Shown here: one piece after another, positions 1-64,000 of the stretch
How positions within the stretch are numbered: the first letter of the stretch is position 1
Layout: each line of letters opens with the position of its first letter
NCBI GenBank assembly: GCA_046329655.1
Contig: JAXLUD010000007.1
Location: 52,282 to 116,281 of the forward strand
Direction: 5' to 3'
DNA: 64,000 bases
DNA from: Ferruginibacter sp.
Lineage (GTDB): Bacteria; Bacteroidota; Bacteroidia; Chitinophagales; Chitinophagaceae
Made by a program: the position numbers and the translations under genes
The notes under the pieces: generated by a model
What the model saw: the letters and a program-made list of their open reading frames with translations, nothing else
Database searches by the model: none
What the model was told of the DNA's origin: nothing

Positions 1-70
1 GGGTGCAGGTTTTGGGGCTGACAATATTCCTCCGTGAAAATCAACTTAGTCATCGGGTGTAAAATTACAT

Positions 71-100
71 AAAAAAAATCCCGCCGGAGAACCGGAGGGA
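71..100 (-). terminator. intrinsic terminator after L31 gene
   Basis: Stem tcccgccgg/ccggaggga (79-100, one mismatch). A8 at 71-78 on the + strand gives a U-tract after the stem on the - strand, just past the L31 stop. Confidence 0.6.
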
Positions 101-155
101 CTTAAAGTATAGCCATGAAAAACAAACTTGAGCTAAAGATAATGATCTCCAGCAA

Positions 156-410
156 TTATTTTGTCTTTTTTTCGTAACGTTTTTTGAACTTGTCGATACG
201 GCCTGCAGTATCCACCAATACATTCTTACCAGTATAGAAAGGGTGAGACGTATTAGAAATCTCTAATTTAATGAGAGGATACTCGTTACCGTCTTCCCAT
301 TTCACAGTTTCTTTGCTGTGTGCGGTAGAGCGGCTCAAAAATGAGTAACCATTACTCATATCTTTAAATACAACAGTTTTGTAAGCTTCCGGATGAATTC
401 CCTTTTTCAT
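156..410 (-). CDS. rpmE: 50S ribosomal protein L31, type B (no CxxC zinc motif)
   Basis: The ORF spans 156..446, but the conserved N-terminus MKKGIHPE begins at the internal ATG at 410. SHPFYTG motif present; 84 aa. Confidence 0.9.
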
Positions 411-583
411 GTTTTTTAGTTTTGATGCACGGATTTTGCCGTACAATTTTTAAAGTGGGCAAAGATAAGGAGTTTTAGCCTTTTTTCTGTTTAAACTTTA
501 AAGTTTTATATCCTCCAAATTTCAACCCGGCAAACCAGGCCTGCCGGCGTACAACATGCAAAAAGTCTTTTACCGGGGACCAA

Positions 584-1075
584 TCAATTTTTCATATTCA
601 CCACCTGCAGTGCAATTTCGAGCCCCCAGCTTTTACTTGCATGTATAACAGCCTGCAAATCATCTATTTTTTTACCTGTTACACGAATGATATCATCCAT
701 GATGGCTGCCTGAACCTTTAACCCGGCATCTTTGATCAGTTTAACGATCTTCTTGGCATCTTCCTGTTTGATCCCGTTTCGAACAATCACTTCCTGCTTC
801 ATTACCTTACCGCTTTGATAAGGCTCCTTGCTGAAATCATAGATTTCGGCTGCCAGTCCCTGCTTCATGCTCCGGCTGATCATTACATCTTTTATCTGCC
901 CCAGCTTCATATCGCTGTCGGCTTCAATATTAACCTTGAAATCTTTTTTATTGAGATCGATCACCACATGGCTGCCTTTAAAATCAAACCGGTTGGTAAT
1001 TTCCTTTACTACGGTATTGATGGCATTGTCTAAGGTTTGCAGGTCAACTTTACTGCTAAAATCAAAAGATGGCAT
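584..1075 (-). CDS. yajQ: YajQ family nucleotide (cyclic-di-GMP)-binding protein
   Basis: 163 aa starting MPSFDFSSKVDLQ, with ..RFDFKG.. and IRVTGKKIDDLQAV; collinear with E. coli YajQ as I recall it. Confidence 0.85.
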   Translation of the reverse strand: MPSFDFSSKVDLQTLDNAINTVVKEITNRFDFKGSHVVIDLNKKDFKVNIEADSDMKLGQIKDVMISRSMKQGLAAEIYDFSKEPYQSGKVMKQEVIVRNGIKQEDAKKIVKLIKDAGLKVQAAIMDDIIRVTGKKIDDLQAVIHASKSWGLEIALQVVNMKN

Positions 1076-1096
1076 ACGCTAAATTTTTTCAAATGT

Positions 1097-1129
1097 AAAA
1101 AACCTGCCGCATAACTGCAGCAGGTTTTT
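1097..1129. terminator. bidirectional hairpin terminator
   Basis: aacctgc(1101-1107)/gcaggtt(1120-1126) flanked by an A-run and a T-run; follows the stop of the 1151..3604 gene on the - strand. Confidence 0.5.
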
Positions 1130-1150
1130 GCAACTGGTTTCCGGATAAGG

Positions 1151-3604
1151 TTAGTTGCCTCCTTTCACACGGTTTTGTTCGTCACCCGCTCCGCCGGTTT
1201 TACGCTTTTGCAAACCTTTTATCGGTTTGCCAAAATGGTAACTGAAACTGAGAGTGGCCACCCTGTTATCGCCATACTGACGGAACCTGGCTTCTGTACT
1301 CTGGAAATTGATATCGCCCTGCGGGTTACGGGTTTTCAAGATATCATTCACAGCAAATTTGATTGTGCCCTTATTTTTGATCACCTGTTTCTGGATGCCG
1401 GCATTCAATTGGCCGAGGGCCTTAATGGCAATCTGTCCTTCCACCCCTTTGGTGCGGTACCAGCCGCTGATTTCGGCACTCCAGCCTTTTTTGAATTTGA
1501 ACTGGTTATTGATGTTTGCCAGGAAAGTAGTGGCATGGGTGTCAATATCTTCGCCTGATGATAAAATTCCCTTGAATTGGTTGTATTTAGCTTCTGTATA
1601 CACCATGGTATTCCACCATTTTGTCACCCCTTTTTGAACGCTCACCGAAACACTTGCATCATTCATATGACCATAGTTACCCTGGCGCACAATGGTGGCA
1701 AAATCCTTTTGCTCAAACATTTCATTAAACAGGTCTTTGGTATAACTGTAGTTTACAGTTGTGGTCAAAAATTGTTTGAACGTGTGCGACAGTTCGAGTA
1801 CATGAGAGTACATGGGTTTCAGGAACGGGTTTCCTGCGCCGTATGTGTACTTATCAAGGAAGAACATGAAAGGATTCAGGTCTTCATAATCCGGCCGGTT
1901 GATCCTTCTGCCATAAGAAAAACTGAACTGGTTCTTTTCTGTGGGGTTGAATCCTACAAATACAGTCGGGAACAGGCTTGTATAACTGCGGTTGAAGGAT
2001 GAATCTTTGCGCTGCGGGTTTCCGTACTGGTATCCTTTATAGTTGGTATTCTCCAGGCGCAAACCGCTTTGCAGGCTCCATTTCTTCATTTCTTTGCTGA
2101 AGTTGATATAAGCGGCATTGATGTTTTCCTTGTAATCAAAACGGTTGGTTTTATCATAATCCGGGTTTTTGATATTGCCCACCAGGTTAAAATAACCGGC
2201 GGTATTATCGGTATTCACATAACTTGCTTTAAGCCCGGCTTCAAACTTCGCTCCTTTCTTTAGCGGCTGTGTATAATCCGTTTTGGCAGACAGGATATTG
2301 ATGGCCGAAGGAAGTTCACCCAACAAAATATCACTGTTTTTCAGCGACCAGCCTGCGGTATAACTGTTATTGCTGAAATACTGGTCTTTATTTGAATTGT
2401 AATTCAGGTAGTCCACATCGGCTGTAATTTCCCTGCCGGTTGAGTCAAACTGGTGCCTGAAGTTAAGGTTCACACTGCCGTTTTTCCATTTAGAATATTC
2501 GCTGTTACGTGCACTTACGATTGAATCCAGCGCACCGGAACTTCCCATCAGGTAACTGGTATTTTCGCCCGTTTGAGCAAAGGGGTTGGTTACACCCGAA
2601 ACCACAATACCCAGTGTTGTTTTGGTATTCAGGCTGTAATCAAGCCCGAATTTAGCATTATAATTACCACTGTGTTTGTTGGAAAAAGAGGTTTGCTCAA
2701 AAATTGCCTTAGTGGTTTTATCAGTATTTAAATAACGCCTGTAAATATCGAGCTGCTGAAAATTATTGCGGTAATTTGCACTCAGGGTACTGAACAGGTT
2801 TAATTTTCCATTCTTGTAATTCAGGTTAAGGCTGTTGCTGGTTTTTGAATAGATCCCCTGTGTATAAGCTGTACTGGCACTTCCGTTAAAACCCTTCTGC
2901 TTATTCTTTTTGGTTTTGATATTGATGATACCCGAACGGCCCGATGCATCATATTTTGCGGAAGGATTGGTCATCACTTCGATCTGATCGAGCTGGTTGG
3001 ATGACATATTGCGGAGCATATTCGTCAGTTCGGGGCCCGACAAATAAGTCTGTTTGCCATCCACCAAGATCATAACGCCCTGTTTGCCCTTGAGACTAAC
3101 ATTACCATCCTTATCCACAGTTACGCCCGGTGCTTTTTCAAGTACTTCCAGTGCCGTGCTCCCGGTACTGCTGATAGAAGACTCCACGTTCAGCACCGTT
3201 TTATCTGCCTTACGTTCAATGAATGGCTTTTTGGCAACAACTGTTACGCCTGCCAGGCTTTTTTCAGCCGGAACCAACTGAAGGGTACCTGCATTGAAAA
3301 ACGGGGTACTTTCAGAAATGGCAAATGCAGCACTGTAAACTTTAGAATGCCCGATTGAAGTGGCCATGAGGAGATAATTACCATTCCTGGTGTTTTCAAA
3401 AATGAATTTTCCCTCTTTGTCGGCCACGGCTGTTTTAACCACCGCAGAATCTTTTGCATTTAAAAGAGAAATAGAGGCAGCATCTATAATTTTTTGATTA
3501 CCACCATCTTTAATGTTTCCAGAAATTGACCCAGGATTGTTTGTTTGGGCTTGGCTGCACAAAGCAATAGTGCCTGCAACCAGGAGGTTGAACAGTTTTT
3601 TCAT
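1151..3604 (-). CDS. outer-membrane beta-barrel / TonB-dependent receptor-like protein with N-terminal carboxypeptidase-regulatory-like domain
   Basis: The signal peptide MKKLFNLLVAGTIALCSQAQ starts at the internal ATG at 3604. CarboxypepD_reg-like segment (GSISGNIKD...GNYLLMATSIGHS), long beta-rich body, C-terminal aromatic-rich strands. Confidence 0.75.
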   Translation of the reverse strand: MKKLFNLLVAGTIALCSQAQTNNPGSISGNIKDGGNQKIIDAASISLLNAKDSAVVKTAVADKEGKFIFENTRNGNYLLMATSIGHSKVYSAAFAISESTPFFNAGTLQLVPAEKSLAGVTVVAKKPFIERKADKTVLNVESSISSTGSTALEVLEKAPGVTVDKDGNVSLKGKQGVMILVDGKQTYLSGPELTNMLRNMSSNQLDQIEVMTNPSAKYDASGRSGIINIKTKKNKQKGFNGSASTAYTQGIYSKTSNSLNLNYKNGKLNLFSTLSANYRNNFQQLDIYRRYLNTDKTTKAIFEQTSFSNKHSGNYNAKFGLDYSLNTKTTLGIVVSGVTNPFAQTGENTSYLMGSSGALDSIVSARNSEYSKWKNGSVNLNFRHQFDSTGREITADVDYLNYNSNKDQYFSNNSYTAGWSLKNSDILLGELPSAINILSAKTDYTQPLKKGAKFEAGLKASYVNTDNTAGYFNLVGNIKNPDYDKTNRFDYKENINAAYINFSKEMKKWSLQSGLRLENTNYKGYQYGNPQRKDSSFNRSYTSLFPTVFVGFNPTEKNQFSFSYGRRINRPDYEDLNPFMFFLDKYTYGAGNPFLKPMYSHVLELSHTFKQFLTTTVNYSYTKDLFNEMFEQKDFATIVRQGNYGHMNDASVSVSVQKGVTKWWNTMVYTEAKYNQFKGILSSGEDIDTHATTFLANINNQFKFKKGWSAEISGWYRTKGVEGQIAIKALGQLNAGIQKQVIKNKGTIKFAVNDILKTRNPQGDINFQSTEARFRQYGDNRVATLSFSYHFGKPIKGLQKRKTGGAGDEQNRVKGGN

Positions 3605-3810
3605 GTCTATACTTTTTGTTTTTAATCCGGTGGCTAACCCGGAATTGGCTGTTTGAATAATGCAGTTAACGACCTGCAACTACTTCGTAAAGGTAGGTAC
3701 TTTGTTTTGCATAGTACATTGTTTTGTACTGGACGGCAAAATAAATGGATAGCCGGTAACTTGCACCAGCTATACGCCCATAAAGAAAGATTAGTTACAG
3801 CCTGGCGAAC

Positions 3811-5127
3811 TTAATTTCCAGAAGGTTTTTTGTTACGTAGTTGATAGAGGCAAAGCAATCCACCCGACACAATCAGCAAAAGGGCAATCACCTGGGCCTG
3901 GGACGGCTGAAAACCGAAGATATTATAGGTATCATTCACCCTGATCTTTTCAATGATGAACCGCTCCAGCCCGTTCAGGATGAGGTAAACACCAAACATC
4001 ACTCCTGCCGTCTTTATCCTGGTGCGTATGCCCCATAAAAATAAAAAGATCAGCAGCCCCATCACGGTTTCGTAAAAAGGAGTGGGAAATACGGGCAAAG
4101 GCAGCACCCGGTTATGCTCATCGGCATCGCCCGGAATTTTAATACCATCGATATTTACATTTTTGGGATAAGTATAGGCCACCATCCAAACAGGTAAAAA
4201 CGAAGGTGCTTTGACACTGATATGATGCACGGCATCCAGCGAAGGTGATCTCCGCCCGTTATAATCTGTGGATTCAGGTAATTTGCCATATAAAAAATAG
4301 GCAGAGTCCTTTTCAAGCGCTTTCCGGTATTCGCCCGGGTTTGCAAGTCTGACTGCCCCGGTATTGTCTGATACATAAGCGCTGTTATATACACCCCAGT
4401 CACCATCACCCGCAACCTGGCAGCCGATCCGCCCTACGGCATATGCCAGGATCAAAGCCGGCGCTGCCGCATCGACCAGGTGAACAATTTTGATTCCCTT
4501 TTTTGAAGCATACCATATAATCACAGCAGCCGCAACAATTAAGCCCCCGTAAAAGGTAAGTCCGCCAGCAGAAAACAGGCGCCCGACAGGATCCTTTACA
4601 AATTCATCCCAGTTTTCAAAACTGTCGAACAACTTAGCACCTAGTATTCCAAATACAAGTCCGAGTATTACAATATCCCCCACCCTGTCGTGCGGCCAGA
4701 TACGGACATTGCGGCGTTCTGGCTCCGTTAATTTTTGCTTGTTCTTTTCGTACCATTTCAAACCTGCCAGCGCTACTGCAAGCACCAGGCCTCCCAATAC
4801 ACTTCCCGCTGCAGAAAAAATATACGATTGCGGATTTACATCTTCGGGCCTGTTAAAAATGAGGCCGAACACTTTATAACCAAACACAAATCCGATCAGG
4901 GCGTTTATAATAAGGTCGGCCACCGAAGCCGGCCGCCCCACCGTGATCATTTCTTCGCGTGGCGACAGCAACCCGAGTTTTTCCTTACGCTTCAGTTCCT
5001 TTGAAAAAACAATGGCTGCCGCAACAAAGGATAATGCCACCATCAGTCCGAATGTATTCAGCACTCCCAGCGCTTTCCATTCCACACCAAACCAATCTTT
5101 AAAAACGTAGTATAAATTAGGATACAT
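3811..5127 (-). CDS. lgt: prolipoprotein diacylglyceryl transferase (long Bacteroidota form)
   Basis: N-terminus MYPNLYYVFKDWFGVEW, polytopic, GRIGCQVAGDGDWG motif region typical of Lgt-family proteins. Confidence 0.75.
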   Translation of the reverse strand: MYPNLYYVFKDWFGVEWKALGVLNTFGLMVALSFVAAAIVFSKELKRKEKLGLLSPREEMITVGRPASVADLIINALIGFVFGYKVFGLIFNRPEDVNPQSYIFSAAGSVLGGLVLAVALAGLKWYEKNKQKLTEPERRNVRIWPHDRVGDIVILGLVFGILGAKLFDSFENWDEFVKDPVGRLFSAGGLTFYGGLIVAAAVIIWYASKKGIKIVHLVDAAAPALILAYAVGRIGCQVAGDGDWGVYNSAYVSDNTGAVRLANPGEYRKALEKDSAYFLYGKLPESTDYNGRRSPSLDAVHHISVKAPSFLPVWMVAYTYPKNVNIDGIKIPGDADEHNRVLPLPVFPTPFYETVMGLLIFLFLWGIRTRIKTAGVMFGVYLILNGLERFIIEKIRVNDTYNIFGFQPSQAQVIALLLIVSGGLLCLYQLRNKKPSGN

Positions 5128-5189
5128 AATATGCGGCGTTGTTTTAAAACATGCAATATATCCAATTATTTAAAGCCGGTGTTCACAGG

Positions 5190-5216
5190 CAAAAAAAATC
5201 CCGCCATGGGCGGGAT
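5190..5216 (-). terminator. intrinsic terminator after bacilliredoxin gene
   Basis: atcccgcc-atgg-ggcgggat hairpin (5198-5216) with an A-run at 5190-5198 on the + strand (U-tract on the - strand). Confidence 0.7.
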
Positions 5217-5240
5217 AAAATACTAACCATCGTAATAATA

Positions 5241-5657
5241 TTAATTGCAGTGCTGGTCAAATGCACCAATCAGGTTTTCTGCGATCATTTGTGCGCTGCG
5301 GCCTTCTATCATATGCCTTTCAACAAAGTGTACCAGCTGGCCGTCTTTAAACAAGGCAATAGAAGGTGATGATGGCGGGTAAGGCAACAGGTGTTCCCTT
5401 ATTTTTTTCACCGCTTCCACATCAAATCCTGCAAAACTGGTTGTAAGATGATCAGGTTTTTTGGCGCTGTTGTGCACGGCCATTAAAACGCCGGGTCTCG
5501 CTGTACCTGCACTGCAGCCACAAACTGAATTGATCACCACCAGTGTGGTGCCTTTATCGTTCAATGTTTGTTCAACAGCATCTGCCGTAAGCATCTCAGA
5601 AAAACCATTTTCTGTCAGCTCCTCTTTCATTGGAATTACAATTTCTTCCGGATACAT
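5241..5657 (-). CDS. BrxA/BrxB-family bacilliredoxin (DUF1094, thioredoxin-like)
   Basis: MYPEEIVIPMKEELTENGF...VVINSVCGCSAG: CGC active-site motif and overall similarity to B. subtilis YphP/YqiW. Start taken at the internal ATG at 5657. Confidence 0.8.
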   Translation of the reverse strand: MYPEEIVIPMKEELTENGFSEMLTADAVEQTLNDKGTTLVVINSVCGCSAGTARPGVLMAVHNSAKKPDHLTTSFAGFDVEAVKKIREHLLPYPPSSPSIALFKDGQLVHFVERHMIEGRSAQMIAENLIGAFDQHCN

Positions 5658-5896
5658 AGTTTTTGTAGATTTTTTAGAATACAAATGTACAGACAGATCA
5701 CCGGATGGCGAAACATTGATTTTTCACAGGTGTGAAAGCAGCTGTTCGGCAATTATGTCACATAGAAACCAGTAAAGCAGACAAACTGGCGCGAAAATTT
5801 GATTCAACATGCAATTCCTGCATAAAAATTCCGCTGGAACAAATTTTGAACATATGGTTCTGTCATCAACAATTAAAAAACTAAAAATATAAGACT

Positions 5897-6337
5897 ATGA
5901 CACTCGTAAGAACAACAAACCCTTTCGGTAAATCTTTTGATGGTTTAATGAATGAATTATTCAATGAACTGCCTTCAAACCTGGGCAAAACCTTCAGGGA
6001 AGATGTATGGGCATTTCCGGCCGTAAACATCACCGAACAAAATGATGTTTACCAGTTACAGTTATCAGCTCCCGGTTACGACAAAGCTGATTTTAACCTG
6101 AAACTGGATGGCAATATGTTAACCATCAGTGCAGAGAAGAAAGCAGAAAATAAAGCCGAAAACGAAAAAACAATCCGTAAGGAATTCAGTGTAAAAAGCT
6201 TTAAGCGCAGTTTTACCGTGGATGAAAAAATTGACGCCGGCAACATTACAGCCAAATATGAAAATGGCATTTTACATGTTGACCTGCCCAAAAAAGAAGA
6301 AGTAAAAGCTGTTGCCAAACAAATCGCAATTCAGTAA
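5897..6337 (+). CDS. Hsp20/alpha-crystallin small heat-shock protein
   Basis: 146 aa with an alpha-crystallin domain pattern (AVNITE..Y.L.L.APG..K.DF.L....LTISAEKK...F.RSFTV...GILHVDLPKK). Confidence 0.85.
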   Translation: MTLVRTTNPFGKSFDGLMNELFNELPSNLGKTFREDVWAFPAVNITEQNDVYQLQLSAPGYDKADFNLKLDGNMLTISAEKKAENKAENEKTIRKEFSVKSFKRSFTVDEKIDAGNITAKYENGILHVDLPKKEEVKAVAKQIAIQ

Positions 6338-6370
6338 GAGTTTTTATAGCATACAGTTGGTTTTGATTTA

Positions 6371-6401
6371 ATCCCCGTTATTCTTAACGGGGATTTTTTT
6401 T
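6371..6401 (+). terminator. intrinsic terminator after hsp20
   Basis: 10-bp stem atccccgtta/taacggggat with loop ttct, followed by T8. Confidence 0.8.
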
Positions 6402-6890
6402 CTATTTACCAGCCAGTCTTTTTTTTCTCTTTTCCATCCAGTCATCTTCTTTTCCGGCAGTAAAGGCCTGGATCAGTGCTATGATAAAAAGCAGGGCGAT
6501 ATTGCCGGCGAGAAAGGCAATACTGTAACTGCTGAAGTAACCGATATCATATGTACCGGCCGTTAATTTAAAGTAATACCACAGGTCGGCCACCAGCACC
6601 ACCATGCAAACACAAAATGCCAGCACAAATAAAAGCTGCGAAATTATTTTTACAGGACACGACGGATGCTTTTTTGTGCGGCTGATAAATATATAATATA
6701 CCGCCGCAAAAAGTGCCGGAGGAAGTGCCACTACGACCAGTTCATAGAACACATCCACCGGGTGTGAGGCAAACACTTTGAAAAAGCCATAAAAGAACCC
6801 GATAAAAAGCGCCACTATAACCGGTACGGCCAGGAACAATCCAAATACCAGGAAATAAAGCTTTGAATATTTTGTAAACCGGTCTTCCAT
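6402..6890 (-). CDS. hypothetical polytopic membrane protein
   Basis: 162 aa with four hydrophobic segments; tightly packed with the downstream M42 gene. No family recognised. Confidence 0.55.
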   Translation of the reverse strand: MEDRFTKYSKLYFLVFGLFLAVPVIVALFIGFFYGFFKVFASHPVDVFYELVVVALPPALFAAVYYIFISRTKKHPSCPVKIISQLLFVLAFCVCMVVLVADLWYYFKLTAGTYDIGYFSSYSIAFLAGNIALLFIIALIQAFTAGKEDDWMEKRKKRLAGK

Positions 6891-6892
6891 AT

Positions 6893-8002
6893 TTAGCTGA
6901 AATAACTCAGGTTGGTTTTAGGGGTGAGCGAAAGCAGTGTTTCATACATCAGCCTGATGGTATTTTCAATATCATCCTTGTGAAGCATTTCAACCGTGGT
7001 ATGCATGTACCGGAGCGGTATCGAAATCAGCACAGAAGGGCATCCGTCATTGGCATACGCAAAAGAATCCGTATCTGTGCCCGTACTCCTGCTTACTGCA
7101 CGAAGCTGCACGGGGATTTTATTTTTGGCAGCCGTATCCTGTACAAAATCCAGTAGTTTGTTATGCACGGCCGGTCCGTATGCCAGCGATGGTCCCTTAC
7201 CACAGGCGCAGTCTCCCTCAATAATTTTATTGATCATCGGGGTGGTGGTATCATGGGTTACATCTGTAATGATGGCCACATTTGGTTTGATACGGCGGGC
7301 AATCATTTCCGCCCCACGCAAACCAATTTCTTCCTGCACCGCATTCACTACGTATAAACCAAAGGGCAGTTTTTTACGGTTTTGTTTCAGCAGGCGGGCC
7401 ACTTCAGCAATCATAAAACCACCCACACGGTTATCAAAGGCACGGCCGATCAGGTAATCATATGCCAGCTCTTCATACCCCTCTTCATAGGTTGCCACCG
7501 CCCCAATATGAATCCCGAGGGAAGCCACTTCATTTTTATTACGTGCACCACAATCGAGGAACAGGTTATCTACTTTGGGCTGGGCTTCTTTTCCATCGTT
7601 ATTGCTGAGCCTTGTATGAATTGCGGGCCAGCCAAACACCGCTTTTACCGGTCCTTTTTTTCCATGAATGATCACCCGTTTTGCCGGCGCAATCTGGTGA
7701 TCCACTCCCCCGTTGCGCTTTAAATATATAAGCCCTTCGGGAGAAATATAATTTACAAACCAGCTGATTTCATCGGCATGTGCTTCAATAACCACTTTGA
7801 AGGTTGAGGAGGGATTGATCACCCCCACCGCCGTACCATAAGGATCTGTAAAATGCGTATCCACCAGGGGTTTCACATAATTGAGCCACAATTTTTGGCC
7901 ACCGCTTTCAAAACCCGTTGGAGAAGCTGTATTGATATAATCTTTCAGAAAACCATACGATTCCTTCGTTAAGATGCTTTTCGTTTTTTTTGAACTGGCC
8001 AT
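6893..8002 (-). CDS. M42 family metallopeptidase (FrvX/glutamyl aminopeptidase-like)
   Basis: 369 aa; AFDNRVG, VQEEIGLRGA and TTPM...H motifs characteristic of M42 peptidases. Confidence 0.8.
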   Translation of the reverse strand: MASSKKTKSILTKESYGFLKDYINTASPTGFESGGQKLWLNYVKPLVDTHFTDPYGTAVGVINPSSTFKVVIEAHADEISWFVNYISPEGLIYLKRNGGVDHQIAPAKRVIIHGKKGPVKAVFGWPAIHTRLSNNDGKEAQPKVDNLFLDCGARNKNEVASLGIHIGAVATYEEGYEELAYDYLIGRAFDNRVGGFMIAEVARLLKQNRKKLPFGLYVVNAVQEEIGLRGAEMIARRIKPNVAIITDVTHDTTTPMINKIIEGDCACGKGPSLAYGPAVHNKLLDFVQDTAAKNKIPVQLRAVSRSTGTDTDSFAYANDGCPSVLISIPLRYMHTTVEMLHKDDIENTIRLMYETLLSLTPKTNLSYFS

Positions 8003-8027
8003 TTAACTGTTATTTAGAGAGGCAAAA

Positions 8028-8858
8028 TTAACTAATCGACACCATAAATGTGATAGCTGCAGAAAAGAGCATGAGTCCGTCGACCCAGAAATAATAAAAA
8101 AAGTAACCCTGCTTTTTCAGCGACAAAAAGTAAGTTACCGCCACAGCAAGCCCGGTCAGCAGCAGGGCGGCTATTTGCCCGGTTTCATTATAATGTAACC
8201 GGTATATAATCCCCGTAGTGATATAGGCCGCAAACAGCACCACCATAATGAGTCGTACAGTAAATGGCCTGAACATGGTGGTAAGACTTTCGAGTCCCCT
8301 TATTTTATCAATATGGGTATCCCTTGCGTCGAAGATGATACAAAGCATCAGCATAAATAAAAAGCGGATCAAAAAAAGCAGCAACAACGCTTTGGTATCA
8401 GCGGCATGGATATGACTGTATGGGATATACACCACCGTAAAGGCCCAGGTAAATGCCAGCAAGGCTGTTTTCAACAGGCCTGCCCTGCGAGCAAACTGCA
8501 AACTTTTAAAAGGAAGCAGGGGTACGGCGTAAATAAGTGTAAGCGCAGCTGAGACTGTGATCACAGGTAACAATCCCTGCAGGTGTTGCAAAGAGAACAG
8601 TAATCCGGCAGCAGCAAAGAACAGTACCAGCCCGTTGGTATAATACCGGCGCAGGTGCTTCATAAAATCGCCCCGGGAAAAAGAGTAACTGCTGAGCAAC
8701 CAGTAAAAATTATAGCTGCAGATGGTGGAAAAAAATACAAACAGATAAAACCAGTAACTGAGATCAGCCTTCAGCAGGATGGCTGTTTGAAAACACTGGG
8801 CCGCGGCACAGGCAGCAATAAAAAGGGAATGCGAAACGATGAACCTGAACCATTTCAT
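8028..8858 (-). CDS. hypothetical polytopic membrane protein (possibly UbiA-like prenyltransferase fold)
   Basis: 276 aa, 7-8 hydrophobic helices. The Asp-rich loop IFDARDTHIDK is reminiscent of UbiA motifs; the family call is weak. Confidence 0.5.
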   Translation of the reverse strand: MKWFRFIVSHSLFIAACAAAQCFQTAILLKADLSYWFYLFVFFSTICSYNFYWLLSSYSFSRGDFMKHLRRYYTNGLVLFFAAAGLLFSLQHLQGLLPVITVSAALTLIYAVPLLPFKSLQFARRAGLLKTALLAFTWAFTVVYIPYSHIHAADTKALLLLFLIRFLFMLMLCIIFDARDTHIDKIRGLESLTTMFRPFTVRLIMVVLFAAYITTGIIYRLHYNETGQIAALLLTGLAVAVTYFLSLKKQGYFFYYFWVDGLMLFSAAITFMVSIS

Positions 8859-9304
8859 CAGGGTATATAGTAAATGGGTTTCCCTGTCCTGAGCACATTG
8901 CTTTTATTCTTTGCAAAATCCTTTATGTAAATATCAAAATAAATCGTATCCCTTACATTGACCGGCACACCGATAAACTGTTTCATGAAAATTTCAATAT
9001 CCGCTTCAAAATTTTTGCCTGCAATGGGCTTGATATTTGGCAGGTAGGCTGAATCAAATTTATTGGTACGCAGGTTTTTTATATATATCATGGAAGTGTC
9101 CTGGCCATTGATGAATCCAAGGTCGCCTTCTGCGTCGGTAACATGCAGGGTGATCACCGGGTAATCTTCATCAGCGATAAGTCCGCCCCGGTAAAAATCA
9201 GGTTTTACAGACACAAAACTCAGTTGCGGTTCAGATGTAAACTTATCTTTTTTACAGGAAGCAATTAATATTCCGCCTATAGCAATGAGTAGGATGTACC
9301 GCAT
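8858..9304 (-). CDS. hypothetical lipoprotein
   Basis: 148 aa with a lipobox-like signal MRYILLIAIGGILIASC. Confidence 0.6.
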   Translation of the reverse strand: MRYILLIAIGGILIASCKKDKFTSEPQLSFVSVKPDFYRGGLIADEDYPVITLHVTDAEGDLGFINGQDTSMIYIKNLRTNKFDSAYLPNIKPIAGKNFEADIEIFMKQFIGVPVNVRDTIYFDIYIKDFAKNKSNVLRTGKPIYYIP

Positions 9305-9339
9305 TATTGTAATTTTGTAATCAAATTTAATGATAGTAA

Positions 9340-10359
9340 TTGAAACAACCCGTTAAAAATATTGACCTTGAGCGAGACATTTTTGCTGCCCGGGACAGTA
9401 ATTTTAACGAACTGGCGCTTGCAGTGTTTCATTTCCAGTACGAACATAATACCATTTACAGGAAGTATTGCGACTTACTGCATACCAGCCCTGCTGCCAT
9501 TAACAGCATTGAAAAAATACCTTTCCTGCCCATCAGTTTTTTTAAAACCCACAGCGTTATCTCGACGTCATTTGAAGCCGAAGCGGTTTTTGAAAGCAGC
9601 GGCACCTCGGGCATGGAAAGCAGCAGGCACCATGTTAAAAAAACCGCATTGTACGAGAAGAGTTTTATAAAGGGGTTTGAACATTTTTATGGGGCACCTT
9701 CGGGCAAATGCATATTGGGGCTGTTACCATCCTATCTTGAAAGAGGCCACTCCTCGCTTGTTTACATGGTGAATAAGCTGGCCGGAATGAGCCAGCACAA
9801 ACTGAGCGGCTTTTACCTGGATGATTTTGAAAAACTCCGCACCACCATTTTACACAACGAAATTCTTAAACAACCTACTTTATTGATCGGCGTTACTTAT
9901 GCACTGCTTGATTTTGCTGAACAAAATCCGATGCAGCTCCGTCATACCATTATTATGGAAACCGGCGGCATGAAGGGACGCAGGGAAGAAATAACCCGCA
10001 GGCAGGTACACGGCATGTTACAACAACAACTGGGTACGGGCCTGGTGCATTCTGAATATGGCATGACGGAACTGTTGTCACAGGCATATTCAAAAGGCGA
10101 TGGTATTTTTCATTGCAGCCCATGGATGAAAATTCTCATCAGGGATGAAGATGATCCGTTTGCGGTAAAGCAAGCAGGTGATAACATGAACAAACAGCAG
10201 CAAACGGGCTGCATCAATATCATTGACCTGGCCAATATATACAGCTGCAGTTTTATTGCCACTGAGGATACGGGCAGGCTTTTCAGTGATGGCAGCTTTG
10301 AAGTTTTAGGCCGGATGGATAACAGCGATGCCCGCGGTTGCAGTCTGATGGCGGTTTAA
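9340..10359 (+). CDS. LuxE/PaaK-like acyl-protein synthetase family protein (annotated acyltransferase in Bacteroidota)
   Basis: 339 aa; N-terminal F..LAL.VF.FQY..N..Y, IPFLPISFFK and SSGTSG adenylation-type motif. TTG start at 9340 is uncertain. Confidence 0.65.
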   Translation: MKQPVKNIDLERDIFAARDSNFNELALAVFHFQYEHNTIYRKYCDLLHTSPAAINSIEKIPFLPISFFKTHSVISTSFEAEAVFESSGTSGMESSRHHVKKTALYEKSFIKGFEHFYGAPSGKCILGLLPSYLERGHSSLVYMVNKLAGMSQHKLSGFYLDDFEKLRTTILHNEILKQPTLLIGVTYALLDFAEQNPMQLRHTIIMETGGMKGRREEITRRQVHGMLQQQLGTGLVHSEYGMTELLSQAYSKGDGIFHCSPWMKILIRDEDDPFAVKQAGDNMNKQQQTGCINIIDLANIYSCSFIATEDTGRLFSDGSFEVLGRMDNSDARGCSLMAV

Positions 10360-10434
10360 CAGGGTTTATTCACAATTTTATTTTTTTGGTGTAAAAAATC
10401 CTTTTTTTGATGTTGATTTTTAATTGAATACCCC

Positions 10435-10442
10435 TATCTTTG
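10435..10442 (+). promoter_or_regulatory. Bacteroidota -7 promoter box TAnnTTTG
   Basis: TATCTTTG lies 21 nt upstream of the mature tRNA-Lys 5' end and matches the established Bacteroidetes sigmaA -7 consensus. Confidence 0.6.
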
Positions 10443-10462
10443 CAATCCAAAATTTTTGAGGC

Positions 10463-10535
10463 GATTTGGTAGCTCAGTTGGTAGAGCAATACACTTTTAA
10501 TGTATGGGTCCTGGGTTCGAGTCCCAGCCAGATCA
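10463..10535 (+). tRNA. tRNA-Lys (anticodon TTT)
   Basis: Hand-folded cloverleaf: acceptor gatttgg/ccagatc (one G-U), D-arm agctcagttggtagagc, anticodon stem ataca/tgtat with loop CTTTTAA, T-arm ctggg-ttcgagt-cccag. No encoded CCA. Confidence 0.95.
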
Positions 10536-10539
10536 CAAA

Positions 10540-10565
10540 CCCTCCGCAAAGCGGGGGGTTTTTTA
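10540..10565 (+). terminator. intrinsic terminator after tRNA-Lys
   Basis: ccctccgc-aaa-gcgggggg stem followed by T6. Confidence 0.8.
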
Positions 10566-10624
10566 TTTTAAAAAAAATATCTTTTGCAGTCATAATCAAT
10601 ATATTTTTGTCAATAATATCATTT

Positions 10625-11434
10625 ATGAGCAATTTTTTTAAAAATAAAGTGGTGGCTGTAACGGGTGGCAGCGAGGGCATTGGCCGGGGCCTGGTGGAAT
10701 TATTACTGCAAATGGATGCAAAAGTGGCAACCTGTGGCCGAAACCAGGATAAATTATACGACCTGCAGGTTTCCAACCCAAGTAAATTACTGCATACCAT
10801 GGTGGCAGATGTAAGCAACTATAATGACTGCCGTAATTTTATCAGCAGTACAATCAAAACTTTTGGTGGCATTGATATCCTGATCAACAATGCGGGTATT
10901 TCCATGCGGGCACTGGTTAAGGATGCAGAACTGGATGTATTTAAAAAAGTGATGGACATCAATTACTATGGCACCGTATACTGTACCAAACTGGCCTTGC
11001 CATCTATTATTGAAAGAAAAGGTACCGTGGTGGCCGTATCGTCGATTGCCGGTTACCGGGGACTGCCCGGCAGAAGCGGTTACTCGGCCAGCAAATATGC
11101 AGTTAACGGATGGATGGAAGCCCTCCGTACAGAACTGATCCATGATGGCGTGAATGTAATGTGGGTATGCCCCGGCTTTACTGCTTCCAATATCCGTAAT
11201 GTGGCGCTCAACAGTAAGGGCGAACGCCAGGGTGAAAGTCCCATGGATGAAGCCGCGATGATGAGTGCAAAAGAGTGTGCCTCCCATATTTTAAAGGCGG
11301 TTGAAAAAGGCAAACGTACACTGGTGCTTACCTATACCGGGAAGAGAACGGTGTTTATGAATAAATTTTTCCCGGGATGGGCAGATAAACTTGCACATAA
11401 ATACTTCTTTAAAAACGGTGAGCTTGTACGATAG
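10625..11434 (+). CDS. SDR family oxidoreductase
   Basis: TGGSEGIGRG Rossmann motif, NNAG and the YSASK catalytic motif. The 5' part of the track ORF (10466-10624) overlaps the tRNA and is not coding; start at ATG 10625. Confidence 0.85.
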   Translation: MSNFFKNKVVAVTGGSEGIGRGLVELLLQMDAKVATCGRNQDKLYDLQVSNPSKLLHTMVADVSNYNDCRNFISSTIKTFGGIDILINNAGISMRALVKDAELDVFKKVMDINYYGTVYCTKLALPSIIERKGTVVAVSSIAGYRGLPGRSGYSASKYAVNGWMEALRTELIHDGVNVMWVCPGFTASNIRNVALNSKGERQGESPMDEAAMMSAKECASHILKAVEKGKRTLVLTYTGKRTVFMNKFFPGWADKLAHKYFFKNGELVR

Positions 11435-11512
11435 CAATTTATTGATGCAAAAAATACCGGTTCAGCCTGCTGCCGTCCAGTAAACTTCAGCAATCAACCA
11501 CTCAACTACACC

Positions 11513-12337
11513 ATGCCTTTACTAACCCTTACATCTGATATTGGCCACCAGGATTTTTTAGTGGGTGCCGTGAAGGGTCAGCTGTTACAGGTTAACGGGC
11601 AGTTTAATATTGTGGACATCACCCACAAACTCTCTCCCTTTAATTACCCGCAGGCAGCCTATGTTTGCCGCAATGCCATCAAAAATTTTTCGCCGGGCAC
11701 TTTTCACCTCGTGCTGGTGAACCTCTTTGATGAAAAGCCCGAACACATGCTGCTGGCCGAACATAACGGTCATTATATTGGTTGTGCCGATAATGGCCTT
11801 ATCACCATGATACTGGAAGAAGTACCGCAAAAAGTGGTGGCATTACCGCTGGAAAAAACCCAGCAAAAAAACACCCTGTACTGCACCACCGTTTTTGCCA
11901 GGGCATTCGCTGAAATCCAGCATGGTAAAAAAACTGAAGAAGTGGGTGATGCATCCGTATCAATCCATGTAAAAAATCCGTTAAAGCCCTTGTTGGGTAA
12001 TAACTGGATCGAGGGCCAGATCATTTTTATAGATAATTTTGAGAACGTAATCGTGAACATCACCCGGGAGGAATTTGAAGAACAAAGACGCGGCCGCAGT
12101 TTTAAAATTGTTTTTAAACGGGATGAAGTGATTGACCGCATCAGCGAAAGCTATGCAGATGTGAGTGAAGGGGAAAAACTGGCCCTGTTCAATGCGGCCG
12201 GTTACCTCGAAATTGCCATTAATAAAGGCAATGCTGCCGGCCTGCTGGGATTGCAGGGCTATTCTGAAAAACAACAGCAAAACCAGTATATTAACAGCCG
12301 GATGTTTTACCAAACCGTAAGGGTTTACTTTGAATAA
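11513..12337 (+). CDS. SAM hydrolase / SAM-dependent halogenase family protein (DUF62)
   Basis: N-terminal LTLTSDIGHQDFLVGAVKG signature of the S-adenosyl-L-methionine hydroxide adenosyltransferase family; 274 aa. Confidence 0.75.
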   Translation: MPLLTLTSDIGHQDFLVGAVKGQLLQVNGQFNIVDITHKLSPFNYPQAAYVCRNAIKNFSPGTFHLVLVNLFDEKPEHMLLAEHNGHYIGCADNGLITMILEEVPQKVVALPLEKTQQKNTLYCTTVFARAFAEIQHGKKTEEVGDASVSIHVKNPLKPLLGNNWIEGQIIFIDNFENVIVNITREEFEEQRRGRSFKIVFKRDEVIDRISESYADVSEGEKLALFNAAGYLEIAINKGNAAGLLGLQGYSEKQQQNQYINSRMFYQTVRVYFE

Positions 12338-12372
12338 TTGCAGAAACCAATATAGCTTCTATTAACAGTGCT

Positions 12373-12954
12373 TTGAATTTTTTACGTAACATATCAACAA
12401 ACGACACTGATAAACAGCTTGTTGCCGCTTTTAAAGAAAGCGGCAAAATGGAATACCTCAGTACTTTATACCAGCGTTATATGGACCTGGTATTCGGTGT
12501 TTGCCTCAAATATTTCAAAGATGCGGAAAGAAGCAAGGATGCTGTAATGGATATTTTTGAAGAACTCAATACCAAGCTCCGCTTACACGAGGTGGATAAT
12601 TTTAAAGGATGGCTGCATGTGCTGGCCCGGAATTACTGCCTGATGCAGTTACGCAGTCCGCGTAATATGAAGACCACAGAATTTAACGCCAATTTTATGC
12701 AATCAGAAGAAAATACGCATCTGAATGGCGAAGCTGTGGAAAAAGAAATGAACTTTGTAAAAATGGAACAATGTTTGGAAACATTACCACGGGAACAAAA
12801 AGAAATCGTGCGTTTGTTTTACCTGGAAAACAAATGCTATAACGAAATAGCGGCGATCACAGGATTTGAATGGAATAAAGTAAGAAGTTATATACAAAAC
12901 GGGCGGAGGAATTTGAAGATTTGTATGGAAAACAGCCAGGAACAAATAAAATAA
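12373..12954 (+). CDS. RNA polymerase ECF-type sigma-70 factor
   Basis: 193 aa; region 2 (YQRYMDLVFGVCLKYF...DAVMDIF) and region 4 HTH (REIVRLFYLENKCYNEIAAITGFEWNKVRSYIQNGRRNL). TTG start. Confidence 0.8.
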   Translation: MNFLRNISTNDTDKQLVAAFKESGKMEYLSTLYQRYMDLVFGVCLKYFKDAERSKDAVMDIFEELNTKLRLHEVDNFKGWLHVLARNYCLMQLRSPRNMKTTEFNANFMQSEENTHLNGEAVEKEMNFVKMEQCLETLPREQKEIVRLFYLENKCYNEIAAITGFEWNKVRSYIQNGRRNLKICMENSQEQIK

Positions 12955-13011
12955 CCAGGATACTGAAGCGACATCAAAAACGTATTATACCGGTCATAGC
13001 CTTTAATATAG

Positions 13012-14388
13012 ATGGATAACAACGTACATAACGGGATTTATACTGCGGAAGATATCCAAAATTATCTTTCCGGCAGGCTCAGCCCCTTGCAGATGCATGC
13101 AATGGAAAAAGCCGCCCTGGAAGATCCGTTCCTGGCGGAGGCCATGGAAGGTTATGACATGACAGAAGAAAAGGATTTGGAAAAACAACTCGCCGGTTTA
13201 AGAGAAACATTTGCCCAAAAACAACAGGGCGCAAAAATCATCCCCCTCACCAAAAAGAAAAATAACTGGTGGAAGGCTGCAGCCGCAGTATTTATTCTCG
13301 GGGGCACTGCAACATTGGCTTATTTTTTATTGAATGATAAGAAACCCGGAACCGAGATCGCTCAAAGCACAGTGACAAAGCCCGTTACTGCTGCTGCAGA
13401 TTCTGTTACAGTAAATCCTGCAGCGGATATGGATGCGCTGGCAAAAACAGCCACGGTTCCTGCTGCACCTGTGAAAGAGAACAAAACAATCATAAAAGAT
13501 ATTACGAGGAACCCGCAGGAACAGCAGGCCTCCGGGGATTTTGTTTATAAACCTGCCCCACAGGCTACTGCTCCCGTGCACGCAGTAGCTGAAAGCAAGG
13601 TTGCTGATGATGAAGTAGCAAAAAATACTACTCCCCCAGCAGCCCCAATCACCGTTAACACGCAGCCTCAGGAAGCTGTAACATCCAATAACGCACCAGG
13701 AGGATATAACAGGAACAATGCGGCGGAATATGATTTTGCAAAGAAGAAAGCGGAAGTGAGCCAAACAGCAGGCCGGAGTTCGGGGATACTGAACAAAACT
13801 TTTTATGCCCAGGTAATGAGTCCGGATAATTCGCCGCTGCCATTTGCCAATATCAGCAATAAAGCGGAGAATTTTGGCACTTACGCGGACGTGAAAGGTA
13901 ATTTCAGGCTGTTATCAAACGACTCGGTGCTTACGGTGGAGATCAGGTCTGCCGGTTTCAGGCCGCAGGTGGTAACGCTCCGGAGCAATGTGCAGCAAAA
14001 CAGGATCATCCTTACTGAAGAAGTTGCCAGCTCAGCACAAACAACCGTGATCAGCGGTAATGGCGATACAAAAAACAGGGTTTCCCGCCGTGCCGTACTG
14101 GTTAAAGACTCTGTATTAAACGTGGAACCTGCCGATGGCTGGGATAATTATATCACCTATGCCACCAACAATATTGATATCCCCGATGATATCCTGAAAA
14201 GCAATATCCACGGCCAGGTGGAAATATCGTTTGAAGTAAATGCAAACGGCGCCATCACCAATATCAAGGTTGACAAATCCCTCTGTGATAACTGCGATGA
14301 AGCGGCCATACGCATGCTGCAACAGGGCCCGCAATGGAAAATAAAAAAAGGAAAAAAAGGCAAGGGAAAAATCAGGGTGCAGTTTTAA
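13012..14388 (+). CDS. membrane-anchored putative anti-sigma factor with carboxypeptidase-regulatory-like and TonB C-terminal-like domains
   Basis: Immediately downstream of the ECF sigma gene. Single TM (WWKAAAAVFILGGTATLAYFLL), Pro/Ala/Thr linker, C-terminal GQVEISFEVNANGAITNIKV TonB-C-like segment. Confidence 0.6.
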   Translation: MDNNVHNGIYTAEDIQNYLSGRLSPLQMHAMEKAALEDPFLAEAMEGYDMTEEKDLEKQLAGLRETFAQKQQGAKIIPLTKKKNNWWKAAAAVFILGGTATLAYFLLNDKKPGTEIAQSTVTKPVTAAADSVTVNPAADMDALAKTATVPAAPVKENKTIIKDITRNPQEQQASGDFVYKPAPQATAPVHAVAESKVADDEVAKNTTPPAAPITVNTQPQEAVTSNNAPGGYNRNNAAEYDFAKKKAEVSQTAGRSSGILNKTFYAQVMSPDNSPLPFANISNKAENFGTYADVKGNFRLLSNDSVLTVEIRSAGFRPQVVTLRSNVQQNRIILTEEVASSAQTTVISGNGDTKNRVSRRAVLVKDSVLNVEPADGWDNYITYATNNIDIPDDILKSNIHGQVEISFEVNANGAITNIKVDKSLCDNCDEAAIRMLQQGPQWKIKKGKKGKGKIRVQF

Positions 14389-14458
14389 ACAGCCACTGGT
14401 TATTTTATTCAAATCTTTTGCATCACTTCACTTAGTTTTGCCTTCTAAAAATTTATTT

Positions 14459-15289
14459 ATGAAAAGATTGACGTTTGCATTGTTTGCCGCATCATGCCTT
14501 GCCGTTTCTGCTTCTGCACAGGTTAAAATGCCACAGCCTTCCTCCACACAAACCATTAAACAGGATTTTGGAATGGGAACCATAGAACTCACTTACAGCC
14601 GACCCAACGCCAAGGGCCGCAAAATCTTTGGCGACCTGGTGCCCTATAATAAATTATGGAGAACCGGCGCCAACGGGGCAACCAAATTAAAATTCACGGA
14701 TGCCGTGGAAATGGGTGGTAAAAAAATTGACACAGGCACGTATGTTTTATACACTATTCCGGGTGTCGACAGCTGGGAAATCATTTTGAACAAAGGCATT
14801 AACAACTGGGGTATCGATGGTTACAAGGAATCTGAAGATGTGGTACGTTTCCGTGCTGCTCCCATGAAATCAAAAGCAAAACTTGAGACATTCACCATGC
14901 AGATTGCCGATATTAAACCTGAAAGCTGCGAGCTGCAGCTGAGCTGGGAAAAGACAACTGTTTCCATTCCTGTTACCACCAATATTAAAGACCGTTTAAA
15001 GGCACAGATCGAAGCGGCGATGCAAACAGATAAAAAACCTTATTGGCAGGCGGCGCAATACTATAACGAATACGAAGGCAATTTCAATAAAGCGCTTGAC
15101 AACTGTTCAAAAGCAATTGATGGCAATAACAAAGCTTACTGGATGTGGCTGTACAAGGCAAAAATCCAGAAAGTAATGGGTGATAAAGCCGGCGCTAAAG
15201 AAAGTGCCAAACGTTCTCTCGAATTGGCCAAAGAAGCAAAGAATGATGATTATGTGAAGATGAATGAAGAATTACTGAAGAAGCTGTAA
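14459..15289 (+). CDS. DUF2911 domain-containing secreted protein with C-terminal TPR-like helices
   Basis: Signal peptide MKRLTFALFAASCLAVSASAQ (ATG 14459). YSRPNAKGRKIFGDLVPYNKLWRTGAN matches the DUF2911 family as I recall it. Confidence 0.7.
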   Translation: MKRLTFALFAASCLAVSASAQVKMPQPSSTQTIKQDFGMGTIELTYSRPNAKGRKIFGDLVPYNKLWRTGANGATKLKFTDAVEMGGKKIDTGTYVLYTIPGVDSWEIILNKGINNWGIDGYKESEDVVRFRAAPMKSKAKLETFTMQIADIKPESCELQLSWEKTTVSIPVTTNIKDRLKAQIEAAMQTDKKPYWQAAQYYNEYEGNFNKALDNCSKAIDGNNKAYWMWLYKAKIQKVMGDKAGAKESAKRSLELAKEAKNDDYVKMNEELLKKL

Positions 15290-15343
15290 GTATTGAGTTG
15301 TAAGTACTAAGTTATAAGTATTAAGTTATAAAGCATATAGTTG
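15287..15343. repeat. heptanucleotide-period array (TAAGTWN x8)
   Basis: TAAGTAT|TGAGTTG|TAAGTAC|TAAGTTA|TAAGTAT|TAAGTTA|TAAAGCA|TATAGTT, starting at the stop codon of the DUF2911 gene. Confidence 0.8.
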
Positions 15344-15371
15344 AAAAGCGCCGTAGATTACGGCGCTTTTT
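15344..15371. terminator. bidirectional intrinsic terminator
   Basis: 12-bp stem aaaagcgccgta/tacggcgctttt with loop gat and a T-run after it. It overlaps the last codons of the convergent symporter gene. Confidence 0.8.
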
Positions 15372-16983
15372 GCTTTTGTAATAATTGTATGGCAGCAGCC
15401 AGCAACAACACCAGCAGGGCCCCGATCACATTCAGCCATAAAAAAGAAATCACATCCATTTTATAAATTACGATGACGAGTAACTGGGAAAAAAGCGCAC
15501 TGTAAAAAACGGCACTGCCCCGGATCTTTTTCAGCCAGAATGCCACCAGGAACACCCCCAGTATCACCCCGTAAAAAATGGAGCCCAGTATATTCACTGT
15601 TTCAATCAGGCTGTTGCCGATATTATAGGCAAACATGGATATCACGATACAGAACAAGCCCCAGCCCAGCGTATACCATTGTGACACTTTGTAATCATCT
15701 GTATCCGTTTCATTTTTCACAAAAAACTTTTTATGAAAATCCACCACCGAGCAGGCCGCCAGTGAATTGAGCGCCGCCGCAATACTGCCCCAGGCCGCCA
15801 GGAAAATCAATGCGAAAACCAAACCCGTAAGACCGGCAGGCAAATGTTTTTTTACAAAGGAGAGAAATATATAGTCGGTGTCTTTTGTATTGTTATCCCC
15901 CGTGGCACGTTTCATCACTGCCAGGTAGGTTTTTCGTACAGATGCGGCTTCCTGCCTGTTGCCTGCGTCAAAGGCGGCATTGTATTGCGCCTCCAGCATA
16001 TTGAGCGAATCCTTCTTTATGGTTTGCTTTGCCTGGCGTACGGCCACTTCATCAAAATACACGGGACCTTTGTTGTACTGGTAAAAAGAAAAAATCAATA
16101 TGCCGATGAGCAAAATAAAAAACTGCATGGGCACTTTAACCAGCCCGTTGATGAGGAGCCCTTTTTTACTTTCTGTTTCATTCTTTGCCGTGAGGTAGCG
16201 GCCCACCTGGCTGTGATCGGTGCCAAAATAACTCAGCGCTAAAAAGAAACCGCCAATCAGTCCGCTCCAGATATTGTATTTATCTTTCCAGTCGAACCCT
16301 TTTTCAGTAAAGCCTGTTGTGATAATATTCATCTTGCCGCTTTGCCCGCTTACCTGCAATGCTTCTGTGAAGCCCACGCCTTCCGGTAATAATTTCACCG
16401 CCAGGTAACCGGTTAAAAAAAGCGCCACAAAAACGATCAGCATCTGAAGCTTTTGAGTATGCGCCACGGCCTTGGCGCCGCCGCTCATGGTGTAAATGAT
16501 CAGCAATCCTCCCATTACAAGATTCGTATAATACACATTCCATCCCATGAGTGAGCTTAACACGAGGGATGGCGCAAATATGCTTACACCGGTACTCAGT
16601 CCCCTGCTTACTAAAAACAAGCCGGATGTGAGTGTTCTTGTTTTTACGTCAAATCGCTGTTCTAAAAATTCGTAGGCTGTATATACTTTCAGTTTGCTGA
16701 AAACGGGCACAAAGAACATGGCAATCACGATCATCGCCAGGGGAAGTCCGAAATAATATTGCACAAAACGCATCCCGTCACTGTAAGCCTGCCCGGGGCC
16801 GGTTAAAAAAGTAACGGCGCTCGCCTGCGTACCCATAATGCTCAGCAATACGATATACCAGGGCATGCTCCTGTTACTGAGAAAATAGCCTTCCAGGTTT
16901 TTAGTGGTACGGCTTTTATAAATGCCGTAAGCAATGATGCAGGATAAAGCAGCAACCAGTATCGTCCAGTCAAGAGCGCTCAC
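15358..16983 (-). CDS. sodium:solute symporter (SSS) family transporter
   Basis: Polytopic, about 13 TM, with SSS-like N-terminal pattern. The ORF extends to 17055 (TTG), but the conserved part begins near GTG 16983 (SALDWTILV...). Start uncertain. Confidence 0.75.
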   Translation of the reverse strand: MSALDWTILVAALSCIIAYGIYKSRTTKNLEGYFLSNRSMPWYIVLLSIMGTQASAVTFLTGPGQAYSDGMRFVQYYFGLPLAMIVIAMFFVPVFSKLKVYTAYEFLEQRFDVKTRTLTSGLFLVSRGLSTGVSIFAPSLVLSSLMGWNVYYTNLVMGGLLIIYTMSGGAKAVAHTQKLQMLIVFVALFLTGYLAVKLLPEGVGFTEALQVSGQSGKMNIITTGFTEKGFDWKDKYNIWSGLIGGFFLALSYFGTDHSQVGRYLTAKNETESKKGLLINGLVKVPMQFFILLIGILIFSFYQYNKGPVYFDEVAVRQAKQTIKKDSLNMLEAQYNAAFDAGNRQEAASVRKTYLAVMKRATGDNNTKDTDYIFLSFVKKHLPAGLTGLVFALIFLAAWGSIAAALNSLAACSVVDFHKKFFVKNETDTDDYKVSQWYTLGWGLFCIVISMFAYNIGNSLIETVNILGSIFYGVILGVFLVAFWLKKIRGSAVFYSALFSQLLVIVIYKMDVISFLWLNVIGALLVLLLAAAIQLLQKQKAP

Positions 16984-17099
16984 GAGTAAGTCTTGGTGAT
17001 TAAATAAAAAATAAAAACCAGTACTGCCAGGAACAACAGTACACCAATATACCAACGGCGCCAGTATGATCGTTCGTTTTGCATTTTTCTAACAAAATT

Positions 17100-19691
17100 T
17101 TAATACCGTGCGCCTTTGCCATTGAACTTGCTGGGCACATTTATCTTTTGGTTTTTGCGGTCGTTTTGTTTGGGCGCATTTTCTGCCTGTCGTTTATTGG
17201 CGATGATATTGGCAAATAAACGGTATGCACCCGGCACTCCCGCAGGCAATTCCCTGAAGAATACAAGCCCGGTGTATACAAAACGGCCCTGGCCATAATC
17301 CGCAATAATAAGACTGCCGTCCTGTTCGCTTTCACCGGGATCTTTCATGCTGATGATTTTTTTGTATGCCGTGTCCGTGTTCTCTGCATTATAAATACTG
17401 CGTTCCTGTATCCATCCTTCAAAATCACGGGCAGATATTTTATTGGGATAATTAAGCACCCTGTGCTGTGGCAAGAGGAAATTCACTTTGGCCGTTTCAT
17501 CCGTAATGCGGTTGCGGCTGATATTAAAAGGATAGGGAGCGATCTTAGCCCTTACCGGCCCGATCTGGTTACTGGTATTGTACTGGCTTACGAGCACACC
17601 GCCTTCTTTCACATATTGCATCAGGGCATCGTAAACGTTATTCATCCATTCGTTGGTATTATAGGCACGCACACCGGCAACAATCACATCAAACTGTTTC
17701 AGGGTTGCAGCGGTGATATCGTTTTCTTTCAGGGTTACCACTTTGTAACCGAGTTGTGCCAGTGCATCTGGAATCTTATCTCCCGCCCCGGGAATATATC
17801 CTGCAACACTTCCTTCCGTTTGCAGGCTGTCCATCTGCGTTATTTTAAGGGAAGCACTTTTTTCATACACGATCAGCGGGATATGATCATAGGCGATGGT
17901 TTTCACTTCGTGCAGCAGCGAAGCATCTGTGATGGAGCGCACATTCCAGAAACTGGTATAATAATATTCGCCGCTCCTGCCGGGCAGCAATGAAATATTG
18001 GTTTTGTACACCTGGTTTTTATTCAGCACTGCAGAATCCCTTTTTGCAAACACCACATCCCGCCAAACCCCCACATTCACCGGGTTGTTTTCTTTAAAGG
18101 ATTTAACCACCAGCCCGATCTGCGGATTTTTTGTTACAGGACTGCGGAGCACCAGGACATCCTTTTCAGCTTTTACAGAAAGCGGCGGAATGACAGATAC
18201 CGGCTGGTATATCTCCCCCTTTACGGGATCCGTATATTTGTACCTTACCGGTTTTGTAAATGTAAATTCCTTTCCTTCGACCATCATGCTGAATGTTACA
18301 CTCAGCGGATCATTTTCTGCCTTGCCTATCAGCTGCTGGTCGGTTACATTGAAACTGCCATGATTCATTTCATTCTCGAGCCAGTAAGGCTGTGAAAGTT
18401 TTGCACTGTCAGCAATGAACCAACTGTAATTCTTAACAGCATTTTCATTTGGCTTCAGCTGATCAAAGATCACATAAGTGGTATCAATCTGTGCATCCGC
18501 ACTCATGATACTGGCCCTGCCACGGTTATTGACCGTGAGTGTTACCCTCAGTGTATCGCCCTGTACGGCGTATTGCGAACCGGCAACGGCTTCCATAAAA
18601 AGTCCGCTGCACATTTCAAGCAGTTTTTTTATCTCGCCCAGCTTCTGCTCTTTCCAGTAAGTATCGTCATAATGACTGTCTTCGGGAATACCCTCCTCGA
18701 TCATTTTATACAGGTTCACCAGCGCGGGCACTGATTTTTCAGGCGATAGGGGTGTATAATCAGCAATGATCCTGTCCACGCTGTTTTGCAACTGCTGCTG
18801 GAATTGCTGGCTGGCATGATGCGCTTTGAACCAGTTGAGTGGAACACCATCCATTAAGTCGGTAACAGGCGCCTCACCCCTGATCGTTTTAAAATATTCA
18901 AACAGTGAACCACGTTGTGCCGGTACGCCAAAACCCTGGCTCTTATGCTGGCTGCGGCTCAACGCAGCAATTTCCCCGTAGCTTTTTCCAATCAGGGCAT
19001 TGAACCCGCCGCAATCAACCTTAAACTGGTCTTCCCGCTGCGTATTGGTACTCCCGAAATTAAACGTGTTCCATAATAATCTTTTGGCCTTCCAGGTACT
19101 TACATATTTTAATTGCTCGGGAAATTTGGTGCTGTCTGCCGCCGCATCAAATGCTTCTCCGGCCAGTATGGCTGAAGCCGTGTGATGACCATGACCACCT
19201 TCACCAGTGGTGGGAAAGCGGGTAATAATCACATCAGGTTTGAATTTCCTTATTACCCACACCACATCGCTGAGAATTTTATTATGCCCCCAGATACGCA
19301 TGGCTTCTTCCGGACTTTTACTGAAGCCAAAATCAAAAGCCCGGCTGAAGAATTGTTCAGCGCCATCAATGCGTCTTGCAGCGAGGAGTTCCTGTGTGCG
19401 TATCAAACCAAGATCAACCCCCTGTTCATCACCGATCAGGTTTTGCCCGCCATCGCCACGGGTCAAGCTTAAATAACCCGTACGGTATAATTTTTCATTG
19501 GCGAGATAGGCCAGCAGCCGGGTGTTCTCATCATCAGGGTGTGCGGCAATGTATAATACCGATCCCAGCACATTCAGCTTTTTCAGCTGCAGCAGTATTT
19601 CTGAAGATGAATAAGTACGGGCTGTTTGCGCATGGGCAACGAGTAAAGCGCAATGCGTGATAAGCAGGAAGCAAATTGTTTTGAATCTCAT
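17100..19691 (-). CDS. PIG-L/LmbE family deacetylase fused to large C-terminal region
   Basis: Signal peptide, then AHPDDENTRLLAYL...LTRGDGGQN (LmbE zinc-deacetylase motif). The C-terminal segment LKQFDVIVAGVRAY...GGVLVSQYN looks like a class-I glutamine-amidotransferase-like fold. Confidence 0.75.
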   Translation of the reverse strand: MRFKTICFLLITHCALLVAHAQTARTYSSSEILLQLKKLNVLGSVLYIAAHPDDENTRLLAYLANEKLYRTGYLSLTRGDGGQNLIGDEQGVDLGLIRTQELLAARRIDGAEQFFSRAFDFGFSKSPEEAMRIWGHNKILSDVVWVIRKFKPDVIITRFPTTGEGGHGHHTASAILAGEAFDAAADSTKFPEQLKYVSTWKAKRLLWNTFNFGSTNTQREDQFKVDCGGFNALIGKSYGEIAALSRSQHKSQGFGVPAQRGSLFEYFKTIRGEAPVTDLMDGVPLNWFKAHHASQQFQQQLQNSVDRIIADYTPLSPEKSVPALVNLYKMIEEGIPEDSHYDDTYWKEQKLGEIKKLLEMCSGLFMEAVAGSQYAVQGDTLRVTLTVNNRGRASIMSADAQIDTTYVIFDQLKPNENAVKNYSWFIADSAKLSQPYWLENEMNHGSFNVTDQQLIGKAENDPLSVTFSMMVEGKEFTFTKPVRYKYTDPVKGEIYQPVSVIPPLSVKAEKDVLVLRSPVTKNPQIGLVVKSFKENNPVNVGVWRDVVFAKRDSAVLNKNQVYKTNISLLPGRSGEYYYTSFWNVRSITDASLLHEVKTIAYDHIPLIVYEKSASLKITQMDSLQTEGSVAGYIPGAGDKIPDALAQLGYKVVTLKENDITAATLKQFDVIVAGVRAYNTNEWMNNVYDALMQYVKEGGVLVSQYNTSNQIGPVRAKIAPYPFNISRNRITDETAKVNFLLPQHRVLNYPNKISARDFEGWIQERSIYNAENTDTAYKKIISMKDPGESEQDGSLIIADYGQGRFVYTGLVFFRELPAGVPGAYRLFANIIANKRQAENAPKQNDRKNQKINVPSKFNGKGARY

Positions 19692-19719
19692 CGTAAAGTC
19701 AATAGTTTTTGTCGTACAA

Positions 19720-22227
19720 TTATAAGCGCACCGGTTCGTTGCCCACCATGAACACGGCGTTCAGCAGCAGGAGTTTTCCATTCTCCCAAAATTCGCGGAA
19801 CACGGGATCATCGGTCATGTAAATCACTTTGCCACGGCCCATTTCCTGCACCGCAAATATCGTCCCGTCCTTTATCTTATTGCTGACTGAAACCCCTGCA
19901 AAACCCGCCACTTTATTTTCTTTTTTTACCACGCCCACATTCCAGCCGTCTTTTAAAAACTCAAGTACCGTGCTGTTTTGCTTGAGTGTGTAAAAAGTAT
20001 TGCCGATACCAAATGCCAATGGATGTGTTTCATCCATCTCCACTTTGTAAATGGCACCGGGAATGCTGTTCACCAGGTCATCCCTTTCCCTGTTACCATA
20101 TTTTTTCAGGTCGGTATAACCGGCGTCTTTCTTTTCATCTTTTTTATCCTCCTCTTCTTTCTTCAGCTTAATACCCCACTCCGCTGCGGCCAATTGCTGT
20201 ACGGCACTTTCCAGGGCAATGATACGGCCGCCGCTGCGAACCCATGCTTTGATTTCGTCGCTCATTTTTTTATCGCTGATGAAACCATAATCACCGTCGG
20301 GCAATATCAGCACATCAAAATTTTTCAATGTGGCAGTGCGCAGGCTGCCGCCGTTCAGCATGGTAAGCGGGTATTTTACCTGCTGCTCAAACAAATGCCA
20401 GATTTCACCTGCGGCATTGGGATTAACATCATTGCCGGTTACACAAGCCACCCGTGGCGCTGCCAGTTTTAAAATATCCGGACTGCCCATATCAGGACCT
20501 GCATCCATAAACCCGCCATCCAGCAAAACAAAATCGGCTCCCATTGTGCTGATGGTTGCTTCCACTTTATTCCAGGTATTCAGGTTGTCTCTTTTCAAAA
20601 TGAGCAGTGACCCCTTGCTGATCGTACTGCCTTTGTACACAATATCCTTTTCATTAATGCGCACACCGGCACCAGCGGCCAGCAAAGCAGCCAGCAGTGA
20701 GGCATCATGCACAGAGGAATAATTAACGGCTATCCCATAATTCACCTGTTGCAGCCTGGGATAAACAGGAGCGCTGTTTTCACCCGTTGTTTTTAAAGGC
20801 ATATTTACTGCAAATGCGTTCACGCCGTATGCAAAAGGAATACTCCAGGCCGTGATATCATACGTGGCACTGTCGCCCAGTTTACTCACAGGTTCCAGTA
20901 ATACTTTTGCCAGCATGCCACGGGGTTGAGCCGTATTTACTGCAATGCTGTACCTGCCTGTTTTCACCGCTTCGGTTTTACCCGTAAAATAATTATAGCC
21001 TGACAGCCCCGGCATATTGTTCACAAAAACCCCGGAGCTGATCCCGTTATTATTCAGTACCTCCTGTACCGCCTTGATACGTGCTGCATCATTGCTGGTG
21101 ATGATATATGCTTTATAACTGTTACCGGCACCTGCCCGGCTGTCGTCGAAATATTTTTTGAATTCGGCCACCAGTTTGGGCGCATTGGCCGAAGCCATTT
21201 CAACCGTACTAAGCCCGGTGGTGGTATGATGCCATAACCTGTCTTTGAGTGTGAGTATCTCTCCTTCGTCCGTCTGTACCGCCAGTCCGCCCCTGCTGTG
21301 CCCGCCCTGTTCATACGTCATGCCAATAGCACCATTATACGTTGGATAGGTATCGCCGTAACTCGGGTAAAAAAGATCAAATCTTTCCTTGGTAAAATAC
21401 AGCCAGCCGTTGCGGTCAAAATAACGGGCATTGTTTTTACCGATCAGGGTTTGAAAATCTTTTTGCCAGCCGGTGATCACTTCATGAAAAGGTGCGGCAG
21501 CGGGTGCAAAATAATAGGGTTCGTTATATCCCTGTTCGTGGTAATCCACATGCACCTGCGGCATCCACTGGTTATACATTTTTAAGCGCTGCTGTGTTTC
21601 AACCTGTGTTTGCCAGGCCCAGTCGCGGTTGAGATCAAAATTATAATGGTTCACCCTGCCACCTGGCCAGGGTTCTTCATGTTCACGTGCTGCCGGGTTG
21701 GGATTGGCCTGCACACCGGCCATGCTGTTAAACCAGTTCACATAGCGGTCGCGGCCATCAGGGTTGAGGCAGGGATCCATGATCACAACTGTATTATTCA
21801 GCAGGAGCTGGTGTTCGGGTTTCAGTAATTCATAGATCGTTTGCATGGAAGCCTCGCTGCTGCTGGCTTCGTTACCATGCACATTATAGCTTAACCATAC
21901 CACGGCAGTGGTATTACCCGGTGCGGTGCCGCTTTCCATTCCCGCCAGCTGCAAATTGTTTTTACGGATATTTTCAAGATTGCTGATATTGGCAGCGGAG
22001 GAAACAAAGGCGAGGTACAGTGGCCGGCCTTCGTATGTTTCACCATATTGCTGCAGTTTTACCTGGGCAGGCAATGCAGTTGCCACCTGCTGAAAATAGC
22101 TGACGATTTTATGATGCGGCGTGAATTTTGTTCCGAGGGTGTATCCTAAAAATTCGTCCGGACTTTTCACCTGCGCACGAGACCCTGATGCAAGCAGCAG
22201 TAAAAAAAGAAACAAATAATTCTTCAT
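19720..22227 (-). CDS. M14 family zinc carboxypeptidase with C-terminal extension
   Basis: Signal peptide; VWLSYNVHGNEASS (HxxE zinc motif) and downstream M14 core. C-terminal LKNFDVLILPDG...GGRIIALE module. Confidence 0.8.
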   Translation of the reverse strand: MKNYLFLFLLLLASGSRAQVKSPDEFLGYTLGTKFTPHHKIVSYFQQVATALPAQVKLQQYGETYEGRPLYLAFVSSAANISNLENIRKNNLQLAGMESGTAPGNTTAVVWLSYNVHGNEASSSEASMQTIYELLKPEHQLLLNNTVVIMDPCLNPDGRDRYVNWFNSMAGVQANPNPAAREHEEPWPGGRVNHYNFDLNRDWAWQTQVETQQRLKMYNQWMPQVHVDYHEQGYNEPYYFAPAAAPFHEVITGWQKDFQTLIGKNNARYFDRNGWLYFTKERFDLFYPSYGDTYPTYNGAIGMTYEQGGHSRGGLAVQTDEGEILTLKDRLWHHTTTGLSTVEMASANAPKLVAEFKKYFDDSRAGAGNSYKAYIITSNDAARIKAVQEVLNNNGISSGVFVNNMPGLSGYNYFTGKTEAVKTGRYSIAVNTAQPRGMLAKVLLEPVSKLGDSATYDITAWSIPFAYGVNAFAVNMPLKTTGENSAPVYPRLQQVNYGIAVNYSSVHDASLLAALLAAGAGVRINEKDIVYKGSTISKGSLLILKRDNLNTWNKVEATISTMGADFVLLDGGFMDAGPDMGSPDILKLAAPRVACVTGNDVNPNAAGEIWHLFEQQVKYPLTMLNGGSLRTATLKNFDVLILPDGDYGFISDKKMSDEIKAWVRSGGRIIALESAVQQLAAAEWGIKLKKEEEDKKDEKKDAGYTDLKKYGNRERDDLVNSIPGAIYKVEMDETHPLAFGIGNTFYTLKQNSTVLEFLKDGWNVGVVKKENKVAGFAGVSVSNKIKDGTIFAVQEMGRGKVIYMTDDPVFREFWENGKLLLLNAVFMVGNEPVRL

Positions 22228-22251
22228 AAATTGGGCATTAAAAATCAGCTG

Positions 22252-23940
22252 ATGAAATCCTGCAGCGTATTATTGATTGCGTTTTTATGTACAGTGCTGC
22301 AAAGTACTGCACAAATTAACCCTTATAGTTACCACTCACAAAAAAATATAACCTGCAGCAATGGTGCGGTGGTATCGGCGCACCCGCTGGCCAGTAAAGC
22401 AGGACTGGAAATTTTAAAGCAGGGAGGCAATGCCGTGGATGCAGCGATTGCAACACAGCTTGCGCTGGCCGTGGTATATCCCGGCGCCGGCAATATTGGC
22501 GGTGGTGGTTTTATGGTGGCACATTTAAAAAACGGGAAAAACATCAGCATCGATTACAGGGAAAAAGCGCCCGCTAAAGCTTCGAGGGATATGTATCTTG
22601 ACGCTGCCGGCAGTCCGCAGCTCAGCTTATCACAGAATGGTCATCTTGCCAGTGGCGTGCCCGGTACAGTGGCCGGCTTATTCGCTTCCCATCAATATGC
22701 AAAGCTCGCATTTGCAAAACTGGTGCAGCCCGCCATTGAGCTTGCAGAAAATGGTTTTGCGATCACGGCTGCGGAAGCGTCTTCGCTCAATGCGCATAAA
22801 ACAGAATTCATACAACTGAACACCGCCCCCACTGCTTTTGTAAAACAAACAGCCTGGAAAGAAGGCGATACATTGCGGCAGCCTGAACTGGCCGCCACAC
22901 TGAAGCGCATAAGGGATAACGGTGCCAAAGGTTTTTATGAAGGCGAAACAGCCCGTATGATCGTGGAAGAAATGCAACGGGGAAAAGGCATCATCAGTTA
23001 TGAAGATCTTCAAAACTATACAGCAAAAGAAAGGGAACCGCTCAGTTTTCTGTATAAAGGTTACAGGGTTGTATCGATGCCCCTGCCCAGCAGCGGCGGC
23101 ATTTTACTGAAACAGATGATGAAGATGACCGAAAAGCGCAATATCGCCTCCATGCGGTTTTTATCAGCGAAAACAGTGCAGCTGATGACCGAGGTGGAAC
23201 GCCGTGCATTTGCAGACCGGGCCGAATTTTTAGGCGACCCGGATTTTGTGAAAGTACCGGTAAAAAGACTCACCAGTGATGCATACCTGGCTGCACGCAT
23301 GAAAGATTTTACGCCGGGCAAAGCGGGGAACAGCAACAGCATAAAAGCGGGCATCATCAAAGAAAGTGAAGAAACCACCCACCTCAGCGTGGTGGATGGA
23401 GAAGGCAACGCCGTAGCAGTTACCACCACTTTAAACGGCAGTTATGGCAGCCGTACCGTGGTGGGTGGTGCGGGCTTTTTACTGAACAATGAAATGGATG
23501 ATTTTAGTGTGAAACCCGGCGTGCCCAATATGTACGGCGCAGTGGGCAATGAAAAAAATGCCATCGCCCCGGGTAAAAGAATGCTGAGCAGTATGACTCC
23601 CACCATTGTGCTGCAAAACAACAAACCCTTTATCGTTACCGGAACACCGGGTGGCACCACCATTCCCACCAGCGTATATCAAACATTGCTGAATGTGATT
23701 GAATTTGGCATGAATGCGGATGATGCCGTAAACAAACCCAAGTTTCATCACCAGTGGCTGCCTGATGTGGTGTACATTGAAAAAAGCTTTTATCCCGATA
23801 CACAAAAAGAACTGGAAGCAATGGGATATAAAATGCAGACGAGGGGCCAGATCGGCAGAACCGAACTGATCATCATCAAAGGAAAGGAGATCACAGCTGC
23901 CGGTGACAAACGGGGTGATGACAGCGCAGAAGGTTATTAG
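22252..23940 (+). CDS. ggt: gamma-glutamyltransferase
   Basis: Signal peptide from ATG 22252; GGGGFMV, catalytic-Thr region ETTHLSVVDGEGNAVAVTTTLN, and GTPGG near the C-terminus. Confidence 0.9.
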   Translation: MKSCSVLLIAFLCTVLQSTAQINPYSYHSQKNITCSNGAVVSAHPLASKAGLEILKQGGNAVDAAIATQLALAVVYPGAGNIGGGGFMVAHLKNGKNISIDYREKAPAKASRDMYLDAAGSPQLSLSQNGHLASGVPGTVAGLFASHQYAKLAFAKLVQPAIELAENGFAITAAEASSLNAHKTEFIQLNTAPTAFVKQTAWKEGDTLRQPELAATLKRIRDNGAKGFYEGETARMIVEEMQRGKGIISYEDLQNYTAKEREPLSFLYKGYRVVSMPLPSSGGILLKQMMKMTEKRNIASMRFLSAKTVQLMTEVERRAFADRAEFLGDPDFVKVPVKRLTSDAYLAARMKDFTPGKAGNSNSIKAGIIKESEETTHLSVVDGEGNAVAVTTTLNGSYGSRTVVGGAGFLLNNEMDDFSVKPGVPNMYGAVGNEKNAIAPGKRMLSSMTPTIVLQNNKPFIVTGTPGGTTIPTSVYQTLLNVIEFGMNADDAVNKPKFHHQWLPDVVYIEKSFYPDTQKELEAMGYKMQTRGQIGRTELIIIKGKEITAAGDKRGDDSAEGY

Positions 23941-23962
23941 CACAAATTTAAAAAGAGCCGCC

Positions 23963-24376
23963 ATGAGCAATGATTTATTAGCCGGTGATTTTATTGCCGG
24001 GGTTAACAGGAAACTGATCAAAAAGATACTGGTGCTTACAAAGGCCGTGCTGAGCCTTTCTGTGGTTTATGCGCTGATAGAAATTGCCAACTGGTACCTG
24101 GCGCTGGAAAAAATTTTTGCAAACCCGCTTGAAACGAACCGGCAAATATTTTATTTCAGGATACAGCCGCTGGTGTTCATTCTATTATTCGGGCTGAATA
24201 TTTTTGCCTTTTCACTCAATGTAAAATCACTGGATCAAATTGATGAATCCATTGAGCACAATGATCCCGACATTTTCAATGAAGGGTTTTCCCTGGGTTA
24301 TAAGGCCGTGCGGCTCATGCTGATTTCGGTTTGTATTGCCATTGCAACAGCACTGACTTCTTTACTTTTAAAATAA
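23963..24376 (+). CDS. hypothetical membrane protein
   Basis: 137 aa from ATG 23963, with three hydrophobic helices. No family recognised. Confidence 0.5.
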   Translation: MSNDLLAGDFIAGVNRKLIKKILVLTKAVLSLSVVYALIEIANWYLALEKIFANPLETNRQIFYFRIQPLVFILLFGLNIFAFSLNVKSLDQIDESIEHNDPDIFNEGFSLGYKAVRLMLISVCIAIATALTSLLLK

Positions 24377-24382
24377 TTTTCT

Positions 24383-24925
24383 ATGTCTGCAGGCACACTT
24401 TACCTGGAGTCGGCATTGAAACGCCTCCGCAATTATAAGGAACTGGGCGATAAAACCTTTTCCCAGTTAACTGAAACTGATTTTCATTTTCAGCCCAATG
24501 AATCATGTAACAGTATCGGGGTGATCATACAGCACATGGCGGGCAATATGCTCAGCCGCTGGACGGATTTTATGACCAGTGATGGCGAAAAGGAATGGCG
24601 CAACCGCGACGGCGAATTTGAAGAGCAGCAGATGAGCAAGGGACAGCTGCTGGACTTTTGGGAAAAAGGCTGGAATTGCTGTTTCAATGCCATCAGTGCG
24701 CTCACCGAAGCGGATCTTTCAAAAACAATTCAAATCCGCACCGAATCACTCACGGTGGTGGATGCCATCAACAGGCAGCTGGCACATTATCCATCGCATG
24801 TGGGGCAGATACTGCTGATGGGCAAGATCATCAAAGGCAGCAACTGGCAAAACCTGTCGATCCCAAAAGGTCATTCTGCATCCTATAACAAAGATGTGCA
24901 GGAAGGCGTTAAAAGGCAGCCATAA
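24383..24925 (+). CDS. DinB-like / DUF1572 family protein
   Basis: IIQHMAGNMLSRWTDFMTSDGEKEWRNRDGEFE segment typical of DUF1572 (DinB superfamily). Confidence 0.65.
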   Translation: MSAGTLYLESALKRLRNYKELGDKTFSQLTETDFHFQPNESCNSIGVIIQHMAGNMLSRWTDFMTSDGEKEWRNRDGEFEEQQMSKGQLLDFWEKGWNCCFNAISALTEADLSKTIQIRTESLTVVDAINRQLAHYPSHVGQILLMGKIIKGSNWQNLSIPKGHSASYNKDVQEGVKRQP

Positions 24926-24978
24926 TAAAAATTCATCAACTGCTGTAAAAGCTTAGCTTTGCCAGCAATTTTAACATA

Positions 24979-25617
24979 ATGAAAAAACTTCTCCCGGTTT
25001 TTATACCGGCCTTTTTATTTACCACTGCAAACGCCCAGGTTAAAATTGGGGTAAAGGGTGGCTGGAGTTATACCGGCACCGTTGCAAAATATAAGGAAGT
25101 AAAGCAGTCAGTTTCATATTTGAGCGGTTATGGTATCGGCGCCATGGCTAAAATCCCGTTTGATGGTGTGCTGCATTTCTCTCCTTCGGTAATGATCAAT
25201 AAGCGGGGCTTTGCCATCAACCACCCCGCCGGGGGCAGCAACAAAAAGGAAGAATACAGCATGACCTATCTCGACCTTATGCCGGCTTTAAGCACCGAAT
25301 TTATAAAAGGCAACAACGCATTCTCCATTGGCGCAGGTCCTGTTTTTGGCTTTACAAATTTTGGCAAGCTGAAAATAACCGACAGTACCGGCAATACGGG
25401 AACGCAAAATCTCAAATTTGGATATGGCGCTTATGGCTGGTTTGATCTTGGACTGAATGCAAGCCTGGGTTGCCGTTTTAACAAGATTGCCCTGGAAGTA
25501 AGTTATTATACCGGGCTTGCCAATATCAATAACAAGGAAGAATCCGACGGGCGTAATATGCAGCACCGGGTTTGCAGCATCACCCTTGGTTATTATTTTA
25601 AGGAAACTGCCCATTGA
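24979..25617 (+). CDS. outer-membrane beta-barrel (porin family) protein
   Basis: Signal peptide, alternating beta-strand pattern, C-terminal ...ITLGYYF. Confidence 0.65.
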   Translation: MKKLLPVFIPAFLFTTANAQVKIGVKGGWSYTGTVAKYKEVKQSVSYLSGYGIGAMAKIPFDGVLHFSPSVMINKRGFAINHPAGGSNKKEEYSMTYLDLMPALSTEFIKGNNAFSIGAGPVFGFTNFGKLKITDSTGNTGTQNLKFGYGAYGWFDLGLNASLGCRFNKIALEVSYYTGLANINNKEESDGRNMQHRVCSITLGYYFKETAH

Positions 25618-25743
25618 TACACGCTTCGGCCGGTTTTTCAATATTCTAATATTCCTTTAAAGTTTGGTACTGAATTTGCCCATAGCGGGTGAAGCATTAT
25701 TTTTGTACCAACATTAAATACCCTGAGCAAAAGCCTTAACATA

Positions 25744-28700
25744 TTGAAATGGGCCGCACTGGCATTGCTGTTCTGGGTTACACTGGCTGCCCTCTTCTTT
25801 TTTGTTTTTTCAGCAAACAGGTGGGTTTTCTTTTTACTGCTGGCAGGCTGGCTCACTGCCTGGTTCTTTGTTTTTAAAAAAAGCCGGCACAAAGCCTGGT
25901 TCATCGGGGCATTGCTGATATTCCTGCTCAGCAGCTGGGGACTGATCAATTATGCGCCGGTTCAAAATTTTTTGATCAGCAAGGTTACAAAGGCGCTGTC
26001 TGAAAAACTGCATACCAGGGTCGAGATAAAGCATGTTGAATTCTCGCTTTTCAATAAAATGCTGATCGAAGGCGTGCTGGTGGAAGACAAACAGCGGGAC
26101 ACCCTCCTGTATGCAGGAACAGCGAAAGTAAATATCACCGACTGGTTCTTTTTAAAAGACAAAGCCACGTTAAAATACCTCGGGCTGAAGAATACACTGG
26201 TGAACATGCACCGCAGCGATTCGGTTTGGAATTACCAGTTTTTGCTGGATTATTTTTCTTCTCCTAAAAAATCATCCTCCTCCAACAAAGGCGGACTGGA
26301 ATTTGATTTTAAAACCCTCGAGCTGGAAAATATCCGCTTTATAAAAGCCGACCAGTGGGTTGGACAGGATATGACCATTGCAGTTTCAAAAGCGGGCATT
26401 GTGGCTGACAGTCTTGATCTGCCCAATAAACATTTTGCCATCAGCAGTATTACGCTGGACCAGCCCTATTTTTCACAAACAAATTATACCGGCAACAGGA
26501 GCAAGCTCAATATCCAGTCAAAAAAAACGGTCAGTATTCCCGTACCGCAGCAGTTTAAATGGAATAATGAAGGCTGGGTGTTCAATGTGAACAGTATCCA
26601 CATCACCAACGGCGCATTCCAGAATGAAAAGGAAACAGAGCGGGCGCCGTATACCGACCGGTTTGACGGGCAGCACCTTTTGTTCAGTGCTATCAATGGC
26701 GACATAAAAAATATTTCATTTAACAAAGACACGCTTTGGGCCGATATCAGCCTCGCCACCAAAGAAAGAAGCGGGTTTGAAGTGAAGAAGATAAAAAGCC
26801 ATGTGAAGTTTACGCCCGACATCATGGAATTTAACCAGCTGGATATTGTGACCAATAAGAGCAGGCTGGGCAGTTATTATGCCATGAAGTACGAGGACTT
26901 CAACAGCGACATGAATGACTTTATCCATCGAGTTACCCTGAACGGCCGTTTTGAGAACAGCAAGGTAGCCAGTGACGACATCGCTTTTTTTGCACCCACA
27001 CTAAAAGACTGGCACCGGGTATTTGAACTGGAAGGCAACGCCAAAGGCACCATTGATAATCTCAGCACCAAAAATATGGTGATCAAAAGCGGCAGTACCA
27101 TCGTGGATGGTGATATCAGCTTACGCGGCCTGCCGGATATTGAAAATACCTTTATTGATTTTAAATCGAATAACCTGGTCACGAATTATAACGACCTGGT
27201 CACTATCATCCCTTCGTTGAAAAATGTAACACAGCCGCGGCTGAGCAGGCTGGGTGACATCAATTTCAAGGGAACATTCACCGGCTTCATCAACGACTTT
27301 GTAACCTATGGCAATATCAGCACCAGCCTGGGCAATATAATTGCCGATCTGAACATGAAACTGCCCGCGAACCAGCCCCCTACTTATTCGGGCAAATTAT
27401 CTTCGGGAGGTTTTAACCTGGGTCAGTTTATCGAAAATAAAGACCTTGGCAATATCGCACTCGATGGCAATGTAACCGGCCGTGGTTTCACCATGAAAGA
27501 TCTCAAAGCCAGCTTCAGGGGTGATGTGAAAAAAATATACTTCTCAGGATACGATTACAGCAATATCGTGGTGGATGGCAGTTTCGACAAAAAACTATTT
27601 ACCGGCAATGGCAGCATCAACGATCCCAATCTTAAGCTGGATGATTTTCATGGCTCCATCGATTTTACAGGCGTCACCCCTACCTATGATTTTGATGCAA
27701 AGCTGAGAAAGTCGAATTTTAAAACATTGCGTTTAAGCAAGGATGATTTCTCTTTATCCGGTCATCTGAACCTGAATTTTACAGGCACCAATATTGATAA
27801 TTTTTCCGGCACTGCCCGGGTGTATGATGCCGAACTGCGGCACGACAGCACCAGGCTGTCTTTTGATTCGCTTACCTTAAAATCTTACCTCGCCAATGGA
27901 AAGAAAAGACTGGAGTTCCAGACAAACGAACTCGAGGGAAATATTACCGGCGAGTTCAGCATCCTGCAATTGCCCGACGCATTCAGTCTTTTCCTGAACC
28001 GTTATTACCCGGCCTATATCGCCAAACCGAAAAAACCGGTGAGCAATGAAGACTTCAGTTTTTATATCCGTACCCGGAATGCGGATGAATTTGTGCAACT
28101 GGTGGACAAGCGGCTGAAAGGATTTGATGATGCCGAGTTCAGCGGCAATATCAATCTTGCAAAAAACGAACTCAATGTAAAAGGCAATATCCCTTTCTTC
28201 CGGTATGATGGCAAAACCTTTAATAATGTAATACTGGAAAGCAAGGGCAACCTCGACACACTCATCACAAAGATCACCACGGGAGATATCGGGCTCAATG
28301 ACAGCCTGCATTTCCCCGGCACACACCTGCTCATAAAATCACACAATGATGTATCCACGCTGCAGCTGAAAACCAGCGCCAGCAAAACACTCAATGAAGC
28401 AGAACTGAATGCCACGGTAACCACGCTGAATGATGGCGTGAAGATCCACTTCTCCCCTTCTTCGTTTATCATCAATGATAAAAAATGGGAACTGGAAAAT
28501 GATGGCGAACTCACCATACACAAATCCTATATCGATGCCAGCGAAGTAAAATTTGTACAGGGCGAACAGGAGATCACTTTCGCAACAGAAGAAGCACAAG
28601 ACGGCACCGACAACGTGGACGTGGTGGCTTACCTGAAAAAAGTAAACATCAATGATTTTACACCCCTGTTTTTGAAAAAGCCCCGGCTGGAAGGCATACT

Positions 28701-30615
28701 CACCGGTAAGGCCACCCTCAAAAATCCTTTCGGGGATCCTTACATAGAATTCACCGCTCAAACACAGAACCTGCGGCTGGATGATAAGCTCATTGGCAAT
28801 GTGCCGCTGGAAGCGACGGTGGATACAAAAACAGGATTGATCACTTATAAGGCAGGTACAGAAAACGACCTGTATAAGTTTAAAGGAAACGGCACTTACA
28901 ATTATAAAGACACCACAGGAAATAACCTGAACGTAAACCTGGCCGCAGAGCGGTTTGACCTCAGCATACTGGACAATTACCTGGGCAGTGTTTTCAGTGA
29001 AATAAAAGGCAATGCCAATACCACACTGAATGTATACGGCAATCCCGAACACCAGTTTATCACCGGCACAGTGAATGTGGACAGTTGTTCGCTTAAAGTA
29101 AATTACACCCAGTGCCGTTATAAGTTTAGCAATAAAACCATCATCTTTAACCCGGATGAAATTGACCTGGGCACCCTGCAGGTAAAAGACACGCTGGGCA
29201 ATACAGGTACGGCCAGCGGCAAACTGAAACATAAACTTTTTGATGCGTTTGATTTTGAAAACCTGTCTTTTGAAACCAGCAGGATGCTGCTGCTGAACAC
29301 CACCAAAAAAGATAACAACCAGTTTTACGGTAAAGCCATTGGCAGCGCAAGAATGACGCTGAACGGCCCCATTACAGATATGCGGATGAAGATCACCGGC
29401 AAAACATCCGGTGTGGACAGCAGCCATATCTTTCTCCCCACGGGCGACAGCAAGGAAGCAGGCAAGATCGATTATATAGAGTTTGTGAAATTCGGGCGGG
29501 AAATGGAATCATCCCGTTACAGCCAGGCCACCAATATGTTTATTGATATGGACCTGGAAGCCACTCCTGCCTGTAAAATTGATGTGATACTGGATGAAGC
29601 CACCGGTGACATCATCAAGGGACAGGGCAATGGCAAACTGAATATAAAAGTGGGCACCCGGGAACCGATCACCATGCGTGGACAGTACAATATCACGCAG
29701 GGTGAATACAAATTCAATTTCCAGACGGTATTGCAGAAATACTTTAATATCCGCAATGGCTCCACCATTACCTGGGATGGCGACCCGTATGAAGCCCGTA
29801 TTAAAATAAATGCCGAATATCTTGCGCAAAGAGTTGACCTGAGCAGTCTTTCATCCAGCAGCGGCAAACAGATCAAGCAGAAATCAGATCTCAGCATCAT
29901 CGCCCATCTTACCAACACGCTGAAAAAACCGCAAATCAGTTTTGAATTTTTATTACCGCAGGATAATGATGTAAGCAAGGACCCGATTGTGCTGGAGAAC
30001 CTAAAAAAATTCACCCGCGACCAGAATGAAATGAACCGGCAGGTGGCATCCCTGCTCCTCTTCAATACTTTTGTAAATGAAAGCGGCGGCGGACTCGGCA
30101 ACTCCACTTCTGCTTTCCTGGCAGGCACTGTGGGCCAGGTAATTTCGGGTTACCTTAACAGCCAGCTCACGCGTTTCTTCCAGCGTGTGTTCAATGATCC
30201 CAGTATCAGTCCTTACCTCTCGCTCAATTCAAATTATGATATTACCAATCCCGAACTGATCAAGGCGCTGCAGGCTTCCGGTAATTTTGGTTTCAGGAAA
30301 GAATACCTCGAAGGCAGGCTGGTGGTTTCACTGGGAGGAAATATTGATTACAATAACCCGTATATCTTACAGGCACGCAATACCAATATTCTTTTAACGC
30401 CGGATATCACGGTTGAATACATCCTGAGCAAGGATGGTAAACTGCGTATTGTGGGATTCCAGAAAACAAGTGTGGATGCCACCCTGGGCCAGCGTAATAA
30501 AACCGGGGTAAGGCTTTCTTACCAGAAGGAGTTTGATAAAAAACGTTACCGTACCTCCGAAGCAGATAAACCCAGGCCAAGGCCTGAGATAAAAGGCAAT
30601 CCCGGCAAAAGCTGA
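25744..30615 (+). CDS. tamB: translocation and assembly module protein TamB-like
   Basis: 1623 aa, N-terminal membrane anchor, very long beta-rich repetitive body and a conserved C-terminal region. Size and architecture are typical of Bacteroidota TamB. TTG start. Confidence 0.7.
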   Translation: MKWAALALLFWVTLAALFFFVFSANRWVFFLLLAGWLTAWFFVFKKSRHKAWFIGALLIFLLSSWGLINYAPVQNFLISKVTKALSEKLHTRVEIKHVEFSLFNKMLIEGVLVEDKQRDTLLYAGTAKVNITDWFFLKDKATLKYLGLKNTLVNMHRSDSVWNYQFLLDYFSSPKKSSSSNKGGLEFDFKTLELENIRFIKADQWVGQDMTIAVSKAGIVADSLDLPNKHFAISSITLDQPYFSQTNYTGNRSKLNIQSKKTVSIPVPQQFKWNNEGWVFNVNSIHITNGAFQNEKETERAPYTDRFDGQHLLFSAINGDIKNISFNKDTLWADISLATKERSGFEVKKIKSHVKFTPDIMEFNQLDIVTNKSRLGSYYAMKYEDFNSDMNDFIHRVTLNGRFENSKVASDDIAFFAPTLKDWHRVFELEGNAKGTIDNLSTKNMVIKSGSTIVDGDISLRGLPDIENTFIDFKSNNLVTNYNDLVTIIPSLKNVTQPRLSRLGDINFKGTFTGFINDFVTYGNISTSLGNIIADLNMKLPANQPPTYSGKLSSGGFNLGQFIENKDLGNIALDGNVTGRGFTMKDLKASFRGDVKKIYFSGYDYSNIVVDGSFDKKLFTGNGSINDPNLKLDDFHGSIDFTGVTPTYDFDAKLRKSNFKTLRLSKDDFSLSGHLNLNFTGTNIDNFSGTARVYDAELRHDSTRLSFDSLTLKSYLANGKKRLEFQTNELEGNITGEFSILQLPDAFSLFLNRYYPAYIAKPKKPVSNEDFSFYIRTRNADEFVQLVDKRLKGFDDAEFSGNINLAKNELNVKGNIPFFRYDGKTFNNVILESKGNLDTLITKITTGDIGLNDSLHFPGTHLLIKSHNDVSTLQLKTSASKTLNEAELNATVTTLNDGVKIHFSPSSFIINDKKWELENDGELTIHKSYIDASEVKFVQGEQEITFATEEAQDGTDNVDVVAYLKKVNINDFTPLFLKKPRLEGILTGKATLKNPFGDPYIEFTAQTQNLRLDDKLIGNVPLEATVDTKTGLITYKAGTENDLYKFKGNGTYNYKDTTGNNLNVNLAAERFDLSILDNYLGSVFSEIKGNANTTLNVYGNPEHQFITGTVNVDSCSLKVNYTQCRYKFSNKTIIFNPDEIDLGTLQVKDTLGNTGTASGKLKHKLFDAFDFENLSFETSRMLLLNTTKKDNNQFYGKAIGSARMTLNGPITDMRMKITGKTSGVDSSHIFLPTGDSKEAGKIDYIEFVKFGREMESSRYSQATNMFIDMDLEATPACKIDVILDEATGDIIKGQGNGKLNIKVGTREPITMRGQYNITQGEYKFNFQTVLQKYFNIRNGSTITWDGDPYEARIKINAEYLAQRVDLSSLSSSSGKQIKQKSDLSIIAHLTNTLKKPQISFEFLLPQDNDVSKDPIVLENLKKFTRDQNEMNRQVASLLLFNTFVNESGGGLGNSTSAFLAGTVGQVISGYLNSQLTRFFQRVFNDPSISPYLSLNSNYDITNPELIKALQASGNFGFRKEYLEGRLVVSLGGNIDYNNPYILQARNTNILLTPDITVEYILSKDGKLRIVGFQKTSVDATLGQRNKTGVRLSYQKEFDKKRYRTSEADKPRPRPEIKGNPGKS

Positions 30616-31818
30616 TCAGCCGTTGAGGATATTGTGCCCCATCTTATCCTTCTTTGTTTGTAAATATTTTTGATTGTGCGGATTGGGTTTGATCTCAATT
30701 GCCACGTTATCCACCACTTCCAGTCCGTACCCGAGCAGGCCTGCCCTTTTCCTGGGATTATTGCTCATCAGTTTCATTTTACTGATGCCGAGGTGGCGGA
30801 GAATTTGAGCACCCACACCATAATCACGCTCGTCCATGCTAAAGCCAAGATCCAGGTTGGCTTCCACTGTATCCCTGCCCTGTTCCTGCAGTTTGTACGC
30901 TTTTAATTTATTCAGCAGGCCGATGCCACGGCCTTCCTGGTTCATGTAAAGGATCAGTCCTTTTCCTTCTGCTTCGATCATTTTCATGGCCTGGTAGAGC
31001 TGGTCGCCGCAATCGCAGCGCAGTGAGCCCAGGATATCACCCGTCATACAACTGCTGTGCACACGCACCAGTACGGGTTCATCTTTTTCCCAGTTGCCTT
31101 TTTTCAAAGCCATATGAATATCGCCGGTATTGCTCTGCTTAAATGCCACCAGTTCAAATGCACCGTATTTAGTGGGCATCTGCACCCTTACTTCTTCCGT
31201 AATGAGTGTTTCGGTGCGCAGGCGGTATTCGATCAGGTCTTTTATGGAAATGAGTTTCAGGTCGAATTTCTTCGCGATCTCTTCCAGTTGCGGTACCCTT
31301 GCCATGCTCCCGTCTTCATTCATTATTTCCACCAGCACACCGGCAGGATAAAAGCCTGCAAGCTGCGCCAGGTCAATGGTGGCTTCGGTATGCCCGGTAC
31401 GTCTTAAAACGCCTCCTTTTTTTGCACGAAGGGGAAAGATATGACCGGGACGGCCCAGGTCTTCCGGTTTTGTGCCTGGGTTGATGAGGGCTTCCACCGT
31501 TTTGGAGCGGTCGTGCGCCGAAATTCCGGTAGTGCATCCATTGCCCAGGAGATCAACACTCACGGTAAATGCGGTTTCATGCAGGGAGGTATTGTCAGAC
31601 ACCATGGGTGGCAGGTGCAGCGCATCGCAGCGCTCTTCCACCAGGGGAACACATATCAATCCCCGGCCATGTGTACTCATAAAATTGATCATTTCAGGTG
31701 TAACACAGGATGCGGCTCCCACAAAATCACCTTCATTCTCACGGTCTTCATCATCCACCACGATCACCAGCTTGCCCTTTTTAATATCTTCTATGGCGCT
31801 TTCAATACTGTCTAACAT
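30616..31818 (-). CDS. ribBA: bifunctional 3,4-dihydroxy-2-butanone-4-phosphate synthase / GTP cyclohydrolase II
   Basis: From ATG 31818: [31 protein letters not shown] (DHBP synthase), then [21 protein letters not shown] (GCH II zinc site). Confidence 0.92.
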
Positions 31819-31957
31819 AAACAAAAAATATATTTTGAGGCACAAAGTTAATGCGCTTTTACGGTTAAGAAAGACATGGATCTTCTTATATCGGGAATAT
31901 TTGAAAAATACAGGTATTCTCCCCTGAGGCTGTTGTATTTTAACCACACAATGCAGC

Positions 31958-32040
31958 AAATATTAATTAATTGTTGCCTCCAGATTTGTTTATAAAAAAG
32001 GCCGGAATACGGCGCTTATTTAGTTTCTTTGCATCCGATT
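31958..32040 (+). promoter_or_regulatory. conserved control region of TBDR paralogue 1 (AT-rich box + TTTCTTTGCAYCCGATTAAAACAAA)
   Basis: aaatattaattaattgttgcctcc (31958-31981) and tttctttgcatccgattaaaacaaa (32025-32049 region) recur at the same distances upstream of the second paralogue. Confidence 0.45.
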
Positions 32041-32058
32041 AAAACAAAACTGACAATT

Positions 32059-35000
32059 ATGAGAATGACTAAGATTGTACGTCTGCTGACAGTACTTTTA
32101 GTGTTCCCGTTCGCACTGTCTGCCCAGGTTACAACCAGTGGTATCAGTGGTACGGTTAAGAGCACTAAAAATGAGGCCCTGGTTGGCGCCACCATCGTTG
32201 CAACCCATACCCCTACCGGTACGGTGTATAAAACAACGGCACGTGCCAACGGAAGGTTCGATATCTCCAATATGAACAACGGGGGTCCTTATGTTATTGA
32301 AGTGACCTTTGTGAACAGCGAAACAGAAAAAAAAGACGAAATCTATCTCAACCTGGGAGAAACCTTCAGGGTTGATTTCTTTTTAAGGCCCAAGGCCACT
32401 TCACTCTCAGAAGTGGTGGTTACTTCAACTGCAAGAAACGATGCCGGCGCTAAAGGCGGTACATCACTCGCCATCAGCAAAGAAAGGCTGGAACTCACTT
32501 CTGCCGTAGGCCGTAACCTGCAGGATTACATCAAAAACATTCCTTTTGCCAAAACAATTGGCGGTAACGAAGGTGCCGTAACCATTGCCGGCCAGAATAA
32601 CCGTTACAACTCATTCTATGTGGATGGCGCCATCAATAACGACGTATTTGGTTTGGCCAACTCGGGTACCAATGGCGGTCAAACCGGTGCTGCACCCATC
32701 TCTATTGATGCGGTGGACCAGTTCCAGGTGGTGATTTCCCCTTACAATGCTTCTATCGGTAACTTTACCGGTGGTGGTATCAATGCGGTAACCAAAAGCG
32801 GAACCAACAATATTGAAGGATCATTATACATGTTTTACCGCAATGAAAAATTAGCCGGTAAGAACCCGCTGCAGGGCAAAGACACTGCTCAGCGTTTTAA
32901 TCCTTTTAAAAACAAAACTTATGGTTTCAGGATCGGTGGTCCGTTCATCAAGAACAAACTGTTCTACTTTGTAAGTGTTGAACAGCAGCGTGACCAAACC
33001 CCGCAGCCATTTGATTTCAGTACCTACCGCGGTAATACCAATACGGTTGCCGGAATCCAGAACCTGGTTGATTTTGTAAAGACCAACTACAAATATGATA
33101 TGGGCGAATGGCTCTCCACCACCCGTAAACTGGATGTTGACAGGGTTTCTGCAAAAATCGACTGGAATGTGAGCGATAAGCACCGTGTTTCTGTAAGCTA
33201 CCGTTTGAATAAAGCAGTTGCCACCAATCCCAGCTTAAGCTCCAGCACATCCATCAACTTCAGTAATGGTGCGGTATATTTCCCCAGCACCACCAATACA
33301 TTTACCGGTGAGCTGAAAAGCCGTTTTGCAAAGAACATCAATAACAGGTTACTGGTTACCTATTCAAATGTACTGGATGACAGGGGTGTTGTAGGCGAAC
33401 TGTTCCCAAGGGTATCACTGAACGATGGTAGCGGTACCATCAACTTTGGTTCTGATAACAGCTCTACTCAAAACCTGCTGAAACAAAAAAATATCAGCAT
33501 CGTGGATAACTTAAGGTGGGATATCAAAAACCACTCTTTCACCACCGGTTTTGATTTTGAAAGCTTCGATGACCTGAACGTGTTTATCCAAAACACTTAT
33601 GGCAACTATAACTATGGTACTACCGGTACTACTTCAGGTGTTGCAAAATTTCTTGCCAACAACGTTTCTCCTACCAGCTATACACTGGGTTTCCCCAATA
33701 CTGACAAGGAGCTGAATGATAATACCAATGCCGGTGCCATCTTCAAAGCACAGAAACTGGCTTTCTTCCTGAATGATGAAATCAAGGTTGGCGCTAACCT
33801 CACCGTTAACATCGGTGTTCGTGCGGATAAATGGAGTTTCCCCACCACACCTTATACTGACAATTATACCAACGACAGCGCCCTGGTGCAGTATGCCAAG
33901 TATTATGATCTGAAAGGTGCACGTTCTGGCCAGAAACCCAATTTCCCGATCGCCATTTCACCACGCCTTGGATTTACGTACAAAATACCTGAAGAAGGTG
34001 TTACTGTACGTGGTGGTGTGGGTTTATTCACCGGCCGTATGCCGCTGGTTTGGCCTGGTGGAACATACAACAACAACGGTTACTATGTGGGTGGTTATTC
34101 TGCCAACTCCACTGCATTGTCCAGCATCCGTTTCCGCTGGAATCCTTCAGATGTCGTAGGCAGTGTATGGTCGCCGTCACAGGTTGGACAGGGCTTTACA
34201 AAAGGTCCGCTGAACCTGATTTCAAAAGACTTCAAAATGCCTAAACTGTTAAGGACCTCACTGGGCTTTGACAAAAACTTTGGCAATGGCTGGACAGGTA
34301 CACTGGAAGGCTTATACAGCAAAAATATCAACGAAGTATACTATACCAACCTGAACCTGCTTCCTGCTATCGGCACATCCGTAGGACCCGGTGCACGTAA
34401 AGTATATGGCGTTAACGGAAGCTCTGCAGCTTTTGTACCCATTACCAACAATGGTACCGGCACCAACCCATATGATAACGCCATTCTCGTAAGCAATAAC
34501 CAGGGCGATAAGGGTTTTGCCTACAACGTAAACATTGGTATTGAAAAAAGAACAAAGAACGGTTTTAACTTCAGCGGTACCTATACTTATGGTAACTCCG
34601 TTGTAGTGAACGAAGGCACCAGCTCTGTAAACTTAAGCCAATGGCGTTTTATGGAAACTGCAAACGGAAGGAACGATATCATCCGCAGCACTTCTGACTT
34701 TGATCAGGCGCACCGTATTGTTGGTTTCATCAGCAAAAAATTCAAATACCTGGGTGGCAAACTGGCCACTACCATTGCGCTGACCTATACCGGACAGAGC
34801 GGTTCACCGCTGAGCTATGTATACGGCAGCAGCAGTATGGTACGTGATGATGGTACTGCAGGCGGTAACGACCTTATTTATATCCCGACTGCAACAGAAC
34901 TCCAGTCTCAAACCTTCCTGAGCAATACTATTTCTGGTGTTACTTACACTGCACAGCAGCAGAAAGACGCCCTGGAATCATATATCCAGAACGACAAGTA

Positions 35001-35370
35001 CCTGCGTAACCACAGGGGTGAATTTGCAGAAAGGAACGGCGCAAGACTGCCATTTACCAACAACCTTGACCTGAAATTCTTACAGGATTTTAATATCAAG
35101 ATCAACAAGCGTACTTACCAGTTACAATTCAGCTGGGATATTTATAACCTGGGCAACCTTATCAACAGGGAATGGGGCCGCCAGTATTTTGGAAGCAATG
35201 ACCAGTTCAGCCTGATCAACTTTGCAGGATACGTGAGCAGCACCAACCTCACCCCCCAGTACAGGTTTAACCCAACCATTACCACTCCTTACAACTTCAA
35301 CAACTCAGCCACTCCGGGCTATGCCAACAGGTGGATCAGCCAGGTGGGTGTAAGGTTCAATTTCAGGTAA
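32059..35370 (+). CDS. TonB-dependent receptor, Oar-like (carboxypeptidase-regulatory-like N-domain)
   Basis: Signal peptide MRMTKIVRLLTVLLVFPFALSAQ (ATG 32059), CarboxypepD_reg segment, plug and ~22-strand barrel-size body, C-terminal ...QVGVRFNFR. Confidence 0.85.
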   Translation: MRMTKIVRLLTVLLVFPFALSAQVTTSGISGTVKSTKNEALVGATIVATHTPTGTVYKTTARANGRFDISNMNNGGPYVIEVTFVNSETEKKDEIYLNLGETFRVDFFLRPKATSLSEVVVTSTARNDAGAKGGTSLAISKERLELTSAVGRNLQDYIKNIPFAKTIGGNEGAVTIAGQNNRYNSFYVDGAINNDVFGLANSGTNGGQTGAAPISIDAVDQFQVVISPYNASIGNFTGGGINAVTKSGTNNIEGSLYMFYRNEKLAGKNPLQGKDTAQRFNPFKNKTYGFRIGGPFIKNKLFYFVSVEQQRDQTPQPFDFSTYRGNTNTVAGIQNLVDFVKTNYKYDMGEWLSTTRKLDVDRVSAKIDWNVSDKHRVSVSYRLNKAVATNPSLSSSTSINFSNGAVYFPSTTNTFTGELKSRFAKNINNRLLVTYSNVLDDRGVVGELFPRVSLNDGSGTINFGSDNSSTQNLLKQKNISIVDNLRWDIKNHSFTTGFDFESFDDLNVFIQNTYGNYNYGTTGTTSGVAKFLANNVSPTSYTLGFPNTDKELNDNTNAGAIFKAQKLAFFLNDEIKVGANLTVNIGVRADKWSFPTTPYTDNYTNDSALVQYAKYYDLKGARSGQKPNFPIAISPRLGFTYKIPEEGVTVRGGVGLFTGRMPLVWPGGTYNNNGYYVGGYSANSTALSSIRFRWNPSDVVGSVWSPSQVGQGFTKGPLNLISKDFKMPKLLRTSLGFDKNFGNGWTGTLEGLYSKNINEVYYTNLNLLPAIGTSVGPGARKVYGVNGSSAAFVPITNNGTGTNPYDNAILVSNNQGDKGFAYNVNIGIEKRTKNGFNFSGTYTYGNSVVVNEGTSSVNLSQWRFMETANGRNDIIRSTSDFDQAHRIVGFISKKFKYLGGKLATTIALTYTGQSGSPLSYVYGSSSMVRDDGTAGGNDLIYIPTATELQSQTFLSNTISGVTYTAQQQKDALESYIQNDKYLRNHRGEFAERNGARLPFTNNLDLKFLQDFNIKINKRTYQLQFSWDIYNLGNLINREWGRQYFGSNDQFSLINFAGYVSSTNLTPQYRFNPTITTPYNFNNSATPGYANRWISQVGVRFNFR

Positions 35371-35388
35371 ACAACTTACAACAATACC

Positions 35389-35418
35389 AAAGCGCACTTT
35401 TTCAAGTGCGCTTTTTTT
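35389..35418 (+). terminator. intrinsic terminator after TBDR 1
   Basis: agcgcactt-tttc-aagtgcgct stem followed by T7. Confidence 0.8.
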
Positions 35419-35497
35419 ATTTCTGGCTTTGCAACTTACACATTACAATATGATTTATGTGACATTTCTCCCCACCCTGATCTCAAAAAACTGCGCC

Positions 35498-35580
35498 CAA
35501 TATTAATTTACTGTTTCCTTCTTCGGCTGTTGACAAATGTTAGTTCAAATTCAGTGATTATTTGCTTTCTTTGCACCCGA
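35498..35580 (+). promoter_or_regulatory. conserved control region of TBDR paralogue 2
   Basis: caatattaatttactgtttccttc (35498-35521) and tttctttgcacccgattaaaacaaa (35566-35590 region), homologous to 31958-32049. Confidence 0.45.
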
Positions 35581-35595
35581 TTAAAACAAACTATT

Positions 35596-38500
35596 ATGAG
35601 AATCACAAAAATTGTACGTCTATTGACTGTGCTTTTGGCGTTCCCGTTTGCTTTGTCTGCCCAGGTAACCACCGGCAGCATCAGCGGTACCGTAAAAGAC
35701 AGTAAGGGAGGGGCTTTAACGGGTGCTACCGTTGAAGTACTGCATGTTCCTTCCGGCTCTTTGTACAGGGCTGCTTCAGGTAAAAATGGCTTTTTCAATG
35801 TTCCCAGCTTACGCGTGGGCGGGCCATACAAAGTAACGATTAGCTATGTGGGATTTAAACAGGAAATAATAGATGACATCTACGTACAATTGGGCGATCC
35901 TTCTGTGATCAATCTTGTAATGACAGATGCAAACACCAGCCTTACAGAAGTAGTGGTGGCGGGTGCAGCCCGGAAAGGCGCCCTGATTTCCAAAGACAGG
36001 AAAGGAACGGCCACCAATATCAACAGGCGTTTGATTGCGGCCCTGCCCACCCTGTCGAGGAATATCACCGACTTCACCAAGCTGACACCGCAGGCCAGCG
36101 GTACTTCATTTGCAGGCCAGGACAACCGTTTCATCAACCTCACCATTGATGGTTCGATCTTCAACAACTCTTTTGGTTTGCAGGCATTACCCGGCAGCCA
36201 GACCAGTGCAGCGCCCATTTCTGTGGATGCGATTGAAGAGATCCAGGTAAACGTATCTCCCTACAATGTAAAAGATGCAGGTTTTACCGGTGCCAGTATC
36301 AACGCGGTTACCAGGAGTGGTACAAACACATTCCATGGTTCGGCGTTCTATAATACCCGTCACCAGGGTTTGGTGGGAACAAAAGCCGGTCCTGATGGAA
36401 AAACGCCGGTAAGCATCCTCGATTTTGATGTAAAACAATATGGCGCCAGCATTGGTGGACCTATCATCAAAAACAAACTCTTTTTCTTTGCCAACTACGA
36501 AGCGGAACAAAGGACAGACCCCGGAACATCCTGGGTGGCTGATAACGGTTCCAATACCGGCCAGGCAAACGTTTCAAGGGTTAAGAAAACAGAACTGGAT
36601 GCATTGTCTGATTTCTTAAAAACAAGGCTCAATTACGATCCGGGAAAATATGAAGGCTATAACTTCCTTACCAAGAGTTATAAGATCCTTGCCAAGATCG
36701 ACTGGAACATCAGCAACAAGCATAAGTTCAGTCTTCGTTTTAACTCACTACGTTCTTCAAAAGATATTCCTGCCAGCTCTTCAGGTGCTTTAACAGGCGG
36801 CCGTTTGAGCAGTGCAAATACCATGAACTTTGAGAACAACAACTATCTTATCAATAACGACATCTATTCAGTTATCGGGCAGCTGAACACCCGTATCAGC
36901 AATAAGATGAGCAATGAATTTATCTTTGGATGGACAGCCAACAGGGATTACCGTGCTGTAAAAGGCAGCCTCTTCCCGATTGTTGATATCCTGGATGGTA
37001 CCGGCGACAGGAACTATATTTCTTTCGGTGCGGAACCTTTCACGCCCAACAACAAACTGTTCACCGATACATGGCAGGCTTCTGATAACCTGACCATCTA
37101 TAACGGCAAACACACCATTTCAACCGGTTTTAATTTTGAATCATTCAAATTCTTTAACCAGTTCACCCCGCAGATCCAGGGCTTTTATATTTTCAAAAGC
37201 CTGGCAGATTTTTATACTTCTGCCAATGCCTACCTGGCCAATCCTAACATGACCGCTAACCCGGTTCAGTTAAGAAGGTATATCCTTGGTTTCAGCAACC
37301 TGGAAGGAAATGCGTTGTGGAACGCGGTTACAAAAGCAAACAACCTGGGTGCGTATGTACAGGACGAACTGCAACTGCAGGATAACCTGAACATCACTTA
37401 CGGTGTTCGTTTTGATGTGCCTTTCTTTGGCTCTAACGGCGTGGAAAACCCGCAGGTGGCCGGTTACAGCTTCGTGGATGAAACGGGTGCTCCCACCAAA
37501 CTGAGCACTTCACAGCTGCCATCCACCAAATTAATGATCAACCCGCGTTTTGGTTTTAACTACGATATCAAAGGCAACAAGAAAACACAGGTACGTGGTG
37601 GTTTGGGCTTATTCAGCGGCCGCCCTGCATTCGTGTTCATCAGCAACGCGGTTGGTAACAACGGTATGCAGGCTGGTTCTATCAGCCAGGATAATACCAC
37701 AGCTTATCCTTTCAGTCCTGATATTACCCGTAATATCCCTGCGCCAAAACCCGGTACACCGGCTCCGAGCTACAATATCGCTCCTATCGAAAAGAAATTC
37801 CGTTTCCCGCAGGTATTCAGGGCCAACCTCGCTGTTGACCAGAAACTGCCTTTTGGCATTGTGGGTTCTGCAGAATTCCTGTTCACCCAGAGCCTGAGCA
37901 ACATTTTCTATTACAATGCGAACATGAAGCCTTCTACGGCTAAATTCAGCGGACCGGATGCCCGCCCCCGCTTTGCAGGAAGTGCAAGTGCTGTACGTAT
38001 CAACTCCAATGTAAATGATGCCACCGTACTGGCAAGCCGCCCTTATGGTTCAAACATCACCGGTACATTCAAACTGGAAAAACCATTGCAGAAAGGCCTG
38101 AGCTGGATGCTGGCTTATAACTATGGTAAAACCAAAGATTACATGAGTGCAAGCACCATCGCCTTCAGCAGCTTTACTTCAACAAGGACCGTAAACGGTA
38201 ATAACCTGCCCGACAATTCTTTCAGTGATAATGATGTAAGACACCGTTTCATCGGTAACATCACTTACAGGAAAGAGATTGCGAAACTTGCAGCAGTTCA
38301 GGTATCATTATTCGGACAATTACAGAGCCAGGGCCGTATTTCTTACGCCTACTCAGGTGATATGAACGGAGATGGTATCAGCGGTAACGACCTGATGTAT
38401 ATTCCGAAAGACCAGAGTGAAATGAATTTTGATGCCATCACCGGTACCACGCCTTTCACCGTACAGCAGCAGAAAGATGCGCTTGAAGCCTATATCAACC

Positions 38501-38865
38501 AGGATCCTTACCTGAAAAACAACAGGGGAACTGTGGCGCAAAGGAACGGCGCTTTAATGCCAACGCTTACAAAATTCGACTTGTCTGCCATGGTTGAACT
38601 GTTCAGGGTATTTGGCAATACCAAACACACACTGCAGTTCAGGGCTGATATCTTTAATGTAGGCAACCTCATCAATCACAAATGGGGTGTGGCAGATGTG
38701 GTGAACACTTCAGCTCCGCTTGCTTACTCAAGGGTGGATGCCAACGGTATTCCTTATTTCAAAATGAATACTGTTAACAGCAGCATCAGCTATACCACCT
38801 ACAGGAAAGGGACCAATATCCTTGATGTATGGCAGGGCCAGCTGGGCGTTCGCTATATTTTCTAA
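35596..38865 (+). CDS. TonB-dependent receptor, Oar-like, tandem paralogue
   Basis: Signal peptide MRITKIVRLLTVLLAFPFALSAQ (ATG 35596), nearly identical to the upstream paralogue. Same domain order; C-terminal ...QLGVRYIF. Confidence 0.85.
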   Translation: MRITKIVRLLTVLLAFPFALSAQVTTGSISGTVKDSKGGALTGATVEVLHVPSGSLYRAASGKNGFFNVPSLRVGGPYKVTISYVGFKQEIIDDIYVQLGDPSVINLVMTDANTSLTEVVVAGAARKGALISKDRKGTATNINRRLIAALPTLSRNITDFTKLTPQASGTSFAGQDNRFINLTIDGSIFNNSFGLQALPGSQTSAAPISVDAIEEIQVNVSPYNVKDAGFTGASINAVTRSGTNTFHGSAFYNTRHQGLVGTKAGPDGKTPVSILDFDVKQYGASIGGPIIKNKLFFFANYEAEQRTDPGTSWVADNGSNTGQANVSRVKKTELDALSDFLKTRLNYDPGKYEGYNFLTKSYKILAKIDWNISNKHKFSLRFNSLRSSKDIPASSSGALTGGRLSSANTMNFENNNYLINNDIYSVIGQLNTRISNKMSNEFIFGWTANRDYRAVKGSLFPIVDILDGTGDRNYISFGAEPFTPNNKLFTDTWQASDNLTIYNGKHTISTGFNFESFKFFNQFTPQIQGFYIFKSLADFYTSANAYLANPNMTANPVQLRRYILGFSNLEGNALWNAVTKANNLGAYVQDELQLQDNLNITYGVRFDVPFFGSNGVENPQVAGYSFVDETGAPTKLSTSQLPSTKLMINPRFGFNYDIKGNKKTQVRGGLGLFSGRPAFVFISNAVGNNGMQAGSISQDNTTAYPFSPDITRNIPAPKPGTPAPSYNIAPIEKKFRFPQVFRANLAVDQKLPFGIVGSAEFLFTQSLSNIFYYNANMKPSTAKFSGPDARPRFAGSASAVRINSNVNDATVLASRPYGSNITGTFKLEKPLQKGLSWMLAYNYGKTKDYMSASTIAFSSFTSTRTVNGNNLPDNSFSDNDVRHRFIGNITYRKEIAKLAAVQVSLFGQLQSQGRISYAYSGDMNGDGISGNDLMYIPKDQSEMNFDAITGTTPFTVQQQKDALEAYINQDPYLKNNRGTVAQRNGALMPTLTKFDLSAMVELFRVFGNTKHTLQFRADIFNVGNLINHKWGVADVVNTSAPLAYSRVDANGIPYFKMNTVNSSISYTTYRKGTNILDVWQGQLGVRYIF

Positions 38866-38884
38866 GAAAGAGAATACCTACAAT

Positions 38885-38918
38885 AAAAAAATCCCACGGT
38901 ATACCGTGGGATTTTTTT
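38885..38918. terminator. bidirectional intrinsic terminator
   Basis: atcccacgg-tata-ccgtgggat flanked by A6 and T7, between the convergent TBDR 2 and esterase genes. Confidence 0.85.
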
Positions 38919-38929
38919 ATTATTACTGA

Positions 38930-39757
38930 TCAGTCAGTGATTTCATTATTCACGCCCCATCCCCACAATAAAAAATCGGGAAATGCCTTGGCCCAGGTAG
39001 GCACATCGTGCTTGCCATCTGCCAGTTCCAGGTATCTCACATCTTTTGATTTGTCGTATCCTTTTTTTTCCAGTTCATCAATCAGGCTGATGGTATCATC
39101 AATCGCATCAATGATACCGTTATTATTCCTGTCGGCCGTTTCATCCTGCGTGCCCACTTCAAAAAAGAAACGCAGCCAGGGCGAATAATCGCCTTCCCTT
39201 ACCTGCCGGTGCATGATGCGGTCGGTATCTTCATTAAAATCCGCCTCTTCCTGGTCCTTGTCACGCCACCATAAAGATCCGCTGAACACACCCACCCGCC
39301 TGAACTCTTTGGGAAAATTCCATACAATATCCAGTGCACTTAAACCACCCAGCGAAAAACCTGCAAACGATTTTTCTTTAAACGACTCCGTGTTCATTTC
39401 CTTGCGGATGAAAGGCAGCAGTTCTTCATAAATAAAACGGGTGTATAAAGCGGCTTTGGCACCCCGGCCTTTGTAATCCAATATTTTTGCGGTACCATAT
39501 TCATTCTTTCGGTCGGTGGAGCAGTGAATGCCCACGCATAATAAAGGACTGATGCTTTTATCGGCGTACAGTTTTTCCAGTATATTTTCAAACTGCATGG
39601 TAACAAGGTCCTGGCCGTCATTCACAAGCAGGAGGCTTAAATTTCCCTGCGGCACATCATATGCCGGTAAATAAAAATCCACTTTCACGTCACGCTGCAG
39701 CAATACTGAGCTGAGCACATGATGCTGCACATTCACCGTATCATTTTTACGATCCAT
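38930..39757 (-). CDS. esterase family alpha/beta hydrolase (PF00756-like putative esterase)
   Basis: GxSxG nucleophile elbow FAGFSLGGLSAL, with a Fes/IroE-like putative esterase layout. Start taken at ATG 39757, because the upstream 48 codons of the track ORF translate a simple-repeat array. Confidence 0.7.
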   Translation of the reverse strand: MDRKNDTVNVQHHVLSSVLLQRDVKVDFYLPAYDVPQGNLSLLLVNDGQDLVTMQFENILEKLYADKSISPLLCVGIHCSTDRKNEYGTAKILDYKGRGAKAALYTRFIYEELLPFIRKEMNTESFKEKSFAGFSLGGLSALDIVWNFPKEFRRVGVFSGSLWWRDKDQEEADFNEDTDRIMHRQVREGDYSPWLRFFFEVGTQDETADRNNNGIIDAIDDTISLIDELEKKGYDKSKDVRYLELADGKHDVPTWAKAFPDFLLWGWGVNNEITD

Positions 39758-39790
39758 ATCCGCCAAAAATAAAGAAAGAAGGTGAGACTG

Positions 39791-39960
39791 GGTGATGGAT
39801 GCTGGATACTGGATGCTGGATGCCGGGTTTTTGGATAAAGGATTTTGGGATACCGGAAGATTATCCATATCCAGCTGCCAACATCTGGAATCAAGTATCA
39901 AGTATCAAGTATTTAGTATCAAATGTCTAGCATCCAGCATCCATTCCCCATCCCCTTCCC
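39791..39960. repeat. inverted pair of heptanucleotide-period arrays (GGATGCT family / ATCAAGT-ATCCAGC family)
   Basis: 39791-39855 reads GTGATG|GATGCTG|GATACTG|GATGCTG|GATGCCG|GGTTTTT|GGATAAA|GGATTTT. 39888-39960 reads ATCAAGT x3|ATTTAGT|ATCAAAT|GTCTAGC|ATCCAGC|ATCCATT|CCCCATC|CCCTTCC. AGCATCC is the reverse complement of GGATGCT. Confidence 0.85.
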
Positions 39961-40055
39961 ATAAATAAACAATATTTGTTTTATTGAAGCCGAAAAAATA
40001 TATTTGGTTACGCTTGAACAGCATCTTTTAAACAATCATCAAAAAATTAACTGCA

Positions 40056-41009
<954 letters not shown>

Positions 41010-41011
41010 TT

Positions 41012-41231
41012 GATAATGAATAATCGGGTAATGGATTATTCCCTTTTTCAGTTACAGCATTCAATTCATGAAACCCCTTTTTGAAACAAAGGCTTTATCC
41101 ATTATAAATTTTAAAATTATCAATTCAACAATTATGGATAATTCCATTAACCCGTTACAGAATTCAATTCATGAAAACCTTTTTGAAGCAAAGACATTAT
41201 CAATTATCAATTTTAAAATTAACAATTAAAA
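41012..41231. repeat. tandem ~100-nt duplication built from CAATTAT-type heptamer arrays plus a ~49-nt unique core
   Basis: Cores at 41051-41099 and 41154-41201 are about 85% identical by eye (gttacagMattcaattcatgaaa..cctttttgaaRcaaag). Each is followed by AATTATC/AATTTTA/CAATTAA heptamers. Confidence 0.8.
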
Positions 41232-42344
41232 ATGGCCAACCTTTCTTACAAGCATTTTACCCTGGGAGTGGAGGAAGAATACATGGTGATAGATCCCGTA
41301 ACCAGGGAACTGAAAAGCCATGAGCAGAAAATTGTGCAGGAAGGACATAAAGTGATCAAGGATAAGGTAAAGGCCGAGATGCACCAGGCTGTGGTGGAAG
41401 TGGGCACCGATATCTGCAATGATGTGGACGAGGCTTTTATGGATGTGGGCACACTGCGTAAAACCATCAGCAATATTGCCGGCGAACTCGGTCTTTGGGT
41501 AGGTGCCAGTGGCACGCATCCCTTCAGTCATTGGGAACGGCAACTGATCACCGAACACGACCGCTATAACGAAATTGTAAACGAACTGCAGGAAGCAGCC
41601 CGCAGTAATTTGATTTTCGGTCTGCATGTGCACGTAGGCATGGAAACAAGGGAAATGGCCATTCATATTGCCAACAGCGCCCGTTATTTTCTGCCGCATA
41701 TTTATGCCCTCAGCACCAACTCACCTTTCTGGGAAGGCCGGCAAACCGGGTATAAATCTTTCCGTACAAAAGTGTTTGATAAATTCCCCCGGACAGGTAT
41801 CCCTGATTTTTTTGAGAGCATTGAAGCCTACGATAATTATGTGAAGCTGCTCATCAAGACCAACTGTATTGACAATGCAAAAAAAATATGGTGGGACCTG
41901 CGGGTACATCCTTTTTTCAATACGGTTGAATTCAGGGTTTGTGATATCCCGATGACGGTACAGGAAACCATCACAATCGCTGCTTTATTCCAGGCCATTT
42001 GTGCAAAACTGTATAAGCTGCGCAGCCAGAACCTTAATTTCATGATGTATTCAAGGGCCCTGCTCAATGAAAACAAGTGGAGGGCCAGCCGCTACGGCAT
42101 CGACGGCAGCCTGATCGATTTTGGCAAGGAAAGCGAAGTAAATACAAGGGTATTACTATATGAACTGCTGGATTTTATTGATGATGTGGTGCCCCATCTC
42201 GGCAGCCGCCATGCCATCAATAATGTGCACAAAATGATGGAGACCGGAACCGGTGCCGACAGGCAATTGCAGGTTTTTGAAGAAACCCGGAACCTCGTGA
42301 ATGTGGTGGACCATATCCACGATAATTTTTTAGCAGGACTATAA
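41232..42344 (+). CDS. carboxylate-amine ligase, glutamate-cysteine ligase family 2 (YbdK-like)
   Basis: N-terminal FTLGVEEEYMVID and the overall GCS2 pattern (HVHVG, ...FWEGRQTGYKSFR..., WWDLRVHP..NTVEFRVCD). Confidence 0.85.
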   Translation: MANLSYKHFTLGVEEEYMVIDPVTRELKSHEQKIVQEGHKVIKDKVKAEMHQAVVEVGTDICNDVDEAFMDVGTLRKTISNIAGELGLWVGASGTHPFSHWERQLITEHDRYNEIVNELQEAARSNLIFGLHVHVGMETREMAIHIANSARYFLPHIYALSTNSPFWEGRQTGYKSFRTKVFDKFPRTGIPDFFESIEAYDNYVKLLIKTNCIDNAKKIWWDLRVHPFFNTVEFRVCDIPMTVQETITIAALFQAICAKLYKLRSQNLNFMMYSRALLNENKWRASRYGIDGSLIDFGKESEVNTRVLLYELLDFIDDVVPHLGSRHAINNVHKMMETGTGADRQLQVFEETRNLVNVVDHIHDNFLAGL

Positions 42345-42372
42345 TCGATTTGGACTGTAAGCATAAACAGGC

Positions 42373-42380
42373 TATATTTG
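42373..42380 (+). promoter_or_regulatory. Bacteroidota -7 promoter box TAnnTTTG
   Basis: TATATTTG lies 15 nt upstream of tRNA-Arg. Confidence 0.6.
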
Positions 42381-42394
42381 CACCCCAATTTAAT

Positions 42395-42468
42395 GGCTCC
42401 GTAGCTCAACTGAATAGAGCATCTGACTACGGATCAGAAGGTTTCAGGTTTGAATCCTGACGGGGTCA
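42395..42468 (+). tRNA. tRNA-Arg (anticodon ACG)
   Basis: Hand-folded: acceptor ggctccg/cggggtc (two G-U pairs), anticodon stem tctga/tcaga with loop CTACGGA, T-arm caggtttgaatcctg. Confidence 0.9.
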
Positions 42469-42482
42469 CTTTCTAATTAAAA

Positions 42483-42525
42483 AATCCCTTGCAAATCAAA
42501 TGTTTGCAGGGGATTTTTCTTTTTA
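42483..42525 (+). terminator. intrinsic terminator after tRNA-Arg
   Basis: 13-bp stem aatcccttgcaaa/tttgcaggggatt followed by a T-rich tract. Confidence 0.85.
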
Positions 42526-42794
42526 GGGTAATCATTGGGTAAACTTTTTAAAAAATAATGCTATAATATAAATAAACTACCTTTTGGGTTGACCCCATAT
42601 CTTAAAATGGATTTAAAAGGATTTTAAGCCAGTTTAAAATTCAGTATACTCAGTGAGTGGGGGGATATAGTCAATCAAGTTACTTTAAGCCGGAGGAGTT
42701 ATAACTGCATTTAGGTGATTAAACATAGAATCGTTTTATTACCTATTTTTGTTAAAGGTGAAGGACACCTAAAATATTATTCTTACTTATTTTC

Positions 42795-42906
42795 TGTACT
42801 GGAAAAGGTCTAAAATTTCAATAGAACAGGGAAGTATGGTAGGTACACGCAAAAGCGTGGACTTGCTATATTCTGTTCTATAGGGCTTAGACCCCCTTCC
42901 AGTACA
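42795..42906. other. 112-nt multi-stem imperfect palindrome (candidate structured RNA or DNA hairpin)
   Basis: Nested pairings: 42796-42804/42897-42905 (9 bp), 42807-42813/42887-42893 (7 bp), 42821-42829/42873-42881 (9 bp), apical cacgc-aaaa-gcgtg (42846-42859). Confidence 0.5.
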
Positions 42907-42972
42907 AATATGCAATAATCCACGCCTTTTTTATTTAGGGCATGGATATACTCAAATTTTAAAGATTTTTGT

Positions 42973-43329
42973 ATGTCTCATTTATTAGAAAACATTTTTG
43001 GCTTTTGCATCTTTTTGTTTGGCTTATGGCTTTTCTTTTTACTCATTTCATGGCTTTCCAAAATTAGCGGGAAAAGCCTCTCTCACAGAGGGAGTGAAAT
43101 TGTCAATCCAGATGATTTTGAAAATATTTTAAATATCCCCACAAAGATGTTAAAGAAAATAAGACAACCGCTATCAAATAAAGCATCAGAAGGCAAAAAA
43201 GAAAATAGCGATAAGAATTCAACTACTGAATTAGCGAAGTTTCTAAAAGAAATCAGCGAACTTAGAGATAGAAAATTAATCTCAGATAAAGAATATGAAA
43301 TTCTCAAAAAGAAAATACTTAATAGGTAA
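42973..43329 (+). CDS. small membrane protein with C-terminal SHOCT-like domain
   Basis: 118 aa; N-terminal TM (IFGFCIFLFGLWLFFLLISWL) and C-terminal ELRDRKLISDKEYEILKKKILN matching the SHOCT pattern. AT-rich codon usage. Confidence 0.55.
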   Translation: MSHLLENIFGFCIFLFGLWLFFLLISWLSKISGKSLSHRGSEIVNPDDFENILNIPTKMLKKIRQPLSNKASEGKKENSDKNSTTELAKFLKEISELRDRKLISDKEYEILKKKILNR

Positions 43330-43343
43330 TACAGCTTACTTAC

Positions 43344-43835
43344 TTATAAAAATTTAGAGACATCAATATACTTATTTAAAATTTTACCTTTTACCTGGTC
43401 TTTTTCAATCCATTCATAAGCTGTTTTATACAAAAAAATAAATTGTCTTTTAATTTCTTTGATAACCTCAGGCAACTCAGTACCCACACTATATAAATCT
43501 AAATCTGAATTAAACAACTGTAAATTACCAAATTGATTAACAGTCAAAACACAATTGATGTCCCTTTTTAAAATAACAGAATCATCCCCTACTTCAATTG
43601 GAGAATGAATTATGTAAGGAGTCTCAGCAACCTCTTTTGTAAACAAAAGGTTTTCTGAAAGAGTCTTTTTTGTAATCTTAGTAATATCCTCCCCTTCCTT
43701 TAAGTTAATAATTATTTCAATTATTTTATTTTTTTTATTTTCTTCAGCTTCAAATTCCTCAATAGATTTTGGCGGGATTATAATTTGAGAGAATTTTTGA
43801 GAAACTTTGATATTATTTCTGCTGCGATGCGGCAA
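43344..43835 (-). CDS. hypothetical protein, orphan (no ATG anywhere in frame; TTG start or 5'-truncated)
   Basis: 163-codon ORF in 25-30% G+C DNA with no internal Met. Its 5' end coincides with the islet boundary. Confidence 0.4.
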   Translation of the reverse strand: MPHRSRNNIKVSQKFSQIIIPPKSIEEFEAEENKKNKIIEIIINLKEGEDITKITKKTLSENLLFTKEVAETPYIIHSPIEVGDDSVILKRDINCVLTVNQFGNLQLFNSDLDLYSVGTELPEVIKEIKRQFIFLYKTAYEWIEKDQVKGKILNKYIDVSKFL

Positions 43836-43846
43836 CTATTTATTTG

Positions 43847-43860
43847 CGAAACCGTTTTCG
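43847..43860. promoter_or_regulatory. LacI-type operator-like palindrome
   Basis: cgaaaccgttttcg (12 of 14 positions symmetric, CG centre) lies 68 nt upstream of the lacI-family gene. A second accg-N5-cggt is at 43902-43914. Confidence 0.35.
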
Positions 43861-43927
43861 GCAATTGCGGCAGTAAACATATCTTTACGGCAGCATCATG
43901 TACCGTTTTTCGGTCTGATAACAGGCA

Positions 43928-44939
43928 ATGAGTAAACTAACCATCAAACTTTTAGCAAAAGAACTGGGGCTGGCGGTATCCACGGTATCCAAGGCTTTGC
44001 GTGACAGCCACGAGATCAGCGCTGAGACAAAAGCAAAAGTGCTGGAGTATGCGAACAGGCATAATTATGTGCCCAACCCCTATGCCAGCAGTTTGAGAAG
44101 ACAGAAGAGCCGCACCATTGCCGTGGTGCTGCCGGAAGTGGCAGACAGTTTTTTTCACTGGCGATTAACGGTATAGAATCCATCGCCAGGGAAAAGGGTT
44201 ATCATGTGCTTATCTATCTTACCCATGAAAGTGCAGAGCGGGAGGAAGTGATACTGGGCGAATTCAACAGCGGACGTGTGGATGGTATCCTGATCTCTGT
44301 TTCGCAGGGAACACGCGAGGGCAGTCATATCAGGAAGGCGCTGGGCTCAGGTTTGCCCATCGTGTTTTTCGACCGTGTTTGTGATGATGTGGAAACCGCC
44401 AGGGTATCACCGATGATTTTGAAAGCTGTTATATGGCCACCAAGCATTTGATTACTAAAGGATGCAAACGGATCGGTTACCTGTCCTTTTCCAAAAATCT
44501 TTCTATCAATCAAAAAAGGGAAGAAGGTTATTTAAAGGCGCTTGAAGACGGAGGCATCAGTCCTGATAACAGCCTGATGCTGGAATGCGGCAATGATGAT
44601 CATTCGAATTATACCGCTATCCTTAATTTTTTGAAAAGCAAGAGCAGGCCTGATGGTATCATTGCCTCAGTGGAGAAACTGGTGCCACCTGTTTATATCG
44701 CCTGTAATAAATTAAAACTGTCGATACCGGCAGACATCAAGGTAATCAGTTTTACCAATCTCGGCACATCCCCCATCCTCAACCCACCGCTCACCACCAT
44801 TACACAACCTGCATTTGAGATGGGCAGCAAGGCCGCTTCACTCCTTTTCAAGGGAATTGAAAAATCAAATTTTAAACTTGCCGGAGAAACAGTGGTAATA
44901 CCGTCTGCATTGCAGAAAAGGGAATCATCAGATTTTTAG
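43928..44939 (+). pseudogene. LacI family transcriptional regulator, disrupted by two -1 frameshifts
   Basis: The HTH part (43928-44176), middle (44206-44451) and C-terminal part (44433-44939) lie in three frames. Adding one T to the T7 run at about 44150 restores ADSFFSLAINGIESIAREKGYHVLIYLTHES. A second 1-nt gap near 44404 restores ...VITDDFESCYMATKHL. Confidence 0.8.
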
Positions 44940-44945
44940 ATGCGC

Positions 44946-46049
44946 TTATTTCAGTAATTGTTCCAGCTTTCTTTCCAGTGCAGGGCCACGCAGGTTCCGC
45001 CCTACGAGTTTGCCATCGGGATCTACTAAAAAATTCTGCGGGATACTTTGTATCTGGAACTGCTGGGCCACGGCATTACTCCAAAACTGCAGGTCGCTTA
45101 CATGTGTCCAGGTAAGTCCGTCGTCGTGAATGGCTTTTAACCAGTCGTCCTTATGACCGGGCCTGTCGAGCGACACACCCAGCACGGTGAAATTTTTATC
45201 CTTAAACCTGTTATAAGCTGCTACCACATTCGGGTTTTCCATGCGGCAGGGTCCGCACCAGCTGGCCCAAAAATCCACCAGCACATATTTGCCGCGGAAT
45301 GAAGAAAGACTGACTGTTTTGCCGGAAGTATCCGCCTGTGAAAAATCGGGCAGCATATAACCAGTTGCATTTTGTTTGGCCTGCGAAAGCACACCGGCCA
45401 GCCCGGTACTCATGGGAGATGCTTTTACATCGGCCGACAACTGGTTGTACAATGCATCTGCTTTCAGCACATCATCGGTTGACTGGTAATAACGGTAAAT
45501 CGCAAACGGTGTGATGTATGAATTAAGGTGCGTGGCTGCAAAACCATAACTGGCCGCAGCGGCTTTAGTAAATAATACAGAATCGTAGGTGGCGTTTTGT
45601 GCAAATACCGACTGGTAAGGCTGCATCAGCTGTGTGAATGCAGCAAAATCATCGTGTGCAGGCGAACCATTAATATCCAGTTTGTCGGGTGCCGCACTGC
45701 TGCCTTTTACCGTGATGATATTGTTATCAACAAAAATACTGGCATAGGGCTGCATGCGGTTGAACATCAGCAGGCGTATATCAGGCGACTGCATCTTTCC
45801 CTTCAGTTCAAATTTTTCCTTGCTGATGGTGGTTTCCATTTCGGGCATACCACTCTGCGGGTTTACCAGTGACACGGGAGTGCCGTCGGCATAACCTTTC
45901 ATTTCTCCCTTTATCAGGAAACCGTCTGTTGCAGCAACAACCGTTGCCTTTGTTTTTGTTTTAGCCGTTTTTGTACCCGGTTTGGGTTTTACAGTTCTTT
46001 GTGCAAACACGAACCCGGGGAGCAACAGTAACAATAGTATCCGCTTCAT
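44946..46049 (-). CDS. TlpA-family thiol:disulfide oxidoreductase lipoprotein/secreted protein
   Basis: Signal peptide; C-terminal thioredoxin fold with FWASWCGPC active site. Confidence 0.85.
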   Translation of the reverse strand: MKRILLLLLLPGFVFAQRTVKPKPGTKTAKTKTKATVVAATDGFLIKGEMKGYADGTPVSLVNPQSGMPEMETTISKEKFELKGKMQSPDIRLLMFNRMQPYASIFVDNNIITVKGSSAAPDKLDINGSPAHDDFAAFTQLMQPYQSVFAQNATYDSVLFTKAAAASYGFAATHLNSYITPFAIYRYYQSTDDVLKADALYNQLSADVKASPMSTGLAGVLSQAKQNATGYMLPDFSQADTSGKTVSLSSFRGKYVLVDFWASWCGPCRMENPNVVAAYNRFKDKNFTVLGVSLDRPGHKDDWLKAIHDDGLTWTHVSDLQFWSNAVAQQFQIQSIPQNFLVDPDGKLVGRNLRGPALERKLEQLLK

Positions 46050-46093
46050 AGTCTTTATTAATAGTGCAATTTACTCCGTTTTACCTATACGGT

Positions 46094-46918
46094 TTAACGG
46101 ATGATATTTTTTAAGAATTCTTTTGTGGCAGCGGCAATATCCCCGGCATTTTCAAGCACTTTAATATAAGCGCTGCCAATAATAGCACCATTCGTGTACT
46201 GGCTGGCCGCCTCAAAACTTTGCTGATCCCAGATGCCAAATCCCACCAGCACAGGATTTTTTAACTGCATATCATGCAATTTTTTGAAATAGTCTTCCTG
46301 CGCTTCAACTGGCTTGTTTTTCCCTGTAGTGGATGAGGAGGAAACGGCATAGATAAACCCGCTGCCCAGTGCGTCAATTTTACGGATGCGTTCCTCACTG
46401 GTTTCAGGCGTTACTAAAAATATCATATCCAGGCCCTGCGATTCAAACAGGGCTTTATACTGGGTTTCATATTCATACATGGGCAGGTCAGGCAGTATGA
46501 TCCCGTCGATCCCCACTTCTTTTGCTTTGGCACAAAAATTTTCTATCCCGAACTGCATTACAGGATTGAGATAACCCATCAGGATCAATGGTACATGAAT
46601 ACTGCCGCGTATCCCCGACAACTGTTCAAACAGCCGGGTGATCGTCATGCCGTTTTGCAAAGCCACGGCACTGCTGGCCTGTATCACTTCACCATCCGCC
46701 AGCGGGTCGCTGTAAGGCATGCCGATTTCGATGATATCCGCTCCACCTTCCTGTAATGCCTGCAACACAGCAACGGTTGAATCCGGTTTGGGATACCCTG
46801 CTGTACAATATATGTTGAGTACTTTTTTTGACTGGCTGCTGAACAAATCCTGTAAACGGCTATGCCCCCTGAATCCCCCTGCAGGGGGACTTCCGAAGCT
46901 TTCAGTATGTTGATCCAT
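46094..46918 (-). CDS. trpA: tryptophan synthase alpha chain (N-terminal 19 codons encoded by insertion-derived sequence)
   Basis: IYCTAGYP, IEIGMPYSDPLADGEVIQ and GFGI motifs. The only in-frame ATG is at 46918, 3 nt after the DUF559 stop. Confidence 0.9.
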   Translation of the reverse strand: MDQHTESFGSPPAGGFRGHSRLQDLFSSQSKKVLNIYCTAGYPKPDSTVAVLQALQEGGADIIEIGMPYSDPLADGEVIQASSAVALQNGMTITRLFEQLSGIRGSIHVPLILMGYLNPVMQFGIENFCAKAKEVGIDGIILPDLPMYEYETQYKALFESQGLDMIFLVTPETSEERIRKIDALGSGFIYAVSSSSTTGKNKPVEAQEDYFKKLHDMQLKNPVLVGFGIWDQQSFEAASQYTNGAIIGSAYIKVLENAGDIAAATKEFLKNIIR

Positions 46919-47394
46919 CTTTTATTTATTTGACAAGCTTTCGCTTAATTTAATAATTGTTGTTGTAATGGTTTTAGTTACATCCGGCAGATTACACCTT
47001 ACCTCTTCATTGGTAAAACGCAACACTTCTATTCCAAAGTCATGGAGATCATTCTCCCGTATTGCATCCTGCGCTTTTATATCCTGTCCTAAATGAATCC
47101 CTCCGTCAATTTCAATAACCAGCCTTAATTCATGACAATAAAAATCCGCAATGTACATCCATATGGGATGCTGCCTGCGAAATTTAAAACCCATTTTATT
47201 TGCTGATAAACAGTTCCACACAATTCTTTCTTCATGGGTCATGTTTTTCCGCAGGTAAGCCGCATTTTCAAAAATGGGTTTTATGGCAACAAAGTGCATA
47301 TCCTTTTTCATAGAGCAAGTCATTATGCACGAACAACAAAAGAGCTGTAAACCAGCAGGCTCTCTAAAGTCCCCCCACAGGGGGATTTAGGGGG
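46865..47394 (-). mobile_element. DUF559 cassette bounded by 28-bp inverted repeats
   Basis: IR-L at 46865-46892 (ccccctgaatccccctgcagggggactt) matches the reverse complement of IR-R at 47367-47394 (ccccctaaatccccctgtggggggactt) at 25 of 28 positions. The cassette sits exactly between the trpB stop and the trpA body. Confidence 0.5.
46922..47323 (-). CDS. DUF559 (Vsr-like endonuclease fold) domain protein
   Basis: LRKNMTHEERIVWNCL..FKFRRQHPI..YIADFYC...LVIEIDGGIH pattern of DUF559 proteins. Confidence 0.8.
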   Translation of the reverse strand: MTCSMKKDMHFVAIKPIFENAAYLRKNMTHEERIVWNCLSANKMGFKFRRQHPIWMYIADFYCHELRLVIEIDGGIHLGQDIKAQDAIRENDLHDFGIEVLRFTNEEVRCNLPDVTKTITTTIIKLSESLSNK

Positions 47395-48570
47395 TTACAT
47401 CTGCTGCATATACGTTGCCAGGTCCTTATCCCCCCTTCCGCTGAGGCATACCACCACGACATCATTTTTATTGAAGTTGATCATCTTGAGTGCATGCAAT
47501 GCATGTGCACTTTCCAATGCAGGAATGATCCCTTCGAGTTTGCAGAGTTCAAATGCCGCATTCAATGCTTTGTTATCAGTGGCGCTCATAAAAATGCCGC
47601 GGCCGCTCTCGAACAAATGTGCATGCAGCGGACCAATACCGGGATAATCCAGTCCGGCCGAAATACTGTGCGGCTCCACCACCTGCCCGTCTGCCGTTTG
47701 CATTACAATACTTTTACTGCCATGCAAAATACCCGGTGTGCCCAGTTGCGTGGTGGCAGCACTTAAACCGCTGTTGATGCCATGGCCTGCCGCTTCCACT
47801 GCAACCAGCTTCACCTCTTCCTGGTCTAAAAAATGATAAAATGCCCCGGCGGCATTACTGCCACCACCTACACACGCCAGTACATAATTTGGATTTTCGC
47901 TGCCGGTTTTTTCCAATAACTGTTTTTTAATTTCTTCACTGATCACACTCTGGAACCTCGCCACCATATCAGGATAAGGATGCGGCCCCACCACGCTGCC
48001 GATGATATAATGTGTGTCCACCGGGTTGTTGATCCAGTCGCGGATGGCTTCATTGGTGGCATCCTTTAATGTTTTACTGCCGCTGGTAGCCGGCACAACG
48101 GTGGCTCCCAGCATTTTCATTCTGGCCACATTCGGCGCCTGGCGTTCGATATCTTTTTCGCCCATGTACACAATGCACTCCAGCCCTTTCAGTGCACAAA
48201 CGGTGGCGGTGGCCACGCCATGCTGACCGGCACCTGTTTCGGCAATGATTCTTTTTTTACCCAGTCGCTGTGCCAGTAAAATCTGGCCGATCGTGTTGTT
48301 TATTTTGTGTGCACCGGTATGACAAAGGTCTTCCCGCTTTAAATAGATTTGTGCTTTATACCTTACACTCAGCCGCTCTGCCAGGAACAACGGTGTCGGT
48401 CTTCCCACATAATCCGTCAGCAATTGCTGAAACTCTTTCTGGAAATCCTCCGCATAGATGATCTGCAAATAATTCTCCTGCAGCTCCTGCACATTCGGGT
48501 GGAGCATCTCGGGGATATAGGCCCCGCCGAAATTTCCGTAATAGCCTTGTTCGTTAACTGTGTAATTCAT
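47395..48570 (-). CDS. trpB: tryptophan synthase beta chain
   Basis: From ATG 48570: [21 protein letters not shown]; PLP-lysine motif HTGAHKINN; GGGSNAAG. Confidence 0.95.
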
Positions 48571-48697
48571 TTTACTATTTTTTACTTGCCTGCCGAAGCA
48601 ATGCGAAGGCATGGCAGCAAGCATTTGCAACTTTGTTCAGTATCGTTGTGTCACTAACTTAAACCTTTATCTTTTGTTCATCTTTTATCTTAGCATA

Positions 48698-48723
48698 GTT
48701 GCTGGTCAGGCGACCAGTAAAGG
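48698..48723. repeat. GC hairpin H1 (ctggtc-aggc-gaccag), inverted copy of H2
   Basis: gttgctggtcaggcgaccagtaaagg compares with the reverse complement of 49665-49690, gttgttggtcaggcgaccaacaacgg (about 22/26 identical by eye). The two loops are in opposite orientation. Confidence 0.6.
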
Positions 48724-48740
48724 CGGAATTGAACCGTTTT

Positions 48741-49244
48741 TTACTCTTCTAAATAAACATAATCCTCCCCATTTTCAAACCCTTTCAAATATTGACTCAT
48801 AATATCCTCTTTTGTAAGAAACTTATCTTCCATTAGCTCCCATGTAAGCCTAATTAGACTTAGATACAATGTTGTAAGAGATGGATTCAGGCAAAAGATC
48901 GAACAATAACGTGTTTTAGTGTTATACTCAAATGAATAAGTAATTTCAGTGCTCTTTCGAAATAAATCAATAACTCCGTCTATAAAAAACCCATCTGTTA
49001 TTAAGGGTGGATATTCGTATTTTAACCAAGATTTGAATTCATGAAAAAACAAATACCTTCCATTTTCAAATGCTTTTAGCCTCTCATAAAAACAAATTAA
49101 ATAATCAAGACAAAATTTAGTTTTCGATTTAGAGGTTTTAAAGTTCTTATAATAACAAGTAATATCGTTTGTTTTTGGAACATCGGTTCTTTGAAAACTT
49201 ATTTCAAATAAAAACTTACTACTATTCACTATTTTTTTTTGCAT
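48741..49244 (-). CDS. hypothetical protein, orphan (AT-rich cassette gene 2)
   Basis: 167 aa, ATG start, same strand as the trp operon, about 27% G+C (hand count 49021-49080). No recognisable motifs. Confidence 0.55.
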   Translation of the reverse strand: MQKKIVNSSKFLFEISFQRTDVPKTNDITCYYKNFKTSKSKTKFCLDYLICFYERLKAFENGRYLFFHEFKSWLKYEYPPLITDGFFIDGVIDLFRKSTEITYSFEYNTKTRYCSIFCLNPSLTTLYLSLIRLTWELMEDKFLTKEDIMSQYLKGFENGEDYVYLEE

Positions 49245-49314
49245 TTAACAAAATTTCGATGCACAGAATACTTACATATAAAACAGAACCCTTTTAAATG
49301 ATGAAAATCCTCAA

Positions 49315-49563
49315 TTATCTTTCAAGTTTATCTATCTCAGCTCTAATAGAATCGTAAAGCAAAGGAACGGTTTCGTAAAGTAAGTTCTTTACCCATTTAC
49401 CCTTATCATCTTTATATAAATTAAATGTTTCTTGCATTCCATAGCCGGCACCTAAAACAACTTTATACAACTTGCCATTAACCTTTATTCCATTTATCTC
49501 TATTTGATCATCTATAATATCATAATATCCGTTTCGATTTTCCTTTTCTAAATTAATATCCAT
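49315..49563 (-). CDS. hypothetical small protein, orphan (AT-rich cassette gene 1)
   Basis: 82 aa, ATG start, 70 nt upstream of the 167-aa ORF on the same strand. No recognisable motifs. Confidence 0.5.
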   Translation of the reverse strand: MDINLEKENRNGYYDIIDDQIEINGIKVNGKLYKVVLGAGYGMQETFNLYKDDKGKWVKNLLYETVPLLYDSIRAEIDKLER

Positions 49564-49666
49564 TGTTTATAATTTTTGAATTACCAAAAAACTTACACCA
49601 CTGTCGCCTCTATAGGACTTAACAAAACAACTTGGTCATTTTATTATCAAGATGCCATCCTTAGCC

Positions 49667-49690
49667 GTTGTTGGTCGCCTGACCAACAAC
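49667..49690. repeat. GC hairpin H2 (gttgttggtc-gcct-gaccaacaac)
   Basis: Perfect 10-bp stem; inverted counterpart of H1 on the other side of the two orphan ORFs. Confidence 0.6.
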
Positions 49691-49832
49691 ATTATACATC
49701 ACAAACTGTCACCCCTACAGAGCTTACTAAAACAACCTGTTCATTTTTCTACCAACATGCCGCTCTGCTGGAGTCAAATACAATACCACTTCAATCTCCT
49801 AAACAATCTGCACTGTCATCCCCTCCCTCATC

Positions 49833-49859
49833 AGTTCCCCCTTTAGGGGGCGGAGGGGG
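49833..49859. repeat. third copy of the C5/G5 hairpin motif
   Basis: agttccccctttagggggcggaggggg has the same architecture as IR-R (aagtccccccacagggggatttaggggg) and directly abuts the trpF' stop. Confidence 0.6.
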
Positions 49860-49861
49860 CC

Positions 49862-50488
49862 TCACTTCATCCCCTGCTTAAACAGCAGCACCTGTGCCAT
49901 ATCTTTCACGCCCGGTTCTTTTTCAAATTTGCTGTTTACATCCACTCCATAATAGTCAGGATGTTTAAACCGCTTTAGTTTTTCAATATCCCCCACTCCA
50001 ATTCCCCCACTCAGGAAAAAGGGCTTTTCAATTTTGGCCTTGCTCAGCACTTTCCAGTCAAACTGCTTGCCGGTGCCACCGCTTTCGCCATTGCTTTTTG
50101 TATCAAACAAATAATAATCGCATACGGCATCATAATCGGCCACCAGCGCATCAATATCTTTGGTATCCGCATCAATGGGGAATACCTTGATCACTTCCAC
50201 TTCACTACTGAGGTCTTCGCACATTTCCGGACTCTCATCGCCGTGCAGCTGCACCACATCCAGCCCGTATTCATCAATGGCATCCAGCACATCGATCATT
50301 TCGGGATCTTTGAATACGCCTACTTTCTTCAAATCAAAATCCGCATTTTTCACAGCATCCTTATCCAGTTTGTCACCCACATAACGCGGAGAGTCTTTGA
50401 CAAAGATCAGCCCTGCAAATTCAATATTCAGTCCGTCTAATTGCTGCAGCTGTTTCAGCTGGGTAATGCCGCATACTTTAATGTTCAT
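49862..50488 (-). CDS. trpF: phosphoribosylanthranilate isomerase, paralogue 2
   Basis: MNIKVCGIT..., VQLHGDESP, LFDTK...GGTGKQFDW, FFLSGGIG: the full TrpF signature. Confidence 0.85.
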   Translation of the reverse strand: MNIKVCGITQLKQLQQLDGLNIEFAGLIFVKDSPRYVGDKLDKDAVKNADFDLKKVGVFKDPEMIDVLDAIDEYGLDVVQLHGDESPEMCEDLSSEVEVIKVFPIDADTKDIDALVADYDAVCDYYLFDTKSNGESGGTGKQFDWKVLSKAKIEKPFFLSGGIGVGDIEKLKRFKHPDYYGVDVNSKFEKEPGVKDMAQVLLFKQGMK

Positions 50489-50504
50489 TGTTTCTTATTT
50501 TAGG

Positions 50505-50544
50505 TCACTAATTACACGAATTCCACCAATTACACTAATTGCTG
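50505..50544. repeat. nonanucleotide-period array (TNCACNAAT x4)
   Basis: TCACTAAT|TACACGAAT|TCCACCAAT|TACACTAAT, spanning the trpF stop and the trpF-trpF' spacer. Confidence 0.7.
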
Positions 50545-51159
50545 TATGAATCCTTTTATTTTTTCCATATCCTTTATTCCTGTTGTTACTTCAAACCTGC
50601 TGCAAAGGTCTATCGCAAACAGGGCTTTTGCTTCCGGTCTTTGTGCAAATGCATTCAATGCGGCTGCATCGTTCTCATCGATCATGCCGCTTAAAAAATA
50701 CGGCTTGCCCACCTGTACCCCGTGCAGTTTTTCCAGGTTCAGTTTTTTGCCCGTACCGCCATACCCAACGCCTTCCGTATCAAACATGAACATATCGCAG
50801 TAACTCATGTATTCCTGTATGCGGTAACCGATATTATCCGTTTCGCTGAAGCGGAATGCCTTTACCACCGAAATATAGTCTGCAATTTTTTCGCAGTATT
50901 TGGGGGTCTCATCGCCATGGAGCTGCACCATATGCAGCCGGCATTCATCCACCATGTGCAGCACTTCATCCACGGAAGCATTTACAAACACGCCCACCTT
51001 GTTGATACTGTTTTCCTTTTTGATCTGGTTGGTGGTCATATGCCGTAATACATACCGCGGCGATTTTGGATAAAAAATAAATCCGGCAAAAGAAGCGCCG
51101 GCTGCAGGAAGCTCCTTCAGCTGCTCTTCATGCGTGATGCCGCATACTTTTACTCTCAT
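50530..51159 (-). CDS. trpF: phosphoribosylanthranilate isomerase, paralogue 1 (divergent phosphate-binding loop)
   Basis: MRVKVCGIT..., VQLHGDETP, MFDTE..YGGTGKKLN, but SGMIDEND in place of SGGIG. ATGA overlap with trpC. Confidence 0.85.
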   Translation of the reverse strand: MRVKVCGITHEEQLKELPAAGASFAGFIFYPKSPRYVLRHMTTNQIKKENSINKVGVFVNASVDEVLHMVDECRLHMVQLHGDETPKYCEKIADYISVVKAFRFSETDNIGYRIQEYMSYCDMFMFDTEGVGYGGTGKKLNLEKLHGVQVGKPYFLSGMIDENDAAALNAFAQRPEAKALFAIDLCSRFEVTTGIKDMEKIKGFIQQLV

Positions 51160-51947
51160 GTAACTTTTGCTTTAAGTTGTTGAACAAATGCAGCAAAAGC
51201 AATCGCCGGGTCAGGCGCCTTCATAAAGTTTTCCCCGATCAGAAAACCTTTGAAACCTGCCCGTTTAAAAGTACAAATAGTATCTATATCGCTGATACCG
51301 CTCTCCGCAATTTTTACTTTATCAGCGGGTATTTTTTTTCCCAATTCCAGCGACCTGTTAATATCCACCGTAAAAGTTTTCAGGTCGCGGTTATTAATGC
51401 CCACAATGGCTGTTTCATCACAAATATGCCCCAGTTCCGTTTGGTTGTGTATTTCCAGCAGTACTTCCAGTTGCAGGCTTTTTGCAAACTTTGCCAATTC
51501 CTGTACCCGCTGCGGGGTTAAGCAGGCTGCAATCAGCAATATCACATCAGCGCCCATGGCCCGGGCTTCTGTTATCTGGTATTCATCTATGATAAAATCC
51601 TTGCGCAAAATGGGTATCGCATTTACCCTTGCCTTTTCAAGATCAGCAGAGATGCCGCCAAAAAACATTTCATCAGTCAGCACCGACAGGCAACTGGCCC
51701 CATTGGCCGCATAGGCGGTTGTAACTTCCACCACATCCGCAGTGCCATTGATCGTTCCCTTTGATGGCGACTTTCTTTTAAACTCTGCTATGATGCCGGT
51801 TTTGTTTTCGTCGAGCAGGAATTGTTTGAGCGAAAATACCGGGCGATTGTAAAAGGCAGACTGCTGTAATTGTGTAACCGGGGCAGCAGCCTTTCTTTCG
51901 GCCACTTCAATCTTTTTTTGTGCAATAATTTTATCCAGTATATTCAT
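51156..51947 (-). CDS. trpC: indole-3-glycerol phosphate synthase
   Basis: IIAEFKRKSPSKG, LSVLTD..FF.G, ILRKDFIIDEYQI motifs. Confidence 0.95.
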   Translation of the reverse strand: MNILDKIIAQKKIEVAERKAAAPVTQLQQSAFYNRPVFSLKQFLLDENKTGIIAEFKRKSPSKGTINGTADVVEVTTAYAANGASCLSVLTDEMFFGGISADLEKARVNAIPILRKDFIIDEYQITEARAMGADVILLIAACLTPQRVQELAKFAKSLQLEVLLEIHNQTELGHICDETAIVGINNRDLKTFTVDINRSLELGKKIPADKVKIAESGISDIDTICTFKRAGFKGFLIGENFMKAPDPAIAFAAFVQQLKAKVT

Positions 51948-51949
51948 GG

Positions 51950-52939
51950 TTACCGGCCGGTGATTTTTAAAAGTGAATTGTATGCTTTACCGCTTTCAAG
52001 GCTTTCCACAGCTGCACGGTAACATTCGTCATAATGATTGTATTTTCCTGTGCATTGAAGCGCCATGGCCGCATTGCTGAGCACTACGGCATTCTGCGCC
52101 CAGCTGCCTTCGCCTTTGATGATTTTCAAAAACAATTTAGCCGCTTCTTCAGCCGTGTTGCCGCCATAAATATCTGCGGCGCTTACGGTGCGTTTGCCCA
52201 GTTGTTCGGCACTGTATATTTTTTCACCGGCCGCTGTGATCACTTTTGTATCACCCGTAAGCGATATCTCATCATAACCATCGAGCGAATGGATAATAGT
52301 GAAATTATTACCCGTAGGCTGCAGCAGGTAATTATAAATGCGTGCCATTTCCAGGCTGTACACACCTACCAGCTGGTGTTTGGGAAATGCGGGGTTCACC
52401 ATAGGACCGAGCATATTAAAAAAGGTACGCACGCCCAGGTTTTTCCGGATTGGCCCCACCGCTTTCAATGCAGGATGAAACACCGGCGCATGCAGGAAAC
52501 AGATATTGGCATCATCCAGTTCTTTTTGCAATGTGCCCGCATCATTTTTAAAAGTATAGCCCAGCTGCTCCATCACATTGCTGCTGCCGCTTACGGAAGT
52601 GGCACCATAATTACCATGCTTGGCCACTTTATGCCCAGCGCCGGCCACGATAAAACAACTGAGTGTGGAAATATTGAAAGTGTTCTTGCCATCGCCGCCG
52701 GTACCCACGATATCGATCACATCGCCATCTTCCAGGTTTACACGCACACAGAGTTCCAGTAACGCATCCCGGAATCCCTGCAGTTCTTCAATGGTGATGC
52801 TGCGCATTAAGAATACCGTGATAAAAGCCGCCACTTCACTTTCATTGTACTGGTTTTTTGAAATATTTACCAGCACTTCTTTGGCCTGCGCACGCGTGAG
52901 TGTTTTGTATTCGAAGAGATAGTTGAGTATTTTTTTCAT
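51950..52939 (-). CDS. trpD: anthranilate phosphoribosyltransferase
   Basis: DIVGTGGDGKNTFNIST and KHGN....S.SGS motifs; 329 aa. Confidence 0.95.
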   Translation of the reverse strand: MKKILNYLFEYKTLTRAQAKEVLVNISKNQYNESEVAAFITVFLMRSITIEELQGFRDALLELCVRVNLEDGDVIDIVGTGGDGKNTFNISTLSCFIVAGAGHKVAKHGNYGATSVSGSSNVMEQLGYTFKNDAGTLQKELDDANICFLHAPVFHPALKAVGPIRKNLGVRTFFNMLGPMVNPAFPKHQLVGVYSLEMARIYNYLLQPTGNNFTIIHSLDGYDEISLTGDTKVITAAGEKIYSAEQLGKRTVSAADIYGGNTAEEAAKLFLKIIKGEGSWAQNAVVLSNAAMALQCTGKYNHYDECYRAAVESLESGKAYNSLLKITGR

Positions 52940-52944
52940 TTTTT

Positions 52945-53062
52945 TATAACACGAATTTTACGATTTATGGCACTAATTCTACGAATTGCACTAATTACAC
53001 GAATTATTTACACATGAACTGATACTTAGAACTTACTACTTATAACTTATAACTCATCACTT
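52945..53062. repeat. 9-nt array (NNCACGAAT family) followed by 7-nt array (ANNACTT family)
   Basis: AACACGAAT|TTTACGATT|..GCACTAAT|TCTACGAAT|TGCACTAAT|TACACGAAT, then ATGAACT|GATACTT|AGAACTT|ACTACTT|ATAACTT|ATAACTC|ATCACTT. ATAACTT is the reverse complement of the AAGTTAT words at 15287-15343. Confidence 0.8.
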
Positions 53063-53630
53063 ACACCTCCAGCCAATTCCTCAAAATCTGTTCCCCCATT
53101 GGCGTCAACACACTTTCCGGGTGAAACTGCACACCCTGAATATCGTATTTCCTGTGCTGCATGGCCATGATAAAACCGTTTTCATCGACGGCAGTCACTT
53201 CCAGCTCAGCAGGAAAATATTCATTACTTACGATCCAGCTGTGGTAGCGGCCCACTTCTATATTTCGCGGAAGCCCTTTAAACAATTTGCAATTGTCAAT
53301 TGTCAATTGACAATTAGTGGCCACGCCATGATACACTTTGCTTAAGTTGGTAAGCCTGGCGCCAAATGCTTCGCCGATTGCCTGGTGACCCAAACAAACA
53401 CCGAGTATGGATTTGGTGGCTGCATACTCCTTTATCAGCGGCAACAGCAATCCTGCTTCTTCTGGAATACCGGGGCCGGGAGATAAAATGATCTTATCAA
53501 AGTCCTTCACTTTTTCCAGCGCTATTTCATCATTGCGGTATACATCTACTTTCTGGTGCAGTATCTTTTCCACGAGGTGCACCAGGTTATAAGTGAAGGA
53601 GTCGTAATTATCGAAGACGAGTATTTTCAT
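53061..53630 (-). CDS. trpG: anthranilate synthase component II (glutamine amidotransferase)
   Basis: GPGIP, GVCLGHQAI (catalytic Cys), GVQFHPES triad region; 189 aa. Confidence 0.95.
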   Translation of the reverse strand: MKILVFDNYDSFTYNLVHLVEKILHQKVDVYRNDEIALEKVKDFDKIILSPGPGIPEEAGLLLPLIKEYAATKSILGVCLGHQAIGEAFGARLTNLSKVYHGVATNCQLTIDNCKLFKGLPRNIEVGRYHSWIVSNEYFPAELEVTAVDENGFIMAMQHRKYDIQGVQFHPESVLTPMGEQILRNWLEV

Positions 53631-53713
53631 GTTGTTAATTGGTTCATGGTTGATGGTTCATGGTAAATACACTGTTCTGCTATAAGCCATGAACTATTAG
53701 CGATGAACCATTT
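53631..53713. repeat. heptamer arrays in inverted arrangement (CATGGTT / CCATGAA family)
   Basis: ATTGGTT|CATGGTT|GATGGTT|CATGGTA ... CCATGAA|CTATTAG|CGATGAA|CCATTTC fill the trpE-trpG spacer. Confidence 0.8.
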
Positions 53714-55132
53714 CTAAATGGTTTCCGCCAAAACAATGGCCTGCTTCAGTGCATTTAATTTATTATTTACTTCCTGTAATTCACTTTCCGGATTACTGGC
53801 CACCACCACACCGGCACCAGCCTGGTATATCAGTGTATTGTTCCTGCTTAAAAAAGTTCGTATCATGATGGCATGATTTACTGTGCCGTCAAAACCCACG
53901 AAGCCAATGGTACCGCCATAATAACTCCTTGCTGTCGGTTCATTACTGTCGATCAGCTGCATGGCTTTAAATTTTGGTGCGCCGCTCAGTGTACCGGCAG
54001 GAAAAGTGGTGGCGATCAGTTTGAAAGGGTTGCTGCCAGCCTGCACCAGACCTGTTACTTCACTTACCAGGTGTATCACGTGGCTGTAATAATTGATCTT
54101 TTTGTATTGTGATACTTCCACCTGGCTGCACATGCGGCTCAGATCGTTCCTCGCAAGGTCTACCAGCATTACATGTTCTGCATTTTCCTTTTCATCGGCT
54201 TCCAGTTTTACAGCAAGCGCCTTGTCTGTTTCATCATCTCCCGTGCGCCGGAATGTTCCTGCGATGGGATGCACCACGGCCTTGCCATTTTGCACGATCA
54301 GCTGGCTTTCGGGCGACGAACCCATCAGTTTATAATCACCATAATCAAAATAGAATAAATACGGGGAAGGGTTGATACTTCGAAGTGCACGGTAAACATT
54401 GAATTCATCCCCGGTGAACTGCTGTTCAAATTTGCGGCTCAGCACGATCTGGAACACATCCCCCCTCAGGCAGCTGGCAATCCCTCTTTTAACCATATCG
54501 ATATAGGCTTCATTGGTAAGATTGCTGCTTTCTGTTCCTTTCACTGCAAAAGGAAAAGTGGGCACATCTTTGCTGCGGATCAGGCTTTCCACCACGACCA
54601 GTTCAGATTCCACACCTGCAACCTGGTTTTCACAGATGAACAACTCATCTTTAAAGTGATTGATCACGATGATATACTGGTAAAGACGGTAGCGCATCAG
54701 AGGTATCTCATTATTCGCAGGCTGTTTATCAACGTTCAGTTTTACCGTTTCAAAAAACTGCACGGCATCATAAGTGCTGTAACCAAACAATCCCTGTGCA
54801 ACATTAACCGGCTTTGGAACGGCACTGCTGATTTCAAAACGCTGCATAAAATCCCACAGCTGTTGCGGCACTGCAGCCGTATCGCTGATGATGATCTTTT
54901 CGGGTGTTTGCCCGGGCAGTTTAAATTCTATCTCGGCCTTGTTCCTGATCTCAATACCGGCAATGGCATTGATCCCGATAAAAGAATAACTGTTCTCTCC
55001 CGCATGAAAATCGGTGCTCTCCAGCAAAATGGTATCCCTGAAACGGTCACGCAGCCGCAGGTAAATGCCCACAGGAGTGTACACATCTGCCAGCATTTTT
55101 TTAAACGAGGTTTGTATTTGTATTTTTTTCAT
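53714..55132 (-). CDS. trpE: anthranilate synthase component I
   Basis: From ATG 55132: MKKIQIQTSFKKMLADVYTPVGIYLRLRD; LSGAPKFKAMQLI and YGGTIGF motifs. Confidence 0.95.
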   Translation of the reverse strand: MKKIQIQTSFKKMLADVYTPVGIYLRLRDRFRDTILLESTDFHAGENSYSFIGINAIAGIEIRNKAEIEFKLPGQTPEKIIISDTAAVPQQLWDFMQRFEISSAVPKPVNVAQGLFGYSTYDAVQFFETVKLNVDKQPANNEIPLMRYRLYQYIIVINHFKDELFICENQVAGVESELVVVESLIRSKDVPTFPFAVKGTESSNLTNEAYIDMVKRGIASCLRGDVFQIVLSRKFEQQFTGDEFNVYRALRSINPSPYLFYFDYGDYKLMGSSPESQLIVQNGKAVVHPIAGTFRRTGDDETDKALAVKLEADEKENAEHVMLVDLARNDLSRMCSQVEVSQYKKINYYSHVIHLVSEVTGLVQAGSNPFKLIATTFPAGTLSGAPKFKAMQLIDSNEPTARSYYGGTIGFVGFDGTVNHAIMIRTFLSRNNTLIYQAGAGVVVASNPESELQEVNNKLNALKQAIVLAETI

Positions 55133-55150
55133 TTTTAGAACAGTAATAAA

Positions 55151-55177
55151 TAAAAACCCCGGCATCCTGTGCCGGGG
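55151..55177 (-). terminator. trp attenuator terminator
   Basis: The - strand reads ccccggca-cagga-tgccgggg followed by ttttta. It lies between the leader peptide stop and the trpE ATG. Confidence 0.85.
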
Positions 55178-55218
55178 TTTGAATATGTTTCATGACATAA
55201 TACAACAGTGCGGCACAA

Positions 55219-55272
55219 TCAGCTTGCTGAATGCCACCACCAGTTGTTGTTATGTGTATAGTTATTTTTCAT
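55219..55272 (-). CDS. trp operon leader peptide MKNNYTHNNNWWWHSAS
   Basis: Hand translation of the - strand from ATG 55272 to TGA 55219 gives three consecutive TGG codons at 55234-55242. Confidence 0.8.
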   Translation of the reverse strand: MKNNYTHNNNWWWHSAS

Positions 55273-55338
55273 TTCCATTGCAAATATGTGGTAGATTTAG
55301 AAAATAAAAAAATTTTTATCCCATAAATCTTGTCGACA

Positions 55339-55632
55339 ATGGAAATTAAACACCGGAAAGATGGCAGCAAGGGTGCCTTTTACATTGAGGAAAACAGCCG
55401 GCTTCTGGGCGAAATGACCTACAGCATGGCCGGGCCCGGACTCATGATCATTGATCACACAGAAGTGGATGATGCGCTGAAAGGACAAAATGCGGGCCTG
55501 CAGCTTTTGAACAAGGCGGCTGATTTTGCAAGGACCAACCAGCTGAAAATAATTCCGCTTTGCCCTTTTGCAAACGCCATGTTTAAAAGAAAGCCCGAAG
55601 TATTTGGCGACCTGCTGCATAAAAGCGAATAG
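55339..55632 (+). CDS. GNAT-like N-acetyltransferase (YjdJ-type small acetyltransferase)
   Basis: 97 aa from ATG 55339: FYIEENS..LGEMTY......MIIDHTEV...L.GQ..G..L........AR....KIIPLCPFA. Confidence 0.7.
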   Translation: MEIKHRKDGSKGAFYIEENSRLLGEMTYSMAGPGLMIIDHTEVDDALKGQNAGLQLLNKAADFARTNQLKIIPLCPFANAMFKRKPEVFGDLLHKSE

Positions 55633-55672
55633 CCGGGTGTTTAATCATTATCTTTATTAAAAACTATATTGT

Positions 55673-56305
55673 ATGGTGCTGGCAATTTTCGGTGCCACCG
55701 GGCAGGTGGGCAGGCAACTGGTGAAACAGGCTTTATTCGGCGGTCACCAGGTAAAGGCTTTTGGACGTAATGTGTTTACAGAATTTAACAAGGATGAAAA
55801 AAACCTTGAATTGGTAAAAGGCGGCGTGTTTGACGAGAAAGATGTATATCATACCATCATGGGATGCGACGCCGTGCTTTCGGCGCTGGGCGGCAGTTTC
55901 GACGGAACAGATAAAAGCCGTTCGCTCGGCATGAAAAATATTGTTCAGCAAATGCAAAAGGCCGGCGTGAAGCGCATTGTGGCACTGGGAGGCATGGGCA
56001 TTTTAAATTATGATGAGAACACTTTGCTGATAGATACAGAAGACTATCCCAAAGAATATATCCCTGTGGGCAATGAACACCGCAAGGCATATGAATATTT
56101 AAACAACAGCGGGCTCGACTGGACCTTTGTATGCAGCCCCGACATCATCAATGCCGATGCAACGGGCGAATTTATTACCAGCGCCAACTATCCGCCCCAG
56201 CCCAATAAGTTTAAGATCAATGCAGGCGACCTGGCCTTGTTTATGCTGGGTGAAGTGAGTAAGAATAATTATGTAAAGGAACGTGTGGGGATTAGTATGC
56301 AATAG
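55673..56305 (+). CDS. NAD(P)H-binding protein (atypical SDR / NmrA-BVR-B-like)
   Basis: N-terminal IFGATGQVGRQLV Rossmann motif; 210 aa. Confidence 0.8.
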   Translation: MVLAIFGATGQVGRQLVKQALFGGHQVKAFGRNVFTEFNKDEKNLELVKGGVFDEKDVYHTIMGCDAVLSALGGSFDGTDKSRSLGMKNIVQQMQKAGVKRIVALGGMGILNYDENTLLIDTEDYPKEYIPVGNEHRKAYEYLNNSGLDWTFVCSPDIINADATGEFITSANYPPQPNKFKINAGDLALFMLGEVSKNNYVKERVGISMQ

Positions 56306-56830
56306 CCCAATCTTTTAATTTCCATCTTTAGCAACAGTTAACAGCGGAGCATTAAAAATAATGCTCCGCATGAGATGCTTTACATCCGGCTTATTGCTTC
56401 ACCATTGTAAAAGTATATTTATCTCCGGGCTGGTTTACACCGGTGGCATAAAACATCAGTGGCTGGAGAAATATGTAAAAAACAGCGGAAAATAGTTTAA
56501 CCTGCCTGCCCGGTAAGGGAAGGTTTTGTTCCAAACATTTGTTCATTGCCCGGCATCGTTGTGTCACTCACTTTGAGGACATGACGCTGCTGGGCTTTTA
56601 TTTTTCTGTGTTGCCGGTACCCCCTCTGCCATTTTCACCATCACTTCTATCACACAAGGAATTTAGTACTGCCATCAAGGCATTTCATAAACCACCATCC
56701 CAAAAACGCTTGCAAATCCCCGCTTTACTGTTTATATTTCTGAAACTATTGAACAGGCGGTCACCTTCCTTATTATTCTCAGCCCTGTTTGCAATTATAT
56801 ATTCAACCTTAACACCCAAAACAACCAGGC

Positions 56831-57910
56831 ATGAAAAAACTGCTGCTCCCATTAACCTTAACCTGCATGTTATTTTTCACAACAACATCATACAGCCAGC
56901 CCGGCTACAATGAAGAAATAAAGCAGGCCTGCATCAAACTCTTCAATTCATTCAATCCCTTGCAAAAACGTTCGGCCGTGCTCAGTTTTAACGACACTGC
57001 ACGGATCAAATGGAATAACCTGCCTGTTGGTTTAAGGGCCAGGGCCGGCACCAGCCTGGGTAATATGACATACGAGCAGCGCAAACTCGTGCACCGTATT
57101 CTTTCCGCTTCACTCAGCTCGCAGGGATATTTAAAAGCCACCGGCATCATGCACCTCGATAACCTGCTGAACATGTATTACGACAGCCTGTTCTATAAAA
57201 AAGAAATCAGTGATACCACCCACCAGTTTGTAATGTCTTTACTATGGTCGCACAAAAATTATTTCTTTGCTTTTTTTGGCCAGCCATCAGACAGTATATG
57301 GGGGTATAAACTGGAAGGCCATCATTTGTCTGTCAATTTCACATTTGTAAAAGACAAACTTTCGGTAACACCCTTCTTTATCGGCACCGACCCCGCTGAA
57401 TACCAGGACGCAGATTATGCAGGCTGGCGTGTGCTGGGACAAGAAGAAGACCTGGGCATCAAACTCATCCATTCACTTTCCGCGGCGCAGCAAAAGCAGG
57501 CGGTGATGAGCGGCGATGTGCCACAAGACATCATCACGGCAGCCGAAAGCGGCAAACGCCTCGTGAACGACTGGGGTATTACCGGCGCAGCAATGAACCC
57601 GCAGCAAAAAGCCCTGCTACAATATATCATCCGTGAATTTGTATTTAATATGGAATACGATAAAGCCCTGACTGAATATGAAAAAATACTCAAGGCCGGT
57701 GTTGACAAAATTTATTTCGGGTGGATCGGCTCCATGGAGGAAACCAAGCCGCATTATTATGTGCTCAACGGCCCTACTTTTTTAATCGAGTTCGATAACA
57801 ATGGCGGTCCCCGCAACAGCGCCAATCATATTCATGCCATCTGGAGGGAAAAGGGCAATGAATACGGGGAAGATGTACTGAAGAAGCACTATTTAACTGA
57901 GCCGCATTAG
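56831..57910 (+). CDS. DUF3500 domain-containing secreted protein
   Basis: Signal peptide; LEGHHLSVNFTF and IHAIWRE blocks as recalled for DUF3500. Confidence 0.65.
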   Translation: MKKLLLPLTLTCMLFFTTTSYSQPGYNEEIKQACIKLFNSFNPLQKRSAVLSFNDTARIKWNNLPVGLRARAGTSLGNMTYEQRKLVHRILSASLSSQGYLKATGIMHLDNLLNMYYDSLFYKKEISDTTHQFVMSLLWSHKNYFFAFFGQPSDSIWGYKLEGHHLSVNFTFVKDKLSVTPFFIGTDPAEYQDADYAGWRVLGQEEDLGIKLIHSLSAAQQKQAVMSGDVPQDIITAAESGKRLVNDWGITGAAMNPQQKALLQYIIREFVFNMEYDKALTEYEKILKAGVDKIYFGWIGSMEETKPHYYVLNGPTFLIEFDNNGGPRNSANHIHAIWREKGNEYGEDVLKKHYLTEPH

Positions 57911-58010
57911 TACTGATGGTTTTGGTTCATGAACGGTGGATTATTGAAAGACCTGCCTGCCTAAACAATGAACCATGAACCATCAACCAACCATCAAAAT
58001 GATTTCAGTA
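57911..58010. repeat. inverted heptamer arrays (GGTTCAT / ATGAACC family)
   Basis: tactgat|ggttttg|gttcatg|aacggtg ... aatgaac|catgaac|catcaac|caaccat. The two halves are approximately reverse-complementary. Confidence 0.8.
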
Positions 58011-58053
58011 AACCCATCAGCATCCATAACTTTATTGTTCACAACAGGAAACT

Positions 58054-58632
58054 ATGAATCCAAAACTTGATTTCTTTTTTGCAAAAGATAATAAATGGCA
58101 GCAGGAATATAAACAGCTTCGCAGCATCGTCCTTGATTGCGGACTGGAAGAGGAGCTGAAATGGGGACAGCCCTGTTATGTTTTTCAAAAGACCAATATT
58201 GTGCTCATTCATGGGTTTAAAGAATACTGTGCATTGCTGTTCTTCAAGGGCGCCCTATTGAAGGACACAAAGAAGATGCTCATTCAGCAAACGGAAAATG
58301 TACAGGCGGCCAGGCAGGCAAGATTTACCCATGTAAAAGAAATTGTGCAACTTGAAAAAGTTTTGAAGGCATACATCTTCGAAGCCATTGAAGTGGAAAA
58401 AGCCGGGCTGAAAGTGCCCATGAAGAAAACCGGAGCTTTTCCCATGCCCGACGAATTCAAAACCGCTTTAAAGAAAAACGCAAAACTGAAGCGGGCCTTT
58501 GAAGCCCTTACACCCGGCAGGCAAAGGGCTTACCTGCTGCATTTTTCGCAACCCAAACAATCTGCCACAAAGGTTTCGAGAATTGAAAAGTCCACAGCGG
58601 CAATCCTCGCCGGAAAAGGACTGAACGATTAA
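58054..58632 (+). CDS. YdeI/OmpD-associated family protein (DUF1801-like N-domain)
   Basis: LKWGQPCY, FKEYCALLFFKGALLKD and C-terminal LTPGRQRAYLLHFSQPKQSATKVSRIEK. Confidence 0.7.
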   Translation: MNPKLDFFFAKDNKWQQEYKQLRSIVLDCGLEEELKWGQPCYVFQKTNIVLIHGFKEYCALLFFKGALLKDTKKMLIQQTENVQAARQARFTHVKEIVQLEKVLKAYIFEAIEVEKAGLKVPMKKTGAFPMPDEFKTALKKNAKLKRAFEALTPGRQRAYLLHFSQPKQSATKVSRIEKSTAAILAGKGLND

Positions 58633-58651
58633 CATTCATAAAGCGACTAAC

Positions 58652-59218
58652 ATGACTGCATCAAAAAGCAAATTAACTTCCGCAGAAACCAAAGAGCTGC
58701 TCAGTATACTGCAAACACGGTTTGAAAAAAACAAACACCGCCACAAGGATATTGCCTGGGAAAAAGTACAGGCCAGGCTGGAAGCAAATGCAGGAAAATG
58801 CTGGTCGTTGCAGCAAATGGAATCTTCCGGCGGCGAACCCGACGTAACGGGCCTGGATAAGAAAACGGGGGAATATATTTTTGTTGATTGCGCAGCTGAA
58901 AGCCCGGCCGGCCGCAGGAGCTTTTGCTATGACCGTGCCGCACTGGATGGCCGGAAAGAAAACAAACCCAAAAACAGTGTGATGGATATGGCCGCAGCAA
59001 TGGGTGTTGAAATCTTAACCGAAGAAGCATACAGGCAGTTGCAGCAGCTGGGGCATTTCGATTTAAAAACCTCCAGCTGGATACAAACCCCGGCAGCCAT
59101 CCGCAAACTGGGCGGGGCCCTGTTCTGCGACCGGCGCTATGATACCGTTTTTGTTTACCACAATGGGGCAGAATCATATTATGCTGCCCGGGGATTCAGG
59201 GCTTCACTCAAAGTTTAA
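58652..59218 (+). CDS. DUF4256 domain-containing protein
   Basis: MESSGGEPDV, GRRSFCYD, KTSSWIQTP and FVYHNGAESYYAARGFR blocks. Confidence 0.65.
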   Translation: MTASKSKLTSAETKELLSILQTRFEKNKHRHKDIAWEKVQARLEANAGKCWSLQQMESSGGEPDVTGLDKKTGEYIFVDCAAESPAGRRSFCYDRAALDGRKENKPKNSVMDMAAAMGVEILTEEAYRQLQQLGHFDLKTSSWIQTPAAIRKLGGALFCDRRYDTVFVYHNGAESYYAARGFRASLKV

Positions 59219-59259
59219 GCACAGCCCCATTTTTACAAAACATATTTGAAAGAAAAAAC

Positions 59260-59933
59260 TTGGCGCATATTCTCGATAATCCCATCTGGCATGCCCTCAG
59301 CACCGGCAATAAAAAAATGGCCCGCGGAACAGCCACCGTGAAATACATCAAAAGGGATGTGGGCTTTTTTGCAGGGATGCGGCGCAACAGCCAGAAAGCC
59401 CTGAACGAGTTATATAAACTGCTGCCGCAAGGAAGCAAGGTGATCCTGTTCACACCAAAACAAATCATCATTCCTCCCGCCTGGCATATTAAAATTGAAA
59501 GGCCGTTACTGCAAATGATCTGCAGGAAGCAACAAACAGTGATGCAGGACCTGGGAGTCATCCGTCCGCTGGGCGATACAAATATTCCTGCCATGCTAAA
59601 GCTCACACATCTCACCAACCCCGGACCATTTATACAACGCACCATCGACTTCGGCAATTATGAAGGCATTTTCAAAGGGCGCAAACTGGTGGCCATGACA
59701 GGCCAACGGCTCAAAGCCGGAAAATATACCGAAGTGAGTGCTGTATGCACACATCCTGATCATACAGGCAAAGGCCATGCGGCCAAACTGCTCCAAAGCC
59801 AGCTCAATAAAATATTTGCAAAGGGCCAAATCCCATGCATGTGTATCCTGATAATCCCGCCTGCCATCTTTATCTGAAAATGGGCTTTGCTGTAAGAAAA
59901 GAAATGATGGTGTATTTCATTGAAAAGGCATAA
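59260..59933 (+). pseudogene. GNAT family N-acetyltransferase with -1 frameshift near 59838
   Basis: Frame 1 ends at 59877 (..GQIPCMCILIIPPAIFI*). Shifting one base after ..GQIP gives MHVYPDNPACHLYLKMGFAVRKEMMVYFIEKA*, the expected GNAT C-terminus, ending at TAA 59931-59933. Confidence 0.7.
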
Positions 59934-59999
59934 TACGCTTATCTCGGCCATTGCATTTTCCATCAATACGGTGTATATTGAAATACCTTTAGACAGCTT

Positions 60000-61247
60000 A
60001 TGCAAAACTCCCCCACTCCTGTTTTACAAAACGAAAGGGCCGGTATACTCGATATACTACGCGGCTTCGCCCTGCTGGGCGTGATGCTCGACAATCTTTT
60101 TGGATTTACCGGCTGGGGTTATCTTACACAACCACAGCGTGAGGCTTTAAGCACATGGCCGGCTGACGGTATTGCAGGAATGCTGGAGCTGACCTTTGTT
60201 AATGGGAAATTCTACAGCATCTTTTCCTTGTTGTTTGGCATTGGCTTTTCCATTATCCTGCTGCGCAATGAACAGAAGGGCATCAATCCTTTAAAAATAT
60301 TTTACCGCCGCCTCTTTATCCTGCTGCTGATCGGCGCCGCACATCTTTTTCTTTTATGGGAAGGAGATATTCTTTTCTTGTATGCAGCCATTGGTTTGCT
60401 GCTGCCGCTTTTCAGGAATTGCAGCAACAAAACCCTGCTGGTTTGGGCTGCAGTGCTGATTGCCCTTCCTGTACTGCTGGATACACTGAGTGTGCTTTTT
60501 CATTATAAAAATGGCAGCTTCCTCGAAGCACTGGGCAAACAAACAGATATCAAAACAGGTGTACCCACTGATGACAACCTGGGCAAATATCTATATGGAA
60601 AAAACAGCGGCTGGGCTGAATGGCGAAACTGGCAGGCATCAGGCTTCCTTTACCGCTATGCCTATATACTCGACAGCAACCGCATCCCCAAAGTGCTGGG
60701 CTTATTCCTGCTGGGTTTCTATGCCGGGCGGAAACTCATCTATGCAAATACCGAACAGTATCTTTCACTCCTGAAGCGTTTGCGCAAATGGGGATTCATC
60801 ATTGGCATACCCGCAGCAATTGCCTGCACAGGTTTTGAAATTTTTGCCAAGCACATTCCTGAACCTTCCGGGCTGGGGCACACTTTCTTTTATGCCATCA
60901 GCGTGGTGCCGCTGGCATTGGCATACACATCGGTGATTTGCCTGCGCTGGATCAAGAAAAAAGAGAACAGCCGTTTAAACATACTGGCACCGGTGGGCAG
61001 GATGGCGCTCACCAATTACTTAATGCAAACGGTGCTGGGCATTTTTATTTATTATGGTATCGGGCTCGGACTGGGAGGCAATACCGGTCCGGTTATTTTT
61101 ATGACAGCCGGCATGGCAGTATTTGCATTACAGGTGATGTACAGCAACTGGTGGTTCAGGTATTTCAATTATGGTCCGCTGGAATGGATATGGCGGCAAC
61201 TCACTTACGGTAAAAGGCTGCGGCTTAGAAAAACAATATCCGCATAG
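60000..61247 (+). CDS. DUF418 (YeiB-like) membrane protein
   Basis: 415 aa, polytopic; RILDILRGFALLGV start and C-terminal GPLEWIWRQLTYG motif. Confidence 0.8.
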   Translation: MQNSPTPVLQNERAGILDILRGFALLGVMLDNLFGFTGWGYLTQPQREALSTWPADGIAGMLELTFVNGKFYSIFSLLFGIGFSIILLRNEQKGINPLKIFYRRLFILLLIGAAHLFLLWEGDILFLYAAIGLLLPLFRNCSNKTLLVWAAVLIALPVLLDTLSVLFHYKNGSFLEALGKQTDIKTGVPTDDNLGKYLYGKNSGWAEWRNWQASGFLYRYAYILDSNRIPKVLGLFLLGFYAGRKLIYANTEQYLSLLKRLRKWGFIIGIPAAIACTGFEIFAKHIPEPSGLGHTFFYAISVVPLALAYTSVICLRWIKKKENSRLNILAPVGRMALTNYLMQTVLGIFIYYGIGLGLGGNTGPVIFMTAGMAVFALQVMYSNWWFRYFNYGPLEWIWRQLTYGKRLRLRKTISA

Positions 61248-61475
61248 TACACATTTCTTCCCGGTCTTATCCCGCTTCAGTATATCATTGATTCCTGACA
61301 AAATCAACCTGCAATGCTGCACGAAAAACAGATTTTACTGCTTCGTGACAAAACTTTTTCTGCTTCAAAAAACAGCATGATTCTCCACATTGTTTTGCTT
61401 GATGAACATCATTGAACAGGGTATGCTGCCCCGGTAATTTAGCACAGTGGTTGATGAACCCAAAAACAAAACAAC

Positions 61476-61913
61476 ATGAAAAACTTAGTAACCCTGCTGG
61501 GTATTGTAACAGTGGCTGCCGCAGCAACAGCATTCAATGCCATGCAGGAAGATCCATGGAAAGTTCCGGAGAAATATGAAACCATGAAGAATCCTGTTAA
61601 ACCAGATGCTGCATCTGTTTCCGCAGGAAAAGAAATATACAAATCGCATTGCACGCCCTGCCATGGCATCAATGGCAAAGGTGCCGGGCACAGATCGGTG
61701 AACCTGGATACGAAGCCGGCGAATTTTACTTCAGAGGCCTTCCAGCAACAGACTGATGGCGCCCTGCTGTTCAAAGTATATTTCGGCCACAGGGAAATGC
61801 CCGGTTTCAAAAACAAATTCCCGGGAAATGAAGGCGTGAGTGAAAACAATTTTGGCAAGACCCGGATTCCCGGAGACCTGATCAATTACCTCAGAAGCTA
61901 TGGAAAAAAATAG
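61476..61913 (+). CDS. c-type cytochrome (mono-haem)
   Basis: Signal peptide; CTPCHG haem-binding motif, with distal Met candidate in GHREMPGF. Confidence 0.8.
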   Translation: MKNLVTLLGIVTVAAAATAFNAMQEDPWKVPEKYETMKNPVKPDAASVSAGKEIYKSHCTPCHGINGKGAGHRSVNLDTKPANFTSEAFQQQTDGALLFKVYFGHREMPGFKNKFPGNEGVSENNFGKTRIPGDLINYLRSYGKK

Positions 61914-61957
61914 CTGGGCTGGCTGCCGTACCAGCAATGGCTGATGTCTGACAACTG

Positions 61958-61995
61958 CACCCGCTCCATTTTATATGCAGCGGGTGTTTTATTTT
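61958..61995 (+). terminator. intrinsic terminator after cytochrome c gene
   Basis: cacccgct...agcgggtg stem followed by ttttatttta. Confidence 0.65.
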
Positions 61996-62021
61996 ATATC
62001 TCCGGCCGTTATCTTTACGCG

Positions 62022-62459
62022 ATGCCGCTCTCCCATCCTGTTAAAATAAAATCACTGCTGCAGCTGTATGAACGGCTCCCCGAACATGAACGCATCACGG
62101 TGGATGTGCTGCGTGAAATTGTAAAAGCCACTTTGCCGGCATACTGCAAAGAAAAAATATCTTTTAATGTGCCTTATTTCCATGGCAACAAAGGCATCTG
62201 CATTATCTGGCCGGCCACCATTCCCCGCGGGGGAATTAAAAAAGGCGTTTTGTTCGGGCTATGGTATGGCAACCGGTTAAAGGACCCTAACGGTTATCTG
62301 ACCCACGGCACCAACAAATAGATTTTTTATAAGATTTTTATGGATGCGGAGGAGATCGATGAAACCGCCATTGTACAATTGCTCCACGAAGCCCTGGCGG
62401 TGGACAGGAAATGGAAAACAAAAAACGGCAGGGATGATTTGTCCCTTACCAAAAGTTAA
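62022..62459 (+). pseudogene. DUF1801 domain protein interrupted by in-frame TAG at 62319-62321
   Basis: ..THGTNK*IFYKIFMDAEEIDETAIVQLLHEALAVD.. continues in the same frame to TAA 62457-62459. Start at ATG 62022, downstream of the cytochrome terminator. Confidence 0.65.
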
Positions 62460-62535
62460 CTTTTTTTAACAAAGATGCCGGTCCGCCATTGCAACGCTGG
62501 CATAATTTTTTCCATCTTTGTACCAAACAAACAGA

Positions 62536-62937
62536 TTGAAGCGATTTTTACCAGCCATTTTACTATTACTTGCAACCGTCTCCAGGGCACAGCAGGTTGA
62601 CAGCATTTATGTAAACCTGTATACCGACAGCCTGAAAAAAGGCACGTATAATTATATCAATGTAGACGGGTTGCTGCACAATGGCCGTTACCTCCCGCTC
62701 GACAGTTCGCATATCAGCTTCACTGCATCGGCAGGTAATTTTTTTGGCAACAGCCTGCTGCTCGACAGGGATTTTGCAGGCGACCGGGTACAGATAAAAG
62801 TGGTGCTGAAAAAAAATCCTGCGCTGCATAAAGAATTTACGATGTATATAAAGATTAAACCCGATAATGAAAACTTAAAGACCGTGGAAGAGCTCTACGG
62901 CTTACCTGCCCCGAAACCCAAAAAGAAAAGAGGTTAG
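62536..62937 (+). CDS. hypothetical secreted protein
   Basis: Signal peptide (L)KRFLPAILLLLATVSRAQQ. Candidate TTG starts at 62518 and 62536; a CATCTTTG -7-like box ending at 62520 favours 62536. Confidence 0.5.
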   Translation: MKRFLPAILLLLATVSRAQQVDSIYVNLYTDSLKKGTYNYINVDGLLHNGRYLPLDSSHISFTASAGNFFGNSLLLDRDFAGDRVQIKVVLKKNPALHKEFTMYIKIKPDNENLKTVEELYGLPAPKPKKKRG

Positions 62938-62956
62938 CCTGCAGCTTTCCTTAACG

Positions 62957-62998
62957 TAAAAATGCCCGGTTCATCAGGAAGATTTACCGGGCATTTTT
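62957..62998. terminator. bidirectional intrinsic terminator
   Basis: atgcccggt...accgggcat (9 bp, 15-nt loop) flanked by A5 and T5, between convergent genes. Confidence 0.7.
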
Positions 62999-63030
62999 AA
63001 TACTTGTCAGGTTCTGCGCTTGACAATATC

Positions 63031-63684
63031 TTATGCAAATTTCTTGGCGTCTTCTAAAAACTGCGCCAGGCCATTATCAGTTAACGGATGCTTTAATAAA
63101 CCGAGGATGGAAGCCAGCGGACAGGTACAAACATCGGCACCGGCAGCTGCACACTGAATGATATGGTTGGGCGTGCGGATGGACGCAGCCAGTATCTCGG
63201 TTTTGTAACCCTGTACAGAAAATATCTGGCGGATCTGGTGTATCAGTTCTATGCCATCCCAGCCACTGTCGTCGATACGGCCAATGAACGGGGAAACATA
63301 AGTGGCACCGGCTTTTGCTGCCAGTATGGCCTGGCCGGCAGAGAATATCAATGTACAGTTGGTTTTGATACCGTTTTCGGTAAACCATTTAATGGCTTTG
63401 ATACCATCTTTTATCATGGGCACTTTCACCACGATATTCGGGTGAATGGCAGCCAGTTTTTTACCTTCTTCAATAATGCCGTCAAAATCGGTGGAGATCA
63501 CTTCAGCGCTGATATCACCATCCACCATATCACAAATGGTTTTATAATGTGCCATCACTGCTTCTGTGCCTTTAATACCTACTTTAGCCATTAAAGAAGG
63601 ATTGGTGGTAACACCGTCTAATATTCCTAGATCATTGGCTTCTTTAATTTGAGAGAGGTCAGCAGTGTCAATAAAAAATTTCAT
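63031..63684 (-). CDS. fsa: fructose-6-phosphate aldolase / type 3B transaldolase
   Basis: MKFFIDTADLSQIKEANDLGILDGVTTNPSL; Schiff-base Lys region VVKVP; 217 aa. Confidence 0.92.
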   Translation of the reverse strand: MKFFIDTADLSQIKEANDLGILDGVTTNPSLMAKVGIKGTEAVMAHYKTICDMVDGDISAEVISTDFDGIIEEGKKLAAIHPNIVVKVPMIKDGIKAIKWFTENGIKTNCTLIFSAGQAILAAKAGATYVSPFIGRIDDSGWDGIELIHQIRQIFSVQGYKTEILAASIRTPNHIIQCAAAGADVCTCPLASILGLLKHPLTDNGLAQFLEDAKKFA

Positions 63685-63724
63685 TGCTTACTGTGTGTTT
63701 TAAGTGAGGGAATAAAATAAAAAT

Positions 63725-63818
63725 GGCAAGTTACTTACATCGCACCGCTCAACCACCTACCCTTGCTGCCTTCCGGCCCTGGGGGAGTTCAGCAGGAGCT
63801 GGCCGTATAAGACTTGCC
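63725..63818 (-). ncRNA. ffs: signal recognition particle RNA (small bacterial type)
   Basis: The - strand reads ggcaagtc...ctgaactcccccagggccggaaggcagcaagggtagg...acttgcc. It shows the conserved domain IV motif (GNCCGGAAGGNAGCA) and a closing stem ggcaagt/acttgcc. Confidence 0.8.
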
Positions 63819-64000
63819 GCCGCAAATATACAGCCTTATCAGCAATAAATAATTGTGAAATAAAATTTTCTTACAAATGATATTTGATCATATATCGCCA
63901 CTCCAGATCCCGCATCCAGTATCCAGTATCAAAAACTAAACCCCGGCCTGTCGGTCCTTGAATCAATCTGCGCCACACCAATCAGCTGATCGGCACGGTC

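What the first reader, a model, noticed from the sequence alone, without database searches (positions are those of the whole stretch)
46865..47394. 530-bp DUF559 cassette with 28-bp inverted repeats inserted between trpB and trpA, donating the trpA start codon
The DUF559 ORF (46922-47323) is flanked by inverted repeats that match at 25 of 28 positions: ccccctgaatccccctgcagggggactt at 46865-46892, and the reverse complement of 47367-47394. The right repeat starts on the base after the trpB stop codon. The left repeat lies inside the first 19 codons of the trpA ORF (MDQHTESFGSPPAGGFRGH). The conserved TrpA sequence only begins after it (SRLQDLF..IYCTAGYP), and there is no alternative ATG/GTG/TTG at that point. 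The only usable ATG (46918) sits 3 nt after the DUF559 stop. The cassette therefore looks like a self-contained insertion that preserves expression of the gene it lands in front of by providing an in-frame start and linker. This layout fits a mobile or homing-type element whose only gene is a Vsr-fold nuclease. I do not know of such an element having been characterised.
Basis: partly seen in the sequence, partly recalled or inferred. Interest (0 to 1): 0.65.

Follow-up and report, generated by a model that had tools for sequence, protein, structure and literature searches.

The report
Hairpin-bounded DUF559 nuclease cassette in trp operon
A small nuclease gene, bracketed by two inverted copies of a 28-base hairpin unit, is wedged exactly between the tryptophan synthase genes trpB and trpA and now supplies trpA's start codon; it belongs to a widespread class of such cassettes at gene junctions that no paper I could find describes.

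Summary
The two arms (46865-46892 and 47367-47394) match at 25 of 28 positions and flank a DUF559 gene. The arm at 47367-47394 begins on the base after the trpB stop. The other arm encodes TrpA residues 10-19. The trpA ATG (46918) lies 3 nt after the DUF559 stop.

Comparison shows a discrete cassette. Relatives have the trpB|trpA junction empty, holding other genes, or holding this cassette. Its arms stay 0-3 mismatches from perfect complementarity, and lineage-specific changes appear in both arms. Two near-identical genomes carry different DUF559 cassettes at this site. The same 28-nt unit, or the same design, flanks other DUF559 lineages at other junctions (grpE|dnaJ, GMC oxidoreductase|subunit 3). 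It also occurs alone in viral contigs.

In this lineage the cassette is old. Its synonymous divergence matches that of trpB and trpA, and it is under purifying selection (dN/dS 0.04-0.14). In four relatives the cassette ATG is the only possible trpA start.

The closest characterised structural relative is the homing endonuclease I-Bth0305I. The best reading is a selfish, site-specific nuclease cassette built to spare operon expression. Its means of movement and the role of the arms are inferred, not shown. A REP/RAYT-like system is the main rival.

The parts
47395..48570 (-). trpB coding sequence (ATG 48570; stop 47395-47397)
   Evidence: Pfam PALP. 100% tblastn match to the 391-aa product and 82-93% identity to TrpB of relatives.
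47367..47394 (-). Upstream (5') 28-nt unit, sense strand CCCCCTAAATCCCCCTGTGGGGGGACTT. It starts on the base after the trpB stop.
   Evidence: Conserved in all orthologous cassettes. In L009, L010, L022, L098 and L101 its TAA is the trpB stop.
47324..47366 (-). Leader between the upstream unit and the DUF559 start. Its first ~10 nt extend the predicted inter-arm helix.
46922..47323 (-). DUF559 (Vsr-fold PD-(D/E)XK nuclease) gene, 133 aa. Public gene calls use the second ATG at 47311, giving 129 aa.
   Evidence: Pfam PF04480. P0001 is 100% identical. PDB 3hrl E 8e-14. AF2 pLDDT 86, Foldseek 3hrl then 3r3p. dN/dS 0.04-0.14.
46893..46918 (-). trpA start codon (46916-46918, 3 nt after the DUF559 stop) and cassette-borne leader MDQHTESF. 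The leader is homologous to MEHTQKSRISRLF of clade-2 cassettes.
46865..46892 (-). Downstream (3') 28-nt unit, sense strand AAGTCCCCCTGCAGGGGGATTCAGGGGG. It is read in frame as TrpA residues 10-19.
46859..46864 (-). CAT AGC: the position of the ancestral trpA start (relative L020 has ATG AGC CGG TTA CAA; the window has CAT AGC CGT TTA CAG). The native Met codon is lost.
   Evidence: sequence comparison; inference.
46844..46846 (-). In-frame TTG, the only alternative start-type codon before the conserved TrpA core in this window.
46094..46918 (-). trpA coding sequence as called (274 aa), including the 19-residue cassette-derived extension.
   Evidence: Pfam Trp_syntA covers residues 28-260. 274-aa gene calls in L001-L005.
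49815..49860 (-). Solo arm-like unit directly after the trpF stop (GCCCCCTCCG-CCCCC-TAAA-GGGGG-AACT...GGGAGGGG). A third lineage of DUF559 cassettes occupies this trpF|trpB junction in other genomes (L045, L121).

Best explanation
The 530-bp segment is a discrete gene cassette. It holds one DUF559 (Vsr-fold PD-(D/E)XK) nuclease gene bounded by two inverted copies of a 28-nt unit: [C5][TAAAT][C5-N4-G5 hairpin][ACTT].

It belongs to a large class of hairpin-bounded DUF559 cassettes, seen here mainly in Chitinophagaceae and unnamed metagenome contigs, for which I found no description in the literature. These cassettes sit exactly in the junction between adjacent, usually co-directional, genes.

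I think it most likely is, or descends from, a selfish site-specific nuclease element of the homing type. Each DUF559 lineage is tied to one junction. The nuclease cuts or nicks a cassette-free junction or unit, and recombinational repair copies the cassette in.

The cassette is built so that the operon survives. Its upstream unit abuts or supplies the stop of the upstream gene. Its downstream end abuts or carries the start of the downstream gene. In the mRNA the two units can pair into a 28-38 bp helix that loops out the nuclease ORF and brings the upstream stop next to the downstream start.

In the window's lineage the cassette has been inherited vertically with the trp genes for a long time. 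The nuclease is kept by purifying selection. trpA has lost its own ATG and now starts at ATG 46918, translationally coupled to the DUF559 stop, and reads through the downstream unit as a linker.

Shown: the anatomy, conservation and mirrored changes of the arms, presence/absence and replacement at the junction, the same units at other junctions, purifying selection, the fold, and dependence of trpA on the cassette ATG in relatives.

Inferred: nuclease activity and its target, homing as the means of spread, and the RNA-helix role.
For: Discreteness and turnover:
- The junction is empty, or holds a GNAT gene, a lipoprotein-like ORF, or the cassette in various combinations, among close relatives.
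- L021 and L022 are 92.6% and 97.7% identical in the flanks but carry unrelated DUF559 cassettes, with breakpoints at the trpB stop and about 30 nt into the next ORF.
- L039 has a solo upstream unit after the trpB stop.

Arms:
- 0-3 mismatches of 25-31 nt in 13 loci.
- The arm sequence is nearly unchanged where flanking dS exceeds 1.5.
- The clade-2 variant (CCCCTC / CTCCCC) is changed in both arms, 31/31 complementary in L010.
- Loops are reverse complements in most loci.

Generality:
- 26 of 64 testable metagenome DUF559 loci have significant flanking inverted repeats of the same design.
- They lie at trpB|trpA (a second DUF559/arm lineage), grpE|dnaJ (0 nt from the stop, 0 nt from the start), GMC oxidoreductase|subunit 3, kinase|nucleotidyltransferase and epimerase|2-epimerase junctions.
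- DUF559 clades are site-specific and the arm type tracks the clade.

Protein:
- Pfam DUF559.
- Invariant D56, E67, D69 among 54 homologues, H73 nearly invariant (at least 90%).
- AF2/Foldseek best characterised match is the catalytic domain of homing endonuclease I-Bth0305I (3r3p, E 2.6e-4, TM 0.71). That enzyme is a homodimer whose strongest specificity is for a 14-bp pseudopalindrome (PMC3239194).
- Vsr-like free-standing homing endonuclease genes with upstream RNA hairpins are known (PMC2677866).

Selection and inheritance: dN/dS 0.04-0.14, and dS is comparable to that of trpB/trpA in each measurable pair.

trpA start: the cassette ATG is the only in-frame start in L004, L005, L010 and L098.

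RNA:
- The MFE and centroid folds both pair the arms, z = -4.2.
- One metatranscriptome contig runs from trpB through the upstream unit (weak evidence).
Against: - No cleavage activity or target is known for this protein.
- Homing endonuclease genes are not known to need terminal inverted repeats, so the strong sequence conservation of the arms is unexplained by homing alone.
- Within the trp clade the DUF559 tree and synonymous divergence match the host genes, so there is no sign of recent horizontal spread. Patchiness could be due to losses alone.
- No excision or empty-site variant was seen in contigs of four metagenome runs.
- The protein is a 129-aa single domain without the extra DNA-binding domain of I-Bth0305I and without its EDxHD motif.
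- Solo 28-nt units occur in viral contigs with no DUF559 nearby, which homing does not predict.
- Some cassettes lie between convergent genes (L149, L170, L175), where a stop-to-start bridging helix has no role.
Confidence: 0.5

Rival explanations
1. REP/RAYT-like system with a different enzyme. The 28-nt unit is an autonomous REP-like repeat, and the DUF559 nuclease, flanked by two inverted cognate units, is its single-copy, domesticated, vertically inherited partner. The nuclease binds and cuts the hairpin units and spreads or maintains them in trans.
For: - The gene is flanked by inverted copies of a short palindromic unit with conserved non-palindromic flanks.
- The unit type tracks the DUF559 clade.
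- Inheritance is vertical with purifying selection.
- Units are tandemly amplified next to DUF559 genes: L152 x5, L170 x2, L130 x6, L104 x5.
- Nine solo copies of the exact unit occur in viral contigs, with no DUF559 in the fetched loci and no partner arm (one contig, L190, has two same-orientation copies 1.7 kb apart). Most lie 0-5 nt after a stop codon.
- Solo units follow the trpF stop in the window and in L098.
Against: - Units are not abundant where I could look. There are three in the 64 kb window, all in the trp operon.
- Only one solo of this unit type was found in the roughly 600 kb of trp-region loci from relatives.
- The enzyme is not a Y1/HUH transposase.
- DUF559 lineages are tied to particular gene junctions, which is not typical of RAYTs.
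Confidence: 0.22
2. An ordinary host gene. The DUF559 protein is a Vsr-type mismatch-repair or other housekeeping nuclease that happens to be expressed from the trp operon. The arms are RNA hairpins that insulate or tune expression, and nothing is mobile now.
For: - Long vertical residence and dN/dS like a housekeeping gene.
- A DUF559 protein (VsrA) of Caulobacter has been linked genetically to DNA damage at unmethylated palindromic sites and is proposed to act in very-short-patch repair (PMC12907096).
- The inter-arm helix is strongly predicted.
Against: - The same cassette design recurs at unrelated junctions, with different DUF559 lineages.
- There is presence/absence polymorphism and allelic replacement at one site.
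- No cytosine methyltransferase gene is adjacent in the window; the flanks are trp genes and a thioredoxin-like gene.
- Arm sequence, not only pairing, is conserved.
Confidence: 0.15
3. RNA-level element. The DUF559 protein is an RNA endonuclease, like the RAP/FASTK proteins of the same fold. It processes the polycistronic transcript at its flanking hairpins.
For: - Foldseek also matches RAP-type mitoribosomal proteins (9i05_Xl, E 8e-3; 6z1p_AS, TM 0.67 normalised to the query).
- The arms abut the flanking stop and start codons.
- A Vsr-like FASTKD4 acting on mRNA appears in the literature list (PMC11879112; title only, not read).
Against: - In the window, cleavage at the downstream arm would cut inside the trpA coding sequence.
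- The better structural matches are DNA nucleases (3hrl, 3r3p, PvuRts1I).
- There are no RNA-end data.
Confidence: 0.05
4. Invertible switch. The inverted repeats mediate programmed inversion of the DUF559 segment.
For: Inverted repeats flank the gene. 'DUF559 domain-containing protein' is enriched (odds ratio 14) among inverted-repeat-based predicted inversion targets in PMC9881135. That paper did not validate the DUF559 cases.
Against: - All 13 loci whose arms were read in register have the C-run unit upstream and the G-run unit downstream of DUF559, and wherever both neighbours are co-directional the gene is co-oriented with them.
- Inverting the window's segment by hand puts no in-frame start in front of trpA.
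- No recombinase gene was seen next to the cassette.
- No strand-changing joints appeared in the contigs.
Confidence: 0.03

Closest known systems
Free-standing homing endonuclease genes, especially the Vsr-like (EDxHD) family: I-Bth0305I and the 'fractured gene' endonucleases (PMC3239194, PMC2677866)
   Same: - A small nuclease gene of the Vsr/PD-(D/E)XK fold inserted at a fixed site between conserved coding sequences.
- Site-specific lineages and patchy presence.
- The host genes stay expressed.
- RNA hairpins lie near the nuclease gene.
- The best characterised structural match of the model is the I-Bth0305I catalytic domain.
   Different: - No intron, intein or split gene is involved.
- The element is bounded by conserved 25-31-nt inverted units, which are not a feature of homing endonuclease genes.
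- The protein is a 129-aa single domain with ExDxxxH rather than EDxHD.
- It is chromosomal in Chitinophagaceae, not in phages.
- Residence is long and vertical under purifying selection, rather than an invade-decay-loss cycle.
- Activity is untested.
REP sequences with their RAYT (REP-associated tyrosine transposase) genes
   Same: - A single gene flanked by two inverted copies of a ~30-nt palindromic unit with conserved non-palindromic flanks.
- The unit type co-varies with the protein clade.
- Inheritance is vertical under purifying selection.
- Units also occur solo and in tandem clusters.
   Different: - The enzyme is a Vsr-fold nuclease, not a Y1/HUH transposase.
- No evidence here for hundreds of dispersed units per genome.
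- The cassettes occupy exact stop-to-start junctions inside operons.
Integrative elements that insert into the end of a gene and carry a replacement for the displaced end, such as tRNA-targeting islands (from my own knowledge)
   Same: In clade 2 (L010, L098, L101) the cassette carries an ATG plus a native-like TrpA N-terminus (MKSRISGVF) upstream of its downstream arm. In the window the cassette supplies trpA's ATG and leader.
   Different: There is no integrase and no att-type direct repeats, and the cassette is only about 0.5 kb.
DUF559 proteins with some characterisation: Neisseria NGO0050 (PDB 3hrl, structure only) and Caulobacter VsrA (PMC12907096)
   Same: Same Pfam family and fold.
   Different: The sources read here (the PDB entry title for 3hrl; PMC12907096 for VsrA) do not describe these as hairpin-bounded cassettes at gene junctions. 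The proposed role of VsrA is mismatch repair.

Membership tests
DUF559 (PF04480), Vsr-like PD-(D/E)XK nucleases | Pfam model hit above the curated cut-off | tested here: met
   105.9 bits against a cut-off of 20.6, E 1.3e-30, residues 19-122. NCBIfam PRK09767 'DUF559 domain-containing protein' scores 78.5 bits, below its equivalog cut-off of 218.
DUF559 (PF04480), Vsr-like PD-(D/E)XK nucleases | Restriction-endonuclease-like fold matching solved DUF559/Vsr structures | tested here: met
   AF2 pLDDT 86, pTM 0.81. Foldseek: 3hrl TM 0.88; 3r3p TM 0.71; 1vsr E 0.07. Sequence profile against 3hrl: E 6e-30.
DUF559 (PF04480), Vsr-like PD-(D/E)XK nucleases | Conserved acidic/His catalytic core | tested here: met
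   D56, E67, D69 are invariant and H73 nearly invariant in 54 homologues. RRQHPIWMYIADFYCHELKLVIE(I/V)DG is near-invariant across both trp clades, with one or two conservative substitutions per locus. Catalysis itself was not tested.
Homing endonuclease gene (free-standing) | Nuclease ORF present or absent at one fixed site between conserved host sequences in related genomes | tested here: met
   Empty, occupied and replaced trpB|trpA junctions.
Homing endonuclease gene (free-standing) | The encoded enzyme cleaves the element-free allele at or near the insertion site | not testable with these tools
   Needs purified protein and empty-junction DNA.
Homing endonuclease gene (free-standing) | Horizontal spread, seen as incongruence between element and host gene histories | tested here: inconclusive
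   Within the trp clade dS and tree topology agree with trpB/trpA, so no recent transfer is seen. The allelic replacement in L021/L022 and the same unit at another junction (L132) do show turnover.
EDxHD family (I-Bth0305I) | EDxHD motif and a multidomain architecture with an N-terminal DNA-binding region | tested here: not met
   The core reads E-I-D-G-G-I-H. The protein is a 129-aa single domain with two short N-terminal helices. There is no sequence-level hit to 3r3p at E up to 10.
REP/RAYT | Gene encodes a Y1 (HUH) transposase | tested here: not met
   The only Pfam hit is DUF559.
REP/RAYT | Gene flanked by inverted copies of a short palindromic repeat unit | tested here: met
REP/RAYT | The same unit dispersed in many extragenic copies in the genome | tested here: inconclusive
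   Three units in 64 kb, all in the trp operon. Solos in L039, L098 and nine viral contigs. No whole genome could be scanned.
IS element / MITE | Terminal inverted repeats plus target-site duplication and a transposase (in cis or in trans) | tested here: not met
   Inverted repeats are present, but no direct duplication flanks them in nine loci read by eye. There is no transposase-family hit and no second copy in the window.
Programmed invertible segment | Both orientations observed, and a site-specific recombinase | tested here: not met
   Only one orientation appears in the orthologous loci. No strand-changing joints in contigs. Long reads were not available.
Vsr (very short patch repair) system | Vsr family model (PF03852) and a linked cytosine-5 methyltransferase gene | tested here: not met
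   Pfam gives DUF559 only. The neighbours are trp genes and a thioredoxin-like gene. An unlinked methyltransferase cannot be excluded.

The most novel reading that the evidence does not exclude
Hairpin-bounded DUF559 cassettes are a distinct kind of mobile element. A Vsr-fold nuclease with no transposase or recombinase domain acts on its own 28-nt hairpin units to move itself, and solo units, to positions just after stop codons. The pairing of the two units in the mRNA works as a non-spliced 'structural intron': it loops out the nuclease ORF and re-creates stop-to-start translational coupling between the flanking genes.
Probability: 0.25. Interest if true: 0.85.

Novelty: new variant of a known kind. 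Interest (0 to 1): 0.72.

Why it matters
DUF559 is a very large family with almost no assigned biology. This finding ties one branch of it to a concrete, recurring genomic design.

The design is a nuclease gene bounded by cognate hairpin units and placed with nucleotide precision between co-transcribed genes, including essential pairs such as trpB|trpA and grpE|dnaJ.

If the cassettes are mobile, they show how a selfish gene can live inside operons at low cost without an intron or intein. It would donate stops, starts and linkers, and perhaps use an RNA helix to keep the neighbours coupled.

It also gives a testable candidate for a nuclease that recognises short GC-rich palindromic units. That bears on the origin of REP-like repeats in bacteria that lack RAYTs.

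On the practical side, it explains N-terminal extensions of annotated TrpA and C-terminal extensions of TrpB. It also shows that the JGI names 'HisF' and 'cyclase' on these small proteins do not fit their single Pfam domain (DUF559) or their position between trpB and trpA.

Tried and rejected
- Rfam at E up to 1 over 44000-58000: no family at the arms or cassette.
- Exact look-up of the 133-aa ORF: not on record. Public gene calls use the 129-aa start.
- Contigs of four DNA metagenome runs laid on 45900-48800: no joint skipping or inverting the cassette. Contigs cannot show rare variants.
- One metatranscriptome: a single 151-nt contig, too little to map RNA ends.
- Phage GenBank records (tblastn): only 4 weak hits. 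Close relatives in viral contigs: none. A broader profile found 17 distant DUF559 genes; two of them (L192, L205) have strong flanking inverted repeats, and about half sit at contig ends where the downstream flank is missing.
- Full-palindrome 'footprint' (C-run, hairpin, G-run) in viral contigs: none.
- Empty-site search for the solo unit of L186: none.
- Literature searches (DUF559; Vsr-like plus homing endonuclease; free-standing homing endonuclease plus inverted repeat plus intergenic; the arm sequence itself): no paper describes these cassettes.
- PADLOC: only weak partial hits to a methyl-directed restriction enzyme and DpdF, so it was not filed as a defence system.
- The JGI names 'HisF' and 'cyclase' for homologues: the two so-named homologues whose contigs I fetched (P0003, P0048) lie between trpB and trpA, and every listed homologue carries only DUF559-type Pfam domains, so I treated these names as annotation artefacts.
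- Chance inverted repeat, or two independent terminator hairpins: rejected because of reverse-complementary loops, mirrored variants and conservation beyond synonymous-site divergence.
- Target-site duplication: looked for by eye in nine loci, none found.
Full report
OBSERVATION. All genes of the region lie on the minus strand. The window carries a complete trp operon:
- trpE 55165-53714
- trpG 53630-53061
- trpD 52939-51950
- trpC 51947-51156
- two trpF genes, 51159-50530 and 50488-49862
- trpB 48570-47395
- a DUF559 gene 47323-46922
- trpA 46918-46094.

The inverted repeat is real: 46865-46892 against 47367-47394, 25 of 28 positions. A 21-nt core of the arm is found only at these two places in 64 kb, against 0.11 matches expected by chance. 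In the sense orientation the layout reads: trpB-TAA | CCCCCTAAATCCCCCTGTGGGGGGACTT ... DUF559 ... TAA-AAG-ATG GAT CAA CAT ACT GAA AGC TTC GGA | AGT CCC CCT GCA GGG GGA TTC AGG GGG | CAT AGC CGT TTA CAG. Each arm contains its own hairpin (TCCCCC-N4-GGGGGA). One point of the finding needs correcting. An in-frame TTG exists at 46846-46844.

THE SAME CASSETTE IN RELATIVES. DUF559 homologues at 76, 75, 70 and 51-54% identity all lie between trpB and trpA in Ferruginibacter and other Chitinophagaceae assemblies. The arms are present in every one. In 13 loci the two arms differ from perfect complementarity at 0-3 of 25-31 positions. The arm sequence CCCCCTAAATCCCCCTGAAGGGGGACTT is identical or one base off in loci whose flanking genes have synonymous divergence from about 0.5 to above 1.5. 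The second clade has a variant, CCCCTCTAAATCTCCCCTAAAGGGGAGACTT, in which the changes appear in both arms; L010 is 31/31 complementary. In most loci the hairpin loops of the two arms are reverse complements of each other (TGAA/TTCA, TAAA/TTTA). That is not needed for two independent hairpins. The arms are therefore maintained both as a pair and as a sequence.

THE JUNCTION IS VARIABLE. A scan of one genome per species with TrpA returned 80 loci. In many Chitinophagaceae trpB and trpA are 12-60 nt apart or overlap (TAATG), and TrpA begins M(N/K/S)R(I/L)xx(L/I)F...LN(V/I)YCTAGYP. Other relatives hold, at this junction:
- a GNAT acetyltransferase gene,
- a 118-124-aa lipoprotein-like ORF,
- DUF559 plus that ORF,
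- DUF559 plus both, or
- DUF559 alone.

On a TrpB+TrpA neighbour-joining tree, cassette-bearing genomes form two separated clades, with cassette-free genomes nested within and between them. L039 keeps a solo upstream unit after the trpB stop, with a different but still self-complementary stem. L021 and L022 are 92.6% identical up to the trpB stop and 97.7% identical from about 30 nt into the next ORF. Between those points they carry unrelated DUF559 genes with different arms. This is a replacement of one cassette by another at one site.

THE trpA START. In the window, L004, L005, L010, L098 and L101, the trpA frame is open from an ATG that lies 2-3 nt after, or overlaps, the DUF559 stop. It reads through the downstream arm. 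In L004, L005, L010 and L098 this ATG is the only in-frame ATG/GTG/TTG before the conserved core. In L007, L009, L022 and L023 the same cassette is followed by the lipoprotein-like ORF, and trpA has its own ATG.

In clade 2 the native-like N-terminal motif (MKSRISGVF, compare MKRIKKIF in the cassette-free sister L045) is encoded upstream of the arm, inside the cassette. The arm replaces the short linker before VLNVYCTAGYP. In the window the leader MDQHTESF looks like a shortened copy of that cassette-borne motif (compare L098, MEHTQKSRISRLF). It is followed by the arm and then by a complete native N-terminus that lacks its Met: CAT AGC CGT TTA CAG, against ATG AGC CGG TTA CAA in L020. Start donation is therefore real. 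It is the outcome of a later fusion in this lineage, not a constant feature of the cassette.

INHERITANCE AND SELECTION. Nei-Gojobori estimates give dN/dS of 0.04-0.14 for DUF559. The values are 0.05-0.13 for trpA and 0.02-0.07 for trpB. In each measurable pair the DUF559 dS is comparable to that of the flanking genes; for example, L004-L005 gives 0.42 against 0.53 and 0.91, and WIN-L004 gives 1.93 against 1.53 and 1.94. The core RRQHPIWMYIADFYCHELKLVIE(I/V)DG is near-invariant. In these lineages the gene has been inherited with the operon and kept functional. It is not a decaying insert.

A GENERAL CLASS. A metagenome scan seeded with other DUF559 types gave 80 loci. Of 64 with enough flank, 26 have a flanking inverted repeat well above shuffled controls. 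The design is always the same: an outer C-rich run, a short spacer (often TAAAT), a C-stem/loop/G-stem hairpin, then ACTT, then the DUF559 gene, then the mirror image. The stems differ (CCCCC, CTCCCC, CCCC, CCCTCTCC).

The cassettes fill the gap between adjacent genes almost exactly:
- grpE|dnaJ: 0 nt from the stop and 0 nt from the start (L178);
- GMC oxidoreductase|gluconate-2-dehydrogenase subunit 3 (L132, L167);
- APH-type kinase|nucleotidyltransferase (L142);
- epimerase|UDP-GlcNAc 2-epimerase (L138);
- trpB|trpA again, with a second DUF559/arm lineage (L106, L112, L118);
- trpF|trpB (L045, L121);
- a few between convergent genes.

L132 carries the window's unit (ACCCCCTAAATCCCCCTTGAGGGGGACTT) around a DUF559 of a different clade. 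On a DUF559 tree the clades are site-specific and the arm type follows the clade. Units are sometimes amplified in tandem beside the gene: L152 x5, L170 x2, L130 x6, L104 x5. Long GC-rich palindromes in all fetched DNA cluster near DUF559 genes, 29 of 60 within 250 nt. This sample is centred on DUF559, so the figure is only indicative. Two distant DUF559 genes in viral contigs of a different, GC-rich composition also have 29-nt and 50-nt flanking inverted repeats.

SOLO UNITS. The exact unit CCCCCTAAATCCCCC-N4-GGGGGACTT occurs as single copies in nine viral contigs. There is no DUF559 in those loci and no partner arm, apart from one contig (L190) with two same-orientation copies 1.7 kb apart. 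Most copies lie 0-5 nt after a stop codon and are co-oriented with the upstream ORF. In L186 the unit lies between a 352-aa and a 117-aa ORF of what look like structural genes. The symmetric full palindrome was not found. In the window and in L098, a related solo unit directly follows the trpF stop. The 28-nt unit is therefore an entity of its own.

THE PROTEIN. It matches Pfam DUF559 and PDB 3hrl by sequence. An AlphaFold2 model built from 54 homologues has pLDDT 86. Its best Foldseek matches are 3hrl and then the catalytic domain of the homing endonuclease I-Bth0305I (E 2.6e-4, TM 0.71). PvuRts1I/AbaSI, RAP-type mitoribosomal proteins and Vsr follow. I-Bth0305I is a homodimer whose strongest specificity is for a 14-bp pseudopalindrome centred on the cut (PMC3239194). 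Vsr-like free-standing homing endonuclease genes with upstream RNA hairpins have been described between gene halves in metagenomes (PMC2677866). The protein here lacks the EDxHD motif and the extra DNA-binding domain, so it resembles that family but is not a member.

RNA. Folded as RNA, the sense strand from the end of trpB to the start of trpA pairs the two arms in both the minimum-energy and the centroid structure. The helix extends to about 38 bp and encloses the DUF559 ORF (z = -4.2). One metatranscriptome contig runs from trpB across the upstream unit to just before the DUF559 start. This is weak evidence of co-transcription. No Rfam family matches.

INTERPRETATION. The data show a discrete, recurrent, structured cassette that has been gained, lost and replaced at gene junctions, with a nuclease under selection. 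The site-specificity of the DUF559 clades, the fold relationship and the placement between conserved coding sequences point to a homing-type selfish nuclease gene. That is my preferred reading, at about 0.5.

Homing does not explain the conserved inverted units, the solo units or the tandem arrays. Those features match the REP/RAYT design, with a Vsr-fold nuclease in place of the tyrosine transposase (about 0.2). I could not count units in a whole genome, which is the test that would separate the two readings.

The arms sit tightly against the upstream stop and the downstream start at several independent junctions, and the predicted helix is stable. Together these suggest that pairing of the units in the mRNA limits the cost of the insert by keeping the flanking genes translationally coupled. 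This is an inference. It cannot apply to cassettes between convergent genes. In the window the coupling problem is solved differently, because trpA starts 3 nt after the DUF559 stop. A housekeeping repair nuclease with RNA hairpins, an RNA-processing enzyme and an invertible switch are less likely, for the reasons given under the rivals.

PRIOR KNOWLEDGE. Five searches of the paper library found no description of these cassettes or of the unit sequence. The nearest hint is a table entry: DUF559 genes are enriched among inverted-repeat-based predictions of programmed inversions, without follow-up (PMC9881135).

LIMITS. All relatives are metagenome-assembled, and there are no isolates and no experiments. 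The trees are neighbour-joining without support values. Reads were available only as assembled contigs. The genome and metagenome collection scans were each limited to one call.

Noticed in passing
window 48697-49690 (ORFs 49315-49563 and 48741-49244, minus strand): Two AT-rich ORFs (82 and 167 aa; 28% G+C against 45% for the window; no Pfam, NCBIfam or PADLOC hit) sit between trpF and trpB. They are bracketed by inverted copies of another palindrome: GTTGTTGGTCAGGCGACCAACAAC at 49667-49690 and TTACTGGTCGCCTGACCAGCAACT at 48697-48720, with reverse-complementary loops. Relatives L020 and L005 have a single copy of this palindrome upstream of trpB. L004 and L009 have no insert. L005 has a putAbiC gene there, and L007 has two other ORFs. 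This is a second hairpin-bracketed insertion, without a DUF559 gene.
   Followed up: partly
window 49815-49860: A solo arm-like unit lies directly after the trpF stop, nested inside an outer stem (CCCCTCC...GGGAGGGG). L098 has a similar solo unit at the same place. In L045 and L121 a third DUF559 lineage occupies this trpF|trpB junction.
   Followed up: partly
window 48585-48660: A leader of about 100 nt upstream of trpB is conserved across divergent relatives (GTGAGTGACACAACGAT..TGAACA..TTACAAATGCTTG). In the window it ends in a 37-nt hairpin (48585-48621) just before the trpB ATG. It may be an internal regulatory element of the operon. No Rfam match.
   Followed up: no
window 49862-50488 and 50530-51159: There are two adjacent trpF (PRAI) genes of 208 and 209 aa. 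The same tandem pair is seen in L004 and L009.
   Followed up: partly
L019, L020, L024, L026, L028, L030, L036, L039, L041, L043, L044, L047, L049 (trpB|trpA junction): A GNAT acetyltransferase gene (~155 aa) and/or a 118-124-aa lipoprotein-like ORF (no Pfam hit) recur between trpB and trpA in many Chitinophagaceae, without flanking hairpin units. L024, L026 and L036 also have short tandem repeats (TAATGAG, CCATTGA) after the GNAT gene.
   Followed up: partly
L152:920-1052; L130:1628-2419; L104:2104-3494: The hairpin units form tandem arrays next to DUF559 genes: five copies at a 27-nt period in L152, six copies at a 111-nt period in L130, and five scattered copies in L104.
   Followed up: no
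L183-L191 (IMG/VR contigs): Solo copies of the exact 28-nt unit occur in viral contigs, mostly just after stop codons (between apparent structural genes in L186/L187). No DUF559 gene lies within the fetched loci.
   Followed up: partly
L004:2918-2935; L009, L010, L022, L098, L101 (end of trpB): TrpB reads into the upstream unit. Either the TAA of CCCCCTAAAT serves as its stop, or, in L004, translation runs on to a TGA in the hairpin loop. This gives short C-terminal extensions (PL, AP, SP, PPKSP).
   Followed up: yes

Follow-up and report, generated by a model that had tools for sequence, protein, structure and literature searches.

The segment between trpF' and trpB in this tryptophan operon is probably a strain-specific, horizontally acquired pair of ORFan genes, ORF82 and ORF167, which occupies a hypervariable spacer and has no part in tryptophan synthesis. 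A foreign origin is suggested by base composition, since the segment of approximately 1 kb has a G+C content of 29%, compared to 44.7% in the window (the whole 64-kb stretch of DNA that was analyzed), and its codon-position G+C is atypical. The genes themselves contain 29.3% (ORF82) and 28.0% (ORF167) G+C. A contrast that the initial annotation had counted by hand, about 27% at positions 49021-49080 against about 52% at 48001-48060, was reproduced as 26.7% and 51.7%. The segment has the features of both an ORFan insertion and hotspot cargo, namely no far homologs, atypical composition, a co-oriented position inside an operon, and content that varies between relatives.

Organization of the trp Operon

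Both genes lie on the operon strand between trpF' and trpB, at the positions originally assigned to them (Table 1). Upstream of trpE, the leader peptide MEMKNNYTHNNNWWWHSAS at 55219-55278 on the minus strand is followed by a terminator hairpin at 55154-55180, which confirms the proposed Trp attenuator. The name trpF' turned out to be misleading: the gene so labeled is the widely conserved trpF ortholog, with counterparts 72-93% identical to it in 80 Chitinophagaceae loci, and the extra paralog is the copy upstream of it.

Table 1. Features of the trp operon region in window coordinates, in operon order.
Feature	Position	Strand	Remarks
Leader peptide (WWW) and attenuator terminator	55154-55278	-	Upstream of trpE
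trpE	53714-55165	-	Followed by trpG, trpD, and trpC in operon order
trpF (upstream copy)	50530-51159	-
trpF' (PRAI)	49862-50488	-	Pfam PRAI, 1.5e-37; 5' flank of hotspot
C5/G5 hairpin motif	49837-49859	-	Directly after trpF' stop; backbone repeat
Repeat A	49705-49761	-	57-nt unit of a second hairpin-repeat family; backbone
Variable (replaced) segment	48729-49700	-	H2, repeat B, ORF82, and ORF167; by comparison with L012
H2	49664-49690	-	REP copy, inverted relative to H1
Repeat B	49600-49656	-	Second 57-nt copy, just upstream of ORF82
ORF82	49315-49563	-	82 aa, pI 4.9
ORF167	48741-49244	-	167 aa, pI 6.6
H1	48698-48724	-	Older, diverged REP copy; 3' edge of variable segment
trpB leader	48571-48697	-	Noncoding, conserved, ~130 nt; by multi-locus alignment
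trpB	47395-48570	-	3' flank of hotspot
DUF559 gene	46922-47323	-
trpA	46094-46918	-

A scan of the minus strand found no terminator-like site in the trpF'–trpB interval, in agreement with the initial annotation, which had seen no intrinsic terminator there. The Bacteroidetes promoter consensus TTTG-N17-23-TAnnTTTG has no match in the operon region. Consensus scans of this kind, for terminators as well as promoters, carry little weight, and they capture Bacteroidota promoters poorly. Because the segment is co-oriented, lies inside an attenuator-controlled operon, and contains no predicted terminator, read-through transcription of the pair from that operon is plausible.

The noncoding leader of trpB can be aligned in at least 12 loci of the Ferruginibacter clade, irrespective of the cargo upstream. 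No consensus RNA structure was found in it with RNAalifold, and no Rfam family, omega-RNA included, was found in positions 46000-56500. An internal promoter may lie in this leader, which would make trpBA independent of read-through; the insertion would perhaps even be polar.

A Hotspot for Small Co-oriented Genes

In 70 Chitinophagaceae trp loci, the trpF–trpB gap measures between 0 and 3254 bp, with a median of 604, and is larger than 1 kb in 17 cases. The 52 ORFs of at least 80 aa found as trpF–trpB cargo in 38 of the loci fall into 22 clusters (15 singletons). When both trp gaps are considered, cargo ORFs of at least 100 aa are on the operon strand in 72 cases and on the opposite strand in 4. 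The cargo includes GNAT (16) and DUF559 genes (18; both gaps together), HigB with an HTH partner (PD-Lambda-2 A/B; the HigBA of locus L043), two putAbiC/AbiP-like genes (AbiC-like, L007 and L030), PDC-S31 (DUF2971; L076), and T5orf172, together with CPCC, redoxin, lipoproteins, a trpF paralog, a RAYT, and many orphans. The commonest cargo, GNAT, is not a conflict gene. RAYT genes were found inside the trp operons of L053 (trpF–trpB) and L084 (trpD–trpC).

Inspection of the trpF–trpB junction in relatives, which the initial annotation had recommended, thus revealed differing content that includes toxin–antitoxin (TA) and defense candidates. Neither ORF82 nor ORF167 has a homolog in any of 80 Chitinophagaceae trp loci. 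Taken together, these loci show the trpF–trpB spacer to be a permissive hotspot whose content has been replaced repeatedly, and the trpB–trpA spacer behaves likewise, though less markedly.

The edges of the variable segment were defined by comparison with the closest relative, L012, which carries an unrelated 195-aa orphan in its place. Homology detected by blastn runs from 50488 to 49727, and MAFFT carries it on past repeat A as far as about 49700; beyond the segment it spans 48728 to 47404. The replaced segment is therefore bordered by repeat A on one side and H1 on the other. No direct repeat was found at the 49700 and 48729 edges, and the segment has neither the transposase or TnpB of IS200/IS605-type elements nor the terminal repeats with target-site duplication of MITEs; a MITE was rejected on anatomy. 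Because insertion points vary between loci, with cargo placed directly after the trpF stop in L009, L017, L022, and L023, they do not demonstrate a single recombination site or mechanism. Exact-protein look-ups with trpF' and trpB returned no cassette-free allele from the same species.

Two further repeat families occur in and around the segment. A 57-nt direct repeat that is missing from the initial annotation lies on either side of H2: repeats A and B are 77% identical, and the unit has two copies in the whole window, where none is expected. Repeat A is conserved in L012 and is related to AAGCCCCGTAGGGGCGGCAG arrays of L008 and L013. Palindromes of the form C5-N4-G5 occur at 49837-49850, 47371-47384, and 46875-46888, three sites that amount to six strand matches vs 0.99 expected. 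The upstream C5/G5 copy described earlier is present, but its use as a cassette marker did not hold, as the motif is a backbone repeat that follows trpF in L008, L010, L011, L012, and L021 and occurs at other trp junctions of relatives as well, almost always on the operon strand. Neither the 57-nt repeats nor the C5/G5 motif folds better than shuffled sequences.

Coding Potential and Relatives of ORF82 and ORF167

The two ORFs are separated by 70 nt. ORF167 is longer than the longest ORF in 5000 of 5000 shuffles of the segment, and when 1.84 billion representatives were scanned in full with HMMER, its only homolog proved to be P0004, a 180-aa protein from another metagenome with 30% identity over 154 residues (E 1.4e-11). 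Given the shuffle test and this distant homolog, ORF167 is judged to be a real gene and, on sequence similarity, the first of a protein family with two members. A word-indexed search of 5.8 billion proteins returned ORF167 from the same strain only, and a profile search with ORF167 and P0004 retrieved nothing further. A second match, P0003, was spurious, being a 4135-aa tandem-repeat translation in which one 38-residue stretch was matched 14 times. The P0004 gene (locus L005) is not in a trp operon. The ORF that precedes it encodes 63 aa and is beta-rich, and its pairwise E value against ORF82, 0.028, is not significant. Pairing of the two genes is observed in no more than one independent lineage.

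As an ORF of at least 82 codons appears in 4.9% of the shuffles, length alone provides marginal support for ORF82 as a gene. Its GC1 exceeds its GC2, as in coding sequence, and a single-sequence AF2 model with three long beta strands and a C-terminal helix reached a pLDDT of 73.6; this model supports counting ORF82, too, as a probable gene. Its relatives consist solely of 99-100% identical copies from the same population, with no homolog outside the strain in the word-indexed search or among the HMMER representatives. Of the conservation and coding signal on which the proposal of an undescribed system depended, the part concerning ORF167 stands, through one homolog at 30% identity, whereas ORF82 is restricted to the strain.

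Both proteins are orphans in every library tried, as had been anticipated from their lack of recognizable motifs. Scans of Pfam, NCBIfam, PHROGs, and PADLOC gave no meaningful match (a 15-bit match to CEP192 was taken as noise), and PDB sequence searches gave nothing; no known toxin, antitoxin, or immunity family was found in any of these five collections. PADLOC-DB 2.0 returned zero families for either protein at E values up to 1, while the same scan picks up PD-Lambda-2, PDC-S31, and AbiP/AbiC in the cargo of relatives. Neither protein contains a transposase domain. The structural comparison that had been suggested, AlphaFold followed by Foldseek, yielded no fold match: the ORF82 model matched nothing better than E 0.5 and has no recognizable DNA-binding domain, and the ORF167 model has no PDB fold match at E below 0.5, although with a pLDDT of 55 it is too poor for this to speak against a known fold.

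Hairpins H1 and H2 Are REP Elements

The inverted GC hairpins reported on both sides of the gene pair were located as a 27-nt inverted pair with 85% complementarity. Their 14-nt core, TGGTCAGGCGACCA, occurs within the 64 kb at H1 and H2 only (0.32 expected). The predicted folds have energies of -15.7 kcal/mol for H2 (z -5.3) and -9.1 kcal/mol for H1 (z -3.0), the latter with a 6-bp stem. On the plus strand, H2 reads GCCGTTGTTGGTCGCCTGACCAACAAC, which equals the consensus of 144 metagenome copies among the matches listed, and it is 100% identical over 26 nt, in inverted orientation, to the H1 equivalent of L007.

An exact 18-mer of the element is present in at least 120 metagenome contigs, in multiple copies (up to 4 per contig) and both orientations, and the consensus, cCGCCGTT-GTTGGTCGCCTGACCAAC-AAC, has a conserved asymmetric CCGCC head. 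The family is thus short, multi-copy, and intergenic and occurs in both orientations, as do REP palindromes, which are imperfect, 20-40 bp long, and mostly found between genes. In metagenome contigs other than those of the window's own genome, the 18-mer flanks proteins of 173-175 aa that match NCBIfam REP_Tyr_transpos with E values of 2.6e-18 to 4.4e-22, at scores of 66-78 bits, just below the 80-bit cut-off. These RAYT-type genes lie about 30-100 nt from the 18-mer (L114, L118, L092, L107, L109, L190, and others) and adjoin it in approximately 19 of the 120 contigs listed. The PNHIH and YIHNNP motifs of these HuH-Y1 proteins fit the signature NH[LIV]H / YIH[QN]NP of RAYT (TnpAREP) subclass 2.6 of Bacteroidetes, Bertels group 5 (PMC6006769). 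On the strength of these matches, H1 and H2 are assigned to a REP element that is widespread in Bacteroidota and is found beside RAYT genes. They differ from classical REPINs, which have short, gene-free spacers, whereas the two copies in the window are separated by 939 nt that contain two genes, and no RAYT gene was found within the 64 kb.

The two hairpins have different histories. The H1 hairpin has counterparts at the corresponding position ahead of trpB in L007, L012, and, in degenerate form, L017, where it follows unrelated cargo. Because relatives have H1 beside different cargo, H1 is, on this comparison, an ancestral element of the backbone; H2 was found at its position in 0 of 80 related trp loci. 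The initial view of the hairpins as brackets of the gene pair gave way to one of dispersed REP copies. In metagenomes, pairs of this REP bracket RAYTs, TA pairs, and an RHS toxin with its immunity gene, and they also bracket a methionine aminopeptidase, a methyltransferase, and lipoproteins, in either relative orientation. REP pairs were rejected as cassette markers since the bracketed genes are of all kinds, including housekeeping genes.

Origin and Possible Role of the Segment

Under the preferred reading, an acquired ORFan pair in a hypervariable spacer, recombination would have installed the segment, with breakpoints at repeats, one after repeat A and the other just before H1. The donor may have been an AT-rich Bacteroidota-like genome or element, and H2 could have come with the donor DNA or later, as a REP insertion. 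As the pair has no recognizable promoter or terminator of its own, its expression would depend on transcripts that start at the Trp-attenuated operon promoter and read through. Its likeliest role would be that of a small accessory conflict module (immunity, toxin–antitoxin-like, or anti-phage), because, housekeeping genes aside, conflict genes make up much of the cargo that could be identified here in relatives. By this analogy the role is a tentative one, and the pair is almost as likely to be a passenger that is neutral to selection.

Another version of the conflict reading is a self-contained two-gene TA or minimal defense cassette that moves as a unit, with the inverted hairpins as its ends. 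It would explain the inverted hairpins exactly at both edges of the variable segment, and the pair resembles type II TA modules (HigBA in L043, YefM/YoeB in L106) in consisting of two small, adjacent, co-oriented genes, the first encoding an acidic protein and the second one of medium size. Such modules hold the same hotspot in L043 and, in the metagenome contig L106, the same REP-bracketed position, with YefM/YoeB enclosed by a pair of these REPs in inverted orientation; together with the defense candidates at the site in L007, L030, and L076, the TA genes of L043 lend indirect support, by analogy, to a conflict role. Even so, such a cassette is unlikely. H1, found next to other cargo in three relatives, would not have arrived with the pair, and the hairpin is a generic REP that also lies between housekeeping genes. 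Unlike type II TA genes, the pair has no TA sequence or fold similarity and a 70-nt spacer, and ORF167, at pI 6.6, is not basic; PADLOC, Pfam, and NCBIfam hold no match. The sole ORF167 homolog, moreover, has no recognizable ORF82 homolog beside it.

At the other extreme, the segment may be a decaying or neutral passenger, left over from a phage or other mobile element and now without function, in which ORF82 is perhaps no gene. Its extreme AT richness, the lack of ORF82 homologs, and the frequency of ORFs of that length among the shuffles are consistent with this reading, as is the one SNP in five independent assemblies, which is nonsynonymous (K to N); the high turnover of the site suggests weak selection on its content. 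A mere remnant is nevertheless improbable, given that ORF167 has stayed intact in stop-rich DNA of 28% G+C at a length that no shuffle matched and is conserved at the protein level in P0004. The ORF82 model and its codon-position G+C also argue against it, and phage, plasmid, and IMG/VR collections contain no relatives of either protein.

Mobilization by the repeats themselves was also considered, with the inverted REPs as ends of a REPIN-like unit whose genes a RAYT moves as single-stranded DNA. The CCGCC heads of the REPs at both edges point inward, H1–H2 pairing across the cassette is predicted in the folded strand, the perfect consensus sequence of H2 implies a recent origin, and RAYTs have landed in the trp operons of L053 and L084. 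However, H1 is ancestral and has diverged (85% to H2), the window lacks a RAYT, and REP copies number two in the 64 kb and two in all 80 related trp loci. Metagenome REP pairs bracket arbitrary genes in either relative orientation, and REPINs with cargo are not described in the REPIN/RAYT literature searched. Such mobilization is thus very unlikely, and equally doubtful is an extension of it in which REP hairpins and a RAYT would swap promoterless cassettes at a dedicated exchange site, a single-stranded DNA analog of the integron inside a biosynthetic operon, where tryptophan starvation, acting through the attenuator, would switch on conflict genes like this pair.

A true integron-type cassette with H1 as its attC is scarcely tenable. 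Promoterless co-oriented ORFs followed by an imperfect palindrome, with cargo swapped at one site among relatives, recall integron cassettes, but the reading was rejected on anatomy: in place of an attC (R''-L''...L'-R', 57-141 bp) and an IntI platform there is a near-perfect palindrome of 24-27 nt without R''/L''...L'/R' organization or ordered GTTRRRY / RYYYAAC boxes, no integrase occurs among the trp genes that flank the site, the point of insertion shifts from locus to locus, and the hairpin family is associated with RAYTs. Finally, ordinary conserved trp-operon accessory genes, to which the in-operon position and strand would be suited, are refuted, since none of the 80 related trp loci contains the pair, and the sole ORF167 homolog lies outside a trp operon.

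Comparison with Known Insertion Sites

The acquired ORFan pair has a precedent in the ORFan genes and gene pairs that Price, Arkin & Alm described in native operons, expressed from native promoters (2006, 'The Life-Cycle of Operons', PMC1480536); in their example, sdhCDAB-b0725-sucABCD, and among ORFan–ORFan pairs, which are thought to have been imported together, the genes are comparable to ORF82 and ORF167 in being lineage-restricted, of atypical composition, and co-oriented in an old biosynthetic operon, presumably under a native promoter. In contrast to such one-off insertions, the trpF–trpB site is a recurrent hotspot, with at least 22 unrelated cargo families at one position in one bacterial family, and it is lined with REP-type repeats.

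The site also resembles the core defense hotspots of Pseudomonas aeruginosa, variable sites flanked by core genes (PMC10250203), in its fixed position between core genes, in content that differs between close relatives, and in the presence of defense candidates. Unlike those hotspots, it falls inside one transcription unit, at the junction of two adjacent biosynthetic genes, and its cargo comprises 1-3 genes, is co-oriented at a ratio of 72:4, and is in large part not defensive (GNAT, trpF paralog, lipoproteins).

ORF82, a singleton, and ORF167, of a two-member family, are reasonable candidates, though of low priority, for a new small conflict module. Of greater use is their context, a hypervariable, REP-lined position that separates two neighboring genes of an amino-acid operon under attenuator control in one bacterial family. 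A misreading is corrected at the same time, as the REP elements at the edges of the islet resemble the terminal inverted repeats of a mobile cassette, yet are not. The trpF–trpB hotspot accepts small co-oriented cargo such as TA pairs, abortive-infection-like genes, DUF559 nucleases, and a RAYT, and it would provide a handy natural catalog for mining small unknown systems of Bacteroidota. If expression by read-through is true, accessory and defense genes at this site would be coupled to tryptophan starvation.

A Foreign Gene Pair in the trpF–trpB Spacer

The trp operon of the Ferruginibacter sp. MAG has a hypervariable, REP-lined spacer in which a foreign ORFan pair, ORF82 and ORF167, is found; cargo at this site shares the orientation of the operon. 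The operon runs on the minus strand in the order trpE, trpG, trpD, trpC, trpF, trpF', ORF82, ORF167, trpB, DUF559, trpA. Because trpE is preceded by a leader peptide containing three Trp codons in a row and by a terminator hairpin, the Trp attenuator assumed in the initial annotation is real. G+C content dips to 24–31% at approximately 48800–49700, against 45–55% in the flanking genes; the two earlier hand counts were reproduced exactly, and a scan for terminator-like sites likewise found no intrinsic terminator on the operon strand between trpF' and trpB. The core observation, an AT-rich two-gene segment inside the operon with inverted hairpins, was therefore sound.

Features of the trp region and of related loci (window positions unless a locus is named)
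Feature	Locus	Positions	Strand	Remark
Leader peptide	window	55219–55278		three Trp codons
Terminator hairpin	window	55154–55180		5' of trpE
trpF	window	50530–51159	-	upstream PRAI gene
trpF'	window	49862–50488	-	downstream PRAI gene
C5/G5 motif	window	49837–49850		C5-N4-G5 palindrome
Repeat A	window	49705–49761		
H2	window	49664–49690		
Repeat B	window	49600–49656		
ORF82	window	49315–49563	-	
ORF167	window	48741–49244	-	U0V75_12255 in one source
H1	window	48698–48724		
trpB leader	window	48571–48697		non-coding
trpB	window	47395–48570	-	
DUF559	window	46922–47323	-	between trpB and trpA
C5-N4-G5 palindromes	window	47371–47384, 46875–46888		flank DUF559
Second AT-rich islet	window	42400–43900		31.5% G+C at 43001–44000
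GNAT acetyltransferase	L017	6645–7154		~165 aa, cluster1
RAYT transposase	L053	6701–7264		between trpF and trpB
RAYT	L084	4441–4998		between trpD and trpC
Orphan islet	L005	6771–8923		ORF167 homologue
REP pair, YefM/YoeB	L106	1313–2114		Pfam-confirmed
REP pair, RHS-type toxin C-terminus	L183	2594–4288		read by eye
REP pair, HigB-like/HTH	L127	11982–13218		read by eye

Palindrome 46875–46888 falls inside the annotated 5' end of trpA, so the true trpA start probably lies further downstream. The second islet carries a plus-strand ORF of 118 aa with an N-terminal TM segment and a minus-strand ORF of 163 aa, with a carboxylate-amine ligase-like gene on one side and a LacI-type regulator on the other.

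Variable Content of the Gap across Chitinophagaceae

Eighty Chitinophagaceae trp loci from a TrpF' scan were annotated with the window's proteins, and the gaps were then measured. The trpF–trpB gap (70 loci) spans 0–3254 bp (median 604 bp; 17 over 1 kb) and the trpB–trpA gap (66 loci) 0–2025 bp (median 73.5 bp; 6 over 1 kb). The former holds 52 operon-strand ORFs of at least 80 aa in 38 loci, which form 22 clusters, 15 of them singletons. With both gaps pooled, the operon strand holds 72 ORFs of 100 aa or more and the opposite strand 4.

Cargo of the trpF–trpB gap includes a GNAT acetyltransferase (16/70 loci, spread across genera), and DUF559 nucleases account for 18 ORFs when both gaps are counted. 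Five loci carry a second trpF paralogue. Single loci hold a HigB + HTH antitoxin pair matching PD-Lambda-2 A/B (L043), PDC-S31/DUF2971 (L076, E 7e-51), T5orf172 (L033) and a RAYT transposase (L053; NCBIfam 96 bits, above cut-off); putAbiC/AbiP-like proteins occur in L007 and L030, and the remainder comprises CPCC, redoxin and pentapeptide proteins and many orphans. The GNAT gene may be a semi-conserved trp-operon accessory gene, not random cargo. A RAYT 70% identical to the L053 copy lies elsewhere in the operon of L084. In the window itself trpF (PRAI) is present as a tandem pair: the downstream copy is the orthologue kept in 80/80 loci, and the upstream copy is an additional paralogue that genomes of the Ferruginibacter clade carry. 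Lacibacter and others have a trpF1-like paralogue on the downstream side of trpF, within the variable gap.

Comparison of this junction in relatives, proposed in the initial annotation, thus revealed variable content, with no relative of ORF82 or ORF167 at any of the 80 loci; in the Ferruginibacter clade alone, gap content differs in nearly every genome. Given this absence and turnover, the pair is a further occupant of a site with high turnover, and not a trp accessory gene.

Segment Boundaries and REP Hairpins

The closest relative, L012, has a TrpF' of 93% identity. Its homology to the window extends from trpF' across the C5/G5 hairpin and repeat A, ends near 49700, and resumes at 48728, directly upstream of H1, followed by a conserved leader of ~130 nt and trpB. 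In the interval L012 carries an unrelated 195-aa orphan. The leader is kept across the Ferruginibacter clade (L006–L025) whatever the upstream cargo and terminates in a small hairpin of varying sequence (GGCAAAGCC, CCGCAAGGCGG, CCCGCAAATCGGG); RNAalifold gave no consensus structure for it. Its role could be that of an internal promoter or a 5' UTR.

H1 and H2 form a 27-nt inverted pair whose 14-nt core has no further copy in the 64-kb window. H1-type hairpins occupy the equivalent position in L007 (after an AbiC-like gene), L012 and, degenerate, L017, so H1 is ancestral backbone. None of the relatives has H2, which in inverted orientation matches the L007 hairpin at 100% identity over 26 nt. 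The 18-mer GTTGGTCGCCTGACCAAC is present in at least 120 metagenome contigs, many with several copies in both orientations. In ~19 of these it directly flanks a ~175-aa protein with the motifs PNHIH and YIHNNP, corresponding to the described Bacteroidetes RAYT subclass 2.6 (PMC6006769); the three such proteins scanned matched NCBIfam REP_Tyr_transpos (E 1e-18 to 1e-22). Because the 18-mer is multi-copy and adjoins RAYT-type genes, H1 and H2 are REP elements. H2 matches the consensus cCGCCGTT-GTTGGTCGCCTGACCAAC-AAC exactly and H1 differs at four positions.

REP pairs in the metagenome contigs bracket RAYTs, a YefM/YoeB pair, an RHS toxin with a putative 109-aa immunity gene, a HigB-like/HTH pair, and also housekeeping genes. 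REP bracketing was therefore rejected as the signature of a mobile cassette, and H1 and H2, one of them backbone, are not ends specific to the pair; the inverted arrangement first described stands. The exact 18-mer is kept in contigs of 31% to 57% G+C among those listed (L086–L205), and L155, L132 and L097 hold tandem arrays whose periods are 55, 93 and 310 nt. Such strict conservation across apparently many Bacteroidota genomes is unusual for a REP.

Copies of a 57-nt direct repeat, A and B, which had gone unnoticed, lie either side of H2 (77% identity, 105 nt apart) and are related to the GCCCYGTARGGGC hairpin. Relatives carry this hairpin and the C5/G5 motif at further trp junctions, in nearly every case on the operon strand, a bias typical of transcribed intra-operon REPs (PMC3733652). 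The upstream C5/G5 copy reported initially is present, also at DUF559, but is not pair-specific.

Coding Status of ORF82 and ORF167

ORF167 beats the longest ORF in 5000/5000 shuffles of the segment, and an ORF of at least 82 codons arises in 4.9%. A scan of 1.84 billion cluster representatives yielded a single true homologue of ORF167, P0004 (180 aa; 30% identical across 154 residues, E 1.4e-11); a profile search added none. P0003 was rejected as a tandem-repeat artefact. ORF82 matches only 99–100% identical copies in other metagenomes, all of them belonging to this same population and set in identical context, with one SNP. We regard ORF167 as a genuine gene whose family has two members, and ORF82 as a probable gene.

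Neither protein matched Pfam, PHROGs, PADLOC, NCBIfam or PDB sequences, in agreement with the earlier failure to recognise a motif, and phage, plasmid and IMG/VR collections held no relatives. The AF2 model of ORF82 is moderately confident (pLDDT 73.6; three long beta strands and a C-terminal helix) and that of ORF167 poor (pLDDT 55); a PDB fold search matched neither. Both proteins represent new families.

The ORF167 homologue lies not in a trp operon but on contig L005, where small orphan genes make up an AT-rich islet, and the 63-aa beta-rich ORF preceding it has no significant similarity to ORF82. The islet comprises seven co-oriented ORFs, four of them predicted membrane peptides (59–65 aa), inserted between a 752-aa gene and the apparent beginning of a tandem paralogue of that gene, with a HEPN/nucleotidyltransferase pair 6 kb upstream. 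L002 and L004, independent short-read assemblies of the window's population, both break (position 1) within 15 nt of H2, which could reflect strain heterogeneity at the junction or simply low coverage.

Origin, Expression and Role of the Pair

Insertion of ORFans and ORFan pairs into native operons is described (PMC1480536), and the window's pair agrees with that pattern; both this and cargo of a core-flanked hotspot are kinds already known. Installation probably occurred by recombination with breakpoints at the repeats, H2 being co-imported or inserted later. Since scans found no consensus promoter or terminator inside the variable segment, the predicted signals suggest expression by read-through from the attenuated trp promoter; against this step, the trpB leader could contain an internal promoter.

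The cargo at the same site tentatively suggests a small conflict module, a role to which we give about one chance in three. Against it count GNAT as the commonest cargo, the lack of a family match for either protein, the ORF167 pI of 6.6, the 70 nt separating the ORFs, and their unproven co-occurrence as a pair. An autonomous cassette for TA or defence, bounded by inverted ends of its own, is unlikely, being weakened by the backbone status of H1, and a neutral or decaying passenger somewhat less likely still, given that ORF167 is intact and conserved at the protein level. Mobilisation by a RAYT as a cargo REPIN is highly improbable, with H1 ancestral and no RAYT within the 64-kb window. An integron cassette, whose anatomy does not fit, is scarcely credible, and trp accessory genes are refuted by the survey of 80 loci.

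Literature searches found no account of a hotspot that, as in the trp operons of Chitinophagaceae, lies inside an operon, is lined by REPs and holds strictly co-oriented cargo, and this hotspot is the most interesting by-product of the analysis.
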